From: Shigella phage vB_SdyM_006
Direction: 5' to 3' (one strand)
DNA: 64,000 nt
Sequence record: MK295204
Shown: positions 1 through 64,000 of the stretch, piece after piece
How positions within the stretch are numbered: the first letter of the stretch is position 1
How the letters are laid out: every line of letters starts with the position of its first letter
Notes under the pieces: generated by a model
Seen by the model: only the letters and a program-made list of their open reading frames with translations
What the model was told of the DNA's origin: nothing
Databases searched by the model: none
Program-made: the position numbers and the translations under genes

Positions 1-112
1 TATCAAATTCTTCATTACCTAAACCAGTTAGGCTAATTCCATCGATACTAATATTCCATTGTCCAAAGCATAGCGTTGGATAAGACCCAGTCCACTCTAC
101 AAAAATTTTCAT
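1..112 (-). CDS. hypothetical protein, partial (start codon at 110-112, runs off the window edge)
   Basis: Open minus-strand frame from ATG at 110-112 to position 1 (MKIFVEWTGSYPTLCFGQWNISIDG...); not in the ORF track because it is truncated. Confidence 0.35.
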   Translation of the reverse strand, partial: MKIFVEWTGSYPTLCFGQWNISIDGISLTGLGNEEFD

Positions 113-230
113 GTAATTCCTTATAAACATACCACAATTGCAGTTAAAAATATAAAAACCATAACAGGAACATACCAAATGGTTTTTATAGCATCATTAG
201 GTTTTTCTGAGTCAAACATGATAATCTCGA

Positions 231-584
231 TTAATAATAAATAGTATTCCCAACATAAATTTTGTTTGGATTTGTAATATTATTTAAAATTTGTAAATAT
301 TCAACAGACACGCCAAGGTTCATAGCAATTTCGCTCAGTGTGTCATTAAATCGTACTGTATATGAAAATAAATTTGAATCACGATTAATTGACGCAGTTA
401 AAAAATCAACAGAATTCAGAACTTCAAAAGTCATCGCTTTGTCGTTGCCACTATTAAAGCCAATACCACGCTTAAGAATAGAAACGATAGTTGTACCTTC
501 ACCTGTTTCAGAAGCACCGATGATGTTACGTGTATCAACCATAAAACGTGATAAATCATCTGCAGAAGTTAAAATAATTTTCAT
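231..584 (-). CDS. LysM-domain protein (putative peptidoglycan-binding)
   Basis: C-terminal ~45 aa fit the LysM pattern (YTVRFNDTLSEIAMNLGVSVEYLQILNNITNPNKIYVGNTIY); no signal peptide. Confidence 0.6.
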   Translation of the reverse strand: MKIILTSADDLSRFMVDTRNIIGASETGEGTTIVSILKRGIGFNSGNDKAMTFEVLNSVDFLTASINRDSNLFSYTVRFNDTLSEIAMNLGVSVEYLQILNNITNPNKIYVGNTIYY

Positions 585-593
585 AGTATTTCC

Positions 594-986
594 TTACCAA
601 GAATAAGCAAAACCTGCACCAAGAGTAGAATTAGATTTGTTATCAAATGCACCAGACATTTTTAATGTTACATTTGTGTTTTCTGGATGAGCACCAAAAG
701 CGACAGCTACAGCTGAACCAGATTTATAACCACCAACACCTAAGCCTAAAGAAATGGTTTTAGAAAAATCTAATGGAACATTATTCATAGCAGAAGCAGA
801 AGCAAATCCAGCTTTTACTTGGTCCATTTTTCCGTCAACATCTTTAATATATCTATTCCAGGATTCATTTACAGTTCCTTCGTGAAAAGTATGATTAAGA
901 TTTGGACTAATCCAATTATTATCTGATGCAATTGAACCAGAACTCAAAACTAATAATGAAGCCATAAAAATAAATTTTAAATTCAT
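594..986 (-). CDS. secreted protein with YadA-like (trimeric autotransporter) C-terminal membrane-anchor domain
   Basis: N-terminal signal peptide (MNLKFIFMASLLVLSSGSIA); C-terminal alternating beta-strand pattern ending ...GAGFAYSW, like TAA anchors that end in Y-x-W. Confidence 0.5.
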   Translation of the reverse strand: MNLKFIFMASLLVLSSGSIASDNNWISPNLNHTFHEGTVNESWNRYIKDVDGKMDQVKAGFASASAMNNVPLDFSKTISLGLGVGGYKSGSAVAVAFGAHPENTNVTLKMSGAFDNKSNSTLGAGFAYSW

Positions 987-1127
987 AATTTTTTCCTTGT
1001 TTGTTTAAAGTAGAAACACTATATCATAGATTATATAAAAGCTAAATTTCTTTTATTTTAAAAACAAAAAAGGTCCAACATTTCTGTGGACCTTAAAAGC
1101 AACTTCTTTTATTATTTATTTTAAATT

Positions 1128-1203
1128 TGGTACACCTACGGGAATTCGAATCCCGGTTACACGCTCGAAAGGCGTGGGTCCTAGACCACTAGACGATAGG
1201 TGC
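1128..1203 (-). tRNA. tRNA-Glu (anticodon UUC)
   Basis: Manual cloverleaf on reverse complement: 7-bp acceptor stem, T-loop TTCGAAT, anticodon loop CTTTCGA, 3' CCA encoded. Confidence 0.8.
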
Positions 1204-1210
1204 ATTAAAA

Positions 1211-1302
1211 TGGAGGAGAGTATGGGATTCGAACCCATGGAACAGCGTAACTGTCCAACGGTTTTCAAGACCGTCTCAATAATCCATCTCTGACAACTCT
1301 CC
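1211..1302 (-). tRNA. tRNA-Ser (anticodon UGA), type II with long variable arm
   Basis: Acceptor GGAGAGT/ACTCTCC, anticodon loop CTTGAAA, long variable arm, T-loop TTCGAAT, CCA encoded. Confidence 0.8.
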
Positions 1303-1309
1303 AATATAA

Positions 1310-1627
1310 TTAAAACAGTAGACTATAAACAGTACCTTTACAATCTATAGGTTGTGTTTTTGAATATTCTTTAAATAGATTTAAATAACCAATTTCTTCA
1401 GGTTCCCATTGTCCTTCTAAACCATAACATGAACAATGTGAGCCGTTAACTTCCCAAAATATATCATTACTATCTTTGAAGATTACAGTAGCATACCCAG
1501 AATAATCTTCATAATCGTAATATGCTAAAATGATTTCTTTGTCATTAAGTGAATCCATAGGGATTTGGAATTCATGACAGATGTCTTCTTTTGAAGTAAA
1601 CAGTTCCATAAACACATTAGTTTTCAT
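1310..1627 (-). CDS. hypothetical protein
   Basis: Track ORF 1310..1720 trimmed to internal ATG at 1625-1627 (MKTNVF...) because the 5' extension overlaps tRNA-Asp. Confidence 0.45.
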   Translation of the reverse strand: MKTNVFMELFTSKEDICHEFQIPMDSLNDKEIILAYYDYEDYSGYATVIFKDSNDIFWEVNGSHCSCYGLEGQWEPEEIGYLNLFKEYSKTQPIDCKGTVYSLLF

Positions 1628-1650
1628 ATCAATATCCTCAAAATTAATTT

Positions 1651-1726
1651 TGGCGGTCTTACCGAGAATCGAACTCGGTGCTGTTCCGTGACAGGGAACT
1701 ATGTTAACCAGGTACACCATAAGACC
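1651..1726 (-). tRNA. tRNA-Asp (anticodon GUC)
   Basis: Acceptor GGTCTTA/TAAGACC, anticodon stem GTTCC/GGAAC with loop CTGTCAC, T-loop TTCGATT, CCA encoded. Confidence 0.8.
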
Positions 1727-1919
1727 TTAAAAATGTACCCATCCGGCTTTCCAGTCTGGTGAAGGGTTGTCACCTCTAGTTTAAACCTGCTAGTCAAGTA
1801 ATAATTGCATATCGTCCAATTATCAAAACCGTCTAGGTTATATTACACCACTTCCTAGAATACCGTCTAAGCGGACTTGATCGACGTAGATTACACCATA
1901 TACGTCTGATTGTGGAATT

Positions 1920-1994
1920 TGGAGCGATCTACGGGTATCGAACCCGTATCTTCTGGGTGGAAACCAGAAATAATAGCCATTATACTAAGATCGC
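1920..1994 (-). tRNA. tRNA-Gly (anticodon UCC)
   Basis: Perfect acceptor stem GCGATCT/AGATCGC, anticodon loop TTTCCAC, T-loop TTCGATA, CCA encoded. Confidence 0.85.
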
Positions 1995-2615
1995 ATATTT
2001 ATTAATAAATCTTCTTGCTTGGGTATGACTTAATCCTATATGTTTAGCAAATTTATTTAAGTTACCTCTTATTGAAATATCAAATGATTTTAATATTTCT
2101 AATCTATAATTAATTTCGTCTTTTGACAATGTAGAGGCATTATTAATAGAAATTTTGTTTTTAGATATATCCGAATGTCTCTTATTTTTAAAACCAAACG
2201 AATTTTTCTTTTTGCTAAAATCATATAATCCGAGTCTAAGTCTTTTCTTAAATGTATTAACTTGTTTACTTATAGTTAATTTAGATTTTGGCAATGAATT
2301 TATATAATCCCAACCACCTTCACCACCAACTTTTAAATTATATGTATTTTTGCTTTTAACAAATTTTTCTGTAACTATTTTGGCTTCATGTATAAACATG
2401 TCATACTTATTTTTATGAAATTTTAAAATAGTTTTTTCAAAATTTTCTTTGCCATATTTTTCTATGGCTTTTTTCAAAATCTTACCTGAACCAAAATATC
2501 CATCTTCTAAATCTTTGGTTTTATGAACACCTATATAAATTTTATTATTTATTTTATTTTTAATTTTGTATGTATAATAAAACATTATAGCCTTATTTAT
2601 CTTTTGGTACTCCAT
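1980..2615 (-). CDS. GIY-YIG homing endonuclease (Seg-like) embedded in the tRNA cluster
   Basis: N-terminal GIY-YIG motif (FYYTYKIKNKINNKIYIGV...GSG), basic C-terminal region; T4 segB sits in the equivalent tRNA region; 3' end overlaps tRNA-Gly by 15 nt. Confidence 0.6.
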   Translation of the reverse strand: MEYQKINKAIMFYYTYKIKNKINNKIYIGVHKTKDLEDGYFGSGKILKKAIEKYGKENFEKTILKFHKNKYDMFIHEAKIVTEKFVKSKNTYNLKVGGEGGWDYINSLPKSKLTISKQVNTFKKRLRLGLYDFSKKKNSFGFKNKRHSDISKNKISINNASTLSKDEINYRLEILKSFDISIRGNLNKFAKHIGLSHTQARRFINKYAILV

Positions 2616-2779
2616 TCTTTATTAGTTGCTTTATTAACAGCAGTAGAATAAGAATTTTTAATATCTTCTGTAACAGAATAGCCAGTTAACATAGTAGAAA
2701 TTAAAATAACATATCCAAGCATTAATAAAATACAAGATAAAAATCCTGCAATAATAAGAATTGTACCTAAAGTAGTCAT
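2597..2779 (-). CDS. small hydrophobic (membrane) protein
   Basis: Track ORF 2597..2890 trimmed to internal ATG at 2777-2779 (MTTLGTILIIAGFLSCILLMLGYVILI...) because the 5' extension overlaps tRNA-Met/Ile. Confidence 0.35.
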   Translation of the reverse strand: MTTLGTILIIAGFLSCILLMLGYVILISTMLTGYSVTEDIKNSYSTAVNKATNKEWSTKR

Positions 2780-2798
2780 ATTGTTCTCACAAATTATT

Positions 2799-2874
2799 TG
2801 GTGACCCACCATGGAATCGAACCATGCTCCAACGCTTATGAGGCGTTCGCTTTCAACCAGTAAGCTAGAGGGCC
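2799..2874 (-). tRNA. tRNA with CAU anticodon (Met, or Ile if lysidine-modified)
   Basis: Anticodon stem AACGC/GCGTT with loop CTCATAA, T-loop TTCGATT, CCA encoded; one T-T mismatch in acceptor stem. Confidence 0.7.
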
Positions 2875-2881
2875 TTGCAAT

Positions 2882-2966
2882 TGGTGGCACCGGGTAGACT
2901 CGAACTACCGAAGGCCGAAGCCTGGAGATTTACAGTCTCCTGTCATTGCCGCTAGACTACGATGCC
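2882..2966 (-). tRNA. tRNA-Tyr (anticodon GUA), type II
   Basis: Acceptor GGCATCG/CGGTGCC, discriminator A, anticodon loop CTGTAAA, long variable arm, CCA encoded. Confidence 0.8.
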
Positions 2967-3011
2967 TTTTCTTATCAATAACGACTAAAAATAATCGTTA
3001 TTAATCAGAAT

Positions 3012-3088
3012 TGGTACACACTACTGGATTCGAACCAGTGACCTACGGTTTAGAAGACCGTTGCTCTATCCATCTGAGCTAAGCATGC
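3012..3088 (-). tRNA. tRNA-Arg (anticodon UCU)
   Basis: D-stem GCTC/GAGC, anticodon stem ACGGT/ACCGT with loop CTTCTAA, T-loop TTCGAAT, CCA encoded; three G-U pairs in acceptor stem. Confidence 0.75.
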
Positions 3089-3089
3089 A

Positions 3090-3380
3090 TTATAAGTACT
3101 GTTTAATCAGTTCTTCGTTATTTTTAAAAAGAATAAAAATATTATCACGAACTTCAGTATCTGAGATATGCCATTTCATAGCATCAATTAAAATGTCTTT
3201 TGGGATCATATTATATAAATTATTTAGTAAAGCAATATTATTTATATCAATATCAACTTCAAATAATTCAAAAATACAACACGAAATAGAATCATAAAAA
3301 TCTTTAATGTCTATTTCATACTTAGACAAATTATTTATAAATTCTGTTTTAGCTTGTTCTGGATTATGTGCTTTAAACAT
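3090..3380 (-). CDS. hypothetical protein
   Basis: ORF in track, same strand as neighbours, no recognisable motif. Confidence 0.45.
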   Translation of the reverse strand: MFKAHNPEQAKTEFINNLSKYEIDIKDFYDSISCCIFELFEVDIDINNIALLNNLYNMIPKDILIDAMKWHISDTEVRDNIFILFKNNEELIKQYL

Positions 3381-3402
3381 TTTTATTCCTATTATTCTAA
3401 AA

Positions 3403-3477
3403 TGGCAGGCTCTGTAGGAATCGAACCCACGTCTTCGGATTTGGAATCCGGTATTCTACCGACTGAACTAAGAACCT
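3403..3477 (-). tRNA. tRNA-Trp (anticodon CCA)
   Basis: Acceptor AGGTTCT/AGAGCCT, anticodon loop TTCCAAA, T-loop TTCGATT, CCA encoded. Confidence 0.75.
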
Positions 3478-3478
3478 T

Positions 3479-3562
3479 TGGCGGGCAGTGTAGGATTCGA
3501 ACCTACGTCGTCAAATGACACGGATTAACAGTCCGCTGCTTAATCCACTCAGCCAACTACCC
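3479..3562 (-). tRNA. tRNA with GUU (Asn) anticodon but type-II architecture (13-nt variable arm)
   Basis: Acceptor GGGTAGT/ACTGCCC, discriminator G, 3-bp D-stem, anticodon stem GCGGA/TCCGT with loop CTGTTAA, variable-arm hairpin GTCATTTGAC, CCA encoded. Confidence 0.6.
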
Positions 3563-3898
3563 AATAATTTTTGCATCTTCTGAATAACTAGAAATACTAC
3601 CCCATTCTGAAGTATTAAATGAAACTTTATTTCCGTTTTTGAACTCTATAACTATATTTATATTGTCAACAGAAATCTCATTATCAGATGATTCTCTTTC
3701 TGAGGTTTTTAAATATGTATCCATAGTTTCAATAGTCACTTCTTCTGTTTGAAGAAGAGGTGAATAGTACTCAGCTAAATAAACTTTATTTACAATATCA
3801 CCAAAAATAGTTTTAGCAATATCAGTTAATTTAGTTGTTTCTTTTAATAAATGTTTCATAATATGTCCTTCACATGGAGTAGAAATTAATAATAACAC
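3557..3898 (-). CDS. hypothetical protein
   Basis: ORF in track; 3' end abuts tRNA. Confidence 0.45.
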   Translation of the reverse strand: MLLLISTPCEGHIMKHLLKETTKLTDIAKTIFGDIVNKVYLAEYYSPLLQTEEVTIETMDTYLKTSERESSDNEISVDNINIVIEFKNGNKVSFNTSEWGSISSYSEDAKIIG

Positions 3899-3922
3899 AA
3901 ATAATATGAAAGCATTTCTGTT

Positions 3923-4279
3923 TTAATATTTGTGTTTTGTTTTTCTAACTAATGTAACCTGAAAAGGTGTTTCCATACAATATGTATGGACAACAGAATC
4001 TTTGTCACGATTATGATAATATGGATAATAAGCTACACGATAACCTTCACGCGTAAATCCTAATAGAACGCCAACACTTAGTCCTTTACCGCCACCTATA
4101 GATGAGTAAGAGACAATATCACCAGGACTAATATGATTACCGATCATATCGTGTTTAGGTGTCCCTTGCGTCAACTTGTGGTGCATTTCGTATAGTTCAG
4201 GGTCTGTCTTTAAAATTTCAGAAAAACCTAATTGGTTCTCTGCCTTAAACAGAGAAAAAGCTTCTTGAATTGTCATCAC
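3923..4279 (-). CDS. hypothetical protein
   Basis: ORF in track; a 43-codon upstream ORF (4276..4406) overlaps its start in an ATGA arrangement. Confidence 0.5.
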   Translation of the reverse strand: MMTIQEAFSLFKAENQLGFSEILKTDPELYEMHHKLTQGTPKHDMIGNHISPGDIVSYSSIGGGKGLSVGVLLGFTREGYRVAYYPYYHNRDKDSVVHTYCMETPFQVTLVRKTKHKY

Positions 4280-4416
4280 CAGCCCTCGTCTTCGCGTTCT
4301 TGATAATTATAATAAGTATCACGTTCTTCGCCGTTAGATTCTTTTTTGGATTGATTTTCAAAAAAACGTTGTAGTTCTCTTGCTTCTCGGATTTCTTTTT
4401 CTGTCATAGTATATCC

Positions 4417-4791
4417 TTACTCTATCTCTTTATGATCGCCCACTTTATATTTTTCTAAAGCTTCATCTTTAGATTTAGCTTCAATTTCGTATAAAATAGG
4501 AGTGTACCATTCGCCACAAAAAACCGAATCGTTTGAGTCTATTAAATCAGCATGTTTATCAATATACTCTTTGATATCGTCTGGGCTATCTAAAAATTCT
4601 AGACACTCTTCTTCGTATCCAACCAATTCAATAAAATGTTCTAATACTGCAATATAGTATTTTTTATTAAGGTGACTAGTATTTAATCTAAATACTCTTC
4701 CTGTTGGAGGAACAACAGGTCGTATTTCCATAAGACCTTTATCAATCATTTCTTTAATGATTGGAAGATCTTGGATTTCTGGCCGTTGCAT
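4417..4791 (-). CDS. hypothetical protein
   Basis: ORF in track. Confidence 0.5.
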   Translation of the reverse strand: MQRPEIQDLPIIKEMIDKGLMEIRPVVPPTGRVFRLNTSHLNKKYYIAVLEHFIELVGYEEECLEFLDSPDDIKEYIDKHADLIDSNDSVFCGEWYTPILYEIEAKSKDEALEKYKVGDHKEIE

Positions 4792-4809
4792 AATATTCCT
4801 TAAATTTAA

Positions 4810-5097
4810 TCACGAAATTGATTTTACAAAATTCGGAAAAAGATTTTTAATAATAAAAATATGGATTATTGCAGAAATACCTGCACCCATAATTAGCACT
4901 ACAAATCCTAAAATAAGCCCAGCCATCATAGCATATTGCATATCTTCAGGAACACTCATAGCCCGTTCGTATTCAGAAAAGAATTTCTTTTGGACTAACC
5001 AATCATAAATAAACCAAAAATATAACCCGCATGAGCTTCCTACTAAAGTCAGCCAATAAATAAACCCAACAAAATTTTTAGTGCTCTCATTTTTCAT
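4810..5097 (-). CDS. hypothetical membrane protein
   Basis: ORF in track; two or three hydrophobic helices. Confidence 0.5.
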   Translation of the reverse strand: MKNESTKNFVGFIYWLTLVGSSCGLYFWFIYDWLVQKKFFSEYERAMSVPEDMQYAMMAGLILGFVVLIMGAGISAIIHIFIIKNLFPNFVKSIS

Positions 5098-5129
5098 AAT
5101 CTATTTCTCACAATTTTTGTTAACGAAAC

Positions 5130-5342
5130 TTAATAACCAAGTTCTTCAATAAAACCATCTAAGGACCAATTGTATTTCATTTCTGATTTACTGTAAACAA
5201 ATATTTTAGAGTTTTCAATTTTATCATAATCTTCTGGATTAACGTTGTTTGATAATGGGCACACTAATTTTAAGCATTCAATATTAGATGCAAATCCAAC
5301 AAATAAAAAATCAAGGTCTTTTAAAGAATAGATTTTAATCAT
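5130..5342 (-). CDS. hypothetical protein
   Basis: ORF in track. Confidence 0.4.
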   Translation of the reverse strand: MIKIYSLKDLDFLFVGFASNIECLKLVCPLSNNVNPEDYDKIENSKIFVYSKSEMKYNWSLDGFIEELGY

Positions 5343-5774
5343 TTAACTAATCTGCTTCAAAGGTTGAGTGATAATAGGTTTATCAACAAAATACACTTTC
5401 ATTTCATCGAAAACACGAATAAAATCATAATCATATTGTACAGGCTCACCAAGAATAGTTTGTAAAGCTTTTAATAAATTACTACTTGGAAAATATTTGT
5501 CTACAAATTCTTGAGAAATTTTTGATTCTGAAAGTAATTTATCTAAATTTGTTCTAATACCATCTTCAATGTCATAAAAATCTTCATTACAAAGATCTTC
5601 GCCACCATGATAACTTGGCTTAAAGATCATAAGAACATTTGAGAACATAGTCACTTCTTCTAGAGTGAGGCCATCAAAATACTGGGTAGAAAAATCATCT
5701 GCGTCATTTTCCCAAGTAGTAACAGAAATTAAATATCCTGATTTAACATTTAAGCCATTAATTAATTCTTTCAT
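5343..5774 (-). CDS. hypothetical protein
   Basis: ORF in track, abuts the preceding ORF. Confidence 0.5.
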   Translation of the reverse strand: MKELINGLNVKSGYLISVTTWENDADDFSTQYFDGLTLEEVTMFSNVLMIFKPSYHGGEDLCNEDFYDIEDGIRTNLDKLLSESKISQEFVDKYFPSSNLLKALQTILGEPVQYDYDFIRVFDEMKVYFVDKPIITQPLKQIS

Positions 5775-5844
5775 TTTATATACCGTGTTGTTTAAAAGAA
5801 TTTAATCATATACAAGAATATTTTTATGCGATTAAAAACCAAAA

Positions 5845-5868
5845 AAGAGACCGAAGTCTCTTTTTAAT
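5845..5868. terminator. bidirectional intrinsic terminator (hairpin AGAGACCGAAGTCTCT with A-run and T-run flanks)
   Basis: GC-rich 6-bp stem, CGAA loop, flanking A/T tracts. Confidence 0.55.
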
Positions 5869-5882
5869 TAGTTAGTATGGTT

Positions 5883-6161
5883 TTATAAAGTGCTCTTTAA
5901 AGCCTTTTCTATATCTTTTGAATTAAGATTAACTTCTGTTTTGGCCACTATAGCTTTAGAAATATTAAATTTCTTAAATTTTGAAGAATTTAAAATAGTT
6001 TTTAAATCTTTAGCTTCTATGACATCTACAACGTCATTTTCGTTTTTACTTCCAATAATTACAGCACGATAGCCTTCAATTTCATCATATTTAGAAAATC
6101 TATATTGGAATTCTACACTAAAATCTTTAGATTCATTCAAAAATTCATCAAATGTTTTCAT
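5883..6161 (-). CDS. hypothetical protein
   Basis: ORF in track; preceded by a sigma70-like promoter. Confidence 0.5.
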   Translation of the reverse strand: MKTFDEFLNESKDFSVEFQYRFSKYDEIEGYRAVIIGSKNENDVVDVIEAKDLKTILNSSKFKKFNISKAIVAKTEVNLNSKDIEKALKSTL

Positions 6162-6191
6162 TTTTAATCTCTGGTGTTTAAATTTATAAGT

Positions 6192-6220
6192 ATTATATCA
6201 CAATTTTTATGATTGTAAAC
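6192..6220 (-). promoter_or_regulatory. sigma70-like (T4 early-type) promoter: -35 GTTTAC, 17-bp spacer, TGn-TATAAT
   Basis: Read on minus strand: GTTTAC-aatcataaaaattgtga-TATAAT. Confidence 0.5.
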
Positions 6221-6222
6221 TG

Positions 6223-6495
6223 TTATTTTAAATATTGGACCATTTTATCTACCATATCATCATCTCTGACATTAAACAAATAATCTACTTCTTTGCTATT
6301 TTTCAGTATTTGCCATTCACCTGCACGATGTCGAACAAAAGTATATGCTCCTGATTTGAATGAATCACTACTAATTTTTTTGACATGTTTTATCTTAAGG
6401 CCTTCAACCTCGGCCCATGCCACAATTTGTTGGGCTGGGGTTAATCCATAATTTTTACGCTTAACTTCTGTTATGAATTCATTAAATGTTTTCAT
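6223..6495 (-). CDS. hypothetical protein
   Basis: ORF in track; first 21 nt nearly identical to the start of ORF 5883..6161. Confidence 0.5.
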   Translation of the reverse strand: MKTFNEFITEVKRKNYGLTPAQQIVAWAEVEGLKIKHVKKISSDSFKSGAYTFVRHRAGEWQILKNSKEVDYLFNVRDDDMVDKMVQYLK

Positions 6496-6526
6496 TTTTC
6501 AATTATTCCTCTTTAGTGGTTTAAAC

Positions 6527-6555
6527 ATACTATCGTCTTAAATTACGTATGTAAA

Positions 6556-6556
<1 letters not shown>
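6527..6556 (-). promoter_or_regulatory. possible sigma70-like promoter (-35 GTTTAC, 18-bp spacer, -10 TAGTAT)
   Basis: Read on minus strand upstream of ORF 6223..6495. Confidence 0.35.
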
Positions 6557-7232
<676 letters not shown>

Positions 7233-7252
<20 letters not shown>

Positions 7253-7892
7253 GTTTTACCTTTTTTTGAAAAATTTCTAAAGAATCATTATTTTCAATAA
7301 CAATATCACCTTCTAAAATAGGGAGGTCTTGTTCAGTGATATGGTCATCATTTGTAATTGTATTTTTTTTAATATGGATAATTTTACCTTTATTGTTTCG
7401 AACAGTATCAATTTCATGTACTTGTCGACAATCAGTAATAATAACAACATGACTTCTAGGGATTAATTTATCAATGTAATTGAAAACCATATCTACCCAG
7501 TACATTTTATCCATGCTTACAACAATATCAGTTCCAAGGGTCTGTAGGAACTTTCGAATTGTAAATTCATTATTATTTATAATAGGGATTTCTGGTATAT
7601 CACCTTTAAGACCATGACTTTTTAAATATCGAATACAGCGAATCATATAATCTTCGAATTGTTCTTGTGTCATATTTAATTTATATTCGCGATCAATGCC
7701 ATGTCCGTCAAAGTCATCATAGGTCAATTCAAACCCATTATAGTTTTGCCAATTTATAGACAAAGTGAATTTTAGATAATCGGCAAAAGCCATAGTGTGT
7801 GAAGTAATATTATTTTCTTCACAAATATCTTCAATAAATTTAGCACATGTATCTTTTCCGGAACGTTTTTTACCGGTCAAACCAATAATCAT
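7233..7892 (-). CDS. 1: deoxynucleoside monophosphate kinase (gp1)
   Basis: P-loop GLTGKKRSGKDT at N-terminus; synteny 57A-1-3. Confidence 0.75.
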
Positions 7893-7894
7893 AA

Positions 7895-8473
7895 TTACCT
7901 CATAGAAGGATGTAAGTTTCTACCTATTGAAATAGCGGAGTCTTGAATAGACGGACGAGATACTATAATTTTATTATTTTTCTCTATTTCGAAATATTTA
8001 AAGTTAAATACAACAGTCATATAAACCGCTGGGTCACCTTCGTTATCATAACCATATTCTATATCAGATATAGAAGAAGGCCAAGCGCCATAATAGTTAA
8101 ATGATATTAAGGATTCTTTTTTATCATTATCTAATATATGTAATATCAGTCCTTCAGGTTGTCCAGATGGGTCCCAGGCGGTATTATTATGGGTGATATA
8201 GTTATTAATTGATAACATCCATTTGTATATCTCTACGTAAGAGAGGAGTTCCTCGTCTAATAAAACTTTAGCTACTAATTCTCCATGTTCAAGTGTAGAA
8301 CCTGGTAAATTAGATCTACCAAGTCCTTTTGTTCCTAAAGGAACTTCAGTAATAGGTATTCTAACATCAGGAAGTGTAAAGCTTTGGACATTTAATGTAA
8401 ACGCTTCAGTTAATTTACTATCTGGTATATCAATTCTAAAATTTGTAGAATTTGTTTGATTAAAAAAACTCAT
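7895..8473 (-). CDS. 3: tail completion / sheath stabiliser protein (gp3-like)
   Basis: Position between gene 1 and gene 2, size 192 aa. Confidence 0.6.
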   Translation of the reverse strand: MSFFNQTNSTNFRIDIPDSKLTEAFTLNVQSFTLPDVRIPITEVPLGTKGLGRSNLPGSTLEHGELVAKVLLDEELLSYVEIYKWMLSINNYITHNNTAWDPSGQPEGLILHILDNDKKESLISFNYYGAWPSSISDIEYGYDNEGDPAVYMTVVFNFKYFEIEKNNKIIVSRPSIQDSAISIGRNLHPSMR

Positions 8474-8490
8474 ATTAGTTTCCTTGTTTT

Positions 8491-8656
8491 ATTAATTTAT
8501 TAAAAGTATAGTATATTCTATATAACTATTAAGTAATAAATTAATAACTATATGTTACTATTTCTAAAGAAATCTGGAGCTGCGCTCCAGAATTTTTATT
8601 ATTTTATTAAGTTCTTTATATATTATATATAACTATTAAGTAATAAATTAATAACT
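8491..8656. repeat. copy A of a ~166-bp element: two 31-bp direct repeats (8519-8549, 8626-8656) flanking a GC hairpin CTGGAGC-TGC-GCTCCAG (8574-8590); inverted copy at 53705-53871
   Basis: Direct comparison: reverse complement of 53705-53871 matches 8491-8656 except for the 3-nt hairpin loop. Confidence 0.9.
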
Positions 8657-8664
8657 GTACGTTA

Positions 8665-9483
8665 TTATCTTTTCCAAACTTTAGAAGCTGCAAATCTTGA
8701 ACCTTGAGACATAAATTGCTGAGTAGGCATAAAAATAATATTAGACCAATCTTGTGGTTTAACTTCTATTATAGGGCCTTTAATATGTCCAGGTAAATAA
8801 GCTTTTATCATCTGATCAGAACCATGCATTCCTCTAACACTACTCCAATTAATTTTTAATTTAGTTTTAGAAGAAATGTTACTTGTAGAAGAAAATCTTT
8901 TTAATAGTTCTTCTAAAAATGCTTGTCTGGCTTTAGGTGGTATATAATGAAGATTTAATCCATATAATAATTGATTTCCGTTTCCAGCAGTTTTAGCACC
9001 TAAGAAAATGATCAATGGAAACTTATCCCAATACGGGAGAGTATCTTTATTTTTGGCATCATAAACATAAGTATAAATTTTACCGATTTCTGGTACTTTA
9101 GTTGTTTTTGTTCTTACACCAGTTTTTATAGTTTCTTTAAACCATTTTATAGATTTATTATTAACAGCTGCGCCTTCATTTCTTATTTTTTTCTTTAAAG
9201 TACTTCTAAAGTCATTTACAATTGCAAGTTCACGTTCTCTACGTGATAATTTATGTTTAGATTTACCTTTAATAGCTTCGACTTCTAATGCTTCTTTTAT
9301 TTTATCAGAATACCGACTCATTGCTGATGTGAATGTGCTATATTTTATTCCTTTATATTCAGCAAACTTTTTAGAAGACACAGTTCTTCTAACTTTAGCA
9401 AATTCAACACCTAATTTAATCCAATCTTGTGCTGTTTTAGGTAAAGACATTTCTTCTTCAATTTCAAATATCATCCTTTCCAC
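8665..9483 (-). CDS. 2: DNA end protector protein (gp2-like)
   Basis: Synteny 3-2-4, size 272 aa (T4 gp2 274 aa). Confidence 0.7.
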   Translation of the reverse strand: MERMIFEIEEEMSLPKTAQDWIKLGVEFAKVRRTVSSKKFAEYKGIKYSTFTSAMSRYSDKIKEALEVEAIKGKSKHKLSRRERELAIVNDFRSTLKKKIRNEGAAVNNKSIKWFKETIKTGVRTKTTKVPEIGKIYTYVYDAKNKDTLPYWDKFPLIIFLGAKTAGNGNQLLYGLNLHYIPPKARQAFLEELLKRFSSTSNISSKTKLKINWSSVRGMHGSDQMIKAYLPGHIKGPIIEVKPQDWSNIIFMPTQQFMSQGSRFAASKVWKR

Positions 9484-9920
9484 CCCATGGTCTTTAAAGA
9501 CCTTTCTGTCACTATTTTAAATTTGATATTCATTTTATCCGCTAATTTTTGGGCCGCTTTCCATTTATCACTATTAACCTGGAATGTGTATATTTCTTCC
9601 ATAAATCTTTTTTTAGCCTTAACAGTAATATTAGCAGGTGGTCTAGGTTGTTGGGTTTCTTTAAATGGTTTTACTTCAAATAGAAATTCTTGTCCACTTT
9701 TGAATTTAGCCCAAAAATCCATAAAATATCTTCTTTTTTTGCCATCTGCATTACTAAAGTATGGAATTACGACTTCTTCAGAATTCCACCTAATACAATC
9801 TGGGTTATTATCAAGCCACTTCATAAAAAAGTGTTCCCAAGATGACCTATATGTAATTTTTCTCCAATCACCTTTATATTTGTCTTTATGAACTGGCAAG
9901 TATTTTCCTTTATAAGCCAT
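9471..9920 (-). CDS. 4: head completion protein (gp4-like)
   Basis: Close N-terminal match to remembered T4 gp4 (MAY.GK...KITYRS.WE.FF..WLD.NP...IPYF.NA.GKKRRYFMD). Confidence 0.8.
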   Translation of the reverse strand: MAYKGKYLPVHKDKYKGDWRKITYRSSWEHFFMKWLDNNPDCIRWNSEEVVIPYFSNADGKKRRYFMDFWAKFKSGQEFLFEVKPFKETQQPRPPANITVKAKKRFMEEIYTFQVNSDKWKAAQKLADKMNIKFKIVTERSLKTMGWKG

Positions 9921-9935
9921 AAGTCCACTCCTTTA

Positions 9936-9943
9936 TAAATACA
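9936..9943 (+). promoter_or_regulatory. T4-type late promoter TATAAATA (for gene 53 operon)
   Basis: Exact TATAAATA 29 nt upstream of gene 53 start. Confidence 0.6.
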
Positions 9944-9953
9944 TATAATAATA

Positions 9954-9961
9954 TTTATAAT
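9954..9961 (-). promoter_or_regulatory. T4-type late promoter TATAAATA on minus strand (for gene 4-2-3)
   Basis: Exact TATAAATA on minus strand about 34 nt upstream of gene 4 start; divergent from the plus-strand late promoter. Confidence 0.6.
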
Positions 9962-9971
9962 AGGGGGTTTT

Positions 9972-10523
9972 ATGATTTTTTCCTTTTTTGATCCTGTAGA
10001 ATATAGAGGAAAACTAACAACCAATATATTCAGAAACTATAAAGTTTATATAAAAAGAGTTTTATCTAATTATAAACTTAAAACATACTATATTTCTGGC
10101 TCACCGAGACCAGAAGAACTTGCTAATGCATTATATGGTAATCCACAACTATATTGGGTCTTATTAATGATCAATGACAATTATGACCCATTCCATGGCT
10201 GGATTAAAGGACAAGAAGCCTCATATCAGAGCGCTATACAACGCTATGAGAACGCAGGAGGACAACAAGTACTATACCATATAGATAATAATGGTGAACG
10301 TTATTATAACCTAGTAGAAGATCCTGATAACCCAGGCCTTTGGTACGATAAAGGCGATAAAGATATGGAACACTTGCAATATAATGGGCCTTTAGCTGCT
10401 ATAGATATTCTTGAAGATTCAATTCTTAAAAACGAAGAACGACGAGAAATAAAAATAATTGACCCTAAAGAAATTCAATCTTTTATTAGTGCAATTATTA
10501 GAGAGATGGAAAAAACACTATGA
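9972..10523 (+). CDS. 53: baseplate wedge protein gp53
   Basis: Strong match to remembered T4 gp53 (FFDP.EY...IFRNYK.Y.KR...Y.L.TYYI.GSPRPEELANA.YGNPQLYWVLLM.NDNYDP). Confidence 0.85.
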   Translation: MIFSFFDPVEYRGKLTTNIFRNYKVYIKRVLSNYKLKTYYISGSPRPEELANALYGNPQLYWVLLMINDNYDPFHGWIKGQEASYQSAIQRYENAGGQQVLYHIDNNGERYYNLVEDPDNPGLWYDKGDKDMEHLQYNGPLAAIDILEDSILKNEERREIKIIDPKEIQSFISAIIREMEKTL

Positions 10524-12250
10524 ATATCCAAAATTCTTATATCCAACCATTTTTTGGTGTTGTTGAAGATCGAATGGACCCTAAGAAATTAGGACGTGTC
10601 AGAGTTAGAATATATGGAGATCACCCTTTTTCTAAAACTAAAGGTGACGTGGCTGGTTTAGAAACTGAAGATTTATTATGGTTCCAAGTATTATTACCAG
10701 CAACATCTGCTACTGAATCCGGTGTTGGTAATTCTCCAACTGGTATATTAGAAGGCTCTTCAGTTTTTGGCCTATATTTAGACAAATATAAAACTTCAGG
10801 AATTGTTTTAGGGACTTGGGCTGGGATAAGAACAGAAATGCCTAACTACACAGAAGGTTTTTCCGACCCAAATCAACAGTACCCTACTAAACTTGGGAAT
10901 GATTTAAATGATTTATCTCTAGGTGGAAGAATAGGTAAAGAATCTATTGTTAACGTAATTCAAAATGATAATAGAGAAACTGCACCGAACCCATCAAATA
11001 TACCTGCAGGCGAAGAACCTGAAAATAACAGCCCAGAATTGACAATAGAAAAAATGTTACAACGTGACGAAGGCTTACGTTTACGTTGGTACCCAGATAA
11101 TGGATATGCATCTATTGGTATAGGACATTTAATTAAAGCCCAGAAAACATCAGACCCAGATTTAATTAATAAATGGATTTCAGAACTTGTCGGAAGAAAA
11201 GTAACAAACGGAACCATAACAATGGATGAATGTATGTCCATTTTTAAATCTGATATTAAAAAAGTTAAAGATGGAATAGTTAAGCACCCTACTATTGGTC
11301 CGATCTACAAAAAATGTAATGCTTCTAGGAAAATGGCTTTAGAGAACATGGCATATCAAATGGGACTAGGTGGATTAGCTAAATTTAAAAAAACTTTGAG
11401 ATACATGGAAGAAGAAAAATGGGAAGACGCTTATATAAATCTCCAACAATCACTTTGGTTTAGACAAACTAAAGGACGAGCATCAAGGGTTTCTTTGATT
11501 ATTCGTAATGGTAATTTAGAATCATACGGCGAAAAGACCCCTAGTGCCGCTAGGGCGTTCTCTTTACAAAAGAATATAAACATAGAACCTGAAGATCCTT
11601 TTGTCCCTAGCGACTCTAGGGTTATGTTTGAAGAACCTAAAACAGATTATAATAGCCAATACCCATATAATAAAACCTTTGGAACAGAATCAGGTATGAT
11701 TCAAGAATTTGACGATACACCTGGTGCCGAACGTTATAGACTAACACATACTTCAGGAACATACCAAGAAATTTCTCCAGATGGAAGAAATGTACAAAAA
11801 ATAATTGGGGACAATTATAAAATAGTCCAACAAGACGACCATATATTAGTCCAAGGCGATGTTAAACTTGTTATTGGCGGTAATTCTAATGTTTACATTA
11901 TGGGGTCATTAAACCAAACAATTGATGGAAGTATAAATCAAACTGTTAGAGGAAATGTTGTTCAACATGTAGAAGGTAATGTTAAAGCGACAATAGACCA
12001 AACGGCCGATATTCTTGTTAAAGAAGAAGCTATGATAACAGTTGAAAAAGATTTAACAGTTAATGCAAATCAAAATGCGGAAATTAATGTTAAAGAAAAA
12101 GCCACGGTTAATGCAGAAAATATTTCTGTTAACGCAGAGAAGACTATGAAGTTTAAAGCTGAAGATGTTGATTTTAGTGCAGTTAAAACATTTTCTGTTG
12201 ATTCTGGTGTTCTTACTAAAATTACAGGTGCTAATGTACAGGTGGGATAA
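10520..12250 (+). CDS. 5: baseplate central spike / tail lysozyme gp5
   Basis: N-terminal GVVEDRMDPKKLGRVRVRIYG, central lysozyme-like region, C-terminal repeated beta-helix pattern; 576 aa (T4 gp5 575 aa). Confidence 0.85.
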   Translation: MNIQNSYIQPFFGVVEDRMDPKKLGRVRVRIYGDHPFSKTKGDVAGLETEDLLWFQVLLPATSATESGVGNSPTGILEGSSVFGLYLDKYKTSGIVLGTWAGIRTEMPNYTEGFSDPNQQYPTKLGNDLNDLSLGGRIGKESIVNVIQNDNRETAPNPSNIPAGEEPENNSPELTIEKMLQRDEGLRLRWYPDNGYASIGIGHLIKAQKTSDPDLINKWISELVGRKVTNGTITMDECMSIFKSDIKKVKDGIVKHPTIGPIYKKCNASRKMALENMAYQMGLGGLAKFKKTLRYMEEEKWEDAYINLQQSLWFRQTKGRASRVSLIIRNGNLESYGEKTPSAARAFSLQKNINIEPEDPFVPSDSRVMFEEPKTDYNSQYPYNKTFGTESGMIQEFDDTPGAERYRLTHTSGTYQEISPDGRNVQKIIGDNYKIVQQDDHILVQGDVKLVIGGNSNVYIMGSLNQTIDGSINQTVRGNVVQHVEGNVKATIDQTADILVKEEAMITVEKDLTVNANQNAEINVKEKATVNAENISVNAEKTMKFKAEDVDFSAVKTFSVDSGVLTKITGANVQVG

Positions 12251-14313
12251 TGAATTATTACGATAAAATAGATGAAGTTGTCTCAAACTTCGCCCATCCA
12301 TGTGAAGGTGAAGTGCCAGATGGGTTCTATAGACGTGTTAAGTGGGAACTGTATAATCCATCAAAAGAAAATAAAGGCCCAGGAAATGGCGAAGAGTGGG
12401 ACACAGAGATAATTAAAATAGGGACTAGATTATACGATCAAAACCCTTTTGGGCATAAATCTGAAGAATTTCCAGAACCGCCAGTAGAAGGTGAAGGAGA
12501 AAAATGTAAATTCTGGTCTAAAAAAATAGGTGTTTGTTTTACAACTCAAAAAGAATTATCTGATTATGTAGAATCTATTGGGTCCAAACTTTTACCTGGT
12601 AATGATTGGTATGGTGCGGATTTATCAAAATCACATTTATTTAAAACAGCAAATGAATATAACATGTATCGTATAGAAAATGCCGGCGGGACTTGGACTA
12701 AATTAGGTCCTTCTATAGATAAACGAACTATGTTAATGGTTGATAAAGATTATAATATTTTAATTAATTATGATGGGGTTGAAGGGTCTAGGTCTGCTTA
12801 CTTAAAACACTATGAAGATAAACCTTGTACTTATGTTGGTATTCGCTTAAATCTTGATATTGATTTAAGTGTCCCGGGTATACCAGAATCAGAACCACCT
12901 ACAATAGGAAGTTTACCACCAGAATTACCAGCATTAATATTTGCTGCTAGAAGTTTACCCGCAATAGGTTGTATTCCATTTAAGGCTAAATTTCCTTATA
13001 ATGGGTTATCACAAGCAATAGTTGAAGCATGGAATGAATCAAGGCGTTCATTTAAATTAATGTGGGCCAATATTCCAGGACTACCTGAAGGTGAAGGTTC
13101 AATTTGGAGTACAATGTATTCTGGCGTGTCTATTGCTATGGAAGAACTTGGTAATGCGGCTTTAAGTATGTGCCAATACGTGCAACAAATGGCATGGAAC
13201 GCATTTAAAGAAATTATTTCGCAGGCTCTTAATATAGTTGGTGCTGGTTGGGATTTATTAAAATCATTTATCCCTAAAGTTACTATTCTTGGAATAACTT
13301 TTGATATTGAAGATATTTGTACTTCTGGTGATGGTTTACAAAAATTAAAAGATGCTTTTTCTAATTTTGATACAGAAAAAATAATAGAAAGTATATATGC
13401 ATTTATTGGAAGTGCTTACGAATATTCTGTAGAATATGTAAAAGTATTTTCTCGTGACTTAATAGATGCGTTAACAGATTTATATGATTATTTGTGGTAT
13501 GTGTTGATGACAGCAGGTGTTGCTTTATGTAAGACCCTTGTTAATTTAGCAGAAATCTGGTCTATCCCACCATGGATTCCAAACCCTTTATGGAATGTAG
13601 TTATTGCTGTAAAAGAGTTAATGAAACAAATAGAACCTTTAGATATGATTCTTAAAGGTGGATTTCCTGGTTTTACGGCATCAGATTTGTATTATATGGT
13701 TGAACGAGAAGTTAAAAAAGTTATAGACGAAACTTATGCAAAAATAGAATCATTTAAAAACCAAGCCATAGCTTTATGGGAACAAGTAAAAGAAGCTAAA
13801 GATAATTGGCAGCGAGAATCAATAGGATTTAAACAATATCTTAAAGGCATGTATGGTGCTGTAACTGAAGAGCTCACAAAACAAAAAGAAGCCTTAGTTA
13901 AACAGGCTAAAGATATATACGAATCATTATTGGCAAAATATGAAGCATTAAATATAAATATAGATACACTCAAAGCTTCTGTTTCTAATGTCTTAGAACT
14001 TGCATTAAATGAATTAAGACAGCTTCCTTTAGTGGCTCAAATAGAACAACTTTTATCATTAATAGGTTCATCTCTAGATGAAATGATAACAACTATTAAA
14101 AATGGTATAACTGGCGCACAAACGTTATACAAAAATTTTACAGATGGAAGCAGATCATTAAAAGATATATGTAAGTACATATTCAGCCAAATATCTACAT
14201 TATCATTGAGTAAAGTAACACAATGGATTAATAAATTATTGAGCATATTTGGATTAGAAATAAAGTTTCCTGAACTAGAATTGTGTATACCATACGTAAA
14301 ATACGAGGAATAA
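12250..14313 (+). CDS. large hypothetical protein at the spike-tip position (where T4 has genes 5.1-5.4)
   Basis: 687-aa ORF whose start overlaps the gp5 stop (TAATG) and whose stop abuts gene 6; Cys/His N-terminus, hydrophobic helices near residues 400-450, coiled-coil C-terminal third. Confidence 0.7.
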   Translation: MNYYDKIDEVVSNFAHPCEGEVPDGFYRRVKWELYNPSKENKGPGNGEEWDTEIIKIGTRLYDQNPFGHKSEEFPEPPVEGEGEKCKFWSKKIGVCFTTQKELSDYVESIGSKLLPGNDWYGADLSKSHLFKTANEYNMYRIENAGGTWTKLGPSIDKRTMLMVDKDYNILINYDGVEGSRSAYLKHYEDKPCTYVGIRLNLDIDLSVPGIPESEPPTIGSLPPELPALIFAARSLPAIGCIPFKAKFPYNGLSQAIVEAWNESRRSFKLMWANIPGLPEGEGSIWSTMYSGVSIAMEELGNAALSMCQYVQQMAWNAFKEIISQALNIVGAGWDLLKSFIPKVTILGITFDIEDICTSGDGLQKLKDAFSNFDTEKIIESIYAFIGSAYEYSVEYVKVFSRDLIDALTDLYDYLWYVLMTAGVALCKTLVNLAEIWSIPPWIPNPLWNVVIAVKELMKQIEPLDMILKGGFPGFTASDLYYMVEREVKKVIDETYAKIESFKNQAIALWEQVKEAKDNWQRESIGFKQYLKGMYGAVTEELTKQKEALVKQAKDIYESLLAKYEALNINIDTLKASVSNVLELALNELRQLPLVAQIEQLLSLIGSSLDEMITTIKNGITGAQTLYKNFTDGSRSLKDICKYIFSQISTLSLSKVTQWINKLLSIFGLEIKFPELELCIPYVKYEE

Positions 14314-14314
14314 A

Positions 14315-16234
14315 ATGGATTTAATTAAGAAACAAATAAACAGTATTCCTGAAGTATACACTTCAGCTACTTTTGACGAAATAAAAAATGATTGGATTAA
14401 CTGGTTAAGAGGGCAAGATGAATTTAAAGACTATGATTTTAAAGGTTCTAGATTAAATGTTCTTTTAGATTTATTATCTTATAATGTCCTTTATATCCAA
14501 CAATTTAGTAATTCTGCTTTATATGAATCGTTTATAAGAACAGCTTCTTTAAGGTCTTCAGTTGTTCAGGCTGCACAAGACATGGGATATTTTCCATCTT
14601 CTATGACTGCCGCTGAATGTTCTATAATGTTAGAATGTACGCATAAATTAAAACCACAAAGTATTAAAATCCCAAGAGGTACTAAATTTTTAGCTTCATC
14701 TAAAGATGGCCCAACTCAGCCTTATAACTTTGTGGTAAAAGAAGACGTTAACGTTGTAAAAAGTAAAGACGACAAATATTACCCTATAATTAACTTAGTC
14801 CAAGGGCGTGTTGTTAGAACTGAATTAGAATACGACCCAAATCAACAGATTTTGATTCGTGATAAATTTATGGATAGACACACAGTTAGGGTTATGGTTA
14901 ATGGTGTTAAATGGGAAGACTGGACAGAAAAATCAATTGTTAATATCTCCGGAACAAGCCATGTGTTTTATATGAGAGAAACAATTGACGAATACACCGA
15001 ACTATTTTTTGGTGAAGGCCAAGCAGATTATTCTATTGTTGATGGAAGTTTACAAAGTAATTATATTGGTGGGTTAAAACCTGTTGCTGGAAGTAATATT
15101 GTAATTGAATATATTAGAACAGATGGCGGCAAAGCTAATGGGTCTATTAACTTTAGCTATGCTGATACATTGCAATACGTTTCTGTTGTTAATATAATAG
15201 AAAATTATGATGAAACAGAAGATTATATTGGCGCTTTTGGTGGCGGTGATCCTGAAGATATCGAAAGAATTCGTGAACTTGGCCCTATAAAACGAGAATC
15301 TCAACGCCGTTGTGTAACAGCAACAGATTATGAGTCATTCGTTTCAGAAAGATTTGGGCCTATTGTCCAGGCTGTTCAATGTTTTACAGATAGAGATAAA
15401 CCTGGTTATGCATTTATTGCTATAAAGCCAAAAGAAGGTTTAAGATTATCATCTGTGCAAAGAGAAGATATTCAGAATTACCTTAAAGAATACAATATTT
15501 CTACCATAACACCTAGTATTATGTCTCCTAATTATATGTTCTTAAAACATAAAGTTAAAGTTACATATTCTATGAACAAACTTTCTGAATCTGAGCAATG
15601 GTTAAAAGGTAAAATCATTGACCAAATTGACACATATTATAAAGATGAAGTAGAAATATTTAACAAAAGTTTTCATAAATCTAAAATGTTAACTTATGTT
15701 GATGATGCTGATATTTCTATATTAGGTTCTTCTGCCGAAATAACAATGGTTAGAGAACTAGAAAATTTCTTTAAAACTCCTATGTCTGGTGTAAAATATA
15801 ATAATAAAATATTACCACGTGGTCTTATTAGTAATGTATTTGAATACACAGTTAATGATGAGCTATCGTATGGTGTTAGATTAGCTTCAACTGAGCCTAA
15901 AGGCGATTTAAAAGAAGGTAAAATTGTTATAGGTCCATTTAGACAAGGAGATATTAAAATAAGTCCTTATTTGGGAACTGATTTTGAAAAATTAAAAACA
16001 ACAGATACAAGAAATAGTTATTTTGTTGTTGGTAAAATAATCCATGAAGAGGATTATATCTATTGGGACCTTGGACAATTAAATGTGACAAGTGATAAAT
16101 TTTTAGTCCCGAGTATAGAATTATACGGAACTCCAGGAGATTCTAATATCTTTACAAAAGATGGGTCATTAATTGTATTTGAAAATAATTTAAGACCCGA
16201 ATACACAGAAATTATTATGGAGCCTATAGCTTAA
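14315..16234 (+). CDS. 6: baseplate wedge protein gp6
   Basis: Strong N-terminal and central match to remembered T4 gp6 (DYDF.GSRLNVL.DLL.YN.LYIQQF.N.A.YESF.RTA.LRSSVVQAAQD). Confidence 0.85.
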   Translation: MDLIKKQINSIPEVYTSATFDEIKNDWINWLRGQDEFKDYDFKGSRLNVLLDLLSYNVLYIQQFSNSALYESFIRTASLRSSVVQAAQDMGYFPSSMTAAECSIMLECTHKLKPQSIKIPRGTKFLASSKDGPTQPYNFVVKEDVNVVKSKDDKYYPIINLVQGRVVRTELEYDPNQQILIRDKFMDRHTVRVMVNGVKWEDWTEKSIVNISGTSHVFYMRETIDEYTELFFGEGQADYSIVDGSLQSNYIGGLKPVAGSNIVIEYIRTDGGKANGSINFSYADTLQYVSVVNIIENYDETEDYIGAFGGGDPEDIERIRELGPIKRESQRRCVTATDYESFVSERFGPIVQAVQCFTDRDKPGYAFIAIKPKEGLRLSSVQREDIQNYLKEYNISTITPSIMSPNYMFLKHKVKVTYSMNKLSESEQWLKGKIIDQIDTYYKDEVEIFNKSFHKSKMLTYVDDADISILGSSAEITMVRELENFFKTPMSGVKYNNKILPRGLISNVFEYTVNDELSYGVRLASTEPKGDLKEGKIVIGPFRQGDIKISPYLGTDFEKLKTTDTRNSYFVVGKIIHEEDYIYWDLGQLNVTSDKFLVPSIELYGTPGDSNIFTKDGSLIVFENNLRPEYTEIIMEPIA

Positions 16235-19200
16235 TGAAAGCACCTAAAGTTACTAGTCTAAGAATAATAAAATTATCAGCAAACCAGGTTCATGTTAAAT
16301 GGGACCCAGTAGGAAGTAATTTTTATTATTTTGTCGAACTAGCAGAAACAAGAAATAACGGAACTCAGGTTCCGTTAGACAAATTACAATGGCAAAGCCT
16401 GAATTATAGCTCAGATAATGACCGATTTATTAGTATTGGAATAACTCCTAATACCCATTATATGATTAGAGTTTCAGTAAGGGCTAAAGGGTTTGAACAA
16501 TCTGACTGGGCTTATACAGAAGAATTTTTAACATTTAAAACTAATGCGTATTCTTTTGATCATATGAAGGAGTTTACACTATCTGAGAAATTTATTAGTG
16601 AAAAGTTTATTAATAACAACGTGAATTATGTGAATTTTAATACAGATCAGTTATTGGCTTCATTGATGTCTGAAGATTTCCAGTTTACAGCAAAATATAG
16701 CGATGTGTCTCAGGTTTCTAATAAAATTTTAAAAGAAGCTAATTTCCATGAAATACAAGGAACACCTGAAGGCATAACAAGGGTATGTTCTGATATAAAC
16801 CGGGTTATGCCTGCTGAAATGGATGGCGTTTTATATCTGTTTGAGAGATTCCAAAATGTTGTTAAGGTGTCTAATGATAAAGGCCAAACATGGAAGTATT
16901 ATAAAGCTTTAGATGACCGTGTAGGCAATCCAGTTTCTAAGACATGTATTTACCAATCAGATACAACATCGTACGTACTAGGATATGATAGAGTGTTTTA
17001 TGGACGTAGAAGTTCTGATGTTAGATGGTCTGATGACCAACACAGATTCTCAGAAACTGATTTAACATTTGCTAAAATCGGTGATACTTTAAATTTAGGA
17101 TTTGATGTTGAAGTATTCGGAACATTATCGTTTTTGCCTGGTAACGTAACAAGGTTTGCAGAAGCTATTGCAGCAAGCAATGGTTTTTTATACATCGCAG
17201 GTAAAAACAATCTTAGATTTTTAGATTTACAAAATGCTAAAGTTGATATGGACGAAGGGTCTATATCATACGGTAAAAAAATGTTTGATGAGAAAACCAT
17301 TAAAATAACAAGTAATGAAAATATTGTTGTTAAAAAGATGGATATCCTTAATGGCGAATTATATGTTTTGGTGACAGGCGAAGTTAAAAAATATTTTGAT
17401 GACCCTACTAATCCTAAAAATGTTATAGATTCTAAAGACAAAGGTGTCTACAAATTAGTTGATGGTTCATTTGTTAGAGTTTTTGGCAATAATAAAGAAG
17501 AACTTAGAAAAATAGAACATGAATATACTAATATGTCTACAGATGGTAAAGAACTCTTTATTAGTTATGCCAATTTTAAATACACTGAATACACTAAAGA
17601 CGATAATCTAGAAAATGGTATAAAGTATATAAAAACTGAAAGTGGATTATCTGATAAACACTATCATATGGGTTCTATTAGAACATCTGACGGCGATAAT
17701 TGGAAAGCATATTATATGAGTTATTATGCAGAACCTTGGTTTACATGGATGAATAGAACTAAAACCAGGGTGTGGATTAATAATGATAATAGACCTGTTG
17801 TTATATACCCATCAAAAACATACACAAAAATAATCGATACCGTTGGTCCAACAGGTGAAGACCGGGTTGTCAAAGAAGTTTGGGATAAAGGCCATGGCAC
17901 ATTTTATTGCAAGAATGTATTCTTTGAAGGGTTTAAACAATATTCTGGTGGGGTTTTAATTCATAAAAGTTCTGGCGAAATAGTTGGTTATTATGAATAC
18001 AATTATCGTGTTCGTGATAACGCTCAGATTATATGGATACCTAAACTTATTTGTCTAGAAGCAACTTTGCAAAATCAAGTTCACCCAGAAATATGGGAAC
18101 CAAAACATAATGAAGGTGAAAAAGACCCAGATTTAAGGCCTTTATTAAACACAATGATTCCAGATAGTTATCTATTACAAAATAGTAATTTTGAAAAATT
18201 CTGTGAGTATTATCTCCAATTTTTATCAGATGGTAAAAATACACATTACAATAAATTACTAAATTTAATACGTAATAAGTACCCAAGAGAAACTGATTCT
18301 GTTGAATACTTGTGGTCTGAAATAAATAAGCGAAACATTTATTTAGACAAAGAAAAAAGAGATCAAGTTATTAGATTTTTTGAATCAAGAAAATCAGACT
18401 TCTATAGTACAAAAGGGACTGAGGCAAGTTATAAATTCCTGTTTAAATTATTATATAATGAAGACGTTGAAATAGAAATAGAATCTAATTCTGGGTTAGA
18501 ATACGACATCGTTGTTTATTCCGATAATATTAACGAAGACATAGTTGGAAGAACAATATACACCCCAACTGGTCGATGTAATGTTACATATATCGAAAGA
18601 GAATACTCTGAAGGTAAATTACAATGGCGTATGACGATTCATAATATGATAGGACGCTTTTTGGTTGGCCAGAATGTTTTAGGCGAACGTAGTGATTTTA
18701 AAGGTCAAATAATCCAAGGTATAAAAGGAAAGGAAATATTATCTAATAAAGAAGACCTAGCTAATAGATCAAGAAGCTATTATGTTATGAAAATAAAATC
18801 TAAACTACCAACTTCTAGATATTCTTCTGATGTTTTGAGATTTGTTCATCCTGTTGGATTTGGATTTATTGGAATAACTCTATTAACAATGTTTATTAAT
18901 TCTGGGTTATCATTAAAACATTCTGAAACTATAATTAATAAATTAATAACATATAGATATGATTCTGGATATCCTTTAGTTTGGCCTGATAGAGTAGCAA
19001 TATTAAAAAATGATATCATAGAGCGAGACCCTGTAACAGGTGATGCATTATATACTTTGCATCCTAAAGCTGGTGAAGATTTTGATATCCCGGATGATTA
19101 TGATAAAAATGAAGGATTCATTGGTCCAGAAAAACCGTATACAAATATGGCTGAGTATTTAAAAAATGTTCCTCCTTCTAAAAGGAGAAATCATTATAGT

Positions 19201-19341
19201 CCTTTATTTGACCAATCTGGATTAACTTATTCTATATTCAGAGATATGACTACGTTGCTTATTCAAAGAGATAAATATAGATATAAAGATAATATTAATA
19301 ATCCAAGAGACCCTGAAAATCCTACACAGGAGAAAGTATAA
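16234..19341 (+). CDS. 7: baseplate wedge protein gp7
   Basis: 1035 aa (T4 gp7 1032 aa), synteny between 6 and 8. Confidence 0.75.
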   Translation: MKAPKVTSLRIIKLSANQVHVKWDPVGSNFYYFVELAETRNNGTQVPLDKLQWQSLNYSSDNDRFISIGITPNTHYMIRVSVRAKGFEQSDWAYTEEFLTFKTNAYSFDHMKEFTLSEKFISEKFINNNVNYVNFNTDQLLASLMSEDFQFTAKYSDVSQVSNKILKEANFHEIQGTPEGITRVCSDINRVMPAEMDGVLYLFERFQNVVKVSNDKGQTWKYYKALDDRVGNPVSKTCIYQSDTTSYVLGYDRVFYGRRSSDVRWSDDQHRFSETDLTFAKIGDTLNLGFDVEVFGTLSFLPGNVTRFAEAIAASNGFLYIAGKNNLRFLDLQNAKVDMDEGSISYGKKMFDEKTIKITSNENIVVKKMDILNGELYVLVTGEVKKYFDDPTNPKNVIDSKDKGVYKLVDGSFVRVFGNNKEELRKIEHEYTNMSTDGKELFISYANFKYTEYTKDDNLENGIKYIKTESGLSDKHYHMGSIRTSDGDNWKAYYMSYYAEPWFTWMNRTKTRVWINNDNRPVVIYPSKTYTKIIDTVGPTGEDRVVKEVWDKGHGTFYCKNVFFEGFKQYSGGVLIHKSSGEIVGYYEYNYRVRDNAQIIWIPKLICLEATLQNQVHPEIWEPKHNEGEKDPDLRPLLNTMIPDSYLLQNSNFEKFCEYYLQFLSDGKNTHYNKLLNLIRNKYPRETDSVEYLWSEINKRNIYLDKEKRDQVIRFFESRKSDFYSTKGTEASYKFLFKLLYNEDVEIEIESNSGLEYDIVVYSDNINEDIVGRTIYTPTGRCNVTYIEREYSEGKLQWRMTIHNMIGRFLVGQNVLGERSDFKGQIIQGIKGKEILSNKEDLANRSRSYYVMKIKSKLPTSRYSSDVLRFVHPVGFGFIGITLLTMFINSGLSLKHSETIINKLITYRYDSGYPLVWPDRVAILKNDIIERDPVTGDALYTLHPKAGEDFDIPDDYDKNEGFIGPEKPYTNMAEYLKNVPPSKRRNHYSPLFDQSGLTYSIFRDMTTLLIQRDKYRYKDNINNPRDPENPTQEKV

Positions 19342-20348
19342 TGGATTCAGTAGAATTATATAGATCGGTTGTTACATCAAAGTTTAGAACCGGTAAATTA
19401 TTAAGTTTTTATGATGCAATAGGTGATTCAGAGGCCAAAACTACAATTTATGTTGGTTTTGGCCGACAGGAACCTTGGGCTGATAACGAAAAAGATATTG
19501 GATTCGCTCCACCTTATCCAATAGATGATGTATCAGGTGTTTCTGATATGTGGACACATATGATAGGTTTAATGAAGGTTGATAAAAGTTTAGTTGACGC
19601 TTTAATTCCTAGACGTGATTGGGGAGATTCAAGATATCCTAACCCAAGAACATTTAATATTGGTGATATTGTAGTTACAAATAGTGCGCCATATAATCAG
19701 ACTGATATAGGCGATGGGTGGAAAGTTTACCGAGTTATTGATATCCCAAAAACTGGTGTGTGTTCGATAAGCAATATTAAAGATAAAGAAGAATGCATTA
19801 AATTAGGTGGAACTTGGACACCATCTTACGAATCTGTGTTTCCACCAAAAGGACGTGGTGATGCTGAAAAAGGTGGATTAGTGGATATGGAAGATGGATA
19901 TCTATGGGAATATCTTTATACTATTCCACCTGATGTATCTATTAATAGATGTACAAACGAATATATTGTTGTTCCAACTCCAGATGAATTAGGACAAGAC
20001 CTAGAGCGCTGGGGATATGAAGACAATTTATCGTGGCAACAAAACGATAATAATCTTGTTTACAGACTTAAAGTTGTCACATTACGTTTTAGAGCGTTTA
20101 TGGATTCTGTATATTTTCCAGAAGCTTCATGGCCAGGGAATAATGGGTTCAGACAAATATGTGTTGTTATTAATCCATTAGAAAAGAAACAATTTCCAAA
20201 TGATAAAAATGTTAAAGCAACTAAAAACTATTATCGAGTATCTCAAGTAGAACGACACTCAGGTGAAATGATTTATTTAGAAAACAGGCCTCCTATAACA
20301 AGGTCAATAGATCAAACAGAACTTATTGATTTAGTTTTCAGTTTTTAA
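19341..20348 (+). CDS. 8: baseplate wedge protein gp8
   Basis: 335 aa (T4 334 aa), synteny. Confidence 0.75.
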   Translation: MDSVELYRSVVTSKFRTGKLLSFYDAIGDSEAKTTIYVGFGRQEPWADNEKDIGFAPPYPIDDVSGVSDMWTHMIGLMKVDKSLVDALIPRRDWGDSRYPNPRTFNIGDIVVTNSAPYNQTDIGDGWKVYRVIDIPKTGVCSISNIKDKEECIKLGGTWTPSYESVFPPKGRGDAEKGGLVDMEDGYLWEYLYTIPPDVSINRCTNEYIVVPTPDELGQDLERWGYEDNLSWQQNDNNLVYRLKVVTLRFRAFMDSVYFPEASWPGNNGFRQICVVINPLEKKQFPNDKNVKATKNYYRVSQVERHSGEMIYLENRPPITRSIDQTELIDLVFSF

Positions 20349-20350
20349 AT

Positions 20351-20375
20351 TAGGAGACTTCGGTCTCCTTTTTTG
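20351..20375 (+). terminator. intrinsic terminator (GGAGAC-TTCG-GTCTCC followed by T-run)
   Basis: Hairpin plus TTTTTT directly after gene 8 stop. Confidence 0.6.
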
Positions 20376-20383
20376 TATAAATA
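20376..20383 (+). promoter_or_regulatory. T4-type late promoter TATAAATA (gene 9)
   Basis: Exact TATAAATA 24 nt upstream of gene 9 ATG. Confidence 0.6.
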
Positions 20384-20406
20384 AGGATATATAACGAGGA
20401 CTCAAT

Positions 20407-21258
20407 ATGCAAGAATTCAAAACACTTATTGACACCGGTATTAAAGGAAATTCTTCAACTGGGGATATTTTATACGACGGTGGCGAAAAACTAAATATCA
20501 ATATGAACAATATCTATAATACTTTTGGTGATTATAGATTATTTGATGAAACACTTCAAGGCCAAGGAAAACAGAAACTTCATGCCACTGGGTATTACCA
20601 AAAACATACAAGAATGTATTATTTAGATACTCCTGAAGGCATAGAAATGGGTTCACTTCATGATGTTGATACAAGTTCAGGTAAATTAGATATTAAACTT
20701 CCAGCTGCTAAATTGGGCGAAGGAATTGTCATTATCAATAGTAATGGGTCTTTAAGTAAAGACACCCCTGTAATATTATCTGCTTTTGGTTCTGATACTA
20801 TTTTAGGTCATGGTGCAAGATTATCACTTGAAATGCCTAAAACAAAAACTACACTATGGTGCACACGTCAAGACCAAGGTATTGGTGTATGGGAATACAG
20901 AATAGAATCTATGTTTGGCAATCATCAACTTGCTGTAGATTCTGACTTATTACTAGATACATCCGAAAAAACCATAGAACTTGGAAACGTTGACCACTAC
21001 AATACAATAAAACTACTTCTACATGGTGTATCTCAAAACCAAAAGTCGTTTAAAAGCTCAGAAATGTTGATATCTATTTTACATTCTTCAGGCGAAGTTT
21101 ATAAAACAGAATACGCAGTTTTAAAAAATAATGGAGATTTGTTTTCAATAGATTTTGTTATAGATTCTGGAATTTTAAAGGCTAAAGTAAAATCATTATC
21201 AGGAAACGTAGCTTTTTCTATTAAATCTATTGGAACTATTAAGGTAGGAGCCGTATGA
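20407..21258 (+). CDS. 9: baseplate wedge / long tail fibre socket protein gp9
   Basis: 283 aa (T4 288 aa), synteny. Confidence 0.7.
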   Translation: MQEFKTLIDTGIKGNSSTGDILYDGGEKLNINMNNIYNTFGDYRLFDETLQGQGKQKLHATGYYQKHTRMYYLDTPEGIEMGSLHDVDTSSGKLDIKLPAAKLGEGIVIINSNGSLSKDTPVILSAFGSDTILGHGARLSLEMPKTKTTLWCTRQDQGIGVWEYRIESMFGNHQLAVDSDLLLDTSEKTIELGNVDHYNTIKLLLHGVSQNQKSFKSSEMLISILHSSGEVYKTEYAVLKNNGDLFSIDFVIDSGILKAKVKSLSGNVAFSIKSIGTIKVGAV

Positions 21259-22991
21259 TACAAGTAATTAATATTGGTAATACTGTCGATGACGGGACTG
21301 GCGACTATTTACGTAAAGGTGGCCAAAAAACAAACGCAAACTTTAAAGAAATATATCATGAATTAGGCGATGATAAAATCCTACATTCTGCCGGAGCATG
21401 GAAAACATTTACTGCCAAATCTGGTGCTTTAACACCGTCTTTTGGACAATCTTTGGCTCTAAATACATTAGAAGGCCCAATAAACATAACTTTACCTAAA
21501 GGAACTGCATCTGATTATAATAAAGTTATTAGAATTAGAGATGTGTGGAATTCTTGGGAAAAGTCTCCTGTTAACGTGATTGCATCTAAAGGCGATACAA
21601 TAAAAGGTTCTTCGGGTTCTAAGAAATTTGACAAGAACTTAATGGACTTAGAATTAGTATATTGTGCTCCTGGGCGTTGGGAATATGTAGAAAATAAACG
21701 TGTTGATAGATTAACAAATCCTAATATGTCAACTGTTATTAAAAGAAGTATTATTGCTAAGCAAGGTCAAAAAGATTTTTTAGATATTTTCAATGGCAAT
21801 TTATATAATACACGTAATTTTGATGTTTATCGTCGTGGTAACATTTTGTACTATGGTGATAATTCATTTGATAAAGCAAATGCTGATTACGGATCTCCAG
21901 ACGGAGCTTCTAATATTAAAGCACTTGATGGCAAAAATGTTAGATTAAAAGATGCGTGTGAAGCAGGTGACGTAATTACTTTTATTTCGTTTTTAGACGG
22001 AATTGATTCCTGGAAAAGTTCTTATAATAGAAAAATTGTGGCTTTAGTTGATAAGGCTTTAAGTTCAGAAAAAACAATCCCAGGTCGATTAATATCGGTC
22101 GATTTTACAAAATGGCCACTTGAGATATCAATGAATGATTTTGGGTTCTTTGACGGTGAATCTGCGAATCCATATGCATTAGAAGTTCTTGTGAATGGTG
22201 TTCAGTATACTCAATTAAACGATGCAAACACTGCGACAATGACCGGTGATTATGAATTTAAAATGGTTAACGGTAAAATAGAATCTATTGTCTTCCATAC
22301 AAGATTGGCTCATAATGATAATATTGTTCTACGCTGGTTCAATAATGACATAGGAACAACTCTTCCTATTGAAGAAATAACAGCTATAACAGACCAAATG
22401 TACGTTGCTTCAGAAACTGTAAGGGTTTCAAATAGAATAGCGTATACTGATACTGATAATCCTTCTCAGAAAACTAAAATTTCTATTGATGACGATGGCG
22501 ATTATAAAGTAAATAATGTGTCTAAAATGTTTGACTTATTTTATCCTATTGGGACAATTTATGAAAATGCTCATAATGCAGCGAATCCGGCTACATATAT
22601 GGGTATAGGAACATGGGTAAGATATGCAGAAGGTATGACAACGGTTGGTTGGAACTCTGATTCAAATGATAAAAATTTCCATTATAATAATTCGGATTTA
22701 AATGCCCAAGGTATTCCATCTAAAACAGCTGGTGGTAAAGTTGGTAAAGCATTTATTGCTTTAGAAAAAGCAAATCTTCCTGGAACCGAAACTAATGAAG
22801 AAGTTCTTATTAAAGACAAGAATGGGACTATTATTATTGGTGGGTGTCAATTTGACCCTGATGATGAAGGTCCTGGATATGATAAGTATAGAGAAGATAA
22901 AGCAACAATTGGGGTTAAATCAGATTATGGACGAGAATTTAGTTTAATTCAACCGTCTATTACTACGTATAAATGGATAAGGGTAGCATAA
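21255..22991 (+). CDS. 10: baseplate wedge / short tail fibre attachment protein gp10
   Basis: 578 aa (T4 602 aa), synteny. Confidence 0.7.
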   Translation: MIQVINIGNTVDDGTGDYLRKGGQKTNANFKEIYHELGDDKILHSAGAWKTFTAKSGALTPSFGQSLALNTLEGPINITLPKGTASDYNKVIRIRDVWNSWEKSPVNVIASKGDTIKGSSGSKKFDKNLMDLELVYCAPGRWEYVENKRVDRLTNPNMSTVIKRSIIAKQGQKDFLDIFNGNLYNTRNFDVYRRGNILYYGDNSFDKANADYGSPDGASNIKALDGKNVRLKDACEAGDVITFISFLDGIDSWKSSYNRKIVALVDKALSSEKTIPGRLISVDFTKWPLEISMNDFGFFDGESANPYALEVLVNGVQYTQLNDANTATMTGDYEFKMVNGKIESIVFHTRLAHNDNIVLRWFNNDIGTTLPIEEITAITDQMYVASETVRVSNRIAYTDTDNPSQKTKISIDDDGDYKVNNVSKMFDLFYPIGTIYENAHNAANPATYMGIGTWVRYAEGMTTVGWNSDSNDKNFHYNNSDLNAQGIPSKTAGGKVGKAFIALEKANLPGTETNEEVLIKDKNGTIIIGGCQFDPDDEGPGYDKYREDKATIGVKSDYGREFSLIQPSITTYKWIRVA

Positions 22992-23611
22992 TGAAGAACA
23001 ATAACGTATCACATTCGTCTCCTAATTCTAGTGAAATATATTATGAAGTTCATAATGATACATTAGCAGGTAATAGGGTTCCACTAGGAACCCAAGATAC
23101 AAGACAGTCAAGTTTAAACACATACCAACCTAATGTGCAGGCTGCTATAGACGATCTTAAGGGATCGTTTTTACCTTTAAACACATTAATCTATAACTCT
23201 GATGGAGAAAACCCACAGGGAGCTTCTCAAGTGGATTTTATAGATTTTAGTGGGACCGTTGAAGGAACTGGACCTACTATTGTCCAAGTTTTTGGCCTGC
23301 CCGTAACAGTTAATGGTGGTGATACCGCATCTGAAGTTACAGCAGCGTTCGAAAAACTTGCACAAGACTTGGTTTCTAAAAATCAGTATTTTTCTTTTGT
23401 ACAAAAAGAAACTGAGACTAGACTGACAATCAAATATATCGATTATAGAGACCATGATGCTATAAATATGTATAGTAATGGTATTAATGTATCAACAGAA
23501 CTTCAATCTCCAGCTAAATATGGATATGGGACTTGGGTTAAATTAGGTGTTAAAAATGAAACCTTAGGAGATACAGAATTACCAGTCCATATATTCAAAA
23601 GGATAGCATGA
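22991..23611 (+). CDS. 11: baseplate wedge protein gp11
   Basis: Synteny, ~206 aa; start set at the ATG overlapping the gp10 stop (track ORF begins 22973 inside gene 10). Confidence 0.65.
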   Translation: MKNNNVSHSSPNSSEIYYEVHNDTLAGNRVPLGTQDTRQSSLNTYQPNVQAAIDDLKGSFLPLNTLIYNSDGENPQGASQVDFIDFSGTVEGTGPTIVQVFGLPVTVNGGDTASEVTAAFEKLAQDLVSKNQYFSFVQKETETRLTIKYIDYRDHDAINMYSNGINVSTELQSPAKYGYGTWVKLGVKNETLGDTELPVHIFKRIA

Positions 23612-24954
23612 TGCAAAATACATATAAACATATAAGTGACAGTTCGTCTTTTGTCACTTTTAATCCAGCCAATACACAGTGGGACCAATCTATTAAAGAT
23701 GTCCAGACTGCTTTATCAAAAATTGGTTCATGGGCTATGATAGGTAAAGGATTACCTATCTCAACAGAAACATTAAACGGGATAATTAGAACTGCAACTC
23801 GTGATGAAGTTCTAAAAGGTTTAGGTTCAGGAGCGGTGACACCTAAATATTTAGAAGAACGTCTAGCTCATCCTCAAGCAACAGAATCCGTTTTAGGATT
23901 AACTAAATATGCTAATAATTCTGAAACACTAGCTGGGTCCATTAATAATAAGGCTGTTGTTCCTACTGGATTAAAACATACATTAGATTCTAGAACTTCT
24001 ACTGAAGGAAGAACTGGGTTAATTAAGATATCTTCTTTAGCCGCAGCGGCACAAGGTATTGATGACACAACGGCTATGACTCCTAAAAAAGTCAAACATG
24101 CTATAAACCAATTATCCCCGTCTTATGGTGTTGCAACAGAAAAAAATAGTGGGACCGTTAATATTGCGTCTATAGGGCAAGTTGCCCAAGGTCAAGCACA
24201 TGACGGTATTGCAGTTTCTCCTAAAGGTTTTATTTCAACTAGGGCCACAGAAACACAAGTTGGTACAACTAAAATAGCTAATGTTGCTCAAACTAAAGCC
24301 ATGACTGATGGGACTGTTGTTATTTCCCCTAAAAATTTGGCTCAACTTAAAGCATCAGATTCTGAATTTGGATTAGTTAAAACCACAACAACTATAGGCA
24401 ATTCTGGTGCCAATCTTGCACTAAGTCCTATGGCTCCAGTTGTCCCTAATACAAGAACCGTAAACAATAAGCCTTTAACAGGCAATATTGTTTTAAGCGC
24501 TGATGACGTAGGTGCATACTCTAAATCACAAGTATGGACTAAAACAGAATCCGATGCAAGGTATATGCCTAAAACAGATATTCCAAAACAGTCATTTTAT
24601 ACTTATTTTGATGCATGGGATTTAGGTGGTAAATATCCGATTGGGCGTGGCGGTTATTGGGCAGATATAGGCCAAACTAGATTACCATTTGGTGAATATA
24701 CACGACTACAATTTAATCTGACATTAAAAAATACATCAGATCTTAGACCGTTTGTGTTAAGAATATGGCAAAATGGAACATTAATAAAAGAACATTCTAG
24801 ATTTATAGGTTACCCAAACAATTATGATTTTACAGATAGATTATTAATTAATGGCAAATTTAAAGCTGGGGATATTATTAGGGCAGAAGCCACAGCCAAT
24901 GGTGGTCCTAATTACAGATATAATTTAAGTACATGGTACCTATTATTCACATAA
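23608..24954 (+). CDS. 12: short tail fibre protein gp12
   Basis: N-terminus MMQNTYKHISDSS.FVTF resembles T4 gp12 MSNNTYQHVSNES.YVKF; synteny. Confidence 0.8.
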   Translation: MMQNTYKHISDSSSFVTFNPANTQWDQSIKDVQTALSKIGSWAMIGKGLPISTETLNGIIRTATRDEVLKGLGSGAVTPKYLEERLAHPQATESVLGLTKYANNSETLAGSINNKAVVPTGLKHTLDSRTSTEGRTGLIKISSLAAAAQGIDDTTAMTPKKVKHAINQLSPSYGVATEKNSGTVNIASIGQVAQGQAHDGIAVSPKGFISTRATETQVGTTKIANVAQTKAMTDGTVVISPKNLAQLKASDSEFGLVKTTTTIGNSGANLALSPMAPVVPNTRTVNNKPLTGNIVLSADDVGAYSKSQVWTKTESDARYMPKTDIPKQSFYTYFDAWDLGGKYPIGRGGYWADIGQTRLPFGEYTRLQFNLTLKNTSDLRPFVLRIWQNGTLIKEHSRFIGYPNNYDFTDRLLINGKFKAGDIIRAEATANGGPNYRYNLSTWYLLFT

Positions 24955-24963
24955 GGAAATATA

Positions 24964-26700
24964 ATGGATAAAATAGAATTACTTCCACTGCCATTTGTTG
25001 ATGGCCCAATTAAAGACCAAACACAGATAGAATGGATTTTAAATAAAAAAGAATGTTTAACCGGAGCATCTAAATACGGTAAATCGGACGGGGTCCTTAA
25101 TAGGGTCCCAGCACAATTATATGAAAATATCAAAACGCTTGAAGAAAATGACTCATTATTACATGGGCAAGTAAATGAATTGATTGATTCTGTAGATACT
25201 ATTAATGAATCATTAGAAATTGGTAACAATAAAGATTTAATAAAAACAATTATTGAAACCAAAGAACGAGCTGATATATTTGAAAGCGTTATACAAAGCA
25301 ATTCTGATGACATTTTTAGCTTAGACGAAGATATTGTAGATCTGAAGGGAGAAGTTGGTATTCATAATCCTATTGATACTGTAAAAAGAACACTTCGTGA
25401 TGACACATTATGGATTAAACGTGAAATGGGTTCTTATCCAGGCCAAGACATTAATGGACAGTCTTCTCAAGAATCTTTAGGAAGCGGTATGAAAAGACGT
25501 ATTATCGATACTGCAACACAAACAGTTGATAATACTAAAAGAATATCTGCGTTAGAAAAAACATGGAGCGATTCTGATGTTGGTAGTTTAACTATTGAAG
25601 TTGGTAAATTAAGAACTGAACTTGGTAATTCTTCTGATCAAGAATATTTGTCTGTATATAAACGACTTTCTGTTATTGAAGATAACGTAGATAAAGGTAG
25701 TGAAGTCATTAGTGATATTATGACTAAAATAGGTTCTGGTAACATTTCTGAAGCTGTTAATGAAAATAGTTCAGAAATAACTAAACTTAATGAGGAAGTT
25801 CTAGGCACGTCTGGAGTAAAAACTAGAGTATCACGTATAGAAACTAAAATTGGAAATGACACTACACCGTTTACTATTCTTTATGATATAAGTAAAAACA
25901 CAGAAGGATTAAAAGATTTAAATACGACAGTCGGTGCTGACACAAGTTCAGGTCTTCGTGGACAAGTTGCATGGATTCAAACACAAGTTGGCCTTGGAGA
26001 CGAACCACCTGCTCCAGGAACGGTTTTGTCTAAAATAGACTTGTTAACAAATAGCACTAATGAACTTAGTATAGATGTCCAAAATCTCCAATCTGAAGTA
26101 GGTAATAATAAAACTGGTATTAAGGGAACCGTTATTCAATTAGTTAAGGCTATTGAAGGAACTGATCCTGAAGGCACAACGGTTAAAGAAATAGGAATTC
26201 AAAAAGCTACTGAAGATATGTATGAAGTTTATGACAAAGGCATGCCTTTACCTCCAGAAGATGGTAAAGCTTATATATGCCGTTATAAAACTTGGTATGC
26301 TATTCCTACTTCTCTTGGTGTGTTTACAGCAAATTATAATAAAACTGTTGAAGAAGGTCTTAATGATGTTGCAATAACTGATACAGTGATAACTAAGCTA
26401 TGTGAACTCACTGATGGCAAAATCTCTATATTTGATACAGGATATTATGAGATAGATTTTGAATCACTTATCCCTAAAGAGTTTTCCGAAAGAAAAATTA
26501 AATTTAGTTTATTTAAAAATGAAGAAGCTTTTTTTGAAACAAGCGATTTAATTTCTACTAATAATTCTAATGTGTTTAAAGAATCAACTATAGTAGAAAT
26601 AGCGGAAAACGATAATATTTCTATTAAAGTAGAATCACTTGATTCAGATTTTTCTGAAATAACGTTTGGAATTAAAATACAAGTAAAACCACTTATATAA
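24964..26700 (+). CDS. wac: fibritin (whisker antigen control, wac) with extended C-terminal domain
   Basis: N-terminal LPFVDGP and internal LWIKRE.G.Y.GQDINGQ and SDVGSLTIEVG.LR.ELG blocks match remembered T4 fibritin; 578 aa vs 487 aa in T4. Confidence 0.85.
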   Translation: MDKIELLPLPFVDGPIKDQTQIEWILNKKECLTGASKYGKSDGVLNRVPAQLYENIKTLEENDSLLHGQVNELIDSVDTINESLEIGNNKDLIKTIIETKERADIFESVIQSNSDDIFSLDEDIVDLKGEVGIHNPIDTVKRTLRDDTLWIKREMGSYPGQDINGQSSQESLGSGMKRRIIDTATQTVDNTKRISALEKTWSDSDVGSLTIEVGKLRTELGNSSDQEYLSVYKRLSVIEDNVDKGSEVISDIMTKIGSGNISEAVNENSSEITKLNEEVLGTSGVKTRVSRIETKIGNDTTPFTILYDISKNTEGLKDLNTTVGADTSSGLRGQVAWIQTQVGLGDEPPAPGTVLSKIDLLTNSTNELSIDVQNLQSEVGNNKTGIKGTVIQLVKAIEGTDPEGTTVKEIGIQKATEDMYEVYDKGMPLPPEDGKAYICRYKTWYAIPTSLGVFTANYNKTVEEGLNDVAITDTVITKLCELTDGKISIFDTGYYEIDFESLIPKEFSERKIKFSLFKNEEAFFETSDLISTNNSNVFKESTIVEIAENDNISIKVESLDSDFSEITFGIKIQVKPLI

Positions 26701-26703
26701 TTT

Positions 26704-26727
26704 AAGGACCTTCGGGTCCTTTTTTTG
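26704..26727 (+). terminator. intrinsic terminator (GGACC-TTCG-GGTCC followed by T7)
   Basis: Hairpin plus TTTTTTT after wac stop. Confidence 0.6.
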
Positions 26728-26736
26728 GAGTAAATT

Positions 26737-27663
26737 ATGGCTGGATATAACGCATATAATCCTAAAGAATTAAAAGATGTTATCTTAAGACGTTTAGGAG
26801 CACCAATTATTAACGTAGAAGTAACAGAAGATCAAATCTATGACTGTATTCAAAGGGCTTTAGAACTATACGGAGAATACCACTTTGATGGGCTTAATAA
26901 AACATACCAAACATTTTACGTTGGAGAAGACGAAACCTATACAAAAGGAGTTTTTGATTTACACCCATCGGTTTTTGCTGTTACACAAATAGTTCGAACT
27001 AATGTTGGTTCTATAACATCAATGGATGGCAATGCAACTTATCCCTGGTTTACAGATTTTTTAATGGGTATGGCTGGCATAAATGGTGGGATGGGTTCTT
27101 CTTGTAATAAATTTTATGGTCCTAATGCCTTTGGAGCAGACCTTGGATATTTTACACAGTTAATGCAATACAGAAGTATGATGCAAGACATGTTATCTCC
27201 ACTTCCAGATTATTGGCAAAACTCTGATACAAACCAATTAAAAGTCATGGGTAATTTTAAACCAGGCGATATTATTATATGTGAAGTTTATGTTAAATCG
27301 TATATCGATGTTCCTGATAATATGGGTGCAACATCTGGGTACGCTTGGGCTGGCGGTTGTGAAGATGAAGGAAGTGCTTCGGATATATATGATAATCCAT
27401 ATAAGAAGTTGACAGGATATACTGCTGGCGACGATTCACAAGTCCATCAAGGTTCATATAACAATAGATGGGTCAAAGATTATTCGACAACATTAGTTAA
27501 AGAATTAAATGGACAAATCTTAGCTAAACATCAAGGCATGCAATTAGCTGGTGGTGTTACCGTTGATGGTATTCGTTTAATAGAAGAAGCTAGAGAAGAA
27601 AAAAGACTTCTAAGAGAAGAACTAGAATTATTAGACGGGCCAGTTGGAATACTAATAGGATAA
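26737..27663 (+). CDS. 13: neck protein gp13
   Basis: 308 aa (T4 309 aa), synteny. Confidence 0.75.
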
Positions 27664-27666
27664 ATT

Positions 27667-28410
27667 ATGTATGATAGTAGCTTATTTGCAAAATTAGAAA
27701 ATGATTCTGGTTATCATAAAACAAATGAGAGTCAGATACTGAACCCTTATGTCAATTTTATGAAGCACGGAAACACACAAGAATTAGCTGATGTTTTAGT
27801 TCAAGAAACAATACAAATGAGAGGTTTAGAATTATATTATATTCCTAGAGAATACGCTAATTTAGACCTTTTATTTGGAGAAGATCCAAATTCTAAATTT
27901 ACTAAAGCTTGGAAATTTGCAGCATATTTAGATTCATATGAAGGGTATTCCGGTGACAACTCTTTTATTTCGTCTTTTGGGTATCAAGTTAATGACCAAG
28001 TTAAATTCATTATAAATCCATCTTTGTTCAAGCATCAAGTTAATGGTAAAGAACCTATTGAAGGCGATTTAATTTATTTTCCTATGGACAATTCATTATT
28101 CGAAATAAATTGGGTCGAACCGTATACACCGTTTTATCAAGTTGGAAAAAATGCACAACGCCAAATCGTAGCAGAGAAATTCATTTATTCTGGTGAAGAA
28201 CTGAATCCTGAATTACAAAGAAATGAAGGAATAGAAATAGATGAGTTTAGTGTTTTAGACTTAGAACCAGTTAAAAACTTAGATGGCTTAGCTGACATTA
28301 CATCAGACGAATACTCAGAAGTTAAGCAGATTAATAGTGAAGCCAAAGAATTCGTTCAACCATATTATGTTGGGACTGGGCGAGGAACGCCGTTTGATGA
28401 CTTTGAATAA
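27667..28410 (+). CDS. 14: neck protein gp14
   Basis: 247 aa (T4 256 aa), synteny. Confidence 0.75.
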
Positions 28411-28495
28411 ATAAGTATATAAACAAATTAAATGATGGGGGTGGGTTATTTTTGGACACTGGTACAATAGCTCGTTAAGAAGGTACATAGTATTA

Positions 28496-29281
28496 ATGGG
28501 AGATTTATTCTCTCATGTTTCTGTTGCCAGGATACGAGATGATAAAATAAAATATATAAGAGTTCCTATTACATATAAATCTAAAGAAAGATTTGTTCAA
28601 GTATTAAATAAATATACAAACCCTTCTAGTCAAGAAAATATTGCTAAAGTCGAAACAGTTTTACCACGAATGAATTTAAACCTTGTTGATATGATGTATA
28701 ATTCTGGGTATAAAACTTCTCAAGCTAATAGAACCATGTCTAGAGAAAATGGGTTAAGAACATATTCTCAATACGCGCCAACGGCTTTTAAGATGATATT
28801 TGAATTAGGAATATACACTAGAAATCAGGACGATATGTTTCAAATTGTTGAGCAGATTCTTCCTTATTTCCAGCCACATTTTAATACAACAATTACAGAA
28901 ATGCATACAAATCCTATTAAAAAATTTGATAGAGATATAAGAATAGCGTTCCAAAGTGTTGCTATTGATGAAACACCAGATGGTGATGTTAATACAAGAA
29001 GACATATAGAATGGTCTATTATGTTTGAAGTTAATGGATGGATTTATCCACCTGTTGCTGACATTAAAGGCGAAATTAAAACAGTATATGTTAATTTCTT
29101 TAATGAGAAAGTAGAACTTACTCCTGAAGGAGAATTTGAAGAATTCGAAGAATTTGAATCAGTAGATCACCAGGTAGTCCCAGATGACGTTCAGGAAGCG
29201 GATTGGGATGGAGAAAGTGTTACTACATATTCTAGAAATAAGCCTATTCCTGTTGATCCTGATAAGCCTAAACCGAGGTAA
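28496..29281 (+). CDS. 15: tail sheath stabiliser / tail terminator gp15 (coordinates from first ATG; conserved N-terminal codons lie upstream from about 28448)
   Basis: MGDLFS...IRVPITY.SKE.F matches T4 gp15; the in-frame upstream codons ...IFGHWYNSSLRRYIVL match the T4 gp15 N-terminus (MFGYFYNSSFRRYATL) but contain no ATG. Confidence 0.85.
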
Positions 29282-29283
29282 TT

Positions 29284-31534
<2,251 letters not shown>

Positions 31535-31564
31535 TAAATACTATAAACAAATGAGGATAAATCA

Positions 31565-33562
31565 ATGGCATCGACATTACTTTCACCTGGAGTTGAATCT
31601 AGGGAAACTAGCGTACAATCTACGATTGTCAGAAACGCTACAGGAAGAGCGGCTCTTGCAGGTAAATTTGCATGGGGTCCAGCGTTCCAAGTTGTACAAA
31701 TTACAAATGAAGTAGAATTAGTTGACACTTTTGGTGGCCCTAATAATGATACAGCAGATTATTTTATTAGTGCTATGAACTTTTTACAGTACGGTAATGA
31801 TTTACGTGTTGTAAGGGCTGTTGACACAAAAAATGCTAAAAATGCTTCACCATTATTTGGACAAATTAAATCTAAAATCGTTTCAGGTGGTTCTAACTAC
31901 ACTGTAGGCGATAAAGTTGTTGTAAAATACAATAATAAAACTATTGAAGAAGACGGTATTGTTACACAAGTTGCTAGTGATACTAAAAAAATTGAGAAGA
32001 TTTTTATTCCATCAGCTAAAATTATTGCACATTCAAAAGCAATTGGCACATACCCACAATTAGGTGCAGGATGGACTGCCGAAGTTTCAAAAAGTACTTC
32101 TGGTGTTGCAGGTTCAATCACTTTAGATTCTATTATTGTTGATTCAGGTATTTTACTAACAGAATCTGATTCTGCAAATAGTATTATTACTTCTGAAGAA
32201 TATATGGAACAAATTAAAGCTTATTCATTACCTGCTATTGCAGCCGTATATCCGGGTGAACGAGGTTCTAATATTGAAGTAGAAATAGTCTCTAAAGAAT
32301 CTTATGAGAAAAATACGACTATAAATCAATACCCAGATGGTGGCGAAAAACAAACTTCCGGTCCTTTAGTATTCCAATATGGACCTCAAAATGAAGACCA
32401 GTATGGTATCATTGTTCGTGTTGACGGAATTATCCAAGAATCTATGATTCTTAGTGTTAAACGTGGCGATAAAGATGTGTATGGTTCTAACATTTTTATG
32501 GATGACTATTTCTCTAAAGGTTCTAGTAAATTCATTTATGCTAGTTCAATGAATTGGCCTAAAGGTTTTTCTGGATTTATTAAATTAGGTGGCGGTTTAT
32601 CATCAAATAAAACTGTTTCTGCTGGTGATTTAATGCAAGCTTGGGACCATTTTGCTGATCGTGAATCATTACATGTTAATTTGCTGATTGCTGGATCTTG
32701 TGCTGGTGAATCTGAAGAAATTGCATCAACTGTCCAAAAACATGTTATTTCTATTGCAGATGAACGTCAAGATTGTTTAGCTTTAATTTCTCCTCCAAGA
32801 GAGCTCCTGGTTAACGTTCCTTTGGCCAAAGCTGTTTCTAATATAACATCATGGAGAAAAGGTAGAAGTTCATCAGGCGAAGCCCTGGACAACAATATGA
32901 ATGTTAATAGTACATATTTTGAGATTGACGGCAACTATAAATATCAGTATGACAAGTACAATGATGTTAATAGATGGGTTCCATTAGCAGCAGATATTGC
33001 AGGATTATGTGCTAGAACAGATTCAGTTGCACAACCATGGGCTTCACCAGCTGGATATAATCGTGGTCAAATCATGAATTGTATTAAACTTGCTATTGAG
33101 CCAAGACAATCACATCGTGATGAACTATATCAATTAGGAATTAACCCTGTTGCAGGATTTGCAGGTGGTGATGGATTCATTTTATTCGGAGATAAAACTG
33201 GTGCATTAGCTCCAACTCCATTTGACCATATTAACGTTCGTAGACTGTTTAATATGCTTAAGAAAAATATTGGTGATTCCGCTAAATATAAATTATTCGA
33301 AATCAATGATGATTTTACTCGTAAATCGTTCAGAATGGAAGTTTCTCAGTATCTGGCTGGATTAAAATCACTTGGTGCAATGTATGATTTCCGTGTAGTT
33401 TGTGATACAACAAACAATACTCCTGCAGTTATCGATAGAGGAGAATTTGTAGCTTCTATCTATATTAAACCTGCACGTAGTATTAACTATATTACATTGA
33501 ACTTTATCGCTACAAATACTGGCGCTGATTTTGATGAATTAATTGGACCTCAACAACAGTAA
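31565..33562 (+). CDS. 18: tail sheath protein gp18
   Basis: 665 aa (T4 659 aa), MASTLLSPGVESRETS-type N-terminus, synteny. Confidence 0.8.
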   Translation: MASTLLSPGVESRETSVQSTIVRNATGRAALAGKFAWGPAFQVVQITNEVELVDTFGGPNNDTADYFISAMNFLQYGNDLRVVRAVDTKNAKNASPLFGQIKSKIVSGGSNYTVGDKVVVKYNNKTIEEDGIVTQVASDTKKIEKIFIPSAKIIAHSKAIGTYPQLGAGWTAEVSKSTSGVAGSITLDSIIVDSGILLTESDSANSIITSEEYMEQIKAYSLPAIAAVYPGERGSNIEVEIVSKESYEKNTTINQYPDGGEKQTSGPLVFQYGPQNEDQYGIIVRVDGIIQESMILSVKRGDKDVYGSNIFMDDYFSKGSSKFIYASSMNWPKGFSGFIKLGGGLSSNKTVSAGDLMQAWDHFADRESLHVNLLIAGSCAGESEEIASTVQKHVISIADERQDCLALISPPRELLVNVPLAKAVSNITSWRKGRSSSGEALDNNMNVNSTYFEIDGNYKYQYDKYNDVNRWVPLAADIAGLCARTDSVAQPWASPAGYNRGQIMNCIKLAIEPRQSHRDELYQLGINPVAGFAGGDGFILFGDKTGALAPTPFDHINVRRLFNMLKKNIGDSAKYKLFEINDDFTRKSFRMEVSQYLAGLKSLGAMYDFRVVCDTTNNTPAVIDRGEFVASIYIKPARSINYITLNFIATNTGADFDELIGPQQQ

Positions 33563-33564
33563 TA

Positions 33565-33585
33565 TAAGGCCGAAAGGCCTTTTAT
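33565..33585 (+). terminator. possible intrinsic terminator/attenuator (AGGCC-GAAA-GGCCT + TTTT)
   Basis: Hairpin directly after gp18 stop. Confidence 0.45.
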
Positions 33586-33599
33586 AAAAGGATTAAATA

Positions 33600-34091
33600 A
33601 TGAATCTTACAGATTTAACACGTGCCTTTGAATCAGGAGATTTCGCTCGTCCAAACTTGTTCGAGGTCGAAATTCCGTTTTTAGGTAATAATTTTAAACT
33701 TAAATGTAAAGCAGCAACTATGCCGCCAAGTGTGGTAGAAAAAATTCCTGTTGGGTACATGAACCGTAAACTAAATATTGCCGGTGACCGTACTTATGAT
33801 GACTGGACAATTACGGTTTATAATGATGATGCACACTCAACTCGTCAAAAAATCCTTGATTGGTCGCATTTAACACATGGCCGTGGTGACGAAATTTCTG
33901 GTGCTTCTCCTGCAGAATATAAGAAAACTGCTTTAATCCGTCAATTCCATCGTAATGGTAAAGATGTTACACACGAAGAGACAGTCCAAGGAATTTGGCC
34001 TACTAACGTTGGTGAAGTTCAATTAGATTGGGACTCAAATAACGAAGTTGAAACATTTGAAGTAACATTCTCTGTTGACTGGACCGAATAA
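33600..34091 (+). CDS. 19: tail tube protein gp19
   Basis: 163 aa, identical length to T4 gp19, synteny. Confidence 0.8.
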   Translation: MNLTDLTRAFESGDFARPNLFEVEIPFLGNNFKLKCKAATMPPSVVEKIPVGYMNRKLNIAGDRTYDDWTITVYNDDAHSTRQKILDWSHLTHGRGDEISGASPAEYKKTALIRQFHRNGKDVTHEETVQGIWPTNVGEVQLDWDSNNEVETFEVTFSVDWTE

Positions 34092-34120
34092 TAATGGGCC
34101 TACGGGCCCTTATTAATGGA

Positions 34121-34128
34121 TATAAATA
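34121..34128 (+). promoter_or_regulatory. T4-type late promoter TATAAATA (gene 20)
   Basis: Exact TATAAATA, followed by GGAG and the ATG at 34149. Confidence 0.55.
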
Positions 34129-34148
34129 TTAGTAACAATGGAGATATT

Positions 34149-35699
34149 ATGTTTGAAACTTTAAAAATGTTTAGCCCTTGGGCTAAAGAAGACCAATCAA
34201 CGTATAACCAAATAATTAATAATAACAATGATTCTATAACAGCTCCTAAATTTGATGATGGCGCTATAGAATATGAATCTGATTCATCTTCATATAATGT
34301 TTTAATGCAACAATTCTTCGGTTCTAATATAAGTCCAGAAGTTAAAAACACAACAGATTTAATTAAAACCTATCGGGCTTTAGTTAATATACATGAAGTT
34401 GATAATGCTGTTTCTGAAATAGTCAACGATGCTATAGTTTTTGATGACGACGAAGAAGTTGTATCAATAAATTTAGACAATACTTCATTTAGTGATTCTA
34501 TTAAAACTAAAATACAAGAAGAGTTTGATTCTGTTTTAAATATCTTAGATTTTAGACGAAGAGCCCAAGACCATTTTAGAAGATGGTATATAGATTCAAG
34601 GATTTATTTCCATAAAGTAATAGATGTTAATAACCCTAAAAAAGGGATAATGGAACTTAGACGATTAAATCCTTTTAATGTCCAATATGTCAGAGAAATT
34701 ATCACTGAAACAGAAAATAATGTAAAGGTTGTTAAAGGGTATAAAGAATCTTTTATCTATGATACTGGAAATGAAAGTTATACAATTGGCGGTAGAATAT
34801 ACGGTCCTAACACTAAAATATCTATCCCAAAATCTGCTATAGTTTATGCTCACTCTGGTTTAGTTGATGAATGCGGTAAAAATATTATCGGATATTTGCA
34901 TAGAGCTGTTAAACCGGCTAATCAATTAAAACTATTAGAAGATGCTATGGTCATTTATCGTATCACACGTTCTCCGGAACGAAGAGTGTTTTACATAGAT
35001 ACTGGTAACATGCCAAATAAAAAAGCAACACAACACATGAACAATATTATGAATGGGCTTAAAAACCGAGTTGTCTATGATGCAACTACAGGTAAAATTA
35101 AGAACCAACAACATAATATGGCTATGACTGAAGACTACTGGTTACAAAGACGTGACGGTAAAGCAGTTACTGATGTTACTTCTCTTCCTGGTGCAACAGG
35201 AATGAATGAAATAGAAGACGTCAGATGGTTTAATCAAAAATTATATGAAGCACTAAGAATTCCGTTATCTAGAATCCCTAATCCACAAGGTGGTGTTAAT
35301 TTTGGAATGGGCTCAGAAATAACTCGGGATGAGGTAAACTTTTTTAAATTTATCAAAATTCTTAGACATCAATTTGAGGCTATTCTTTCAGACCCACTTA
35401 AATCTAATTTAATCCTTAAAAAGATTATTACAGAAGAAGAATGGAACGAAGAGCGTAATAATATTAAAATCATTTTTAATAATGATTCATATTTTACTGA
35501 ACTTAAAGATGCCGAAATATTAGAACGTAGATTGAATATGCTTCAAATGGTAGAACCGTTTATCGGTAAATATTATTCTAATAGATCTGTTATGAAAGGT
35601 ATTCTTAAAATGACAGATGAACAAATAGAACAAGAATTTAAACAAATAGAACTAGAATCTAAAGATTCTAAATTTAATGATGAGCCCGAGGAATTTTAA
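34149..35699 (+). CDS. 20: portal vertex protein gp20
   Basis: Strong match to remembered T4 gp20 ([56 protein letters not shown]); start moved to ATG 34149 because the track start overlaps the late promoter. Confidence 0.9.
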
Positions 35700-35927
35700 A
35701 TGGAAGACATAATTGTAGCAATTAAAAATAAAGACCTTGTAGAGGTTAAAAAACTTTTCAGTGAAGCAATGAAAGAGCGAACACTAGGTCTAATCGAAGC
35801 CGAAAAATTAAAAATCTGTCAAAATATTTTTGTCGAAGGCGAAGAATCTGACAAAGACGATTCAGATGACAAAGAAAAAGACGTTAAAGATACTAAAAAA
35901 GATAAAGATGACAAAGATGCCGAATAA
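35700..35927 (+). CDS. 67: prohead core protein gp67-like (small acidic)
   Basis: 75 aa, highly acidic C-terminus, position after gene 20. Confidence 0.6.
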
Positions 35928-35938
35928 GGAGAATTCTT

Positions 35939-36361
35939 ATGATTATTGTAGAAGATGATTTCGACATCACATTAGAAAACATAGAATCTTTTTCTGAAGA
36001 AGCAAGTAAACAATTCGACCTTATAAAAGCGTTAGAAAAAACCGATATAAATAGAATTATAGAGAACATTGCTTCTAGTGGTGATTTTGGTACTGCGATT
36101 TGTATGGGCTCATTAAACGAAAATATGCCTTTAAACGAGTATATTGTTAAACATGTTTCTTCACGCGGTGAAGTTACAAGAACTAAAGATAGAAAAACTC
36201 GTGAACGAAATGCGTTTAAAACAACTGGTTTAAGTAAATCTAAACGTAGACAAATTGCAAGAAGAGCCGTAAAAACTAAACGCGCTAATCCTTCTATCCA
36301 AACACGTGCTCAAAGAAAACGTAAAAAAGCGATGAAGAGAAGAGAGGCCTTAGGGTTATGA
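35939..36361 (+). CDS. 68: prohead core protein gp68-like
   Basis: 140 aa (T4 141 aa), basic C-terminus, synteny. Confidence 0.6.
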
Positions 36362-36984
36362 GTGAAATACTTTTAATCGAAGACTGGGGATTACCAGGTG
36401 AAACCTTAAACGGAACACCCTTAATTGAATCTTCAGAATCAGACGGCGCTCTTTATATTGAAGGTATTTTTATGCAGGCTGAAGTCGTTAATAGAAATAA
36501 ACGACTTTATCCTAAAAAAATCCTAGAACAAGCCGTAAGTAAGTACATAAAAGAACAAGTTAATTCTAAACAGGCTTTAGGCGAATTAAACCACCCACCA
36601 AGAGCTTCAGTTGATCCGATGCAAGCAGCGATTTTAATAGAAAAATTGTGGTGGGAAGGCAATAACGTGTATGGGAGAGCTAGAGTCATTGAAGGCGATT
36701 ACGGCCCAGGCGATAAGCTTGCTGCTAATATACGAGCTGGATGGATTCCAGGTGTAAGTTCTCGTGGCCTTGGTTCTTTAAAATCTTCTGGTAAAGGATA
36801 TAACGTTGTTCAAGAAGGTTATAGATTAACAGTAGGTGTAGACGTTGTATGGGGTCCTTCAGCACCAGATGCTATGGTTACTCCAAAAAGAATTCAGGAA
36901 TCTGTAGATATTCCTAAAAATATGGAAAATAGTGCTGACAAGGCATTTTCTTTATTATCACAGCGCTTAAAACAAGCGTTATAA
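36358..36984 (+). CDS. 21: prohead core protease gp21
   Basis: 208 aa (T4 212 aa), synteny between 68 and 22. Confidence 0.75.
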
Positions 36985-36987
36985 ATA
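36980..36987 (+). promoter_or_regulatory. T4-type late promoter TATAAATA (gene 22)
   Basis: Exact TATAAATA 30 nt upstream of gene 22 ATG. Confidence 0.55.
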
Positions 36988-37016
36988 ATTATGTAATTTA
37001 ACAACAGGACTTAAAA

Positions 37017-37811
37017 ATGCTTAAAGAATTCTTAATTGAAGAAGCACAGAAAATCAATGATGTTTCTGTAGCTCTAGATGGCATTTTCGAATCAGTTGAA
37101 TTGTCTGATGATGTAAAAGCCCAATTCAGCACTGTTTTCGAAAACGCAGTAAAAACTAATGCTATCAAATTAGCAGAAACCCATATCAATGACTTAACTG
37201 AAAAAGCTGATCAAAAAGAACTAGAGATTAAAGAATCTGTTCAAGCTGCTATAGAAACAGAAATGACCGAAAACATTTCTAAATTTATGGACCATGTATC
37301 AGAACAGTGGTTAGAAGAAAATAAATTAGCTGTGACTAATGGTATTAAAGCCGATTTATTTGAATCTATGTTCCAAAGTATTAAAACCGTAGTTATTGAC
37401 CATAATGTTATTCTTCCTGAAGAATCTGTGGATGTAGTCAAAGAAATGGAAGAAGAACTGGAAGAAAGTAAATCTGAAGTTGCTTCATTATTCGATAAAA
37501 CTGTATCTTTGCAAGAAAAAGTAAACACTCTTGAAAAAGAAAAAATTATCAAAGAAGAAACTCAAAATTTGACTGAATCACAAAAAGAAAAAGTTGCTTC
37601 TTTAATTGAAGGACTTGCTTATGGTGATAAGTTCAAAGATAATTTAGAAGCTATTGTTTCTATGGTGTCTAAAACTAATGAAGAAAAAGCACCTATTTCT
37701 GAAGCTATAAATACTACTGATGAGAGCGGTATCAACTATACCCCAGAAAATCCTGTCGTAAAAAACGACCCAATGAGTGTTTATACAGCTGCGGCTAAAA
37801 AAATCAATTAA
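37017..37811 (+). CDS. 22: prohead core scaffold protein gp22
   Basis: 264 aa, acidic coiled-coil (T4 269 aa), synteny. Confidence 0.75.
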   Translation: MLKEFLIEEAQKINDVSVALDGIFESVELSDDVKAQFSTVFENAVKTNAIKLAETHINDLTEKADQKELEIKESVQAAIETEMTENISKFMDHVSEQWLEENKLAVTNGIKADLFESMFQSIKTVVIDHNVILPEESVDVVKEMEEELEESKSEVASLFDKTVSLQEKVNTLEKEKIIKEETQNLTESQKEKVASLIEGLAYGDKFKDNLEAIVSMVSKTNEEKAPISEAINTTDESGINYTPENPVVKNDPMSVYTAAAKKIN

Positions 37812-37831
37812 TTTAATTTAAAGGTATTAAA

Positions 37832-39382
37832 ATGGAAATCAAAAATAAAGATGCATTAATCGAAAAATGGGGTGGTTTTATGAGCAACCCTGATCTTGGA
37901 GTTATCGAAGGTTCTACCAAACAAGCTATTATGGCTAAAATCTTAGAAAACCAAGAAATGGATATTCAAAAATCTCCAGAATATCGTGACGAAAAAATTG
38001 CTGAAGCTTTTGGTGATTTTTTAACTGAAGCCGAAGTTGGTGGTGACCATGGTTATGACGCTAGCAATATTGCTATGGGTAAAACAAGTGGTGCTGTAAC
38101 TCAAATTGGGCCTGCTGTAATGGGTATGGTTCGTCGTTCATTCCCTAATATGATCGGGTTTGATATCGCTGGTGTTCAGCCAATGAATGGACCAACTGGT
38201 CAGTACTTCTCATTACGTTCTATTTACGGTGAAGATCCACTGGCTAAAGATGCTAAAGAAGCATTCCATCCTATGTTTGCACCAGATGCAATGTACGGTG
38301 GTCGTGGTTCTCACGAAGTATTCGAAAAAATCGAAGCTTCAAAATCATTAACCGAAGGTAAAGTTTACACATTTGAATTTGCCGAAACTGGTACTGCACA
38401 TTTACAAGCTGTAGAAGCTGTTACTATTGCAGGTACAGATGTAGAAGTAGATGTTCTTAAGAATATTGAAGCTGGTAAATTAGTAGAAATCGCAGAAGCA
38501 ATGGCAACAAGTATTGCGGAACTGCAACAAAGCTTTAATAAGTCTAAAGACAATCCATGGGATGAAATGACTTTCCGTATCGACAAACAAGTTGTTGAAG
38601 CGAAATCAAAACAACTTAAAGCAAGTTATTCTATCGAACTGGCACAAGATTTACGTGCAGTACATGGTATGGATGCTGATGCTGAGTTGAGTTCTATCCT
38701 GGCTACAGAAATTCTGTTAGAAATGAACCGTGAATTAGTTAACTGGATTAACTATACTGCTCAACCTGGTAAAACTGGTATGACATTAACCATGGGTTCA
38801 AAAGCAGGTGTATTTGACTTCCAAGACCCAATCGATACACGTGGTGCAAGATGGGCTGGTGAAAGCTTCAAATCTCTGTTATACCAAATCGATAAAGAAG
38901 CTGCAGAAATTGCACGTCAAACTGGTCGTGGTGCTGGTAACTTCTTGATTGCTTCACGTAACGTTGTTAATATCTTAGCTTCTGTTGATGTTAACGTTAC
39001 TCCAGCTGCTCAAGGTTTAGCACGTGGTCTGAATACAGATACAACTAAAGCAGTATTTGCCGGTGTTCTTGGTGGTAAATACAAAGTTTATATTGACCAA
39101 TACGCTCGTCAAGATTACTTCACTGTTGGTTATAAAGGTGCTAACGAAATGGATGCAGGTATCTACTACTGTCCATACGTTGCATTAACACCATTACGTG
39201 GTAGCGATCCTAAGAACTTCCAACCAGTAATGGGCTTCAAAACTCGTTACGGTATTGGTATTAACCCATTTGCTGATTCTCGTTCACAAGCTCCAACAGA
39301 CAGAATCACTTCTGGTATGCCTTCTTTAGATTCAATCGGTAAGAATGCTTACTTCCGCCGTGTGTGGGTTAAAGGTGCATAA
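37832..39382 (+). CDS. 23: major capsid protein gp23
   Basis: Very strong match to remembered T4 gp23 (GGDHGY.A.NIA.G.TSGAVTQIGPAVMGMVRR, KNAYFRRV.VKG); 516 aa. Confidence 0.95.
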   Translation: MEIKNKDALIEKWGGFMSNPDLGVIEGSTKQAIMAKILENQEMDIQKSPEYRDEKIAEAFGDFLTEAEVGGDHGYDASNIAMGKTSGAVTQIGPAVMGMVRRSFPNMIGFDIAGVQPMNGPTGQYFSLRSIYGEDPLAKDAKEAFHPMFAPDAMYGGRGSHEVFEKIEASKSLTEGKVYTFEFAETGTAHLQAVEAVTIAGTDVEVDVLKNIEAGKLVEIAEAMATSIAELQQSFNKSKDNPWDEMTFRIDKQVVEAKSKQLKASYSIELAQDLRAVHGMDADAELSSILATEILLEMNRELVNWINYTAQPGKTGMTLTMGSKAGVFDFQDPIDTRGARWAGESFKSLLYQIDKEAAEIARQTGRGAGNFLIASRNVVNILASVDVNVTPAAQGLARGLNTDTTKAVFAGVLGGKYKVYIDQYARQDYFTVGYKGANEMDAGIYYCPYVALTPLRGSDPKNFQPVMGFKTRYGIGINPFADSRSQAPTDRITSGMPSLDSIGKNAYFRRVWVKGA

Positions 39383-39393
39383 TCTTTAAGTTT

Positions 39394-39420
39394 AAAGCCC
39401 GGGAAACCGGGCTATTTTAT
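39394..39420 (+). terminator. intrinsic terminator (AGCCCGG-GAAA-CCGGGCT + T-run)
   Basis: Strong GC hairpin and TATTTTATT directly after gp23 stop. Confidence 0.65.
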
Positions 39421-39500
39421 TAATATTTTATCGTAAAGTATTAATAAAATATTTTAAACTCTAACAACTAAAAAGATTTATACTTTAAGAGAGAAATAAA

Positions 39501-40751
39501 ATGACCAATAAGATTCAAAAATTATTGCGCGAATCAAGTACAACAGCCAGTTCATCTAATGGACGTCCTGATCTTGTTGGGTTAACACGCGCAACACATG
39601 ATTTAATTTTTACAGATTTAATTGCAATACAGAATACAAATCAGCCAGAAGCGACTCTTTATGGTGTCAAATATTTAAATGACAATAAAGATATGAGTTT
39701 TATGACACCAGCTACATATTCTGGTGCTATAAAATCAAGAGAAAATATCGAAGAACTTGACCCATCTAAATCATATTCTAAAGATGATATGTTTAAATTT
39801 GAAGAAGTGGTTTATAAAGTCGTTAAAGATAATCCATTTACAGATTTGACGTCATTACCAAAAAATGAAGCTTTAGGCCAAGCAATTATAGATGGTTCTA
39901 TTAGATTTATGTCTGAAGCGGCATTAACTGGGCATTTTGAAAAGAAAGACGTAGAAATAGCAGAAGCTTCTGTCAGATTAGATCGTTGGAATATTCCTGT
40001 AAGAACAAGAAAAATTAAAACAGAGCTCACAGTTGAATTTGCTCAAGACTTAAATTCAAACCAGTTTGAAGCAGGTGCCGTAATTGATGACATGTTAGCT
40101 ACTATTTTAGCTGAAGATGTTAATAAAGACGTTATCCAAAAAATTATGACTGTTTCTAGTCGATATAAGGTTAAAGGAATTTCTGATAAAGGAATGTTAG
40201 ATTTAACCAAAACGGATGTTGCTCCTGAACAAGGACGTACTTTATATCGTTATATTTGTGAAATGAATGCGTCTATCGAAAGAAATACAACTTATGATGG
40301 GACATATGTTTTAGCTAGTTCAAGATGTGCTGCTATTTTGTCTGCATCAGGTTGGATGGATATTAATCCTGATTATCCTTTAGCCGCTGGCACACTTAAA
40401 AATGGCTTACCTGTTTATTCTGACCCTTGGTCTCCTGTTGACTATGTAGTTGTAGGAACTAAACAAAACCTTGGTGAGCTAGAACATGTAGGTTCTTTAT
40501 TCTATGCACCTTATATTGATTTTGATGGCGCAGGTGCTTATAAATTAGTTGTCGATCCAGATAGTTTACAACCTAAACTTGCTTTAATGGTCCGATATGG
40601 GTTATCAATTAATCCATATACAGTCATTGAAGTAGACGAAACACCTCAAAAAGAATCTATGTTAGTTCAAGGTGATGATTGGGACAATTTAGTTGGTAAG
40701 TCTAAAATGTCATATATTTTAGGTGTTCAATTACCTAAACTTATAGAATAA
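39501..40751 (+). CDS. 24: capsid vertex protein gp24
   Basis: 416 aa (T4 427 aa), gp23-like fold signatures, synteny. Confidence 0.8.
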   Translation: MTNKIQKLLRESSTTASSSNGRPDLVGLTRATHDLIFTDLIAIQNTNQPEATLYGVKYLNDNKDMSFMTPATYSGAIKSRENIEELDPSKSYSKDDMFKFEEVVYKVVKDNPFTDLTSLPKNEALGQAIIDGSIRFMSEAALTGHFEKKDVEIAEASVRLDRWNIPVRTRKIKTELTVEFAQDLNSNQFEAGAVIDDMLATILAEDVNKDVIQKIMTVSSRYKVKGISDKGMLDLTKTDVAPEQGRTLYRYICEMNASIERNTTYDGTYVLASSRCAAILSASGWMDINPDYPLAAGTLKNGLPVYSDPWSPVDYVVVGTKQNLGELEHVGSLFYAPYIDFDGAGAYKLVVDPDSLQPKLALMVRYGLSINPYTVIEVDETPQKESMLVQGDDWDNLVGKSKMSYILGVQLPKLIE

Positions 40752-40784
40752 TTTATTTAATTTCCGGTAATTTATTACCTTTTT

Positions 40785-40810
40785 TGGGAACTTCGGTTCC
40801 CTTTTTATTA
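40785..40810 (+). terminator. intrinsic terminator (GGGAAC-TTCG-GTTCCC + TTTTT)
   Basis: Hairpin plus T-run after gp24. Confidence 0.6.
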
Positions 40811-41371
40811 GAAAAAATCATCTAATGTAAACTCTTTATATCCTATCATTTCTTTGAATTCGCACATCACTATTGGGTTATATAAATTATAAGTCTTTAT
40901 CCCTAAATAACGTGCTAGATAAACAGCTGTTCTTGTCCCTCCAGAAACATTCCCATATTTATCCTCAGGTGCCCAAAATATAACTGAATCAACAGGATTT
41001 TCTAAAGTAGGTGTTAATATTTGCATACAATTTCTACATTGAAGATGTTTAACAGTTTTAGAAACACTGTCTAATTTAGGATAAAATCTTCTTATAATAT
41101 TAGCGGCTTTTTCTTGGATTTCGTCATTAAAGTCTGTAAATATATGAACACCATTCCCAGAATAGTGATTATTGAACCCCTGGTGAGGAATAATAACACA
41201 TTTATTTTCAGATGAGTATTTCTTCATAAACAAATAATCACTCCCAGGCGCTCCTCCTGATGTTCCTAGCACTCCTAAATTAGAAATATATTCTCCACCA
41301 CTTATTAAAATATTAGATAAACGACTTGGTATTTTTCTTGACCCTATTAAAGCTACAGAATTTTTAACCAT
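40808..41371 (-). CDS. Rossmann-fold protein, possibly DprA/LOG/SLOG-like
   Basis: Weak motif resemblance (ALIGSRK...; GTSGGAPGSD; VSGGTRTAV); unverified. Confidence 0.35.
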   Translation of the reverse strand: MVKNSVALIGSRKIPSRLSNILISGGEYISNLGVLGTSGGAPGSDYLFMKKYSSENKCVIIPHQGFNNHYSGNGVHIFTDFNDEIQEKAANIIRRFYPKLDSVSKTVKHLQCRNCMQILTPTLENPVDSVIFWAPEDKYGNVSGGTRTAVYLARYLGIKTYNLYNPIVMCEFKEMIGYKEFTLDDFF

Positions 41372-41383
41372 GCTAACCTCAAA

Positions 41384-41404
41384 AAGGACCCGAAGGTCCT
41401 TTAA
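41384..41404 (-). terminator. intrinsic terminator on minus strand (GGACC-CGAA-GGTCC; T-run on minus)
   Basis: Hairpin followed by TTTTTGAG on minus strand. Confidence 0.5.
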
Positions 41405-41405
41405 T

Positions 41406-41561
41406 TTATTGTAAAGCTAAAATTAAACCCACAATAATAAACCATAACACAAACCCAATCCATAATGGTGATAACACCCATAGCCAAGACCAAGCAATGA
41501 CACCAACTAGTTTTAAAACAATAAACACAATACCTAGTACACCCAAAAATCCAATTTTCAT
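41406..41561 (-). CDS. small hydrophobic membrane protein (51 aa)
   Basis: Untracked ORF MKIGFLGVLGIVFIVLKLVGVIAWSWLWVLSPLWIGFVLWFIIVGLILALQ; followed by a terminator. Confidence 0.3.
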   Translation of the reverse strand: MKIGFLGVLGIVFIVLKLVGVIAWSWLWVLSPLWIGFVLWFIIVGLILALQ

Positions 41562-41562
41562 A

Positions 41563-41808
41563 TTACCAACCTGTTATTTGTATTATATTAGAATCAAATT
41601 GGGTTCTTTTAACAGTTAACCCTTCGTTTTGTAATTTTGTAATAACTTTCTCTTGGACTCGGTATGAGATTTCACCTAGAGTCCAAGTTAAACTATCATA
41701 CCCATGTTTAGATTTAAGCATTAATCGCTTTGCAATATCATTAAACACCTGTTTAGATTCAAGCTCAACTAAGCTATCTTTAGAATCTTTTAATTTATCA
41801 ATAAACAT
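41563..41808 (-). CDS. hypothetical protein
   Basis: ORF in track. Confidence 0.45.
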   Translation of the reverse strand: MFIDKLKDSKDSLVELESKQVFNDIAKRLMLKSKHGYDSLTWTLGEISYRVQEKVITKLQNEGLTVKRTQFDSNIIQITGW

Positions 41809-41815
41809 AATAAAC

Positions 41816-42820
41816 CTATTTTGTAATTAAATTGACCCAATCTTTTCGAATGAATTCTTGTATTTCTTTTTGAATAGATTTCTTGATTAATGCTGGGTCA
41901 TCGTAATCAAGAATATCATGCCCGTCTTTTAACATATCTTTTAAAACATCCTGCATCATTAGACCTTGAACTTTGCCAAAATCTTTTGAAGATATTTCGC
42001 CAACATGGCTAATCACATTAGATAAACGTTGTGCAGTGATATATGATGTAGAAAAATTAACCAGTTCTTGGTCGTCATTTGATAATTCTGGTGTAGGTCT
42101 AATTGTTTTTACTTTACCAGTTTCTTTGAACTTAGCATTTTTACATTTAAAAATTACACGGCTTTTATTATTGAACTGTGTTGGAGTAATAGGTTTAAGA
42201 ACATAACCTTCTGCAATATTTTCTGAACCTTCTTTTTGAGGACCAAATACGTGGGCATTTGCAGCCGGAATACCATGTTCTTTTACTATTGCATTAAATT
42301 CTGGGATTAAAGAATCAAATGAACGCTCTAAATTACTTAATTCATCAAAGTCACCAGTTAAAATAACAGGGCAGATTTTAAGATTTGTTTTAGAAGATAA
42401 CATTCTTAAAAATAAAGCATCTACTAAATCACCATTAATTAAAATATCAAATACCCAGAAATCTTTTTCTTCGTAATCTACTTCTCGTTGAATACCAGGG
42501 CCTGCATATTCGCCAAAGACTGTTAAAAGTTCTAAGTCAGGCATTGATTCTTTAACAGTATTAAACATGTCAAGAATGTTTTGTTTATAACGCTTTAAGA
42601 TTAATTCGTATCCAAAAAATGCTTCAGATTCACCAATAAGATTAGTTCGTTTTGCACAAACAACATCTACACCATCACAAATAAAACTAAAATTAGTCCC
42701 ATGTATTTTTTCTTGGGCAATCCAAGGAATACCTGGTGCTGTTTTTCCTTCAAAAAAGGCCTTTTCTACTAATTTAGTGTTATCAATATTTTCAATAGAA
42801 TCATATTTAATAAATTGCAT
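41816..42820 (-). CDS. rnlB: RNA ligase 2 (RnlB)
   Basis: 334 aa, identical length to T4 Rnl2; adenylation motif KIHGTNFS; further blocks match remembered T4 Rnl2 (FGE.AGPGIQ, EGYVLKP, DFGKV.GL..QD). Confidence 0.9.
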   Translation of the reverse strand: MQFIKYDSIENIDNTKLVEKAFFEGKTAPGIPWIAQEKIHGTNFSFICDGVDVVCAKRTNLIGESEAFFGYELILKRYKQNILDMFNTVKESMPDLELLTVFGEYAGPGIQREVDYEEKDFWVFDILINGDLVDALFLRMLSSKTNLKICPVILTGDFDELSNLERSFDSLIPEFNAIVKEHGIPAANAHVFGPQKEGSENIAEGYVLKPITPTQFNNKSRVIFKCKNAKFKETGKVKTIRPTPELSNDDQELVNFSTSYITAQRLSNVISHVGEISSKDFGKVQGLMMQDVLKDMLKDGHDILDYDDPALIKKSIQKEIQEFIRKDWVNLITK

Positions 42821-43156
42821 TTATACCTCAAACAATCGTATTTTAAGACTAGTTGTATATTTGATTTCTAAATTATAAACTTTACCACTATAAACAACAA
42901 GAATTTTATTTGGGTTTTCTTCACACCACATTATATTATCGTCATTAATAATGTTTAAAAATTCTAGCTCTGAATAACAAGCCCACGAGAATGATTTACT
43001 TAAAAACTCTTTTAAATCAAGCCAATCGGTTTCGTCACAAATAGCAGGACTCATAACAGCAAGTTTGTGGGTATATGTTTCTTTATCACACCAACGAGTA
43101 AAAAACACTTCACGTTTTTCTTCTAAAGGAATAACACCAGCAGTATACCAAGACAT
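42821..43156 (-). CDS. hypothetical protein
   Basis: ORF in track; C-terminal segment similar to that of the next ORF. Confidence 0.45.
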   Translation of the reverse strand: MSWYTAGVIPLEEKREVFFTRWCDKETYTHKLAVMSPAICDETDWLDLKEFLSKSFSWACYSELEFLNIINDDNIMWCEENPNKILVVYSGKVYNLEIKYTTSLKIRLFEV

Positions 43157-43165
43157 AATAATTCC

Positions 43166-43450
43166 TTATTTGATTGGGATGATTCTAAATTTGTATTCAC
43201 CGCCACGAGTAAATTTAACTTCTAACTGAGTTGATTCACCAATGTAAAGAACCAAAATTGAATTTTTATTAGAACGTAACCAGTCTTGATATTCTTCAAA
43301 AGACTTGCGTAAAGATGGGATGCTATTTTTATATCGGCCTAAAATAGTCCATGAGAATTCACCACTGCCCATCCATTTAGTGGAACGGTCATATTTTAAA
43401 AGGTTTTCAATATCAATATTTAACCATGTTTTAAAGTTTTCTTTAATCAT
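43166..43450 (-). CDS. hypothetical protein
   Basis: ORF in track; C-terminus ...ILVLYIGESTQLEVKF resembles ...ILVVYSGKVYNLEIKY of ORF 42821..43156. Confidence 0.45.
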   Translation of the reverse strand: MIKENFKTWLNIDIENLLKYDRSTKWMGSGEFSWTILGRYKNSIPSLRKSFEEYQDWLRSNKNSILVLYIGESTQLEVKFTRGGEYKFRIIPIK

Positions 43451-43650
43451 TTTCTTACCTTCATTCGTTTACGATAAACTACTTTTTCGCGAGTTTTAAA
43501 TTCCTTCTGTTTTTGTTCAACTTCAATATAAACAGAAGCCATTTCTTTAGCTGTTCCACCCATTTTTCTGGCTATATCAACAAAGTGCATACCTTGTTGT
43601 TTAAGAAAGTGGATTTTTATTTTATCATGATTTGTCATTATTTTCTTCAA
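43447..43650 (-). CDS. small basic protein with putative helix-turn-helix
   Basis: MHFVDIARKMGGTAKEMASVY resembles an HTH; basic C-terminus. Confidence 0.4.
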   Translation of the reverse strand: MKKIMTNHDKIKIHFLKQQGMHFVDIARKMGGTAKEMASVYIEVEQKQKEFKTREKVVYRKRMKVRK

Positions 43651-43831
43651 AATCTTTACAGATATCCAAGAGTTTTTTGTTTAAAGCTTCAACAAATTCT
43701 GTAGCTGAATCAGGGTATTCGTTAAATAAATAACACAAATACTCACTATGTATTTCATGGGCCACTTGAGAAACCATAGTCTTAAGTTCTTTATTCATAT
43801 AATCACCTCTCAATAATGTGTATTCTATCAT
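43625..43831 (-). CDS. hypothetical protein
   Basis: ORF in track. Confidence 0.4.
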   Translation of the reverse strand: MIEYTLLRGDYMNKELKTMVSQVAHEIHSEYLCYLFNEYPDSATEFVEALNKKLLDICKDFEENNDKS

Positions 43832-44237
43832 CTAAAATATCATTAAGCATAGGACCAATGACATCCCAATTTAAGCCACCATTAGAACACCCTGGTTTAG
43901 GCAGGAGAACTCTTTTAAAATTGTTATTAGATACTATCTCCATTAATTCTAATGCACTCTTACGTATCAGGTCTTTATCAGACTTGTTATACCAATCATG
44001 TTTAGTAGGAAATGATATTAAATTAATGTTATTATATTTCGTAAGAATTCTGCATACATGGCCGTATTGGATTAAGGATTTAGCCATGATTAAGTCTAAA
44101 TTAGGAACCTTCAACGAAAAGAGACGGGCAATTCCGGCTCCCATAACAGCTCTTTTATTTTTCTTGATATTCATGTTTGTTGTAATGCAAATAGCATCAC
44201 AAGGGATATCAAGAATATTTCCAGATACTATTTTCAT
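43803..44237 (-). CDS. putative macro-domain protein (ADP-ribose binding/hydrolase-like)
   Basis: Motif resemblance to macro domains: DAICITTNMN...AVMGAGIA and LLPKPGCSNGGL; unverified. Confidence 0.4.
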   Translation of the reverse strand: MKIVSGNILDIPCDAICITTNMNIKKNKRAVMGAGIARLFSLKVPNLDLIMAKSLIQYGHVCRILTKYNNINLISFPTKHDWYNKSDKDLIRKSALELMEIVSNNNFKRVLLPKPGCSNGGLNWDVIGPMLNDILDDRIHIIER

Positions 44238-44656
44238 AAAGCTTCTTTTAAAACTTCTATAGCATGCTTAATTTCAAAAGGGATACCTTCTGATGGATGC
44301 TGGCGAATGTTATCGTCAATATGACTAAAATCCATGCCAATTACACGGACTTTATATTTTTGCTCACTATCAAATTCTGATATATTAGAACCCCAAGTGT
44401 TTGATGATGTAACTTCTTTAGTCTCAAAATAAGTACATCCACAATGACAATATTCGTGCCAAAAATCACAGTCTTTATCAAATAAAGGGTGGTCTTCGCG
44501 AAGAGTTAAATATACCGCATAACTCCAATCCGGACGACCATCATTAAATAAAGCTTTATAACTAGGTGGTAATCCTGTAAACCATGAAGTAACTTCAATA
44601 GCTTCGCCTTTCTTTTTATCTGCATGAACAGTGTATACATATTTTTGAATAGACAT
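44234..44656 (-). CDS. hypothetical Cys/His-rich protein
   Basis: ORF in track; CDFWHEYCHCGC cluster suggests metal binding. Confidence 0.45.
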   Translation of the reverse strand: MSIQKYVYTVHADKKKGEAIEVTSWFTGLPPSYKALFNDGRPDWSYAVYLTLREDHPLFDKDCDFWHEYCHCGCTYFETKEVTSSNTWGSNISEFDSEQKYKVRVIGMDFSHIDDNIRQHPSEGIPFEIKHAIEVLKEAL

Positions 44657-44854
44657 TTATTTTACCTCAATAATAGTGAGTTCAGTATCTTCTGTCAAAT
44701 CACAAAAGTCAAAAGCCAATGCAGCAATACCTGGGTATTCTGATTCGTCAATAATACATTCAGTATTATTATTTTTGATGTCTAAGGCTAATTGATAATT
44801 AGACGTAGTAAATCCAAGTTCAAGTTCTTCGCACCATACGGTATACTTTTTCAT
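44657..44854 (-). CDS. hypothetical small protein (tandem paralogue 1)
   Basis: 65 aa; shares WCEE...GF.T..YQLA...ELT.IEVK pattern with the adjacent 64-aa ORF. Confidence 0.5.
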   Translation of the reverse strand: MKKYTVWCEELELGFTTSNYQLALDIKNNNTECIIDESEYPGIAALAFDFCDLTEDTELTIIEVK

Positions 44855-45049
44855 TTATTTTACCTCAATGAGTTCACAATCGTATAAACAACTACACAGT
44901 TCACAAAAAGAATAAGCCGATGCATATGAATCAGTGTCTATCCAAAACCCAAGATTATCAATAGCACCTTTACGAACTTCATAAGCAAGTTGATAATCAA
45001 CTGTTTCAAATCCAATTTTCTTTTCTTCGCACCATACTATATATTTCAT
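44855..45049 (-). CDS. hypothetical small protein (tandem paralogue 2)
   Basis: 64 aa; paralogue of 44657..44854. Confidence 0.5.
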   Translation of the reverse strand: MKYIVWCEEKKIGFETVDYQLAYEVRKGAIDNLGFWIDTDSYASAYSFCELCSCLYDCELIEVK

Positions 45050-45894
45050 GAGTATTCCTTGTCATAATAAGAATCTGGAGTAAAAATATTTAACATATTT
45101 GTAGAATTATCAATAGTAATAATATTTTCCTGTTCAACTTCAGGTGTATAATATTTTAAAAACTCTTCTTTAACGTATTTTACTGGATCACTTTTATAAT
45201 CGTCAGTAGAAATATCAAATAATTCAATTGTATACGTATCAAGCCATTTTTCAGAACATGTTAATCGTCCACATAATAATCCATCATAAACGATAGCATA
45301 TTCAATATGGCCCCATTTATATGAGCTATCAGCGTCGTGTCTGATTAGATAAAACTTAATATCAGAATTCTCACAATCATCACTAATATTGTCACGAACA
45401 TCGTATTCATTGAGCTCGGTCAATTCACTTAAAGCATTAATAAACAGGTTTTTATATTGAGGGCCAGTTACTAACTTATCTTCTGTTAGTTCTTTCTCAA
45501 TAAATTCTTTTAAAGTTAAAACTGGCAATTCATACTTAGGAAATAATGCAGTTTCAGTAATAGTGCCGATATTCAATTCGGCCAATTTCTTAATAACAGA
45601 ATCTTCAGCTTTATCAGAATCAGTCCAAATATGAAGAACTTTAAAATTATGATTATTCCAAATTTTTTGTGGGTCAACATCAATCACATCTTGGGTTTTA
45701 GACAAAAACATTAAAAGGTAATCAGAATCATTCCACCCTACTGGGTTTTCGTATTTTTGAATGACTAGATATTGGAAATCAGTCATTAATGCATTATATC
45801 TTTCTTTAGAAGCTAAAGAAGTAGAATCCATAGATGAAGAAAAAGCTTCAATAACACTAGCTGGGTTTTTAATTAACATTTTGAATAGTCCCAT
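45046..45894 (-). CDS. hypothetical protein
   Basis: 282-aa ORF in track, no recognised motif. Confidence 0.5.
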   Translation of the reverse strand: MGLFKMLIKNPASVIEAFSSSMDSTSLASKERYNALMTDFQYLVIQKYENPVGWNDSDYLLMFLSKTQDVIDVDPQKIWNNHNFKVLHIWTDSDKAEDSVIKKLAELNIGTITETALFPKYELPVLTLKEFIEKELTEDKLVTGPQYKNLFINALSELTELNEYDVRDNISDDCENSDIKFYLIRHDADSSYKWGHIEYAIVYDGLLCGRLTCSEKWLDTYTIELFDISTDDYKSDPVKYVKEEFLKYYTPEVEQENIITIDNSTNMLNIFTPDSYYDKEYS

Positions 45895-46115
45895 GTGATT
45901 TTAACACGATCATGATATATTACTCTATCATGGCTTTTTGAAACTGTAAATCCTTTTTCTTTAAGAATTTCAATCAACGCATCTTTAATGGCTTCATTTT
46001 CTGGAAGCTTTGCGTAATGCTCTGTACTATCATGCAAAGCCAGTTGGCAAATATCATTTAACACAATAGCTAAATTGTGTTCAACAACAGTATTTTTAAG
46101 ATCAGATAAATTCAT
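45873..46115 (-). CDS. hypothetical protein
   Basis: ORF in track. Confidence 0.4.
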   Translation of the reverse strand: MNLSDLKNTVVEHNLAIVLNDICQLALHDSTEHYAKLPENEAIKDALIEILKEKGFTVSKSHDRVIYHDRVKITWDYSKC

Positions 46116-46200
46116 ATTATTCTCACAGTTGCGAATTGATGATGTGTATACTATATTATAAAATAGTGTTTGTAAACATCTAAAATAATTTAAAATAAAT

Positions 46201-46229
46201 GTTTACTTTTGCTGTCATTATGATATTAT
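46201..46229 (+). promoter_or_regulatory. sigma70-like early-type promoter inside a repeated promoter-RBS-start cassette (-35 GTTTAC, 17 bp, TGa-TATTAT)
   Basis: Cassette tgtttacttttgctg...tattatatacatattgaaac...ggagtatattATG also occurs at 60771-60845 and 61096-61168 on the minus strand. Confidence 0.55.
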
Positions 46230-46271
46230 ATACATATTGAAACGAAACATGAAAAACAAATGGAGTATATT

Positions 46272-46616
46272 ATGAATAAGACACAAATCAATGCAGTTTT
46301 AAAAACTTTAGGTTATGGTAATTTACGTTATTCTAATGGTAAAACATACCGCAGAGGAAACTCTATGGTTAAAGGTTTTCATTTAATTTCTACTGGTGCA
46401 TGTATGGTGACTTCACCAGAAACACAAAAATTTAGTGATCTTGTTAATGAGTTAAAACAACATTTTGAATTACAATCATATTATGACAATTGCATGGCAA
46501 TATTTGTGACAGGAAAATTAAAAATTGTTGTTTGTTTAACAAATTTTAATACATACGGTGGCTTAAACCCAGATTATAAAACATGGTTTGCATCTGTTAA
46601 TATTGAAAAGTTATAA
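46272..46616 (+). CDS. hypothetical protein
   Basis: Start set at the cassette ATG (MNKTQ...) 8 nt after GGAG; lone plus-strand gene among minus-strand genes. Confidence 0.5.
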   Translation: MNKTQINAVLKTLGYGNLRYSNGKTYRRGNSMVKGFHLISTGACMVTSPETQKFSDLVNELKQHFELQSYYDNCMAIFVTGKLKIVVCLTNFNTYGGLNPDYKTWFASVNIEKL

Positions 46617-46621
46617 AACAA

Positions 46622-46650
46622 AAATGGGACCGTAAGGTCCCATTTTCAAA
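46622..46650. terminator. bidirectional terminator (ATGGGACC-GTAA-GGTCCCAT)
   Basis: 8-bp stem; T-runs on both strands; sits between convergent genes. Confidence 0.6.
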
Positions 46651-47560
46651 TTAATCTTGTTACAGCTCCTATTCCTCCTCCAGCACCACCTAATCTTGTT
46701 AAATTTCTTAATGAAGAGCTTAAAGAGTTTTCTTCTGAAATTGTATCTATGGCACCAATTGCTTTTGATTCTAACCAATCAAGAGCTGCTTGCCTACCGA
46801 CAGAACCTACCTGCATCACCCTGTATGCGAATGTAACATCAAAAACAGCAATAGTATTATTATCTTCATATGAAAGTTCAGGAGCACCTACCGACATAGG
46901 AACACACCCTGTGAACATGGCAACAGTATGTGGAAGACCGTTTCTATTGTGTAAATTAACCTGGATATCGGCTTCAACATCTATAGGTAAAGCACGTAGT
47001 CCTGTGATTGGGTCTTCAACTGAATTCACCCAATCTTGCATAGCTCGATAATTACTTGCTTCTGAATCCATCCTAAACGAAATTATCAACGGGTCATATT
47101 CTCTAGATAGAACTTTTATATTAGGTGAATTATGATTTTTATCCATCTCATAAGATAGTCTGTTTTCTGGTAATTTGACAGAATAAACCATTAACCCAGA
47201 TGTTGGAAATGCCATATTAAAGAAATCTAATAGATAAGTCCCTACTTCAAATTCTCCTAATAATGATTGAACCACACGATTAGACATGGCTCCTAAAAGA
47301 TATTTAGAAACACCAGATTTTCTCACTAGTTTTTGAGTACCAGCAACAACTAGACTTGATACTGCACTAGTTACATCATTTTGAGATATTCCAAGAAAAT
47401 CTGTATCTATAGGTAAATTGTTAAACAAAAAACCACCAAAATTATCTAAAAGCTCATTAGTTTTTGATGATGGGGCTGTGGCAAAAACAACACTAAACAT
47501 GTTTGTTCTTTGGAAGTCAAGATTGACAGCTTGGCTTTTAAATTCTTCTAATGTATACAT
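46646..47560 (-). CDS. 54: baseplate tail tube initiator gp54
   Basis: 304 aa (T4 320 aa), synteny 29-48-54. Confidence 0.65.
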   Translation of the reverse strand: MYTLEEFKSQAVNLDFQRTNMFSVVFATAPSSKTNELLDNFGGFLFNNLPIDTDFLGISQNDVTSAVSSLVVAGTQKLVRKSGVSKYLLGAMSNRVVQSLLGEFEVGTYLLDFFNMAFPTSGLMVYSVKLPENRLSYEMDKNHNSPNIKVLSREYDPLIISFRMDSEASNYRAMQDWVNSVEDPITGLRALPIDVEADIQVNLHNRNGLPHTVAMFTGCVPMSVGAPELSYEDNNTIAVFDVTFAYRVMQVGSVGRQAALDWLESKAIGAIDTISEENSLSSSLRNLTRLGGAGGGIGAVTRLI

Positions 47561-48603
47561 TATAACAATCCTTCTGCAAACAAAGTTCCACGATTTAGTG
47601 TTAAAATCTCTCTAAACGTTATTTCAAGAGTAAACGTACTTGGTAAATTTGGGGCCATGGCTAGACCATTAAAATGTCCATTAGGAGATTTGTCAAATCT
47701 TATACTAGAAATCTGGGCTGGTCCAAATATATCAGTTCGGCCATCATAAGAAGATGTTTTACCAAAATTTCGTATAACCCATATTGTTGGGTTACTTACA
47801 ACAAGAACATTAGTTAAAAAACTTGTAATATTTTCCAATATTGTTCCTGAAGTATCAGCACCGTCTGGGGTATTAGGATTTATTAATGTTGTTTTATACC
47901 ATTCATCAATAGCGGCTTTAATTTCTTTAGCAAATTTAGACACACCTGTTTCACCATAAGAGAAATAACTAAATATTTCGTAAATATACAAAATTTGTAT
48001 AAGGTCTTGTGGAGTCCTTGGTGTTAAATGCCAGGTAAAAACTTTAGTTCTATTATCCGCTCCAGCATACATAGATCTAGCTGTAGTATAAATTTGTTCG
48101 CCTTTATCAGCCATAATTCCTTGTGTAATCGAATCTAATGCACCAAAAACAGCCGTTGACGCAACATTACTCAAAGCACCTGTTACGCTACCACCACCTT
48201 TAGTTAATAAAGAATCTCCAACATCATTAAATCTATGAGAAATGTTATCTACGTCAGATTGACTTCTTGGCATTAATATATTAGCAACAGATTCTTGACT
48301 AAAGGTGGTTGTCCCACCTTTTTTAGAAAAATCAATATTAATTGCGTCAACGGCATTTTGTTTTTTTCTAAAGTCTCTTAATGAGCCTGTATCGCGTGCA
48401 TTATAATTATATGCAGTAAATAACAGCCCGTTTTTATATAAGTCATTAAGTCTAAAATCTAAAGCATTATCTGTACCAGAGGCTCGTTCTGCTGGAAACT
48501 GAGCCACTAATGTTTTGGTTTGAGTATTTGTTGGATTAGAAGACCCAGCAGATATTTTTGTTCCTATTTTCTCTACTTCTTCATCCAGAACTTTTATTTT
48601 CAT
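47560..48603 (-). CDS. 48: baseplate tail tube junction protein gp48
   Basis: 347 aa (T4 364 aa), synteny. Confidence 0.65.
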   Translation of the reverse strand: MKIKVLDEEVEKIGTKISAGSSNPTNTQTKTLVAQFPAERASGTDNALDFRLNDLYKNGLLFTAYNYNARDTGSLRDFRKKQNAVDAINIDFSKKGGTTTFSQESVANILMPRSQSDVDNISHRFNDVGDSLLTKGGGSVTGALSNVASTAVFGALDSITQGIMADKGEQIYTTARSMYAGADNRTKVFTWHLTPRTPQDLIQILYIYEIFSYFSYGETGVSKFAKEIKAAIDEWYKTTLINPNTPDGADTSGTILENITSFLTNVLVVSNPTIWVIRNFGKTSSYDGRTDIFGPAQISSIRFDKSPNGHFNGLAMAPNLPSTFTLEITFREILTLNRGTLFAEGLL

Positions 48604-50324
48604 TAATTAACCTCTAAAGCTTTATACATGCCAGGAGCAGCATATCCTGTTACAGGATTTTGTTGAATAACAGTCTTATTATTAGCTACATTGTTTTGGA
48701 CATTAGCTGTATTTGTGGTCGTTTGAGATGATGTTTCTGTTGTTTCTATATTATTGATATTTTCTGCACTTGTGTAAGCTTGAGATTCTTTAGGATCTTC
48801 AGGTTTAATAGATGGGATCTGCTCTAATAACAAATCTGATCTATCTAATGCATCTATTCCTAATTTATAATAATCCGAATCGACTTCAACATCTTGGTTA
48901 TCAACAATAGAACTTGCAAGTTCTCTTAATTCGCCAGCTATTTTAGTTAAAGCCTCTGGGTTATTTCTATGAGCTTCAGATAAGGCCATTAATTGATTTA
49001 ATCTAGCTTCAGTTTTTACTTGTTCTTCTATATCGCCCATTTCTGGTGCAGATTCATCTTGCTTTTTAGCTAAAGCAATAGCCCTATCAGCATCTTCTCT
49101 ACTTATAACATTATTTTTTACATAAGTGTTTGCAGCTTCTTCTATAGACCCACCTGTAAATCTTGCTCTAGCTTTTATCATTGATAAATAGCCTTCATCA
49201 TCACTTTTGGCGGTATTTCTAATGTCGTTACCACGAACTTTAGCCATTAACTTAAGTTCATCTTCGTTAGGCATATAACCTGTATTTTTATTATATGCTT
49301 CTATAGTTGCAACTTCTAATTCGTCAGCCCAGTCGTCCTGCCCTATAGCTCGTAATAATGAAGATAACATTTTTCCTAATGCGTACTGTAAGCCTTGTAA
49401 AAGATTTTCTAAAACGTTTACCATACCTTTTACAATGGCTAATGCTAAATTACCAAAATCGCCTTCTTTCCAGAATTTTTTGACATCTTCTAGTGTAGCA
49501 AATATAGAACGCAATATCGGGGCTAGTGGTCCAAGTTTTTCTTCAAAATCGTCAAAGGCTTCATTAAATAATTTACCCCAATATTTAAAATGAATCATTA
49601 TAAGGTCCATAGCTAATACTATAGCCAACATTATTGCTGCCCATTTGGCAGCAAACAACGCCGCTGTTACAGTGTATTTAAACAACATATCAGCTATTCT
49701 GTTTGTCATCCCATAAGCAGATTTGAACCCAGTTTTAACATTTTTATTTAAAGAATTTAAAACTTTAGATAAAGAGTCTTTTTCTTTATTGTCATCTTTA
49801 GGTTCTTTCTTTTTCTTCTCTTCTTCTGGGACCGGTGCTCTATCGACGTCATCTCTTCTAATAACAAGGTCTTTAATAGCAGATTCTAGTTTATTATCTT
49901 CAACCGGAACAGGGAGTTTAGAAAAAGCTTCTTCGGTCTCAGAAACTTCTGGTTCTACAATTTCCTGTTTTTCTGGTTTAAATTTTTCTTTTAACATATT
50001 ACTTAATTTAGATATGTTCGAAGAAAAAGAATTTGATAATTTAGAATTACTTGTTGCTAAGTCTTTTAAGTTATTATTTGTTTCTTGACTAGAATCTATT
50101 AATAACTCAACACCAGCTTGAACATCTTCTACAGAAGAAACAACTTTAGAAGTCCCAGATTCTACGGTTTCTGCAACTAGCTCAATACCATTTGATAAGT
50201 CATCTAAAGAATCAGAAACATTAAGCATAGAGTTAGCAACATTTTCTTGGCCTTTAGATTCTTTAGATATTTTATTTTTTTCTTCTATTACTTTATTTCT
50301 TCTAAACGAATCAGGTGTTTTCAT
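48603..50324 (-). CDS. 29: baseplate hub / tail length determinant (tape measure) gp29
   Basis: 573 aa (T4 590 aa), low-complexity coiled-coil-rich, synteny. Confidence 0.7.
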   Translation of the reverse strand: MKTPDSFRRNKVIEEKNKISKESKGQENVANSMLNVSDSLDDLSNGIELVAETVESGTSKVVSSVEDVQAGVELLIDSSQETNNNLKDLATSNSKLSNSFSSNISKLSNMLKEKFKPEKQEIVEPEVSETEEAFSKLPVPVEDNKLESAIKDLVIRRDDVDRAPVPEEEKKKKEPKDDNKEKDSLSKVLNSLNKNVKTGFKSAYGMTNRIADMLFKYTVTAALFAAKWAAIMLAIVLAMDLIMIHFKYWGKLFNEAFDDFEEKLGPLAPILRSIFATLEDVKKFWKEGDFGNLALAIVKGMVNVLENLLQGLQYALGKMLSSLLRAIGQDDWADELEVATIEAYNKNTGYMPNEDELKLMAKVRGNDIRNTAKSDDEGYLSMIKARARFTGGSIEEAANTYVKNNVISREDADRAIALAKKQDESAPEMGDIEEQVKTEARLNQLMALSEAHRNNPEALTKIAGELRELASSIVDNQDVEVDSDYYKLGIDALDRSDLLLEQIPSIKPEDPKESQAYTSAENINNIETTETSSQTTTNTANVQNNVANNKTVIQQNPVTGYAAPGMYKALEVN

Positions 50325-50829
50325 TTTGGAATAATCCTAATATGTCGTCGCCATAAACAACTTTGTCTTCAAGGTTTATAGCAATACTTTTTCCAAGTTC
50401 ATCAGCCCATTTATACACAAAAGCTGGCATACTACCAAAATCAACTTTTTCTAAACATAATGTTTCTAAAAGTTCTTTAGCTGAAGTGAATCTTTCTCCT
50501 GGTAATATGTCTCTAAATTTATATTCTTTTCCTTGATAAGTAAATTTAGGTGTTGGTAATAGATAAACATCATTTATTGAGTAAGTTTTATCTTTATATA
50601 CGAATGTGTCTGTACATTTACCATTAAATTCGGCTAAATGAAGCAAGACTAAATGAGCTTCTTTAAATGACAAATTTTTATCTACAGAATCAAGAACTAT
50701 TTTTAAAGTATCTTCTGGAGATTTAGCTTCTTTGAATTTGTCATAATAATTAAGTCCGAGTTTAGGAATTGTTAATTCTTTTCCATTTATATTAATCTTC
50801 TTCAGTGGAAGAATTATCTTTAATTTCAT
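50311..50829 (-). CDS. 28: baseplate hub distal subunit gp28
   Basis: 172 aa (T4 177 aa), synteny. Confidence 0.65.
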   Translation of the reverse strand: MKLKIILPLKKININGKELTIPKLGLNYYDKFKEAKSPEDTLKIVLDSVDKNLSFKEAHLVLLHLAEFNGKCTDTFVYKDKTYSINDVYLLPTPKFTYQGKEYKFRDILPGERFTSAKELLETLCLEKVDFGSMPAFVYKWADELGKSIAINLEDKVVYGDDILGLFQNENT

Positions 50830-51937
50830 TTTTTACCTTAATATGATCTACTGGTTTAAGAATTTTACTATTACTGAACATGTAAATATGTGTAAAACTC
50901 TGATTATTAGACATTTCATGTATAACAGAATCTACATAAAAAGTACTTAAGAACTGATTCTTAGGGTCATAGAATTCTAATTTATTTCCAGGCGTTATAT
51001 CAAAATCCCCATAAGTTGTACATTTTGCATAGGAATCATATTGAGCCATTGTATTTAATTTAGTCGCTTCTTCATACCCATTTCTAAATAACTGATCTGA
51101 ATACCCGCCATTTCTCGAAACTAAAATAGAATTTTCGCCATTTCCATTCACTATCCTAGTACAAGTTTTATCAATCATACTAAAAGAATATATAGTCGAG
51201 TTTTCGTATGGGTTTCTATTATGAGAATTTGTTTTTGTTATCCATTCAAAATCATATGCAAGTGGATATTCAAGTTGATCTGCAAATTGTCCAACCATTA
51301 ACGGTTCTCCGACTACCATTTCCTTAACTTTTGAATTAATGATTTGTTGGAAATCTGTGACGTGGATCCCATTAAAATCATCCCAAACCAAAGCAAACAT
51401 ATCAGATGCAACAGAAATACCAGTATCTCTAACATAGTCCATATATTCCTTAATTCCAAGAACCCATGGAACTAAAGGAACGTGAATATTCGTGCCAGTG
51501 ATCGTAGGTTTCAATAAAGGGGTGTCGGTATATAAAACATTTATCATTTCTTCTATAGTCTCTGTGGCGTTCTTGAAGAACACTCGACTAAATTTAAGAT
51601 TTTTATTTTTATACGGTGGAATCAATTGCATTGTAATAATGTTATCGCCTTTTTGATCAACTGATACAGAAGAATATTTTACGGCATAAATTCTATTTTT
51701 AGTTATTGATGTATTTGCATTACCTACAGAAATTTGGATTATTTGGTCTCCATCTAATTTAGTATGCATATTTTTATGATCGTAAATTTGTAACATCCCT
51801 TCGTTGGTCCCGTATAAATCATCTCTAATTGTCAACGAAGTAAAAGTTCCTGCTAATTCTATAAATCGGTTTTCTAACCAAGCATCATAACTTTGGTATA
51901 ATTTTATCGATATATTAGGATAACCCACCTTTTGCAT
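50792..51937 (-). CDS. 27: baseplate hub subunit gp27
   Basis: 381 aa (T4 391 aa), synteny. Confidence 0.7.
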   Translation of the reverse strand: MQKVGYPNISIKLYQSYDAWLENRFIELAGTFTSLTIRDDLYGTNEGMLQIYDHKNMHTKLDGDQIIQISVGNANTSITKNRIYAVKYSSVSVDQKGDNIITMQLIPPYKNKNLKFSRVFFKNATETIEEMINVLYTDTPLLKPTITGTNIHVPLVPWVLGIKEYMDYVRDTGISVASDMFALVWDDFNGIHVTDFQQIINSKVKEMVVGEPLMVGQFADQLEYPLAYDFEWITKTNSHNRNPYENSTIYSFSMIDKTCTRIVNGNGENSILVSRNGGYSDQLFRNGYEEATKLNTMAQYDSYAKCTTYGDFDITPGNKLEFYDPKNQFLSTFYVDSVIHEMSNNQSFTHIYMFSNSKILKPVDHIKVKNEIKDNSSTEED

Positions 51938-52688
51938 GTTTTTTGTCCTTTAAATCTTTTTCTATTAATGCTAATGTGATTGTCCTGTTCATTGGGGTCA
52001 TTTTCTCTATATCGTTTAGAGAATAGCCTTGTTTAACCATGATATGATTAATTTTATAAAATGCTATAATTTCCTCTTCAGACAAAATTATTTTAAACAG
52101 GTCTAAAATGTTTCTATATACCATTTCGTGAGTATCACAACAACTAAATTTAACAGGGATATAAATTGGATATATCTCTTTTATTATTTGTTCAAAATCA
52201 TCTAGAGAAATAACAGACATAACAAGATTTTTATTCTCTTGGTCTAAATCTTCCCATATATAAGAACCATTATTGTCTTCAATTTTATATATACAGCTGT
52301 CAAATAATTTTTTTATATCAGTTGTCATTATATCTGTAAAATCAAAATGAATTTTTATTCCTGAAGTTTCTAGAACAGGTCTTTTAAGTCTTTTCAATTC
52401 TAAGTTTAAAAAGGTCTTCTTTTCTTTACCACATTTAGGGCATTTAAAACGTATAGGAAGAACAGATTTACCAATAGATGAAGTAAACCAAATTATAAAT
52501 GCATAAGCTCTATATATTTTTGGCATATAAGGAAATGACTCTTCTAATAATTCATCTAGTATTTGTTCTGCTTCTTCTTGATTTTTTTCTATTTCACTCC
52601 GTACAAATAATAATTGTAAATAATCATCATTAGTAAACTGACGAATTCTGTATGTTTTTTCTGGTGTGACTATTCTTATTATGTTCAT
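51915..52688 (-). CDS. 51: baseplate hub assembly protein gp51
   Basis: 257 aa (T4 249 aa), synteny, divergent from gene 26. Confidence 0.6.
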   Translation of the reverse strand: MNIIRIVTPEKTYRIRQFTNDDYLQLLFVRSEIEKNQEEAEQILDELLEESFPYMPKIYRAYAFIIWFTSSIGKSVLPIRFKCPKCGKEKKTFLNLELKRLKRPVLETSGIKIHFDFTDIMTTDIKKLFDSCIYKIEDNNGSYIWEDLDQENKNLVMSVISLDDFEQIIKEIYPIYIPVKFSCCDTHEMVYRNILDLFKIILSEEEIIAFYKINHIMVKQGYSLNDIEKMTPMNRTITLALIEKDLKDKKHAKGGLS

Positions 52689-52704
52689 AGTGTCTCCTCT
52701 TATT

Positions 52705-52712
52705 TATTTATA
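52705..52712 (-). promoter_or_regulatory. T4-type late promoter TATAAATA on minus strand (gene 51-27-28-29-48-54)
   Basis: Exact TATAAATA on minus strand, overlapping the divergent plus-strand late promoter. Confidence 0.55.
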
Positions 52713-52716
52713 AATA
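52709..52716 (+). promoter_or_regulatory. T4-type late promoter TATAAATA (gene 26-25)
   Basis: Exact TATAAATA on plus strand 18 nt upstream of gene 26 ATG. Confidence 0.55.
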
Positions 52717-52733
52717 GATAAAAAGGAGACACT

Positions 52734-53318
52734 ATGTTTGAAATAACATGTAACGACATAACATACAACGCTAGATATTTCACTCTAGACGAATACGAGG
52801 ACGTTCTTAATAAAATAACTGATAATAATATTAAAGACGCCATTAGTGGGCTCTTAATTGATTGTATAGACTCCTACGATACAAACTTGCCTAAACACTA
52901 TGCAGAATGTATTTTTCTTAAATTATGGGCTCACAGTTTAGGTGGAGTAACTAAAGAACTAAATGATATTTTTGTTAATTTTAATTATATAGAAACACCT
53001 AAAGAAAAAGGATTTATTTACAAATTAGATGGATTGAGTCTCAAAATGAGATATCCAAAATTATTTGAAGACTCTGATAAATTAGAAATGGTCATAAATT
53101 GTATTGACTCAGTATTATTAGAAGACCAAACAGAAATTAAAGCTTCAGAGCTTTCTTCAGATGATTTAAACGTTTTATATTCATACTTGACGAAAGACGT
53201 AATTTTTTCGTTAAGAGACGAATTACTTAGACCTAAACCGTATATCGCTTTTCCTGTTGATGACGAAATTAAAACAATAGAAGGGTTTAAAAATTTATTA
53301 GAGGTGATAGATGAGTAA
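52734..53318 (+). CDS. 26: baseplate hub subunit gp26
   Basis: 194 aa (T4 208 aa), synteny. Confidence 0.6.
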   Translation: MFEITCNDITYNARYFTLDEYEDVLNKITDNNIKDAISGLLIDCIDSYDTNLPKHYAECIFLKLWAHSLGGVTKELNDIFVNFNYIETPKEKGFIYKLDGLSLKMRYPKLFEDSDKLEMVINCIDSVLLEDQTEIKASELSSDDLNVLYSYLTKDVIFSLRDELLRPKPYIAFPVDDEIKTIEGFKNLLEVIDE

Positions 53319-53697
53319 AATGAATGTTTTATATTCTGACTTAGACCCTAAAATGGAAAAAGGCTGGGATAAAGACCTGCATAAAGTCGTAGGAGATAGG
53401 GCTGTCAAAAATTCTATTCTAGGAATAATTAGTACTAGGAAAGGGTCTAGACCCTTTGACCCAGAATTTGGGTGTAATATAACAGACCAATTATTCGAAA
53501 ATATGAGTCCATTAATAGAAGACACTATAGAGCGATCTATAGTTTCGGCTATTAAAAATTATGAGCCAAGAGTACAAAGATTAAAAGTTTCTGTTACTGC
53601 ATTGTATGATTCAAATTCTATAGTTGTAGATATTATTTTTTCTATTGTAGATAATCCAGACACATTAGAACAGATAAAAGTTCAATTATCAAAATAG
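53311..53697 (+). CDS. 25: baseplate wedge protein gp25
   Basis: 128 aa (T4 132 aa); gpW/gp25-like pattern (ILGIISTRKGSRPFDPEFGC). Confidence 0.75.
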   Translation: MSKMNVLYSDLDPKMEKGWDKDLHKVVGDRAVKNSILGIISTRKGSRPFDPEFGCNITDQLFENMSPLIEDTIERSIVSAIKNYEPRVQRLKVSVTALYDSNSIVVDIIFSIVDNPDTLEQIKVQLSK

Positions 53698-53704
53698 TTT
53701 ACTA

Positions 53705-53871
53705 TAGTTATTAATTTATTACTTAATAGTTATATATAATATATAAAGAACTTAATAAAATAATAAAAATTCTGGAGCTGCGCTCCAGATTTCTTTAGAA
53801 ATAGTAACATATAGTTATTAATTTATTACTTAATAGTTATATAGAATATACTATACTTTTAATAAATTAAT
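53705..53871. repeat. copy B (inverted) of the ~166-bp element; hairpin CTGGAGC-TGC-GCTCCAG at 53771-53787
   Basis: Reverse complement identical to 8491-8656 apart from the 3-nt hairpin loop. Confidence 0.9.
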
Positions 53872-53936
53872 TTACTAGAGTTACTATTAATAGGCTATTA
53901 TAATAAAATGGTTATAATGAATCATTTGGAGGAACT

Positions 53937-54347
53937 ATGAATTTAGAAGAATTACAAACAATGTTATCAGAAGATTTAAGAATTGATCCATTAAAACTTC
54001 AATATGAAGCTGCAAATAATCCAACATTATATGGAAAATGGTTAAAAATTTATTCTGATATAAAGAAAGGAATTATTTCTTATGAAGCTAATAAGAAAAA
54101 ACTTTTAAAACAAAGATTAGACCATTATACTGGACGTGGTGATGAAGTGTGTATGGACTTATATGAAAAATCAGAACTTAAAACTGTTATTGCAGCTGAC
54201 CCAGAAATTTTGAAAACACAAACATCTGTGGAATATAGAACATTATTATTGGATTTTGCATCAAAAGCTTTAGATGCTATTAAAGCCCGTGGATTTAGTA
54301 TTAAGCACATTCTAGAATGTAGACAATTTGAGGCAGGAACAAAATGA
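53937..54347 (+). CDS. uvsY: recombination mediator UvsY
   Basis: Strong match to remembered T4 UvsY (KLQYEAANN, YSGRGD/YTGRGD, LLDF.S.ALDAIK.RGF.IKHI). Confidence 0.9.
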   Translation: MNLEELQTMLSEDLRIDPLKLQYEAANNPTLYGKWLKIYSDIKKGIISYEANKKKLLKQRLDHYTGRGDEVCMDLYEKSELKTVIAADPEILKTQTSVEYRTLLLDFASKALDAIKARGFSIKHILECRQFEAGTK

Positions 54348-54715
54348 CAAGCATTGATGTATTGAATCAACAGATTGATTTAGCTTCTTCAATTGAAGGA
54401 ATTACTGACAAAACTCCTGTAATAAAATCAATGAAACACTATTTAAGAGATATAAATAATATTAAGCCAATGGCTGAAGGTATACTTAAAAGTAATAAAT
54501 TACCTGATTATACATTATCTCAAATCATTGAAGAACTAAAAGGATGGGCTATGGACCATATTTGTGTAGTTTGTAAAAAGCCTATTGATGAGAGTTTAGT
54601 TATCTATAACGATAATAATGAACCTGTTCATCCGGGGCCTTGTTATAATTTTGCTAAAGAACAACCTGTAACAGAATCAGGTCATTCTTTAAATGAAGTA
54701 GAATTATTAATGTAA
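54344..54715 (+). CDS. hypothetical protein (uvsY-adjacent; possible Zn-ribbon C..C...H..C)
   Basis: ORF overlapping the uvsY stop; HICVVCKKPID...HPGPC. Confidence 0.5.
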   Translation: MTSIDVLNQQIDLASSIEGITDKTPVIKSMKHYLRDINNIKPMAEGILKSNKLPDYTLSQIIEELKGWAMDHICVVCKKPIDESLVIYNDNNEPVHPGPCYNFAKEQPVTESGHSLNEVELLM

Positions 54716-54720
54716 AAAAT

Positions 54721-54747
54721 AAAAGACGAGGGTTACTCGTCTTTTTC
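54721..54747. terminator. bidirectional terminator (AGACGAG-GGTTA-CTCGTCT)
   Basis: Hairpin with A-run upstream and T-run downstream, between convergent genes. Confidence 0.6.
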
Positions 54748-54954
54748 TGTTTCTAAATCTTCTAATTCTAATCTCTTGCCTTCTAAGGCATCTCTTATAG
54801 AGATATCATCAGTATCTTTAATTTCTAATTCTTTTATACGTTTAGAATAATATTTTTCTAATTCGTCTAAACCAGCCAATGTTTGACATTCTCTTATTTT
54901 GTTCATAAAAGTTTCGACACTAGCTTCGATTAAAATATCTTTAAATTTTAACAT
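54733..54954 (-). CDS. UvsW.1-like small acidic protein
   Basis: 73 aa, directly downstream of uvsW on the same strand. Confidence 0.55.
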   Translation of the reverse strand: MLKFKDILIEASVETFMNKIRECQTLAGLDELEKYYSKRIKELEIKDTDDISIRDALEGKRLELEDLETEKDE

Positions 54955-56453
54955 AATTTTACCTCTCTCATAGAATAATCAAATTGTTCACTTGCATACC
55001 TTTCTATACGTTCTAAAGCGTGTTTTAATGCATAATTTAAATGTACATATTTCTTTTTAGAATTTTTAGATTTAGGTTTTACACCCATGTCATCTACAAT
55101 GTCCCAAAGAACACCTTCAGCTTTAGAACCATGTAATCTAAGAACACGTCCAATAGATTGTAATACGGTTACTTTTGATTTAATTGGGTGTGCAAATATA
55201 ACATGGTGTAAATTTTTTATAGATACACCAGCACTGAAAACACCATAAGAAGCGACTACAACCATCCCTGAGCGTTTTTCTGCTAAGGCCTTTATAATAT
55301 CTCTATCTTTGTCTTTAACTTCTCCTGCGATAAAGAAGACGTTTTCTTCGCCATATATAGCCTTACATGCCTCGTATAGATCTTTACCATGGGCTATTCT
55401 ATCAAACATAACAAACACATTTTCATTTTTAGATGCTAATTTACATGCAAGTTTAGCTATCCATTCATTACGCTGTTTAGCTTTAATAATGATTTTAATT
55501 TCATCTTGATACGAAAATCCTTTAACTTTTTCTGTAAACGCATCCGGGTATCTTAAAAACAAAGTATTAATTTTAAGTTTAGACACTTGTCCTGCTTCCA
55601 TTAGTTCAGCCGTGGACACTGGTTTGTATATATCTCCAAATAATCCGATATATTGCATTACATTAGCTTTGCCATCTTTAACGGTTCCTGTTAGCCCGAA
55701 TTTAAATTTACAGTTGTTTAATCCGTTAATAATAGTACTAATACTTTTACCAGTCGCTAAATGACACTCATCATTCATTAACATTCCAAATTGACTAAAC
55801 CATTCTTTTGGTTGCTTAATAGCTGTCTGCCAGGTTGATACGTAAACCAAAGCATCAGAATCTTTAGCTGTACCGCCTTTTATTCCTAATAACATTTCTT
55901 TAGAAAATAGTCTATAGTCGACTAAGTCATCAATCATTTGTTTAACAAGAATAGTTGTTGGAACTAAAATTAAAACTTTACCTTGAAAGTTTTCTATATA
56001 ATAACGTGCTAAGAGCGCCTGGATCAACGATTTACCAGCTGATGTAGGTAAATTCAATAAAGCTCTATTTTGTGTTAAGCCTTTAACTACAGAATCTTTT
56101 TGATACCAATGAGGCGTTATCTTAGATGACCCAGAATATATTTCTTTAGAATCTATCCAATCAGAAACTTCTTTTTCAGTAATATCGCCATTATCATATA
56201 TTTTAGGATCCGTTTCTACAGTATAGTCCATATTAGAAGCAAACTTTTTAACATAGTTCACAAGCCCGTATGGTAATAAGCCGTCATACCCTAAAATTCT
56301 AATCTTGCCGTCCCATTGACCATATTTAAATTTTGGATTAAATTGGTACCCAGGAGTTTCGAAAGAGAAATAATCTCTTAATTCAAAGAACACAGAATCT
56401 TCACACTCGATTTTTACACTACTATAATCGTAAAACTTTAATTTAATATCCAT
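54948..56453 (-). CDS. uvsW: UvsW DNA/RNA-DNA helicase
   Basis: Extensive match to remembered T4 UvsW (MDIK..F.D.S.V.I.CE, helicase motif I NLPTSAGKSLIQALLARYY, DECHLATGKS, VLQSIGRVLR); start set at MDIKLKF (56453) with RBS AAGGTGA. Confidence 0.9.
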   Translation of the reverse strand: MDIKLKFYDYSSVKIECEDSVFFELRDYFSFETPGYQFNPKFKYGQWDGKIRILGYDGLLPYGLVNYVKKFASNMDYTVETDPKIYDNGDITEKEVSDWIDSKEIYSGSSKITPHWYQKDSVVKGLTQNRALLNLPTSAGKSLIQALLARYYIENFQGKVLILVPTTILVKQMIDDLVDYRLFSKEMLLGIKGGTAKDSDALVYVSTWQTAIKQPKEWFSQFGMLMNDECHLATGKSISTIINGLNNCKFKFGLTGTVKDGKANVMQYIGLFGDIYKPVSTAELMEAGQVSKLKINTLFLRYPDAFTEKVKGFSYQDEIKIIIKAKQRNEWIAKLACKLASKNENVFVMFDRIAHGKDLYEACKAIYGEENVFFIAGEVKDKDRDIIKALAEKRSGMVVVASYGVFSAGVSIKNLHHVIFAHPIKSKVTVLQSIGRVLRLHGSKAEGVLWDIVDDMGVKPKSKNSKKKYVHLNYALKHALERIERYASEQFDYSMREVKLC

Positions 56454-56466
56454 TACTTTCACCTTG

Positions 56467-56474
56467 TTATAAAT
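56467..56474 (+). promoter_or_regulatory. T4-type late promoter TATAAATA (inh-hoc)
   Basis: Exact TATAAATA 35 nt upstream of the 56509 ATG. Confidence 0.5.
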
Positions 56475-56480
56475 ACATAT

Positions 56481-56488
56481 ATATTTAT
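56481..56488 (-). promoter_or_regulatory. T4-type late promoter TATAAATA on minus strand (uvsW)
   Basis: Exact TATAAATA on minus strand 28 nt upstream of uvsW ATG. Confidence 0.5.
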
Positions 56489-56508
56489 ACAAAGCCTAAG
56501 AGGACATT

Positions 56509-57222
56509 ATGAAAATTGATCAACAATATATTGATTCTTTAACTGAAGAATATACTTCAGGCGAAATTGATAGAAAAACAGCTAAACAAAAATTAACAGA
56601 TTATGCTAAAGAATCTTTTAATTTTGATTTAAACAAACAAAAAAGTTTTGAGAATATGATTGTTCAGCTTAAAGAAATGATCGATAATTATGTAGAACCC
56701 GAATTAGAAGAACAAGATGGAATTTCTATTAAAGATCTAATTACCGCAGCTGACCAATTAGATGGTAAAAGTGTTTTTAATGATGCCAATGAAGAAGCAT
56801 TAGAATTACTTTCAGATGTTTCTTATGATGGAATTAAACCAGATTTGGTAATTAAAACACCCCAACCACAAATTACTAAAGAAGAAATTATTGATAAACC
56901 AGAAAAATCTTTAATAAGTAAGAATTTAGAAGTTAAAGAAGAAATTAAATCCCAAGAATATATGCCGGAATCGGCAAAATATGTTCTTCCTGATGGGTTC
57001 TCTCCAACTATTACATTAATTGGTAAAACTCCTGGATATTATACTCTTCCATGGTGGATTTATCAATGGATTTTAGAAAATGAAGATTGGAAAGATAGGC
57101 CAGAAGAATGCCCCGAGTATTCAGCTATTAATATTTTAAAATCATTGATTTACTTTATTAATAGAGATGGACAGGTCAAAATTAGAGAAACAAGAAATTC
57201 AAGATTTTATACCCTAAAATAA
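56509..57222 (+). CDS. hypothetical protein, possibly Inh-like (prohead protease inhibitor) by position
   Basis: 237 aa between uvsW and hoc, as inh is in T4; no sequence-level confirmation. Confidence 0.35.
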   Translation: MKIDQQYIDSLTEEYTSGEIDRKTAKQKLTDYAKESFNFDLNKQKSFENMIVQLKEMIDNYVEPELEEQDGISIKDLITAADQLDGKSVFNDANEEALELLSDVSYDGIKPDLVIKTPQPQITKEEIIDKPEKSLISKNLEVKEEIKSQEYMPESAKYVLPDGFSPTITLIGKTPGYYTLPWWIYQWILENEDWKDRPEECPEYSAINILKSLIYFINRDGQVKIRETRNSRFYTLK

Positions 57223-57231
57223 GGATTATAT

Positions 57232-58056
57232 ATGAGTATAGTACTAAAATTAACACCAGAGAACCCTAAAATTACTATAGGAGAATCTCAAGAATTCACC
57301 ATGACTACAGAGAATCAAACAGATGAGACTCTAAAATATGAATGGTATATTAATGAAGACATATATGAAGCCACAAATAAAAATATGACATATACACCTG
57401 ATAAATCAGGTGAATTTATTATAAAATGTAAAGTATCTTCTTTAGGATTAGAAGGGGAAACCGTTTTAGGCGAAGAATCCACCACTTTAACTGTAAATCT
57501 TAAAACTATAACCGATTTGACGACAAATATTACAGGCCCAAAAGAAGCAGAATATGGCGAAGAATTTGAACTTGTTGTAAATGCTGAAACTACAGCAGAA
57601 TCTCCTAAATATACATATAAATGGTCTAGTGGTGAAACTACAAAAAAAATAAAGGTAATTGAATCTGAAGAAGGTGAAAAAACTTTTACATGTACAGTAA
57701 CATGTAAATCAACTAATTATGAACCCGCTACTTCAACATCAGAACATAAAGTTTCTATATCAAAACCCGTAGTTCCTGAACCAGATCCGTCTTGTGAATC
57801 ATGTAGATATATTCATCCTTTAGACCATAGAGAATCAGCATATTTATGGGTAGGATACTGGGTACTAGAAGAAATAGAAAAAGCCGTGGAAGAAGGAATT
57901 GATTGGAAGAAGCCAGATGATACTGATCTAAAATATAAATGTGATTTGAAGACCCTCGCATTTATGTTAGAAAAATACCCTAATGTAGATGTACAAGAAT
58001 CAAGAAATGGATATATCTTATCTAAAGACGATATTGAAAATGGGGTTATTTACTAA
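57232..58056 (+). CDS. hoc: Hoc-like outer capsid protein (two Ig-like domains + capsid-binding C-terminus)
   Basis: C-terminus matches remembered T4 Hoc (HPL.HR.SAY.W.G.WV..EI.K..EEG.DWK..D.D.KY, VDVQESRNGYI); N-terminal repeated Ig-like units. Confidence 0.8.
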   Translation: MSIVLKLTPENPKITIGESQEFTMTTENQTDETLKYEWYINEDIYEATNKNMTYTPDKSGEFIIKCKVSSLGLEGETVLGEESTTLTVNLKTITDLTTNITGPKEAEYGEEFELVVNAETTAESPKYTYKWSSGETTKKIKVIESEEGEKTFTCTVTCKSTNYEPATSTSEHKVSISKPVVPEPDPSCESCRYIHPLDHRESAYLWVGYWVLEEIEKAVEEGIDWKKPDDTDLKYKCDLKTLAFMLEKYPNVDVQESRNGYILSKDDIENGVIY

Positions 58057-58063
58057 ACAAAAA

Positions 58064-58090
58064 AGGGACCAATTGGTCCCTTTTTATTTT
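58064..58090. terminator. bidirectional terminator (AGGGACC-AATT-GGTCCCT)
   Basis: Hairpin with A6 upstream and T-rich tract downstream. Confidence 0.6.
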
Positions 58091-58359
58091 TATTTTCTAA
58101 AGATCTTACCAAATTTGCTAATCACAAAATTCTCACCAACTTTAATATCGATACGAATAGAAACATGTCCTATTGTATCAGTATTCAACATATCACTTAA
58201 AGACATTGAAGAATGTCTTTCGAAATCTTCAACAATATTAAACCCATCATTATCACAATGAGTGTCAATAAATTCTTTAAGCTTTACTGAGCTTCCTTCA
58301 GATAAAATAGGGTCATTATAGAAACGACAAGATGATTCAAATAATTTTAAAGTAACCAT
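58090..58359 (-). CDS. hypothetical protein
   Basis: Start set at internal ATG 58357-58359 (MVTLKLF...) with strong RBS AAAGGAGA. Confidence 0.45.
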   Translation of the reverse strand: MVTLKLFESSCRFYNDPILSEGSSVKLKEFIDTHCDNDGFNIVEDFERHSSMSLSDMLNTDTIGHVSIRIDIKVGENFVISKFGKIFRK

Positions 58360-58419
58360 GATATTCTCCTTTGTTGTTGATGTAAGTATAGTAACACTAC
58401 ACAAAGGAGATGTAAACAA

Positions 58420-60483
58420 TTAAATAATAAATTTTTCTGGGACAAAAGTAAGATCAACAGCTGTTGATAATAATTCTAGCCCTTTTTGACTAATTTTACC
58501 AGTATTTTCTTTTAAGAATTCTTTAAACCCAATTTTTTCGATTTTTCCTTCAGATAAAAACTTATTTCCGTCAATAAGTTCGCTTTCATCTAGTAATTCT
58601 GGATCCACTACAGATGTTTCTACTAATATTGGTCTATTAAATTCTATATCACGAGCGTTTTCATAACCGTGGATAGAATGAATCTTAAGAGCTAAACCTC
58701 TAGGTAAAATCACCTCGCATTCACTAGAGTATTTTGACATATTACCAGGAATAATAACATTGACTTTATGTGCACCTTTAATAGTTATACCCATAGAAAT
58801 GTTAATATCTGTTTTCTTAGTTGCTTTCTTACCATTAACGGCTACACCAATATTTTTTGGTGTCATAACTGTTGATATAACATCATCGAATGTTTCGGAT
58901 TCAAAAGTTACTGTAGTCGCGTTAGGTTTAATATTATCAAGAACATCATTTCGTTCCCCAAAAATAATTGGAGCTAATGAAGTCGAAATATAATTAGGAA
59001 AATATAATGTTTTATTTTTAGCAGCTTTTTCTACGTCGGCATAAGGTAATTTTTGTGCTCTATATAAAATAGTTCCTTTTTCTAACTTGGTTCCTTTTTT
59101 GAAGGCCCCATCTAAGACAGGAATTTTGTTTTCATACACAGATTTTAAACTTTTATCTTTACCAAGCAAAAAGTCGTTCATTTCTTCATATCCACGTAAA
59201 GCATAATCTGTGATAACTTTTCGCTCTTCTTCTGTTAAATCCATTTCTGTTTCGGTTCTAAATAACTCTTCTAAAGGAGTATAGAAAACATTTCTGTTTA
59301 AAGCAGAGATACAGCCTCTTAAAGCTCTAGTCTTAGCCACATTATCGTCAGGTCCATATGTTTCTAAATCTTCGGCTATTTTTTTGTAAACATCCATAGC
59401 ATTATTAGAAGTTTTGAGCGCATTGTTAATTATCAATATATACGGTTTTGCTAATTTATATTTTTCTTCACTAGATAAATGATAAAAATTTTCAACACCA
59501 TACCCAGATATGCGTTCTAAAGAATCTAATAAAAATCTAGCTTCTAGATCTGATTCTTCTTCACTCACGGCCGAATTTATTTTATCTAAAAACACAGATT
59601 TAGATTCATCAATTTTATTAAGGACATTTTTATGAACTAATGCAATTTTTGTAGAATCACTTTGGACAATAGGAGGATTATCTTGTAGTTCAATATATTT
59701 TCTTCTTCCTTCTTCAGAATAATTTTCTAAGTCTTCTGGTTTAGAAACACCATACATTGCTGATAATAATTCACGTCTAGAAACTTTAGTTTTTGAAATG
59801 ACAGATCGTTCACTTCTTGTGTTTTCTTGTGCTGCAATACTTCCTGCAATGGCTTCTAATTTAGACACTTGCTTGCCAGTTTTGTCATTGATATACACAT
59901 CACCTACTTTAGAATCGACTTTAGTATATAAGTCAGAATCAATACCAGGAATCCCAGCGATGTCTTCTAAAGGTCTGTTTTTACGATATATTAAAACATA
60001 AGCATGTTTACCTGTAAATTGATACAAATCTTCTAAGACAACAAATTTACCACCAGTACGTTGCATAGCCAGACGTTTGATTATTCTTTGTAATGTCTTT
60101 TCTTGGCCTTTCATTTTTTTAGCAGGGAATCTAAATAAAACTGCGTCCATTTTAAGTTTTTTAACTTGTTCGTATACAGTGTCAAAAATAGTATTCAATG
60201 CCCCAATAGGGTCTGAGCCTAAACCATTTCTTAATTCTGCTGCATTACCATTTTTAGACAAACTCATCAAAAACACTTGAACAAATTTATCACCTTGCTT
60301 TACTGCTTTTAATGCATCGCCTTTAGATAAATAAGACACCATTCTAACTAAAAGATTGTCATTTCCAGGAACACTGACATTCCATAATTGAGGGACCTTA
60401 GCCCTTTTATTAAGATTAATAGCTTTATATTGAGCTATTTCTGAATCAAAAACCTCATTTAAATTAATTTCATTTAATTCCAT
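58420..60483 (-). CDS. alt: ADP-ribosyltransferase Alt-like (capsid-packaged RNA polymerase modifier)
   Basis: 687 aa (T4 Alt 682 aa); C-terminal ART triad in order R (YRAQKL), S-T-S (YISTSLAP), E-x-E (SECEVILP); late promoter upstream. Confidence 0.75.
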   Translation of the reverse strand: MELNEINLNEVFDSEIAQYKAINLNKRAKVPQLWNVSVPGNDNLLVRMVSYLSKGDALKAVKQGDKFVQVFLMSLSKNGNAAELRNGLGSDPIGALNTIFDTVYEQVKKLKMDAVLFRFPAKKMKGQEKTLQRIIKRLAMQRTGGKFVVLEDLYQFTGKHAYVLIYRKNRPLEDIAGIPGIDSDLYTKVDSKVGDVYINDKTGKQVSKLEAIAGSIAAQENTRSERSVISKTKVSRRELLSAMYGVSKPEDLENYSEEGRRKYIELQDNPPIVQSDSTKIALVHKNVLNKIDESKSVFLDKINSAVSEEESDLEARFLLDSLERISGYGVENFYHLSSEEKYKLAKPYILIINNALKTSNNAMDVYKKIAEDLETYGPDDNVAKTRALRGCISALNRNVFYTPLEELFRTETEMDLTEEERKVITDYALRGYEEMNDFLLGKDKSLKSVYENKIPVLDGAFKKGTKLEKGTILYRAQKLPYADVEKAAKNKTLYFPNYISTSLAPIIFGERNDVLDNIKPNATTVTFESETFDDVISTVMTPKNIGVAVNGKKATKKTDINISMGITIKGAHKVNVIIPGNMSKYSSECEVILPRGLALKIHSIHGYENARDIEFNRPILVETSVVDPELLDESELIDGNKFLSEGKIEKIGFKEFLKENTGKISQKGLELLSTAVDLTFVPEKFII

Positions 60484-60513
60484 TTTATCACCTTTATAAT
60501 AAGAATATATTAC

Positions 60514-60521
60514 TATTTATA
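60514..60521 (-). promoter_or_regulatory. T4-type late promoter TATAAATA on minus strand (alt)
   Basis: Exact TATAAATA on minus strand 31 nt upstream of alt ATG. Confidence 0.55.
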
Positions 60522-60534
60522 CCAAAAAGGAGAC

Positions 60535-60560
60535 CGAAGTCTCCTTGTTTTTATATTATT
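60535..60560 (-). terminator. intrinsic terminator on minus strand (GGAGAC-CGAA-GTCTCC; T-run on minus)
   Basis: Hairpin followed by TTTTTGG on the minus strand downstream of ORF 60564..60773. Confidence 0.55.
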
Positions 60561-60563
60561 TAT

Positions 60564-60773
60564 TTATTCACCAATTTCTTCTAAGAAATTCTCATAATCA
60601 GTTGGGAATCTTTTCCAAAACTTTTTAATTTTTTGTTCTTTATTCTTGCATTCTGCCAATGAAATCATTAAACCGTTATCAGAATCAGATTCAACTCGTG
60701 TTAATGTTAAACCTAATTCAGAAAGTGCTGTTAAGTGATTTTGTGCCAATACATATAAATATAAATCAAACAT
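60564..60773 (-). CDS. hypothetical small protein
   Basis: Start set at cassette ATG (MFDLYLYV...) 8 nt after GGAG; the track ORF extends upstream into the promoter. Confidence 0.45.
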   Translation of the reverse strand: MFDLYLYVLAQNHLTALSELGLTLTRVESDSDNGLMISLAECKNKEQKIKKFWKRFPTDYENFLEEIGE

Positions 60774-60813
60774 AATATACTCCGTTGTTTCCGTGTGTTG
60801 TTTCAATATGTAT

Positions 60814-60842
60814 ATAATAACATGTCTACAGCAAAAGTAAAC
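60814..60842 (-). promoter_or_regulatory. sigma70-like early-type promoter, cassette copy 1 (-35 GTTTAC, 17 bp, TGt-TATTAT)
   Basis: Minus strand reads tgtttac-ttttgctgtagacatgt-tattat; identical core to the copy at 61136-61164. Confidence 0.55.
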
Positions 60843-60861
60843 ATGTTATTGTGGCTTTTTA

Positions 60862-61098
60862 TTAAATAATTCTAGCTATCAATGCAGAAGTATTAATACT
60901 AACAGTAAATTCCATTGGCGTTTCATCTTCTTCAGAACTAATTACCATTGAATGGATTTCGGTAACACCAGATACGGATAAAACTCTATCTTCAATAATA
61001 GTTATATGTGAAGAATATTCAAAAGGACCATATGGGTCTCCATCTAATCTAGATGTATCTTTAAGCATTTTTAACAATTCAGCACTTGATAATTTCAT
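60862..61098 (-). CDS. hypothetical small protein
   Basis: Start set at cassette ATG (MKLSSAELLK...) after GGAGTATATA; the track ORF extends upstream into the promoter. Confidence 0.45.
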   Translation of the reverse strand: MKLSSAELLKMLKDTSRLDGDPYGPFEYSSHITIIEDRVLSVSGVTEIHSMVISSEEDETPMEFTVSINTSALIARII

Positions 61099-61135
61099 TA
61101 TATACTCCATTTTCGTATGTTGTTTCAATATGTAT

Positions 61136-61164
61136 ATAATAACATGTCTACAGCAAAAGTAAAC
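61136..61164 (-). promoter_or_regulatory. sigma70-like early-type promoter, cassette copy 2
   Basis: Same sequence as copy 1. Confidence 0.55.
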
Positions 61165-61167
61165 AAA

Positions 61168-61190
61168 AAAGAGCCTTTCGGCTCTAAATA
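61168..61190 (-). terminator. intrinsic terminator on minus strand (AGAGCC-TTTC-GGCTCT; T-run on minus)
   Basis: Hairpin followed by TTTTTTGTTT on minus strand, downstream of the ligase gene. Confidence 0.5.
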
Positions 61191-61316
61191 ATTTTTGATA
61201 AATCATCTTGTATTGCTAAGATTTTATGAAAATCTGATTCTCTTATAGGACAAGACTTATCTAACTTAAATGATATTAAAGAATTCATAAAGATAGATTC
61301 TATTTGTTCTTCTAAA

Positions 61317-62789
61317 TCATCTATTAAAATATTCTTCTGGTGATTGTCCAAAGATTTCATAAAAGTCATTTGCCTCTTGTTTATCAAGACGTCTCATTTT
61401 AACACGTGGTAAAAATAAACTATATGTTTCTCGTCCATCAACTTTTTGAGCTGCATTACATACACCCGAGATAATCATACCGACAAGTTTACCTTTCTTA
61501 TGAAGATCCCATAATAAACGACGGTCTAATTCATGACGTTTATCGAGTGGAATCCAGATTTTTTCTTTTGAACCTTTTACCTTTTCGTAATCTTTATCCT
61601 TAAAACCAGAACCACAGTCAACTAAAATAGTCCCATCTCTAGACCTTAAATTGACACCACCTAATTTTTCAGGGTCTTTAGAATGTGGATACGCACCAAT
61701 AATTTCTAAATCAAAATCTTTTTCTTCTTTAAATTTTACTTGGTCACAAGTACGTCCATCAGACCAAACACCAAGTTTATTTTTTAGAATAATACCTTCT
61801 AACTTCATATCAACATATTTTCTGTAAATAACTTGGGCTTCTTCTAAAGTCTTAACTTCTTCTGATGGAATTAATTCTAAACGTCCTGCTTTTTTAGTAA
61901 TTAATTCTAAATTTTTTAACCTTTCTTTGTAAGGTTTATTAATTTCTGAATTATCAGTCTGTGTACCTTGTGTAACTTCATAGTTAATTAGATCCCAGAC
62001 CTGGAATTTAACACAATCTGCTTCGGTTTTTGAAATGGTTCCTTGGATTGATTTATTTGCAATACCGTTACCTTCTTCTCTAGAAGCAACAATATTTTCT
62101 TCTTCGTCTTCATCAAAGAATAAATCTAGACCTTGTTTTGTTGATTTAGGAAAATAAACTAGTTCACCATCAAGAACAACGTTTCCTAATCCTTCAGTGA
62201 TAGATACAATTTCTTCTTTTAGCAAATCTAGACCAAGATATTCGCTACCAGAACGAGAATATAAATTAACTTCCCCGTCTACAACTTCGGCAAAACATCT
62301 AGCACCATCTGCTTTAAGCTGAGCTAATGCTGGGAATTTAATTTTAGATACATTAGCTTTACTAAAAGGCGCTGCTAAAAACTGCGGCTGCTTTGGTAAT
62401 AAATTTTCCCATACTTTGTTTGGAATACTTCTTCCTACACCACATTCCAAGTCACGTTTGACAATGCGTTTAATTAATGCTGCATCTTTAGGGCATAAAC
62501 TTTCTAATACATCTTTTAAAGCAGCAATTGCAGCATGTCCTGTTAAAACCCGTTCACCTAAAACATTTTCTAAAAAATCTAAAGCGTCACGAAGTGTTTT
62601 AGATTCGGTTTTAGGTTCATATTCTGGAATCTTTTTAATATGGAATTTGACTCTTTGAGAATATGTTAATCTAAACACATCTTTTACTAATAAATTGTTT
62701 TTATATTTTAAAAGAATATTTTCTTTTTCTTTTAATGAATCCGTAGAAGCTAGTTCTACAATAATATCGTATACCATACCTTTTTCCAT
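61317..62789 (-). CDS. 30: ATP-dependent DNA ligase (gp30)
   Basis: Strong match to remembered T4 DNA ligase (VFRLTYS, LKADGARCFAEV, YLGLDLLKEE, VLDGELVY); 490 aa (T4 487 aa). Confidence 0.9.
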   Translation of the reverse strand: MEKGMVYDIIVELASTDSLKEKENILLKYKNNLLVKDVFRLTYSQRVKFHIKKIPEYEPKTESKTLRDALDFLENVLGERVLTGHAAIAALKDVLESLCPKDAALIKRIVKRDLECGVGRSIPNKVWENLLPKQPQFLAAPFSKANVSKIKFPALAQLKADGARCFAEVVDGEVNLYSRSGSEYLGLDLLKEEIVSITEGLGNVVLDGELVYFPKSTKQGLDLFFDEDEEENIVASREEGNGIANKSIQGTISKTEADCVKFQVWDLINYEVTQGTQTDNSEINKPYKERLKNLELITKKAGRLELIPSEEVKTLEEAQVIYRKYVDMKLEGIILKNKLGVWSDGRTCDQVKFKEEKDFDLEIIGAYPHSKDPEKLGGVNLRSRDGTILVDCGSGFKDKDYEKVKGSKEKIWIPLDKRHELDRRLLWDLHKKGKLVGMIISGVCNAAQKVDGRETYSLFLPRVKMRRLDKQEANDFYEIFGQSPEEYFNR

Positions 62790-62798
62790 TTATAGTCC

Positions 62799-63434
62799 TT
62801 ATTTTATACTATTTAATGATTCTTCTAAGTCTGGTAAAATGGATTCAAAATCATACCAGTCTTTAACATTGATAATAGGACAATCTGGCAAATCACGTTG
62901 TCCACGTGGCATATGAATCAAAGGTAGTCTCGAAATAACTTTATGACAATCTTCAAGATTATGAGCCAAATCATCAACAAAACATAAAAGATTTTTAGTG
63001 TGTTTAACTTTAACATCTAAATAATGAGGAGTTTTAGATTCACCATAATTCACAAGTAAAATATCACTAAATGCATTAGGAAATAAAGAATTCAAATTAT
63101 ATAACCGATTAAACAATGCCTGGTTAGTAGTTCCTAAAGCTGTGATAGCAACAAATTCATACTTATGTTTAAGCCTATTAATGACTTCAATGGCATCAGT
63201 ATATCCAGTTAGATACTTAATATATTTTGAGTTATTGTATTCCGTCATTAATTTTAAGCCAAGTTCTTCATTACAACGGAACATTTCGCCTGGCGACATA
63301 AAAACATTTTCTGTGATAACTCTTAAAATATTTGATGTATCAATACCATAATCTTGTGCAAAATAAGGAAGTCCAGATGCCCACTGGACTAAAATGCCAT
63401 CAACGTCAGTTAAAATAACAGGTTTTACTTGCAT
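62799..63434 (-). CDS. HAD-superfamily hydrolase (putative 5'-nucleotidase-like)
   Basis: N-terminal HAD motif I ILTDVDGIL and C-terminal FVDD-type motif. Confidence 0.5.
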   Translation of the reverse strand: MQVKPVILTDVDGILVQWASGLPYFAQDYGIDTSNILRVITENVFMSPGEMFRCNEELGLKLMTEYNNSKYIKYLTGYTDAIEVINRLKHKYEFVAITALGTTNQALFNRLYNLNSLFPNAFSDILLVNYGESKTPHYLDVKVKHTKNLLCFVDDLAHNLEDCHKVISRLPLIHMPRGQRDLPDCPIINVKDWYDFESILPDLEESLNSIK

Positions 63435-63877
63435 TATGCATCCTCATATTTAATTGCCATAAGAGCCTTTTTAGTGAATTCGTAGATGTCAATATTTTTA
63501 ACACCTTGGCTTAAAATAGATTCCACTGTTTTATCAAGAACTGGCTTAATAAAAGGTCCTTGAAGATTCATTGTTCCAGTTCTATCTTTAAATGCGATAA
63601 CGAATTTACGATCGACCCAATTATTTTTGGGTTCAAGATTTTCTATTTTTTCAAAATAACCATGTTCATCAACGTCAATAATAAACGCTACTGTAAAATC
63701 GTCTTCGGTTAAAGTTTCGTCACCACATTTAAGTTTTTTGACATGTCCACTTTCGTCAAGTTCAATAACTTTAAATGGGCTATTTGAGATAGCATTAGCA
63801 ATACGTTCATTAGAATAATTTTCATCAACAAATCCGTCAATGTCAATTAATTTATACCAACCATTTAATTCAAACAT
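63434..63877 (-). CDS. hypothetical protein
   Basis: ORF in track; start abuts the downstream gene. Confidence 0.5.
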   Translation of the reverse strand: MFELNGWYKLIDIDGFVDENYSNERIANAISNSPFKVIELDESGHVKKLKCGDETLTEDDFTVAFIIDVDEHGYFEKIENLEPKNNWVDRKFVIAFKDRTGTMNLQGPFIKPVLDKTVESILSQGVKNIDIYEFTKKALMAIKYEDA

Positions 63878-63883
63878 AGTATT

Positions 63884-64000
63884 CTCACTTAAAAGTAATA
63901 GATTGGGTGATTTCAGCAGTTTTATCTAAAGTATACATTTCAACTTTACCAGTAGGATTTTTTGTTAAAAATGCTTCGATACTTTTATGTGCTGATTCTT
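63884..64000 (-). CDS. hypothetical protein, partial (C-terminal end only; runs off the window edge)
   Basis: Open minus-strand frame ending at stop 63884-63886 (...GKVEMYTLDKTAEITQSITFK*). Confidence 0.3.

Follow-up and report, generated by a model that had tools for sequence, protein, structure and literature searches.

What would a T4-like phage do with a small, free-standing macrodomain protein, and whose ADP-ribose would such a protein act on? The question is raised by a 144-aa open reading frame in the window, that is, in the whole stretch of DNA analyzed here, 64,000 nucleotides of Shigella phage vB_SdyM_006 (MK295204). A sequence-only reading of this DNA had proposed that the ORF encodes a macrodomain, which could reverse or sense ADP-ribosylation originating either from host defence systems or from the phage's own Alt-like enzyme. 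We confirmed the ORF from ATG to stop and placed it on the minus strand, the strand not having been stated.

43803..44237, minus strand: macrodomain gene, 144 aa, stand-alone, of the DarG2/TARG1 class, as assigned from the ORF call, Pfam/PHROG, PDB, PADLOC and NCBIfam matches, AlphaFold2 with Foldseek and dN/dS

The motifs quoted in that proposal are located at residues 14–23 (DAICITTNMN), 30–37 (AVMGAGIA) and 111–122 (LLPKPGCSNGGL) of the product. The start codon shares the sequence ATGA with the stop codon of the upstream ORF, and the 3' end of the gene overlaps the start of the next ORF. A word-indexed search recovered 224 homologues at E ≤ 1e-3, and the family profile gave 1,690 cluster representatives (50%-identity clusters) at E ≤ 1e-30. 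With dN/dS values of 0.08–0.15 against the Proteus-phage orthologues, at dS of up to 0.81, the gene is under purifying selection and far beyond a chance ORF. An antisense frame on the plus strand (43816..44262), which the Pm5461 annotation lists as a "membrane protein", was rejected as a shadow frame; its dN/dS is 0.25–0.37. The macro gene itself is mis-annotated as a 46-aa fragment in Pm5461 and in phiP4-3 (in both RefSeq and UniProt), the latter about 98% identical to the window, so that annotation-based anti-defence surveys would miss it.

The AlphaFold2 model of the protein, with a pLDDT of 96.3 and a pTM of 0.90, predicts a three-layer alpha/beta/alpha macro fold. The sequence-only reading had named a Foldseek comparison as a check on its macrodomain assignment, and the assignment holds: the comparison returned the macro fold. 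The DarG macrodomains of T. aquaticus and M. tuberculosis ranked first (TM 0.81), followed by TARG1 (0.72–0.75), and the best 50 of the 137 PDB matches at E ≤ 1e-3 were macrodomain proteins or designed serine hydrolases built on a macro scaffold. Against the Pfam Macro model PF01661 the protein scores 21.5 bits (E 2.4e-4), 0.5 bit short of the gathering cutoff (22), which many homologues at 40–47% identity pass. Despite the sub-cutoff score, macro membership is settled because of the structure. The PHROG assignment is phrog_335.

Sequence searches of the PDB returned the DarG entries 5m31, 5m3i and 7omu at E-values of 8.8e-7, 1.1e-6 and 2e-6, with TARG1 at 0.06. When the family profile was used instead, DarG entries were found at 1.6e-20, 6.1e-19 and 1.8e-15 and TARG1 at 3e-12, and no family besides these two fell below 0.01. 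The sole PADLOC match was DarG (1.5e-18) and the best NCBIfam match was antitoxin_DarG (6.2e-18), both covering the macro half only (profile positions 3–135 of 329 and 2–138 of 338, respectively); the NCBIfam score of 65 bits lies below the equivalog cutoff (250). The protein also matches the ~350-aa DarG2 gene situated directly 3' of darT in 81 bacterial loci. Two phage macrodomains serve for comparison: T4 Tk.4, and PhiKZ gp104, a chimallivirus orphan DarG2-like antitoxin named AdfM (anti-DarT factor macro; Morgan et al., Cell Rep 2026, PMC13309987). A DarG2-macro HMM scores our protein at 59.7 bits, Tk.4 at 35.1 and PhiKZ AdfM at 109. The BLOSUM distances of the clade are 0.81 to DarG2, 0.79 to PhiKZ AdfM and 0.87 to TARG1, with 0.69 separating AdfM from DarG2. 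The macro ORF is nearer DarG2 than other macro classes, the pairwise margin over TARG1 being modest, and it belongs to a clade distinct from DarG2 and from PhiKZ AdfM.

The phage protein has in common with the DarG2 antitoxin (Jankevicius et al. 2016, PMC5179494; PDB 5m31, 5m3e, 5m3i, 7omu) the macro fold, the catalytic Lys and Asn, a Trp and a glycine-rich loop. However, DarG2 is ~350 aa long, whereas the 144-aa phage protein corresponds to its N-terminal macro half only, and the DarT-binding C-terminal domain is absent. We ruled out a split DarG C-terminal domain in the neighbouring ORFs, none of which matched full-length DarG2 at E ≤ 10. No darT stands beside the macro gene, whose neighbours are small phage ORFs, and the homologue contexts examined are likewise without DarT. 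TARG1 (OARD1, C6orf130; PDB 4j5r, 4j5s), a eukaryotic terminal ADP-ribose glycohydrolase, belongs to the same catalytic-lysine macro subclass.

Conservation was counted over 55 aligned family members and 78 DarG2 macrodomains, for the following segments of the gene.

44175..44177, minus strand: codon of Asn21, equivalent to T. aquaticus DarG N22 and PhiKZ AdfM N23
44154..44171, minus strand: 6-residue basic insertion, residues 23–28 (NIKKNK), directly after the active-site Asn, placed by alignment
43992..44003, minus strand: codons of K79-H80-D81-W82 in the FPTKHDW motif, aligned to DarG and TARG1
43872..43892, minus strand: codons of G116-C-S-N-G-G-L122, the ADP-ribose-grasping loop, which reads G117-A-G-N-G-G-L in DarG and G-C-G-L-D-R-L in TARG1

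Asn21 is invariant, both in the family (55/55) and in DarG2 (all 77 sequences that are not gapped there), and mutation of its equivalent in DarG (N22; PMC5179494) or in PhiKZ AdfM (N23; PMC13309987) lowers de-ADP-ribosylation. Lys79, within FPTK (motif [FL]-x-T-K), corresponds to the catalytic lysine of DarG (K80) and TARG1 (K84) and is likewise invariant (55/55 family members, 78/78 DarG2); the K80A substitution abolishes the activity of T. aquaticus DarG, and N22A strongly impairs it (PMC5179494). Trp82 is the equivalent of DarG W83, for which thymine stacking has been proposed, W83A being of little effect in vitro (PMC5179494). The residue is Trp in 49 of the 55 family members, aromatic in every one of them, and Trp in 78/78 DarG2 sequences. 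Within the loop, every family member has G116 and G120, and 46/55 have N119. Two positions depart from DarG2: Ser118 replaces a DarG2-invariant Gly (DarG G119), and Ala34, present in 54/55 family members, occupies the position of DarG K29, which is Lys or Arg in 78/78 DarG2 macrodomains. The DarG mutants G119E and K29E are impaired (PMC5179494); the active PhiKZ AdfM has Ala at both positions. TARG1 differs from the phage protein in having Ala instead of the Trp and Asp-Arg instead of the loop Gly-Gly, and is without the 6-residue insertion. All 55 family members carry this insertion, with the consensus [VI][IV]KK[ND]G, and it is missing from 78/78 DarG2 macrodomains, from PhiKZ AdfM and from the three crystallised DarG sequences. 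The basic insertion may make contact with nucleic acid. The analysis shows the fold, the homology and the conserved residues of the protein, its stand-alone architecture, the selection on the gene and its genomic context.

The family is present in N4-like, PhiKZ-like, Listeria, Vibrio, Aeromonas, Shewanella and other phages of unrelated lineages. It was found in 115 phage records at an E limit of 1e-5, compared with 2,847 for the Tk.4 type at the different limit of 1e-3. The family is almost wholly unannotated or labelled 'phosphatase'; the public labels on relatives are 'phosphatase', 'ADP-ribose binding protein' and 'Poa1p-like'. Relatives are fused to NADAR, SLOG-type (YpsA, YAcAr, DprA-like) and DUF4326 domains, the NADAR fusions including the DarT1-associated antitoxin type at a score below cutoff (24.4 bits vs 27), and one close relative is fused to a DNA polymerase III alpha fragment. 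We found no experimental study of any clade member in the literature. One fusion bears on a second gene of the window.

40808..41371, minus strand: DprA-like / SLOG-fold gene, 187 aa, 2.4 kb downstream of the macro gene; phrog_768 (9.1e-57), with a weak match to Pfam DNA_processg_A

Its product shares 33% identity (E 5e-22) with the N-terminal domain of P0281, a protein with a member of this macro family as its C-terminal domain, and matches P0262 more weakly. By virtue of this fusion elsewhere, the DprA-like protein is a candidate functional partner of the macro protein.

Being most like the antitoxin DarG, the macrodomain probably strips ADP-ribose from phage DNA, which would defeat host DarTG2. 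We consider it fairly probable, judging from homology and conserved residues, that the gene encodes an orphan DarG2-like DNA ADP-ribosylglycohydrolase, functionally an 'AdfM', for counter-defence against DarTG2; the substrate, catalysis, expression timing and biological role assigned to the protein are predictions. The earlier suggestion that it reverses ADP-ribosylation by a host defence gains support, in the form of homology: the protein is DarG-like by every measure applied here, and PhiKZ gp104 and T4 Tk.4 counter DarTG2. The candidate for the specific defence is DarT2, with thymidine ADP-ribosylation of single-stranded DNA. An orphan-macrodomain counter to DarTG2 has already been shown in other phages and is no new kind of system.

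On infection of a DarTG2 host, freed DarT2 would ADP-ribosylate thymidines in single-stranded phage DNA, and replication or packaging would be blocked. The pocket of the phage macrodomain would bind ADP-ribose via Asn21 and the G116–L122 loop, with the modified base stacked on Trp82, and Lys79 would break the bond between ribose C1'' and thymine to leave unmodified DNA. Because it is without a DarT-binding domain, the protein would target the DNA lesion and leave the toxin itself alone. AdfN, the NADAR protein of the lineage, acts on guanine-ADP-ribose from DarT1, and the two proteins together would protect against both DarT types.

A somewhat unlikely alternative is a TARG1-like general ADP-ribosylhydrolase with a substrate other than thymidine-ADP-ribose, which would counter another ADP-ribosylating toxin or clear NAD-derived products. 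Candidate substrates are protein Glu/Asp-ADP-ribose, phosphate- or base-linked RNA ADP-ribose (e.g. from CmdT-type mRNA ADP-ribosyltransferases), O-acetyl-ADP-ribose and ADP-ribose-1''-phosphate. TARG1 is the next-best relative in both structure and sequence, and the clade lies nearly equidistant from DarG2 and TARG1. The catalytic Lys is common to TARG1, whose known substrates are protein Glu-ADP-ribose and O-acetyl-ADP-ribose, and the residues therefore do not fix the substrate. The differences from DarG2 at the K29 and G119 equivalents, the family's own insertion and the public labels on relatives also fit this alternative, as does the existence of an mRNA ADP-ribosylating defence against T-even phages (PMC11618068); the SLOG and DUF4326 fusions would suit processing of a soluble ADP-ribose-derived nucleotide as well. 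However, DarG stands above TARG1 in every comparison, and Trp82 and N-G-G-L are as in DarG, where TARG1 has Ala and L-D-R-L. Furthermore, both tested phage macrodomains of the same PHROG counter DarTG2, and lesions in nucleic acid are suggested by the fusions to NADAR, which removes ADP-ribose from DNA bases.

It is distinctly unlikely that the clade, with its insertion and its links to SLOG, DUF4326 and NADAR domains, constitutes a separate phage 'ADP-ribose clean-up' module, for which the substrate would differ from the DarT2 thymidine adduct and the DprA-like product of 40808..41371 would be a nucleic-acid- or ligand-binding partner. Candidate substrates of such a module are another ADP-ribosylated base or RNA lesion made by an undescribed host transferase, or an ADP-ribose-derived immune signal linked through ribose C1''.

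We regard as improbable a non-catalytic sponge or sensor of ADP-ribose or of a derived immune signal, or an enzyme for opening that signal, possibly acting with the SLOG-fold protein. Macrodomains are ADP-ribose binding modules, SLOG-type fusions (YpsA, YAcAr, DprA-like) recur among the relatives, and in other conflict systems SLOG-type domains sense nucleotide ligands. Nevertheless, all 55 diverse members keep the catalytic Lys and Asn, which argues for catalysis rather than binding alone, and the fusions to NADAR and to DNA polymerase are suggestive of DNA. We know of no macrodomain that acts on cyclic ADP-ribose isomers.

The Alt-type enzyme invoked by the sequence-only reading is real: positions 58420..60483 encode 687 aa with a match to ADPrib_exo_Tox (PF03496, 1.7e-14), and the annotation of its phiP4-3 counterpart reads Alt-like RNA polymerase ADP-ribosyltransferase. 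The proposed functional link to the macro gene did not find support, as the macro family occurs in unrelated phage lineages (a statement on macro occurrence only). An eraser or regulator of the phage's own transferases (this Alt-like enzyme and any Mod-type), tuning modification of host RNA polymerase and other proteins, is very improbable. A writer and an eraser within one window would make a plausible pair, but the genes lie 14 kb apart in different transcription blocks, and the distribution of the macro family does not track T4-like phages. T4 has Alt without this macro type, and its different macrodomain, Tk.4, scores as an anti-DarTG2 factor. Alt, ModA and ModB are arginine-specific, and N-glycosidic Arg-ADP-ribose is removed by ARH1/DraG-type enzymes; to our knowledge, no macrodomain removes it.

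An RNA ligase gene stands downstream of the macro gene.

41816..42820, same strand block as the macro gene: RNA ligase 2, 1 kb downstream of the macro gene

The presence of this ligase in the same block, the label 'phosphatase' given to phrog_335 in some databases and the occurrence of Poa1p among distant fold matches would fit an ADP-ribose-1''-phosphate phosphatase in an RNA-repair pathway, but this is extremely improbable, since Poa1p falls far below DarG and TARG1 in the fold search, the phiP4-3 annotation lists no 2'-phosphotransferase (Tpt1/KptA), repair of the T4 type (Pnk plus Rnl) yields ends without a 2'-phosphate and there is no RNA ligase near the macro gene in N4-like phages.

The sequence-only reading had also placed the macro gene in a small-ORF cluster typical of anti-defence loci; its neighbours all belong to function-unknown PHROGs. 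Two features upstream of it bear on its expression.

44234..44656, minus strand: 140-aa ORF upstream of the macro gene, apparently translationally coupled to it; a conserved neighbour in Bragavirus and Gualtarvirus
44670..44698, minus strand: weak candidate sigma-70-like promoter, TTGACA-17-TATTAT (11/12), lying within the small ORF that precedes the 140-aa ORF and the macro gene

The promoter is a weak candidate because sigma-70-like matches in the region are not above shuffle expectation (34 vs 29.7, no excess). The late-promoter motif TATAAATA was not found on the coding strand of 41300–46300, nor was a MotA-box promoter upstream of the macro gene. Expression of the macro gene is predicted to be early or middle; in the N4-like phage Pylas, the homologue lies in the left-end early region.

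Providencia and Morganella are hosts of phages carrying the macro gene. DarT has been reported in Providencia rustigianii, and darT-darG is rare in Morganella morganii according to the literature. A tblastn search of plasmids with P. aeruginosa DarT2 gave at least 80 records, with no Morganellaceae among the matches listed. In a genome-collection scan for DarT, which held one genome per species for a sporadic system, the best 80 of 233 relatives included no Proteus, Providencia or Morganella, nor any other of the Morganellaceae.

If the DarG2-like reading is true, a DarG-type macrodomain protects T4-like phages of Proteus, Providencia and Morganella by neutralising DarTG2, and the macro gene is a candidate host-range determinant for phage therapy against Proteus and other Morganellaceae. 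The Straboviridae would then have solved DarTG2 twice, with the macro gene and with Tk.4, which are apparently non-orthologous and sit at different loci, each alongside AdfN. The macro-NADAR and macro-SLOG fusions offer leads on phage bundling of ADP-ribose erasers.

Among characterised systems, the macro ORF is homologous to both PhiKZ gp104 and T4 Tk.4, yet falls in a separate clade. In vitro, PhiKZ AdfM strips DarT2-derived ADP-ribose from DNA; it also relieves the toxicity of DarT2, and growth on DarTG2 hosts depends on it (PMC13309987). Our protein is 29% identical to it (E 2e-16). Both are stand-alone phage macrodomains of ~150 aa, of the same PHROG and without a DarT-binding domain, and they share the Asn, Lys and Trp residues, the C-x-N-G-G-L loop and the Ala at the DarG K29 position. 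In contrast, PhiKZ AdfM is much nearer DarG2, belongs to a different clade and is without the 6-residue insertion; the phage studied here is T4-like and forms no phage nucleus, and the activity of its protein is a predicted one.

Knockout of T4 tk.4 (AdfM) sensitises T4 to DarTG2 (HIDEN-SEQ preprint, bioRxiv 10.1101/2025.11.20.689424). Tk.4 resembles our protein in being a stand-alone macrodomain of a T4-like phage in phrog_335. However, its gene lies between vs and tk, whereas the macro ORF lies near rnlB, and the two are apparently not orthologous; pairwise, they match over 48 residues only (E 2e-4). Tk.4 has Gln and Pro where DarG and the macro ORF have the catalytic Lys and Trp, and the macro ORF is the more DarG-like of the two. 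A Tk.4 orthologue in the phiP4-3 lineage was rejected: the vs/tk slot of phiP4-3 is occupied by the unrelated gp238, and a tblastn search with Tk.4 found nothing else in phiP4-3 or the window. The macro gene is the only one of its kind in phiP4-3.

ICP1 AdfB was ruled out as a relative, being a 77-aa direct DarT binder with no macrodomain. AdfN (T4 gp30.3; Johannesman et al. 2025, PMC11825919) is an orphan antitoxin of the NADAR type that counters DarTG1. It differs from the macro protein in its unrelated NADAR fold, its specificity for guanine-ADP-ribose and its lack of effect on DarTG2. The likeness is one of strategy, an orphan copy of an antitoxin's enzymatic domain that cleans phage DNA, and the two domains are fused in some relatives of the macro family. 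phiP4-3 keeps an AdfN orthologue (PF08010, 1.9e-42, with a NADAR match), so that T4 pairs Tk.4 with AdfN and the phiP4-3 lineage pairs the macro gene with the AdfN orthologue.

The motifs quoted in the sequence-only reading are present in a minus-strand ORF of the window, which is overlapped by an antisense ORF:

43803..44237, minus strand: macro gene, ATG-to-stop ORF of 144 aa
43816..44262, plus strand: antisense ORF of 148 aa, overlapping the macro gene

A word-indexed search returned 224 homologues of the macro ORF, and a family profile built from 55 of these matched 12,249 cluster representatives at E<=1e-3 (7,440 at <=1e-10 and 1,690 at <=1e-30), the matches being mostly 140-170 aa long. 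Measured against its orthologues in Proteus phages PM2 and Pm5461, the ORF has a dN/dS of 0.11-0.15 at a dS of 0.67-0.81. The macro ORF is a real gene, and its product is basic (pI 9.4). The antisense ORF was rejected as a gene, its dN/dS of 0.25-0.37 being that expected for a shadow frame. In the public record of phage phiP4-3 (fetched stretch L001, 7002-7432; RefSeq and UniProt A0A2I6PFE9), the macro gene is reduced to a 46-aa C-terminal fragment that begins at Met99, downstream of a gap without annotation. Pm5461 (L098, 1488-1935) has the same fragment and an antisense 'putative membrane protein', and the gene is mis-annotated in both records. The PM2 RefSeq record holds the full-length gene, labelled 'phosphatase'.

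The Pfam Macro model scored 21.5 bits on the ORF (E 2.4e-4), half a bit below its gathering cutoff, and phrog_335 ('phosphatase') matched at 1.6e-25. The macro-domain fold proposed from the sequence was borne out by an AlphaFold2 model computed from the 55-sequence alignment (mean pLDDT 96.3, pTM 0.90), for which the top Foldseek matches in the PDB were the DarG macrodomains of T. aquaticus and M. tuberculosis (TM 0.81, E ~1e-10), followed by human TARG1 (TM 0.72-0.75), the T. africanus DarTG fusion and, lower still, further macro classes including Poa1p, viral nsP3 and YmdB. DarG ranks first for the ORF in every comparison. With phmmer against PDB sequences, DarG was matched at 8.8e-7 to 2e-6 and TARG1 at 0.06; with the family profile, DarG was matched at 1.6e-20 to 1.8e-15 and TARG1 at 3e-12, with no other match below 0.01. 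PADLOC gave DarG as the sole match (1.5e-18, profile positions 3-135 of 329), and NCBIfam gave antitoxin_DarG (6.2e-18, positions 2-138 of 338) at 65 bits, the equivalog cutoff being 250, followed by 'ADP-ribose-binding protein' (NF001666, 1.3e-4). When 80 bacterial and two plasmid darT loci were compared, the ORF matched a ~350-aa gene directly 3' of darT in 81. By BLOSUM distance, the clade is only slightly nearer to DarG2 (median 0.81) and to AdfM, the phage anti-DarT macrodomain (0.79), than to TARG1 (0.87).

Site numbering and mutational data were mapped from T. aquaticus DarG (PMC5179494). Neither Asn21 (DarG N22) nor Lys79 (the catalytic K80 of DarG) varies in any of the 55 family members or in DarG2. 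TARG1 shares the lysine mechanism, which leaves Trp82, the loop, the relatives and the domain fusions as the grounds on which substrate specificity was inferred. Trp82 corresponds to DarG W83, for which thymine stacking has been proposed (PMC5179494); it is Trp in 49 of 55 members and another aromatic residue in the other six, and TARG1 has Ala. The loop G116-C-S-N-G-G-L122 resembles DarG G-A-G-N-G-G-L, unlike TARG1 G-C-G-L-D-R-L. The ORF departs from DarG2 where DarG has K29 (Ala in the ORF) and G119 (Ser in the ORF); in the active PhiKZ AdfM both of these residues are Ala. Directly after Asn21 all 55 members carry a basic insertion of 6 residues (NIKKNK in the ORF, consensus [VI][IV]KK[ND]G), seen in 0 of 78 DarG2 sequences and absent from AdfM, the two groups that the comparison covered over that stretch.

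Among characterised phage proteins, PhiKZ gp104 (AdfM) is a stand-alone DarG2-like macrodomain that removes DarT2 ADP-ribose from an oligonucleotide, an activity impaired by N23A; it rescues DarT2 toxicity and is required for growth on DarTG2 hosts (Morgan et al., PMC13309987). The macro ORF and gp104 are homologues (29% identity, E 2e-16), the tblastn match being PHIKZ104, which agrees with the published gp104 sequence. T4 tk.4 also encodes a macrodomain, likewise named AdfM, and is the single T4 gene required on a DarTG2 host (HIDEN-SEQ preprint, bioRxiv 10.1101/2025.11.20.689424). The ORF, gp104 and Tk.4 share one PHROG. The pairwise match to Tk.4 (E 2e-4) covers just 48 residues and the loci differ, and by these comparisons the ORF and Tk.4 are probably not orthologous. 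A DarG2-macro HMM scored gp104 at 109 bits, the macro ORF at 59.7, TARG1 (partial sequence) at 44.0 and Tk.4 at 35.1, and PADLOC ranked these proteins in the same order. In this three-way comparison of phage macros, the product of T4 tk.4 (L090, 6926-7390) resembles DarG least. Whereas DarG and the ORF keep Lys and Trp, Tk.4 has Gln in place of the catalytic Lys and Pro in place of the Trp; judging from these residues, if Tk.4 is an enzyme it cannot work by the lysine mechanism of DarG and TARG1.

The macro ORF is without the C-terminal DarT-binding domain, has no darT neighbour, and has neighbouring ORFs in which no full-length DarG2 similarity was found; it is therefore not the DarG2 antitoxin of a toxin-antitoxin operon. 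No DarT was found near its homologues in the contexts examined, which are phage-like. What the phage carries is the enzymatic half of the antitoxin as an orphan copy.

The fusion scan, which covered ten of 30 relatives of at least 200 aa, and the surroundings of the macro gene gave the following:

P0252, metagenomic relative: DUF4326, Macro, NADAR and YpsA (SLOG)
P0282, relative: Macro, NADAR-like and YpsA; DarT1-associated NADAR model at 24.4 bits, below the cutoff of 27
Three relatives: Macro and YpsA
One relative: DUF4326, YAcAr and macro
One relative: Macro and DNA polymerase III alpha finger/HhH
40808..41371, minus strand: 'DprA-like' SLOG-fold gene, 187 aa, phrog_768, 2.4 kb downstream of the macro gene

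A nucleic-acid substrate is favoured by the fusions that join the macrodomain to a DNA-base de-ADP-ribosylase and DNA-handling modules. In the metagenomic protein P0281, the N-terminal domain matches the 40808..41371 product (33% identity, E 5e-22) and the C-terminal domain is a macro-family member, a Rosetta-stone hint that the separate DprA-like and macro genes may work together; the association with SLOG domains would also accommodate a role involving a nucleotide ligand. In the N4-like Klebsiella phage Pylas, the macro homologue gp18 (4001-4504) is preceded, ~3.7 kb upstream in the same early region, by the DUF4326 protein gp02 (L096, 1-272), an arrangement that echoes the metagenomic DUF4326-macro fusions.

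The macro gene belongs to a block of small ORFs, all on one strand, that lies between tail-tube/baseplate genes and RNA ligase 2 and is syntenic as a whole in Providencia phage PSTRCR_127; the gene's start codon (ATG) shares bases with the stop of a 140-aa ORF. The block also holds three paralogous small-ORF pairs, two of them tandem duplicates (phrog_21221; phrog_18468/19888) and one (phrog_8208) flanking the block at both ends:

44657-44854 and 44855-45049: small-ORF pair
42821-43156 and 43166-43450: small-ORF pair
45873-46115 and 41563-41808: small-ORF pair
44698..44670, minus strand: good sigma-70-like match from the promoter-motif search

Sigma-70-like matches in the region are not enriched over shuffles, and no T4 late-promoter motif was found on the gene's strand in 41300-46300. 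The Pylas homologue is located within the early region at the left end. Early or middle expression of the macro gene would be plausible.

At 42800-45100 the window has 94.9% identity with Proteus phage phiP4-3 (T4-like; Straboviridae, Bragavirus). Since most of the window is collinear and near-identical with this phage (97.8-99.1% per block), phiP4-3 stands in for those parts of the genome that lie beyond the window. Positions 1727-2596 and 2967-4031 have no phiP4-3 counterpart (BLASTN, E<=1e-20); they adjoin its tRNA cluster and probably represent insertions, deletions or replacements within a variable region. A 169-nt inverted repeat (8491-8659 and 53703-53871, 98% complementary) has arms 45 kb apart, both intergenic by the phiP4-3 annotation: one between a gp2-like end protector and a tail-completion gene, the other between a UvsY-like gene and a baseplate wedge gene.

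T4-like phages encode an orphan NADAR, AdfN (gp30.3), which strips DarT1 guanine-ADP-ribose from DNA and has no effect against DarTG2 (Johannesman et al., PMC11825919). The single macro gene of phiP4-3 corresponds to the window's ORF, and the vs/tk slot of this phage, the place of tk.4 in T4, holds an unrelated protein and no Tk.4. Its gp061 (L091, 36625-37062; PF08010 1.9e-42 and a NADAR match) is the orthologue of AdfN, lying ~650 bp past window position 64000, so in this lineage a NADAR is combined with a DarG-type macro, which thus mirrors AdfN and AdfM of T4 with a probably non-orthologous macro. Such a pairing would fit functional replacement of the macro. Within the T4-like phages this macro type is confined to Bragavirus (Proteus) and Gualtarvirus (Providencia, Morganella); its other carriers are N4-like, PhiKZ-like, Listeria, Vibrio, Aeromonas and Shewanella phages. 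No DarT2 was found in Proteus among the plasmid matches listed and the best 80 of 233 genome-collection relatives; the literature places DarT2 in Providencia and, rarely, Morganella.

The Alt-like ADP-ribosyltransferase of the window (58420..60483) is real, but its proposed link to the macro gene is not supported, as the two lie 14 kb apart, the family's distribution does not track T4-like phages, and T4 carries Alt yet its own macro acts against DarTG2. To our knowledge, arginine-ADP-ribose is no macrodomain substrate. What stands of the sequence-only reading is the macrodomain and, as a prediction by homology to DarG and AdfM, reversal of the ADP-ribosylation that a host defence imposes. Taken together, the best explanation, which we hold with moderate confidence from homology, is that the gene encodes an orphan DarG2-like DNA ADP-ribosylglycohydrolase countering DarTG2. 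Counter-defence of this kind was already described in 2025-2026, and the macro gene would be a further, partly mis-annotated member.

What the first reader, a model, noticed from the sequence alone, without database searches (positions are those of the whole stretch)
44657..45049. Tandem duplicated small ORFs (65 and 64 aa)
Adjacent same-strand ORFs share a clear pattern (M.KY.VWCEE...GF.T..YQLA......ELT/ELIEVK) with several conserved Cys and acidic residues. Tandem paralogues of small proteins in phage accessory regions are often rapidly evolving host-interaction or anti-defence factors.
Basis: seen in the sequence. Interest (0 to 1): 0.4.

Follow-up and report, generated by a model that had tools for sequence, protein, structure and literature searches.

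The report
Two old small phage paralogue genes
Two adjacent 64- and 65-codon genes in a T4-like Proteus phage are real, anciently duplicated copies of a small, phage-only protein domain of unknown function, and they sit in a conserved gene block next to a likely anti-defence enzyme.

Summary
Both ORFs lie on the minus strand: B (64 aa, 44855-45049, upstream) and A (65 aa, 44657-44854). They share 43% identity (E 2e-12, shuffle z = 19).

The window is a Bragavirus, 97% identical to Proteus phage phiP4-3. Both proteins match phrog_21221, which has no known function.

The pair is not a recent duplication. A and B form separate, well-supported clades. phiP4-3-like phages keep both, PM2-like phages keep only A, and Morganella/Providencia phages keep only B.

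They belong to a wider family of a ~62-aa domain found so far only in phages and metagenomes. It has 110 representatives at 50% identity, the consensus YIVWN..KTEGF.T.D.QLAYEVRKG...NC, and no Pfam or NCBIfam model. B keeps this motif; A has lost most of it.

AlphaFold models for both are confident (pLDDT 92-95) and give a beta-beta-alpha-alpha-beta fold with no significant structural match.

Both proteins are acidic (pI 4.0-4.3) and under purifying selection. B is nearly invariant, while A carries a mosaic patch.

The genes always precede a 140-aa protein and a DarG-like macrodomain. Function is unproven. My best guess is that they are non-enzymatic binding modules in a counter-defence block. 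Interest is modest.

The parts
44855..45049 (-). Gene B, 64 aa. This is the upstream paralogue and it keeps the family motif T-x-D-YQLAYEVRKGAIDN.
   Evidence: ORF. It matches phrog_21221 at E 1e-37. It is 100% identical in protein to phiP4-3 gp089 and 64-66% identical to the single-copy gene of Morganella and Providencia phages. The AF2 model has pLDDT 92.5.
44657..44854 (-). Gene A, 65 aa. This is the downstream, diverged paralogue. The motif has changed to YQLALDIKNNNTEC, and the protein has a net charge of about -10.
   Evidence: ORF. It matches phrog_21221 at E 2.5e-32. It is 95% identical to phiP4-3 gp090 and 68-70% identical to the single-copy gene of PM2 and SJ_PmiM. The AF2 model has pLDDT 95.2 with the same fold as B. 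The pI is 4.05.
44710..44850 (-). Polymorphic, mosaic patch inside gene A. It covers roughly residues 2-48, which include helix 1 and the following loop.
   Evidence: Metagenome phage L031 is 100% identical to the window in the flanking DNA (gene B and the 140-aa gene). Inside this patch identity drops to 62-82%, and the L031 sequence there is PM2-like.
44863..44866 (-). GAGG Shine-Dalgarno sequence for gene A. It lies inside the last codons of gene B (IEVK-stop), and the TAA stop abuts the ATG of A.
   Evidence: Read directly from the sequence.
44665..44668 (-). GAGG Shine-Dalgarno sequence for the 140-aa gene. It lies inside the last codons of gene A, which end in the same 15-nt sequence as gene B.
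   Evidence: Read directly from the sequence.
45046..45894 (-). Upstream gene X, 282 aa, of unknown function. Its stop overlaps the start of B (ATGA). It is linked to B-type genes in other phages.
   Evidence: ORF. It is 29-30% identical to the 251-252-aa proteins that precede the B-type gene in MP1 and PSTRCR_121. The same arrangement occurs in L032. PM2 lacks exactly X plus B. It has no Pfam, PHROG or PDB match.
44234..44656 (-). Downstream gene Y, 140 aa, rich in Cys and His, belonging to phrog_20299. It always follows the A/B gene.
   Evidence: Synteny is shown. Only 8 clusters of homologues exist, all in this phage group.
43803..44237 (-). DarG-like macrodomain protein, 144 aa. It is the last member of the conserved block X-B/A-Y-Macro.
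   Evidence: It matches the PADLOC DarG model at E 1.5e-18 over DarG residues 3-135. Its best PDB sequence matches are 5m31, 5m3e and 5m3i. I recall these as DarG macrodomain entries; the tool labels them 'Appr-1-p processing domain protein' and 'RNase III inhibitor'. The Pfam Macro score is 21.5 bits, just under the cut-off of 22. It matches phrog_335.
45873..46115 (-). First gene of the cluster, 80 aa, belonging to phrog_8208.
   Evidence: It is 46% identical to the PM2 orthologue.
46155..46184 (-). Sigma-70-like promoter candidate upstream of the cluster (TTTAGA-18-TATAAT). This is a consensus match only.
   Evidence: The MP1 record annotates a promoter at the equivalent place after gene 54. 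The number of consensus matches in the region is not above the shuffle expectation, so this part is tentative.
46619..46648 (-). Intrinsic-terminator-like hairpin after baseplate gene 54. It separates the late baseplate operon from the accessory cluster.
   Evidence: A 13-bp stem followed by a T-run. MP1 annotates a terminator at the same place.

Best explanation
A and B are two real, co-transcribed and translationally coupled genes in an accessory cluster of a T4-like Proteus phage. The cluster lies between baseplate gene 54 and RNA ligase 2 and is probably expressed early.

Shown: they are old paralogues of a compact ~62-residue beta-beta-alpha-alpha-beta domain that so far turns up only in phages and viral metagenomes. 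B is the conservative copy. It keeps the family's near-invariant polar motif on helix 1 and the loop after it (T16, D18, Q20, A22, Y23, E24, R26, K27, N32). A is the diverged, more acidic and polymorphic copy. It has replaced most of those residues but keeps the fold.

Inferred: the domain is not an enzyme. It is a stand-alone binding module that docks onto a conserved partner through helix 1. The two copies have split or changed that binding specificity.

More speculative: in this phage group they work as stoichiometric counter-defence or host-interaction factors together with the neighbouring Y protein and the DarG-like macrodomain.
For: Paralogy is significant.

Both genes are under purifying selection. 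dN/dS is 0-0.46 among close relatives and about 0.25 between genera.

The tree shows an old split. The T4-like subfamily is monophyletic at 81% bootstrap, with the B clade at 95% and the A clade at 100% on a long branch. Retention differs between lineages. Both copies occur in the window, phiP4-3, L030 and L031. Only A occurs in PM2 and SJ_PmiM. Only B occurs in MP1, Rgz1, the PSTRCR phages and L032.

The wider family has 110 representatives at 50% identity and 135 clusters at 90%. Most are 62-70-aa stand-alone proteins. Others carry the domain at either end, joined to unrelated extensions: a HicB-like N-terminus, REC-like C-termini and Zn-ribbon-like tails. That pattern is typical of a binding or adaptor domain.

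The near-invariant columns are listed. There is no Pfam or NCBIfam model.

The family gave no match in plasmids. A scan of one genome per 185,579 species, using the single exact peptide QLAYEVRK, found no relative.

The AF2 models are confident and agree for both copies. Both proteins are acidic, with pI 4.0-4.3.

The stop and start codons abut, and a GAGG sits inside the upstream gene's last codons.

The block X-B/A-Y-Macro is conserved in three phage lineages, and the macro protein is DarG-like.

There is precedent for small phage proteins and orphan antitoxin-like enzymes that neutralise DarT (PMC11481870, PMC11825919).

Copy A carries a sharply bounded mosaic patch over the helix-1 region, while the flanking DNA is 100% identical.
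Against: No experiment or homology ties the family to any function.

The near-invariant polar residues and three partly conserved cysteines could equally mark a catalytic or metal or ligand site.

In the roughly 25 other genomic contexts I examined, the domain sits among replication, nucleotide-metabolism and ligase genes with no constant partner. No macrodomain was detected next to it. The link to the DarG-like gene is therefore specific to the Morganellaceae-phage subfamily and may be coincidental.

dN/dS gives no sign of positive selection.

The early-promoter assignment rests on consensus matches that are not enriched over shuffles.
Confidence: 0.4

Rival explanations
1. The domain is a small-ligand or RNA-end sensor or sponge that works with RNA-repair and ADP-ribose-processing enzymes. 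It would bind a phosphorylated product such as ADP-ribose, ADPr>p or a 2',3'-cyclic phosphate end, through the T/D/N plus R/K site at the start of helix 1.
For: A canonical member lies immediately downstream of a bona fide cREC_REC protein (58.9 bits) in a 168-kb phage contig. Another lies immediately upstream of RtcB (304 bits). Three representatives fuse the domain to a REC-like C-terminal domain with sub-threshold cREC_REC hits of 23.6 and 17.8 bits. In the window the genes share a cluster with a macrodomain and RNA ligase 2. cREC, Macro and RtcB are linked to RNA repair and ADPr>p processing in PMC9503650.
Against: Most contexts lack any such gene. A profile comparison of the fused C-termini with the genuine cREC domain did not align them. 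Copy A has lost the putative site yet persists alone in PM2-like phages. No ligand-binding fold was recognised.
Confidence: 0.15
2. The domain is a minimal, degenerate GIY-YIG-like module that binds or nicks nucleic acid.
Confidence: 0.07
3. This is the first reader's version: a recent tandem duplication whose copies are diverging fast under an arms race.
For: The genes are adjacent and share a 15-nt identical 3' end plus similar 5' ends. Copy A is polymorphic and mosaic among near-identical phages. An anti-defence-like gene lies nearby.
Against: A and B each have closer relatives in other phages than each other. The clades are separated with 95-100% support. B is nearly invariant and more conserved than its neighbours. 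dN/dS is below 0.5 throughout.
Confidence: 0.1
4. The ORFs have no protein function of their own and persist as translational-coupling spacers that carry the ribosome-binding sites of downstream genes.
For: The last codons of both genes encode the GAGG of the next gene, and the stop and start codons abut.
Against: Full-length protein conservation extends across genera and to distant phages. The models give a confident, shared predicted fold. dN/dS is well below 1.
Confidence: 0.02

Closest known systems
PHROG families phrog_21221 and phrog_18211 (function unknown)
   Same: Both window proteins match phrog_21221 end to end (E 1e-37 and 2.5e-32). Canonical relatives match both PHROGs.
   Different: The PHROG entries carry no function, no structure and no description of the motif, the A/B split or the domain fusions.
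AdfB (ICP1 Gp145, 77 aa) and the C-terminal DarT-binding domain of DarG2, both stoichiometric DarT blockers (PMC11481870)
   Same: Both are small phage-encoded proteins with no recognisable enzymatic fold. The precedent shows that DarT can be neutralised by direct binding; according to that paper, DarG's C-terminal domain does this by mimicking negatively charged ssDNA. Here two acidic small proteins sit in a conserved block with a DarG-like macrodomain that lacks the DarT-binding domain.
   Different: tblastn with A, B and a canonical member found no Vibrio phage ICP1 record. I did not obtain the AdfB sequence, so it was never compared directly. No functional test exists, and most family members elsewhere have no macrodomain neighbour.
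GIY-YIG nuclease superfamily (I-TevI, PD-T4-3)
   Same: The order of secondary-structure elements is the same. GIY-YIG proteins recur as weak structural hits.
   Different: The scores are not significant and there is no sequence or profile similarity. The third helix and its Asn are missing, the motif spacing differs, and the proteins are acidic.
Orphan antitoxin-like ADP-ribosylglycohydrolases of phages (AdfN NADAR, PMC11825919; DarG2-like macro of chimalliviruses, PMC13309987)
   Same: These concern the neighbouring 144-aa gene. It is a stand-alone DarG-like macrodomain in a T4-like phage.
   Different: This comparison applies to the neighbour, not to A or B. The activity of the Proteus-phage macro protein is untested.

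Membership tests
phrog_21221 / 'YIVWN-GF-T-D-QLAYEVRKG-NC' small phage domain family | Full-length, significant match to the profile HMM | tested here: met
   B matches at E 1.1e-37 over residues 1-64. A matches at E 2.5e-32 over residues 2-65. Both were recovered in the exhaustive HMM search.
phrog_21221 / 'YIVWN-GF-T-D-QLAYEVRKG-NC' small phage domain family | Near-invariant polar motif (T16, A22, Y23, E24, R26, K27, N32, F48; present in at least 90% of 64 diverse members) | tested here: inconclusive
   B has all of these residues. A keeps only T, A and F, and changes Y to L, E to D, R to K, K to N and N to E. The feature is therefore met for B and not for A.
phrog_21221 / 'YIVWN-GF-T-D-QLAYEVRKG-NC' small phage domain family | Shared beta-beta-alpha-alpha-beta fold | tested here: met
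   The AF2 model of B has pLDDT 92.5 with elements E2-7, E12-16, H19-27, H39-53 and E58-63. The model of A has pLDDT 95.2 with the same order plus a short extra helix. These are predictions, not experimental structures.
GIY-YIG nuclease superfamily | Match to a GIY-YIG profile, or GIY / YIG motifs with catalytic Arg, Glu and Asn at the canonical spacing | tested here: not met
   No Pfam GIY-YIG hit appears for the window proteins or for 107 family members.
GIY-YIG nuclease superfamily | Significant structural similarity to a solved GIY-YIG domain | tested here: inconclusive
Phage anti-defence proteins (DarT blockers or DNA mimics) | Demonstrated inhibition of a defence system, or binding to its effector | not testable with these tools
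   This needs plaque assays, toxicity rescue or pull-downs.
Phage anti-defence proteins (DarT blockers or DNA mimics) | Small, acidic, and encoded next to other counter-defence genes | tested here: met
   The pI values are 4.05 and 4.31. A DarG-like macrodomain lies two genes downstream in a block conserved in three lineages. This evidence is circumstantial only.
HicB-like antitoxins | Match to HicB or HicB_lk_antitox profiles | tested here: not met
   A and B have no such hit. Only a distant relative, P0012, carries a separate HicB-like N-terminal domain in front of the family domain.
Ankyrin repeats | Repeated 33-residue helix-loop-helix units | tested here: not met
   The only PDB sequence hits of the family profile are designed ankyrins, at E 0.24-0.73 and through the 'KGADxNxxDxDG' stretch alone. 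The domain is single-copy and contains beta strands.

The most novel reading that the evidence does not exclude
The family could be a previously undescribed, phage-specific binding domain that recognises a product or component of ADP-ribose or RNA-end chemistry. In the Morganellaceae T4-like phages, A and B, possibly as a heterodimer and together with protein Y, would supply the toxin-blocking half of a split, phage-encoded DarG2 analogue. The neighbouring macrodomain would supply the ADP-ribose-removing half.
Probability: 0.1. Interest if true: 0.65.

Novelty: new member of a known kind. Interest (0 to 1): 0.33.

Why it matters
As it stands this is an ordinary case: uncharacterised small accessory genes in a plastic region of a T4-like phage, already catalogued as hypothetical proteins and as a PHROG.

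Three things give it some value. First, the ~62-aa domain has an unusually sharp conserved motif, confident models, no Pfam entry and no recognisable fold, and was found here only in phages and metagenomes, so it is a clean target for structure and function work. Second, the natural A-only, B-only and A-plus-B phages, and the mosaic allele of A, form a ready-made comparative series. Third, the conserved linkage to a DarG-like macrodomain gives a concrete and cheap hypothesis to test: counter-defence against DarTG2.

Tried and rejected
**Family and homology searches**
- Pfam, NCBIfam and PADLOC scans of A, B and relatives found nothing for the domain.
- The PDB sequence search with the family profile returned only spurious ankyrin hits.
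- The GIY-YIG lead was tested by profile comparison and not supported.
- The final large-database search, on protein Y, showed only that Y is confined to the same phage group.

**The cREC link**
- The N-terminus of the genuine cREC neighbour is not a divergent copy of the domain.
- The fused REC-like C-termini could not be aligned to the genuine cREC domain by hhalign. I therefore call them 'REC-like' only.

**Searches for a conserved partner or other hosts**
- A Pfam scan of 115 neighbouring ORFs from 17 viral or metagenome loci turned up NAD-dependent DNA ligase (2 ORFs, loci L014 and L046), RtcB, DNA polymerase, ThyX and helicases, but nothing recurrent.
- tblastn against plasmids found no match.
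- The scan of 185,579 species' genomes for QLAYEVRK found no relative.

**Ideas considered and dropped**
- I looked for a cysteine 'migration' (N7 to C7 paired with C33 to L/I) as evidence of a metal site. Members exist with both or neither cysteine, so I dropped it.
- T4 late-promoter and MotA-box searches in the cluster gave no late promoter and a single MotA-box match inside gene X.
- Internal sigma-70-like matches inside A and at the start of B are not above the shuffle expectation.

Full report
**1. What is there**

The window is a T4-like myovirus of Proteus. The 2.2 kb around the finding is 97% identical to Proteus phage phiP4-3 (Straboviridae, Bragavirus).

The two ORFs are on the minus strand and abut each other. 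B runs from 44855 to 45049 (64 aa) and lies upstream. A runs from 44657 to 44854 (65 aa) and lies downstream.

The two proteins are 43% identical by BLASTP (E 2e-12). Their local alignment score is 19 standard deviations above 5000 shuffles, and no shuffle came close. Both match phrog_21221, a family of unknown function, over their whole length.

One detail qualifies the conserved C-terminus. Both genes end with ATTGAGGTAAAATAA, followed directly by the next ATG. The codons for IEVK-stop therefore also provide the GAGG ribosome-binding site of the next gene, which is A after B and the 140-aa gene after A.

**2. Genomic setting**

On the minus strand the order is as follows:

| Position (window) | Element |
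|---|---|
| upstream | baseplate genes 51-27-28-29-48-54 |
| 46648-46619 | terminator-like hairpin |
| 46260-46616 | 118-aa gene on the opposite strand |
| 45873-46115 | 80-aa gene |
| 45046-45894 | X, 282 aa |
| 44855-45049 | B |
| 44657-44854 | A |
| 44234-44656 | Y, 140 aa, Cys/His-rich, phrog_20299 |
| 43803-44237 | macrodomain protein, 144 aa |
| downstream | several small genes (one DUF2774), then RNA ligase 2 |

Starts and stops overlap or abut along the whole run, so this looks like one polycistronic accessory cluster. A sigma-70-like promoter candidate lies at 46184-46155. Such consensus matches are not enriched over shuffles, however.

The macrodomain protein is DarG-like. It matches the PADLOC DarG model at E 1.5e-18, aligned to the macrodomain part of DarG. 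Its best PDB sequence relatives are 5m31, 5m3e and 5m3i. I recall these as DarG macrodomain entries; the tool labels them 'Appr-1-p processing domain protein' and 'RNase III inhibitor'. Stand-alone antitoxin-like ADP-ribosylglycohydrolases that defeat DarTG are documented in phages (PMC11825919, PMC13309987).

**3. Distribution and history of the two copies**

tblastn against 50,697 phage records finds the family only in T4-like phages of Morganellaceae. Only phiP4-3 has two copies.

- PM2 and SJ_PmiM (Bragavirus) have one gene, 68-70% identical to A.
- Morganella phages MP1 and Rgz1 and Providencia phages PSTRCR_121 and PSTRCR_127 (Gualtarvirus) have one gene, 64-66% identical to B.
- Two metagenome contigs, L030 and L031, repeat the full 80-X-B-A-Y-macro order. 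A third, L032, has X-B-Y-macro.

A neighbour-joining tree with canonical outgroups shows the following:

- The T4-like subfamily is monophyletic (81% bootstrap).
- The B clade has 95% support.
- The A clade has 100% support and sits on a long branch.

The duplication therefore predates the Bragavirus/Gualtarvirus split, or A diverged explosively right after it. Lineages then kept both copies, only A, or only B. PM2 lacks exactly X plus B: its homology to the window breaks at 44848 and resumes at 45898.

**4. How the two copies evolve**

B is unusually stable. It is 65% identical to the MP1 orthologue, whereas the flanking genes are 29% (X), 46% (Y) and 54% (macro) identical. Among four phiP4-3-like phages its dN is at most 0.006.

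A is the variable copy, with dN up to 0.15 among the same four phages. L031 is 100% identical to the window in DNA across B and across Y, but only 62-82% identical in a patch of about 140 bp inside A (roughly 44710-44850). In that patch L031 is PM2-like. This is a sharp mosaic or allelic-exchange patch covering helix 1 and the following loop.

All pairwise dN/dS values are below 0.5. Both genes are thus under purifying selection, with no global sign of positive selection.

**5. The wider family**

A word-indexed search of 5.8 billion proteins with the T4-like subfamily profile found only 11 clusters. An exhaustive HMM search of 1.84 billion representatives found 110 at E 0.001 or better. A handful of these are long repeat proteins, explained below as spurious ankyrin-type matches.

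The genuine relatives define a ~62-residue domain with the consensus YIVWN..KTEGF.T.D.QLAYE[VA]RKG[AS]..NC...G..S..A.AFC.....DCT.EE. The columns T16, A22, Y23, E24, R26, K27, N32 and F48 are at least 90% conserved across 64 diverse members.

Most members are 62-70-aa stand-alone proteins. Others carry the domain at the N- or C-terminus of 100-270-aa proteins. The partners include:

- a HicB-like N-terminal domain (P0012);
- REC-like C-terminal domains with sub-threshold cREC_REC hits (P0071, P0082, P0086);
- Cys-rich zinc-ribbon-like tails.

No Pfam or NCBIfam model covers the domain. PHROGs has two unannotated families for it.

The domain gave no match in plasmids. A scan of one genome per 185,579 prokaryotic species, using the single exact pattern QLAYEVRK, found no relative. 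Among cultured phages outside the Morganellaceae group, tblastn with one canonical member found it only in a Burkholderia jumbo phage and a 200-kb Bacillus phage.

B keeps the full family motif. A has changed Y23 to L, E24 to D, R26 to K, K27 to N, G28 to N and N32 to E. The T4-like subfamily as a whole has WC instead of WN and has lost the Cys after N32. The three cysteines of the canonical family are therefore not an obligate triad.

**6. Structure**

The AlphaFold2 model of B, built from a 12-sequence alignment, has mean pLDDT 92.5 and pTM 0.77. Its elements are beta(2-7), beta(12-16), alpha(19-27), alpha(39-53) and beta(58-63). The model of A, built from a 49-sequence alignment, has pLDDT 95.2 and the same order plus a short extra helix.

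No search gave a significant structural match:

- Foldseek against PDB gave a best E of 2.4.
- Foldseek against BFVD gave a best E of 0.019, to an uncharacterised Proteus siphophage protein.

GIY-YIG domains (PD-T4-3, I-TevI, an SLX1 homologue, two viral endonucleases) recur among the weak hits and share the order of elements. Against this, there is no GIY-YIG Pfam hit in any member, and a profile comparison with I-TevI is null. I treat GIY-YIG as an unproven lead. The AFDB50 library was unavailable.

The family profile's only PDB sequence hits are designed ankyrins, through a 'KGADxNxxDxDG' stretch. That probably explains the giant repeat proteins at the bottom.

**7. Context elsewhere**

I examined about 25 other loci. 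The domain sits in early or nucleic-acid-metabolism regions of very different phages. Its neighbours include DNA polymerases, ThyX, helicases, 7-deazaguanine synthesis genes, methyltransferases, GapR/DUF2800, and NAD- or ATP-dependent DNA ligases. There is no constant partner.

Two adjacencies stand out. One member lies directly downstream of a genuine cREC_REC protein (58.9 bits). Another lies directly upstream of RtcB (304 bits).

Together with the REC-like fusions and the macro/Rnl2 cluster in the window, this gives a thin but repeated link to RNA-end and ADP-ribose chemistry, as framed in PMC9503650. The two profile comparisons meant to firm up the cREC identity of the fused domains failed.

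**8. Interpretation**

Shown:
- A and B are real genes and significant paralogues.
- The split is old, with differential retention across lineages.
- B is conservative; A is diverged and mosaic.
- Both have a confident shared predicted fold and are acidic (pI 4.0-4.3).
- They belong to a domain family found here only in phages and metagenomes.
- They sit in the conserved block X-B/A-Y-DarG-like macro.

Inferred:
- The domain is a non-enzymatic binding module. It is tiny, it is promiscuously fused at either end of unrelated proteins, and its invariant residues cluster on one helix and its N-terminal cap.
- A and B have divided or changed its specificity.

Speculative:
- In these phages the pair acts in counter-defence with the macrodomain. 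One possibility is that they act as DarT-blocking proteins. The precedent is AdfB, a 77-aa ICP1 protein that neutralises DarT, likely by direct binding (PMC11481870). tblastn with A, B and a canonical member found no ICP1 record; AdfB itself was not compared.

I put about 0.4 on the binding-module/counter-defence reading, 0.15 on a ligand-sensor role tied to RNA repair and ADPr processing, and below 0.1 on a GIY-YIG-like nucleic-acid function.

**9. Verdict**

The word 'duplicated' overstates how recent the event was, and 'rapidly evolving' applies only to copy A.

The genes are already deposited as hypothetical proteins (phiP4-3 gp089 and gp090) and catalogued in PHROGs, so this is a new member of a known, uncharacterised kind. 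Interest is modest at 0.33. It is lifted slightly by the sharp motif, the absence of any recognised fold or Pfam entry, the natural A/B/A+B series, and the testable link to a DarG-like gene.

Noticed in passing
window 43803-44237 (-): This is a 144-aa stand-alone DarG-like macrodomain (PADLOC DarG E 1.5e-18; best PDB relatives 5m31 and 5m3i, which I recall as DarG macrodomains). It is probably an orphan antitoxin-like counter-defence enzyme against DarTG2. The ORF is intact in phiP4-3, but the GenBank record annotates only a 46-aa CDS (phiP43_092) there.
   Followed up: partly
window about 44710-44850, compared with L031 1620-1817: The DNA is 100% identical to a metagenome phage on both sides, but only 62-82% identical in a ~140-bp patch inside gene A. 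In that patch L031 carries PM2-like sequence. This looks like a sharply bounded recombination or allele-swap patch.
   Followed up: yes
window 44855-45894, compared with PM2 (L003): Proteus phage PM2 lacks exactly the 282-aa gene plus gene B. Its homology to the window stops at 44848 and resumes at 45898. This is a clean two-gene indel between two species of the same genus.
   Followed up: partly
window 43166-43450 (-) and 42821-43156 (-): A second pair of adjacent genes (94 and 111 aa) shares a C-terminal motif, ILV(L/V)Y.G....LE(V/I)K(F/Y)T (BLASTP E 2e-6). Morganella phage MP1 has a 214-aa protein that hits both, so another small tandem or fused paralogue family lies four genes downstream.
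   Followed up: partly
window 46260-46616 (+): A single 118-aa gene lies on the opposite strand, wedged between the gene-54 terminator hairpin and the accessory cluster. It is only 46% identical to its PM2 counterpart and has no family match in PADLOC; it was not scanned against Pfam or PHROGs.
   Followed up: no
window 1131-3562 (-): A cluster of nine tRNA genes is present (Rfam RF00005, 50-67 bits).
   Followed up: no
window 45650-45850 and 43850-43950: Further short patches show reduced identity (84-94%) to the otherwise near-identical phage L031. They lie inside the 282-aa gene and near the 3' end of the macrodomain gene, just upstream of the 68-aa gene. Against phiP4-3, the 282-aa gene has a run of four adjacent amino-acid changes (residues 77-80).
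   Followed up: no
L021 5465-6252 and L015 4923-6741: In unrelated large phage contigs, canonical members of the domain family lie directly next to a genuine cREC_REC protein and directly next to RtcB RNA ligase, respectively.
   Followed up: partly
P0004: NCBI labels a B-type homologue (59% identical) on a 40.7-kb contig as a Vibrio cholerae TPA protein. This is most likely T4-like phage DNA inside that assembly.
   Followed up: no
The family HMM picks up ankyrin repeats through the stretch 'KGADxNxxDxDG...LA'. This probably accounts for the giant repeat proteins (up to 3250 aa) among the weak hits, and is probably convergent helix-loop-helix sequence.
   Followed up: partly

What the first reader, a model, noticed from the sequence alone, without database searches (positions are those of the whole stretch)
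46646..58056. Block 54-48-29-28-27-51-26-25-uvsY-uvsW-inh-hoc is inverted relative to T4 gene order
As I recall the T4 map, gene 24 is followed by rnlB, hoc, inh, uvsW, uvsY, 25, 26, 51, 27, 28, 29, 48, 54, alt, 30. Here rnlB and a small-ORF cluster are followed by exactly the reverse order, with strands flipped, before alt and gene 30. The breakpoints coincide with bidirectional terminator hairpins of the same family at 46622-46650 and 58064-58090 (GGGACC...GGTCCC).
Basis: partly seen in the sequence, partly recalled or inferred. Interest (0 to 1): 0.5.

Follow-up and report, generated by a model that had tools for sequence, protein, structure and literature searches.

The report
Known inverted baseplate-hoc block, T4-like phage
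This Proteus phage carries an 11.4-kb block of baseplate, repair and head-decoration genes in the opposite direction to phage T4, but the flip is an old trait of its whole phage lineage that was published in 2017, so it is ordinary.

Summary
The window is 99.2% identical to Proteus phage phiP4-3 (Bragavirus). Between gene 24/rnlB on the left and alt/gene 30 on the right, the block 54-48-29-28-27-51-26-25-uvsY-uvsW-inh-hoc (46646-58056) lies in reverse order with flipped strands compared with T4. Its internal order is intact. The flip is not private to this genome. Pm5461, PM2, SJ_PmiM, Morganella phages MP1 and Rgz1, and Providencia phages PSTCR6 and PSTRCR_121 all share it. These phages form one clade with 100/100 bootstrap support. 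About 90 other T4-like loci keep the T4 order, including a Proteus-infecting Gelderlandvirus. Oliveira et al. 2017 (PMC5384007) already described this >10 kb inversion for MP1 and Pm5461. The two GGGACC...GGTCCC hairpins are real and stable, and both are conserved in Pm5461. They are the ordinary terminators that follow gene 54 and hoc in nearly all T4-like phages examined, whichever way the block points. One phage with the T4 order has identical stems at both ends, so the hairpins are not scars of the inversion. The block has its own promoters and terminators, which explains why flipping it was tolerated. Whether the palindromic terminators caused the event cannot be settled here.

The parts
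39501..40751 (+). Gene 24 (capsid vertex). This is the left anchor and lies outside the inverted block.
   Evidence: 49% identity to T4 gp24 over 427 aa, E=6e-129. Annotated as capsid vertex protein in phiP4-3.
41816..42820 (-). rnlB (RNA ligase 2). Left flank, in the same orientation as in T4.
   Evidence: 43% identity to T4 RnlB, E=5e-81.
43447..43650 (-). Homologue of T4 gene 24.3. It is the last left-flank gene that has a T4 counterpart.
   Evidence: tblastn with T4 24.3 matches 43465-43605, E=3e-6.
43625..46115 (-). Lineage-specific cluster of small ORFs lying between the 24.3 homologue and the block. It is a variable region.
   Evidence: No T4 protein matches here. The ORFs match only PHROG families of unknown function.
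46260..46616 (+). ORF118, a gene found only in Bragavirus. It converges on gene 54 at the left junction.
   Evidence: Matches phrog_13016, of unknown function. No Pfam match. Found only in phiP4-3 and Pm5461 loci.
46621..46646 (.). Left hairpin AAAATGGGACC-GTAA-GGTCCCATTTT. It is the terminator of gene 54.
   Evidence: Motif match. Flagged as terminator-like on the minus strand. Folding energy is -17.3 kcal/mol on the plus strand and -17.8 kcal/mol on the minus strand, z = -5.8 and -4.8. It corresponds in position and stem to the gene-54 terminator of the T4 group, ATGGGGACC-GAAA-GGTCCCCAT.
46646..47560 (-). Gene 54 (baseplate tail tube initiator). This is one end of the inverted block.
   Evidence: 68% identity to T4 gp54, E=5e-132.
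47560..48603 (-). Gene 48 (baseplate tail tube cap).
   Evidence: 61% identity to T4 gp48, E=3e-142.
48603..50324 (-). [quoted passage not shown]
   Evidence: 34% identity to T4 gp29, E=2e-49.
50311..50829 (-). Gene 28 (distal baseplate hub subunit).
   Evidence: 39% identity to T4 gp28, E=4e-34.
50792..51937 (-). Gene 27 (baseplate hub).
   Evidence: 55% identity to T4 gp27, E=7e-147.
51915..52688 (-). Gene 51 (baseplate hub assembly protein).
   Evidence: 34% identity to T4 gp51, E=1e-46. Matches Pfam PF12322.
52705..52716 (.). Two overlapping, back-to-back late-promoter motifs (TATAAATA on each strand). They would drive 51-27-28-29-48-54 leftward and 26-25 rightward.
   Evidence: Motif matches at 52705-52712(-) and 52709-52716(+). 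Pm5461 has divergent promoters annotated at the same place.
52734..53318 (+). Gene 26 (baseplate hub).
   Evidence: 27% identity to T4 gp26, E=3e-24. Matches Pfam PF12322.
53311..53697 (+). Gene 25 (baseplate wedge subunit).
   Evidence: 59% identity to T4 gp25, E=1e-54.
53771..53789 (.). Internal bidirectional terminator-like hairpin between gene 25 and uvsY.
   Evidence: Found by the terminator scan. Its loop, TGC, is the reverse complement of the GCA loop in phiP4-3 and Pm5461.
53937..54347 (+). uvsY (recombination mediator).
   Evidence: 60% identity to T4 UvsY, E=6e-49.
54344..54715 (+). ORF whose C-terminal part is homologous to T4 uvsY.-2.
   Evidence: 61% identity to T4 uvsY.-2 over 54 aa. 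Matches Pfam DUF2685.
54721..54745 (.). Internal bidirectional terminator-like hairpin between the convergent uvsY and uvsW transcription units.
   Evidence: Found by the terminator scan.
54733..56453 (-). uvsW.1 and uvsW (RNA-DNA and DNA-DNA helicase).
   Evidence: 61% identity to T4 UvsW over 504 aa (E=0) and 64% over the UvsW.1 part.
56468..56489 (.). A second pair of back-to-back late-promoter motifs, between uvsW and inh.
   Evidence: TATAAATA at 56468-56475(+) and 56482-56489(-). Pm5461 has promoters annotated at the same place.
56509..57222 (+). inh (inhibitor of the prohead protease).
   Evidence: 42% identity to T4 Inh, E=1e-44.
57232..58056 (+). hoc (head outer capsid decoration protein). 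This is the other end of the inverted block.
   Evidence: 36% identity to T4 Hoc, E=8e-46.
58060..58085 (.). Right hairpin AAAAAGGGACC-AATT-GGTCCCTTTTT. It is a bidirectional terminator between hoc and the 89-aa ORF.
   Evidence: Motif match. Flagged as terminator-like on both strands. Folding energy is -16.6 kcal/mol on the plus strand and -17.0 kcal/mol on the minus strand. The stem is conserved in Pm5461, where the loop is GTAT.
58090..58359 (-). Lineage-specific 89-aa ORF in the position that alt.-3 occupies in T4. It is not detectably homologous to alt.-3.
   Evidence: Matches phrog_25116. BLASTP finds no alignment to T4 alt.-3, phiR1-RT g199 or the ORF at the same position in ABTNLPp2.
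58420..60483 (-). alt (RNA polymerase ADP-ribosyltransferase). This is the right anchor, in the same orientation as in T4.
   Evidence: 30% identity to T4 Alt over 734 aligned positions, E=1e-84.
61317..62789 (-). Gene 30 (DNA ligase). Right anchor.
   Evidence: 45% identity to T4 gp30, E=2e-112.

Best explanation
This is a fixed, lineage-defining inversion of an 11.4-kb gene block in the T4-like phages that infect Proteus, Morganella and Providencia (Bragavirus, Gualtarvirus and PSTCR6-like phages). It most likely arose once in their common ancestor, from the T4 arrangement. Shown here: the block holds the same genes, in the same internal order and with the same relative strands, as in T4. 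Only its direction relative to gene 24/rnlB and alt/gene 30 differs. Also shown: the block carries its own transcription signals. Two internal pairs of back-to-back late-promoter motifs would drive four transcription units. The two outermost units, ending at gene 54 and at hoc, point outward and each ends in a strong hairpin terminator. Inferred: because no operon is cut and each end keeps its own terminator, the flip was nearly neutral and could become fixed. The two GGGACC hairpins are the ordinary terminators of gene 54 and hoc, not relics of the event. How the event happened is also only inferred. I put about 0.3 on recombination or strand switching between the two similar palindromic terminators. 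Palindromes provide inverted homology to each other, and the alternative product, deletion of the block, would be lethal because the block holds baseplate genes that are essential in T4 (established T4 genetics, from my own knowledge). The confidence given here applies to what the feature is (a known, fixed, clade-wide inversion of a module with its own transcription signals), not to the mechanism of origin.
For: The gene order in the window is the reverse of the T4 order. Direct inspection shows the same inverted order in phiP4-3, Pm5461, PSTCR6, MP1, Rgz1 and PSTRCR_121. Collinear megablast matches that run across the hoc-alt junction show it for SJ_PmiM and PM2. Of 67 IMG/VR loci centred on gene 54 and 29 centred on inh, only phiP4-3, Pm5461 and MP1 are inverted. 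Among the others, Tevenvirinae, Aeromonas and Acinetobacter phages keep gene 54 on the gene 30 side (with alt alongside in the first two) or hoc next to 24.3/rnlB, and a set of 174-180 kb RB43-like loci has a further arrangement. A neighbour-joining tree of UvsW, gp25, gp27, gp48 and gp54 (1761 columns, 56 taxa) separates the inverted phages from the rest in 100 of 100 bootstraps. Proteus phage ABTNLPp2, a Gelderlandvirus, has the T4 order, so the trait follows phage lineage rather than host. The inversion was published for MP1 and Pm5461 (PMC5384007). Late-promoter motifs lie at 52705-52716 and 56468-56489, and the terminal hairpins are stable. GC skew follows the coding strand across the block with no anomaly. 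Three results bear on the proposed mechanism. One phage with the T4 order (L076/L055) has identical stems, AAAGGGACC, at both block ends, so a suitable substrate exists in uninverted genomes. Terminator loops flip to their exact reverse complement between close relatives in 10 of 27 loop-allele pairs on identical stems, so these palindromes do undergo inversion-type events. Both terminal hairpins are conserved in Pm5461.
Against: The mechanism of origin cannot be tested on present sequences. The longest exact run shared by the two hairpin regions is 9 nt (AAACAAAAA), plus the two 6-nt stem arms (read directly). Gualtarvirus, which shares the inversion, has two different stems, GGACC and GGGAACC. 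PSTCR6 shows no comparable hairpin at its left junction. Terminator stems in this genome come from a small repertoire: about 33 hairpins, six of them with a GGACC core. By my rough estimate, two given terminators would share a core type about 10% of the time by chance. The tree uses only genes from inside the block, so it does not show independently that the flanks have the same history. No transcript data were available, so the promoters and terminators are motif-level predictions only.
Confidence: 0.86

Rival explanations
1. The block was not flipped in place. It was replaced by module exchange: an ancestor acquired a homologous 54-to-hoc module from another T4-like phage by recombination in the variable flanking regions, and the module happened to be inserted the other way round.
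For: Both junctions lie in variable regions filled with lineage-specific small ORFs (43625-46616 and 58090-58359). T4-like phages are known to exchange modules at such sites (my own knowledge). A set of 174-180 kb RB43-like loci shows that these genes have been rearranged more than once.
Against: Insertion in reverse would need two crossovers in inverted homology, which is no simpler than an inversion in place. In one search the block genes and the flanking genes give the same ordering of relatives. For example, gp24 identity to the window is 94% in Pm5461, 81% in MP1 and 71% in PSTCR6, and gp54 identity is 95%, 80% and 77%. No donor lineage with a closer block is seen among about 90 loci.
Confidence: 0.07
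2. The polarity is the reverse of what I propose: the arrangement seen here is ancestral and the T4 arrangement is derived.
For: The midpoint-rooted tree places the inverted clade on a deep branch. ICTV places Bragavirus and Gualtarvirus outside Tevenvirinae.
Against: The T4 orientation occurs on both sides of the inverted clade in the tree. It is also found in Aeromonas (L022-L024) and Acinetobacter-type (L081-L090) phages outside Tevenvirinae. A derived T4 order would therefore need several independent identical inversions.
Confidence: 0.05
3. The block is a programmed invertible segment, a DNA switch like the Mu G or P1 C segment, flipped by a site-specific recombinase acting on the terminal hairpins.
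For: Two similar palindromic sequences sit exactly at the block ends.
Against: No recombinase lies in or beside the block. Every block ORF is a T4 homologue, and the junction ORFs match no recombinase family. No inverted repeat beyond chance AT-rich matches flanks the block. All nine sequenced members (this window and eight named relatives) have the same orientation. The same hairpins flank the block in phages that never inverted it.
Confidence: 0.01
4. The inversion is an assembly error, or an effect of the arbitrary orientation chosen for the deposited record.
For: The phiP4-3 record is deposited as the reverse complement of the T4 convention.
Against: The inversion is defined relative to flanking genes on the same contig (24/rnlB and alt/30), so record orientation is irrelevant. 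At least six independently sequenced genomes from different laboratories show the same junctions.
Confidence: 0.01

Closest known systems
The >10 kb chromosomal inversion of baseplate and head outer capsid genes reported for Morganella phage vB_MmoM_MP1 and Proteus phage vB_PmiM_Pm5461 (Oliveira et al. 2017, Sci Rep 7:46157, PMC5384007)
   Same: It is the same block (54 through hoc), in the same orientation relative to gene 24 and alt/30, and in the same phage lineage. Pm5461 is collinear with the window across both junctions at about 85% DNA identity.
   Different: Nothing substantive differs. The window is a further Bragavirus member close to phiP4-3. The passages of the paper I retrieved do not mention the terminal hairpins, the promoter layout, the Providencia phages or the polarity of the event; I did not read the full text.
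The phage T4 region from gene 24 to gene 30 (NC_000866)
   Same: The gene content, internal order and relative strands of the 54-to-hoc block are the same. A terminator hairpin follows gene 54 (GGGGACC-GAAA-GGTCC) and another follows hoc.
   Different: The block points the other way. T4 has segE inside the block, and alt.-3, alt.-2 and alt.-1 on the alt flank. The window instead has a 3-kb cluster of small ORFs plus ORF118 on the left and an unrelated 89-aa ORF on the right.
Programmed invertible segments of phages (Mu G segment with Gin, P1 C segment with Cin)
   Same: A DNA segment bounded by similar sequences and found in the opposite orientation.
   Different: There is no invertase and no long inverted repeats. 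The orientation is fixed across the lineage. The segment holds baseplate genes that are essential in T4 (my own knowledge), not alternative tail-fibre ends.
Small inversions of hairpin loops between inverted-repeat stems, well known in chloroplast non-coding DNA (my own knowledge, not checked in the paper library)
   Same: Between close relatives, terminator loops here flip to their exact reverse complement while the stems stay identical.
   Different: Here the flips occur in transcription terminators of T4-like phages. One literature search on four terms including the phrase 'loop inversion' found no description of this.

Membership tests
Baseplate-hoc block inversion of Morganellaceae T4-like phages (Oliveira et al. 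2017) | A block of more than 10 kb containing baseplate hub, tail-tube and wedge genes plus hoc and inh | tested here: met
   The block spans 46646-58056 (11.4 kb). T4 homologues of 54, 48, 29, 28, 27, 51, 26, 25, uvsY, uvsW, inh and hoc all lie within it.
Baseplate-hoc block inversion of Morganellaceae T4-like phages (Oliveira et al. 2017) | The block is reversed relative to the flanking anchors (gene 24/rnlB on one side, alt/gene 30 on the other) when compared with T4 | tested here: met
   In the window, 24(+) is followed by 54(-) and the block ends with hoc(+) before alt(-). In T4, 24(+) is followed by hoc(-) and the block ends with 54(+) before alt(-).
Baseplate-hoc block inversion of Morganellaceae T4-like phages (Oliveira et al. 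2017) | The genome belongs to the clade containing Pm5461 and MP1 | tested here: met
   The window is 99.2% identical to phiP4-3 and about 85% to Pm5461. The inverted phages form a split with 100/100 bootstrap support.
Intrinsic (rho-independent) bidirectional terminator | A stable GC-rich stem-loop | tested here: met
   Both hairpins fold at -16.6 to -17.8 kcal/mol on either strand, z = -4.6 to -5.8.
Intrinsic (rho-independent) bidirectional terminator | A U-tract after the stem on both strands, with the hairpin between convergent genes | tested here: inconclusive
   The right hairpin meets this on both strands. The left hairpin has TTTTTGTTTT on the minus strand but only TTTTC on the plus strand, and the scan flagged only its minus strand. 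Both hairpins lie between convergent ORFs.
Intrinsic (rho-independent) bidirectional terminator | Transcripts end at the hairpin | not testable with these tools
   No transcript data were available. Pm5461 has a terminator annotated at the hoc-side site, but from MFOLD prediction only.
Site-specific invertible DNA switch (Gin/Cin/Hin type) | A recombinase gene inside or next to the segment | tested here: not met
   All block ORFs are T4 homologues. The junction ORFs give no recombinase match in PHROGs or Pfam.
Site-specific invertible DNA switch (Gin/Cin/Hin type) | Specific inverted repeats of about 20-30 bp at the two ends | tested here: not met
   The repeat finder gives only AT-rich matches of 70-86% complementarity, and none of them pairs the two junctions. 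The hairpins share only two 6-nt stem arms and a 9-nt A-rich run (read directly).
Site-specific invertible DNA switch (Gin/Cin/Hin type) | Both orientations occur among close relatives or within a population | tested here: not met
   All nine sequenced members (this window and eight named relatives) have the same orientation. Heterogeneity within a single population could not be tested.

The most novel reading that the evidence does not exclude
Palindromic transcription terminators may be the recombination substrates that reshape T4-like genomes. On this reading, the same process that repeatedly flips terminator loops between close relatives (10 of 27 loop-allele pairs on identical stems are exact reverse complements) occasionally acts between two similar terminators 11 kb apart. 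That produced the one viable product, inversion of the 54-to-hoc module, in the ancestor of Bragavirus and Gualtarvirus. It would explain why rearrangement breakpoints in these phages fall at the ends of transcription units.
Probability: 0.25. Interest if true: 0.4.

Novelty: already known. Interest (0 to 1): 0.13.

Why it matters
It matters little as a discovery. [quoted passage not shown] This check adds some modest refinements. The trait extends to Providencia phages and to every sequenced Bragavirus and Gualtarvirus examined. It maps to a single branch of the tree, with the T4 order ancestral. It follows phage lineage, not host. The block has its own promoters and terminators, which explains why flipping it was tolerated. 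The terminal hairpins are ordinary terminators, not scars. The one item that might deserve separate study is the recurrent flipping of terminator loops. It is direct evidence that these palindromes undergo inversion-type events in T4-like phages.

Tried and rejected
1. Longer inverted repeats flanking the block: none were found beyond chance AT-rich matches.
2. Homology between the 89-aa ORF at the right junction and T4 alt.-3, phiR1-RT g199 or the ORF at the same position in ABTNLPp2, which would have pinned the right breakpoint: BLASTP found no alignment.
3. Function of the junction ORFs: ORF118 and the 89-aa ORF match only PHROG families of unknown function and have no Pfam match.
4. GC or AT skew as a trace of a recent flip: skew simply follows the coding strand, so it is uninformative.
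5. Genome-wide uniqueness of the GGGACC stem: it occurs only at the two block ends in the phiP4-3 genome. However, terminator stems come from a small repertoire and six of about 33 have a GGACC core, so the coincidence is weak.
6. Whether matching hairpins at both ends are specific to inverted genomes: they are not. One phage with the T4 order has identical stems and several others differ by a single base.
It was replaced by a numpy distance and neighbour-joining bootstrap.
8. Literature searches for later descriptions of the inversion (Bragavirus, phiP4-3, MP1) found only Oliveira et al. 2017. One search on four terms including the phrase 'loop inversion' (with terminator, hairpin, bacteriophage) found nothing.
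9. gp26 and gp51 cross-match each other and looked like possible new paralogues. Both match Pfam PF12322, so the relationship is already recorded.

Full report
**Identity of the window.** A megablast of window 44000-61000 against GenBank phages matches Proteus phage phiP4-3 (NC_055737, Bragavirus, Straboviridae) at 99.2% identity over 100% of the query. SJ_PmiM matches at 93%, and Pm5461 and PM2 at about 85%. The window is therefore a close relative of phiP4-3. It is not the identical sequence: for example, the loop of the left hairpin is GTAA in the window and TTGT in phiP4-3.

**Check of the observation.** The ORF list, the phiP4-3 annotation and tblastn with 28 T4 proteins agree on the gene order.
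- Left flank: 24(+, 39501-40751), a DprA-like gene(-), rnlB(-, 41816-42820), a 24.3 homologue(-, 43465-43605), lineage-specific small ORFs(-, up to 46115) and ORF118(+, 46260-46616).
- Block: 54(-, 46646-47560), 48, 29, 28, 27 and 51(-), then 26, 25, uvsY and a uvsY.-2-like ORF(+), then uvsW.1 and uvsW(-), then inh and hoc(+, ending at 58056).
- Right flank: an 89-aa ORF(-), alt(-, 58420-60483) and gene 30(-, 61317-62789).

The T4 record reads 24(+) rnlB 24.2 24.3 hoc inh(-) segE uvsW(+) uvsY.-2 uvsY.-1 uvsY 25 26(-) 51 27 28 29 48 54(+) alt.-3 alt.-2 alt.-1 alt(-) alt.1 30(-). The block is reversed with all strands flipped, and both flanks keep the T4 orientation.

The hairpins exist. GGGACCGTAAGGTCCC lies at 46626-46641 and GGGACCAATTGGTCCC at 58065-58080. 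They are the only two matches to that pattern in the 64-kb window, against none expected from shuffles. Both fold at about -17 kcal/mol on either strand. The terminator scan flags the right hairpin on both strands and the left one only on the minus strand, where it serves gene 54.

**Distribution of the inversion.** The inverted order is seen directly in these phages:
- Pm5461
- Providencia phage PSTCR6
- Morganella phage MP1
- Morganella phage Rgz1
- Providencia phage PSTRCR_121

For SJ_PmiM and PM2 it follows from collinear matches that run across the hoc-alt junction.

The T4 order is seen in Yersinia phage phiR1-RT, Erwinia phage Cronus and Proteus phage ABTNLPp2, a Gelderlandvirus.

I fetched 67 IMG/VR loci centred on gene 54 and 29 centred on inh, and classified them by tblastn. 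Only the three contigs that are phiP4-3, Pm5461 and MP1 have gene 54 next to rnlB/24 and hoc next to alt. Phages of Tevenvirinae genera, Aeromonas phages (L022-L024) and Acinetobacter-type phages (L081-L090) keep gene 54 on the gene 30 side (with alt alongside in the first two groups), or hoc next to 24.3/rnlB/24. A set of 174-180 kb contigs that I take from memory to be RB43-like (L096-L103) shows a third arrangement.

A neighbour-joining tree of concatenated UvsW, gp25, gp27, gp48 and gp54 (56 distinct taxa, 1761 columns) separates the inverted phages from all others in 100 of 100 bootstraps. Lineages with the T4 order lie on both sides of them. The simplest reading is one inversion in the ancestor of this Proteus/Morganella/Providencia phage clade, starting from the T4 order. 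The trait follows phage lineage and not host, because a Proteus-infecting Gelderlandvirus is not inverted.

**Prior description.** Oliveira et al. 2017 (PMC5384007) reported this as the 'unique property' of MP1. [quoted passage not shown] They state that its biological meaning is unknown. Further searches found no other treatment. The finding is therefore already known.

**The hairpins.** I extracted the sequence downstream of gene 54 in the first 24 gp54-centred loci, 21 of which keep the T4 order, and the sequence downstream of hoc in 34 loci, counting both arrangements. A GC-rich hairpin with A and T tracts follows gene 54 in every locus. It also follows hoc in almost every locus. The exceptions include Cronus, where other genes follow hoc.
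- The GGGACC/GGTCCC stem is a common gene-54 terminator stem. It occurs in the T4 group as ATGGGGACC-GAAA-GGTCCCCAT, and also in STML-198, CGG4-1 and others.
- The left hairpin of the window is therefore the ordinary gene-54 terminator, which travelled with the block. The right hairpin sits where hoc's terminator always sits.
- In Pm5461 both hairpins are conserved, with changes only in the loops.
- In MP1 the two stems differ: AAGGACC-TTCG after gene 54 and GGGAACC-TTAC next to hoc.
- In PSTCR6 the right junction has GGGAGC-ATT-GCTCCC and I saw no comparable hairpin at the left junction.
- Across the phiP4-3 genome I counted about 33 terminator-like hairpins. They come from a small repertoire of stems: AAGGACC four times, AAGGAGAC five times, AAGGAACC three times, and so on. 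GGGACC occurs only at the two block ends, but six of the 33 share the GGACC core.
- Among about 20 T4-order genomes where both terminators could be read, one (L076/L055) has identical AAAGGGACC stems at both ends, and several others differ by a single base.

The 'same family' similarity is real but weak as evidence. It is not specific to genomes that carry the inversion. No longer inverted repeat flanks the block.

**Location of the breakpoints.** Relative to T4, the left breakpoint lies somewhere between the 24.3 homologue and gene 54 (43650-46646). That gap is filled by small ORFs with no T4 counterpart, plus the Bragavirus-only ORF118. The right breakpoint lies between hoc and alt (58056-58420). 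That gap holds an 89-aa ORF with no detectable similarity to T4 alt.-3 or to the ORFs at the same position in other phages. Both breakpoints fall in variable, gene-poor junction regions.

**Why the flip was tolerated (partly shown, partly inferred).** Exact late-promoter motifs (TATAAATA) lie back to back at 52705-52716, between genes 51 and 26, and at 56468-56489, between uvsW and inh. Pm5461 has promoters annotated at the same two places. Terminator-like hairpins lie at 53771-53789 and 54721-54745 inside the block and at both ends. The block therefore consists of outward-facing and internally convergent transcription units that carry their own signals. Turning it round cuts no operon and leaves a terminator between each end and its new neighbour. 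GC skew follows the coding strand throughout, with no anomaly. That the inversion is near-neutral is an inference, since no expression data were available.

**Origin of the event (inferred).** Two similar palindromic terminators are at once direct and inverted repeats of each other. Exchange in the inverted register flips the block. Exchange in the direct register deletes baseplate genes that are essential in T4 (my own knowledge), which would be lethal. Two results make this plausible. A T4-order phage with identical terminal palindromes exists. Terminator loops also flip to their exact reverse complement between close relatives far more often than chance: 10 of 27 loop-allele pairs on identical stems of at least 7 bp, where chance is about 1 in 255 per pair for a 4-nt loop. 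Two such flips occur in this window, at the left hairpin (GTAA here, TTAC in Pm5461) and at 53771-53789 (TGC here, GCA in phiP4-3 and Pm5461). The event is old, however. The present sequence identity is only a few bases, and Gualtarvirus and PSTCR6 do not show matching hairpins. I give this mechanism about 0.3.

**Rival explanations.**
- A programmed DNA switch is excluded. There is no recombinase, no specific inverted repeats, and the orientation is fixed in all nine sequenced members, meaning this window and eight named relatives.
- An assembly or record-orientation artefact is excluded, because both flanks lie on the same contig and several independent genomes agree.
- Reverse polarity, with the T4 order derived, would need repeated identical inversions.
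- Replacement of the module in reverse orientation cannot be fully excluded. It is no simpler than an inversion in place, and block genes and flanking genes order the relatives in the same way.

**Verdict.** The feature is an already published lineage trait, and interest is low.

Noticed in passing
window 46637-46640 and 53779-53781; loci L006-L104 downstream of gene 54 and hoc: Between closely related T4-like phages, the loops of palindromic terminators differ by exact reverse-complement flips while the stems stay identical. Examples are GTAA/TTAC, GAAA/TTTC, TTCG/CGAA, GCAA/TTGC and TGC/GCA. This holds for 10 of 27 loop-allele pairs on identical stems of at least 7 bp, far above chance. It suggests frequent strand switching or recombination within the palindromes. 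One literature search on four terms including the phrase 'loop inversion' found no description for phage terminators.
   Followed up: partly
L096-L103 (IMG/VR contigs of 174-180 kb, which I take from memory to be RB43-like): These loci show a third arrangement of the same genes: 30.2(+) and 30(+), then 27(-), then 28, (29), 48, 54, 51, 26 and 25, all on the plus strand. The baseplate hub module has therefore been rearranged independently in another lineage, apparently again at the boundaries of transcription units.
   Followed up: no
L076 and L055 (IMG/VR contig 2706795408, 170,336 bp; T4 order): The terminators after gene 54 and after hoc have identical stems, AAAGGGACC/GGTCCCTTT. Their loops, CGAA and TTCG in the respective gene senses, are the same when read on one strand, which gives an identical 22-nt palindrome at both ends of an uninverted block.
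   Followed up: partly
window 43625-46616: A roughly 3-kb lineage-specific cluster of small ORFs lies between the 24.3 homologue and the block. It includes tandem paralogues at 44657-44854 and 44855-45049, both matching phrog_21221. It ends with ORF118 (46260-46616, plus strand, phrog_13016), which is found only in Bragavirus and shares only 48% identity between this window (whose ORF118 is identical to phiP4-3's) and Pm5461.
   Followed up: partly
window 42821-43156 and 43166-43450: Two adjacent small ORFs cross-match each other's PHROG families (phrog_18468 and phrog_19888). They are probably a diverged tandem duplication just after rnlB, in the position of T4 gene 24.2.
   Followed up: no
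window 40808-41371 (minus strand): A DprA-like DNA recombination-mediator gene (phrog_768, E=9e-57) sits between gene 24 and rnlB. T4 has no such gene there, but several phages with the T4 order do (L035, L038, L041, L042, L044, L049, L054), so it is unrelated to the inversion.
   Followed up: partly
window 51915-53318: gp51 and gp26 both match Pfam PF12322 (T4_baseplate). They are transcribed divergently from overlapping late-promoter motifs at 52705-52716, so they are a head-to-head pair of paralogues. The relationship is already captured by Pfam.
   Followed up: yes
L081-L090 (Acinetobacter-type loci), just after gene 54: The best Alt-like match lies on the same strand as gene 54, immediately after it. 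In T4 it lies on the opposite strand. The orientation or identity of the alt-region gene therefore differs in this group.
   Followed up: no
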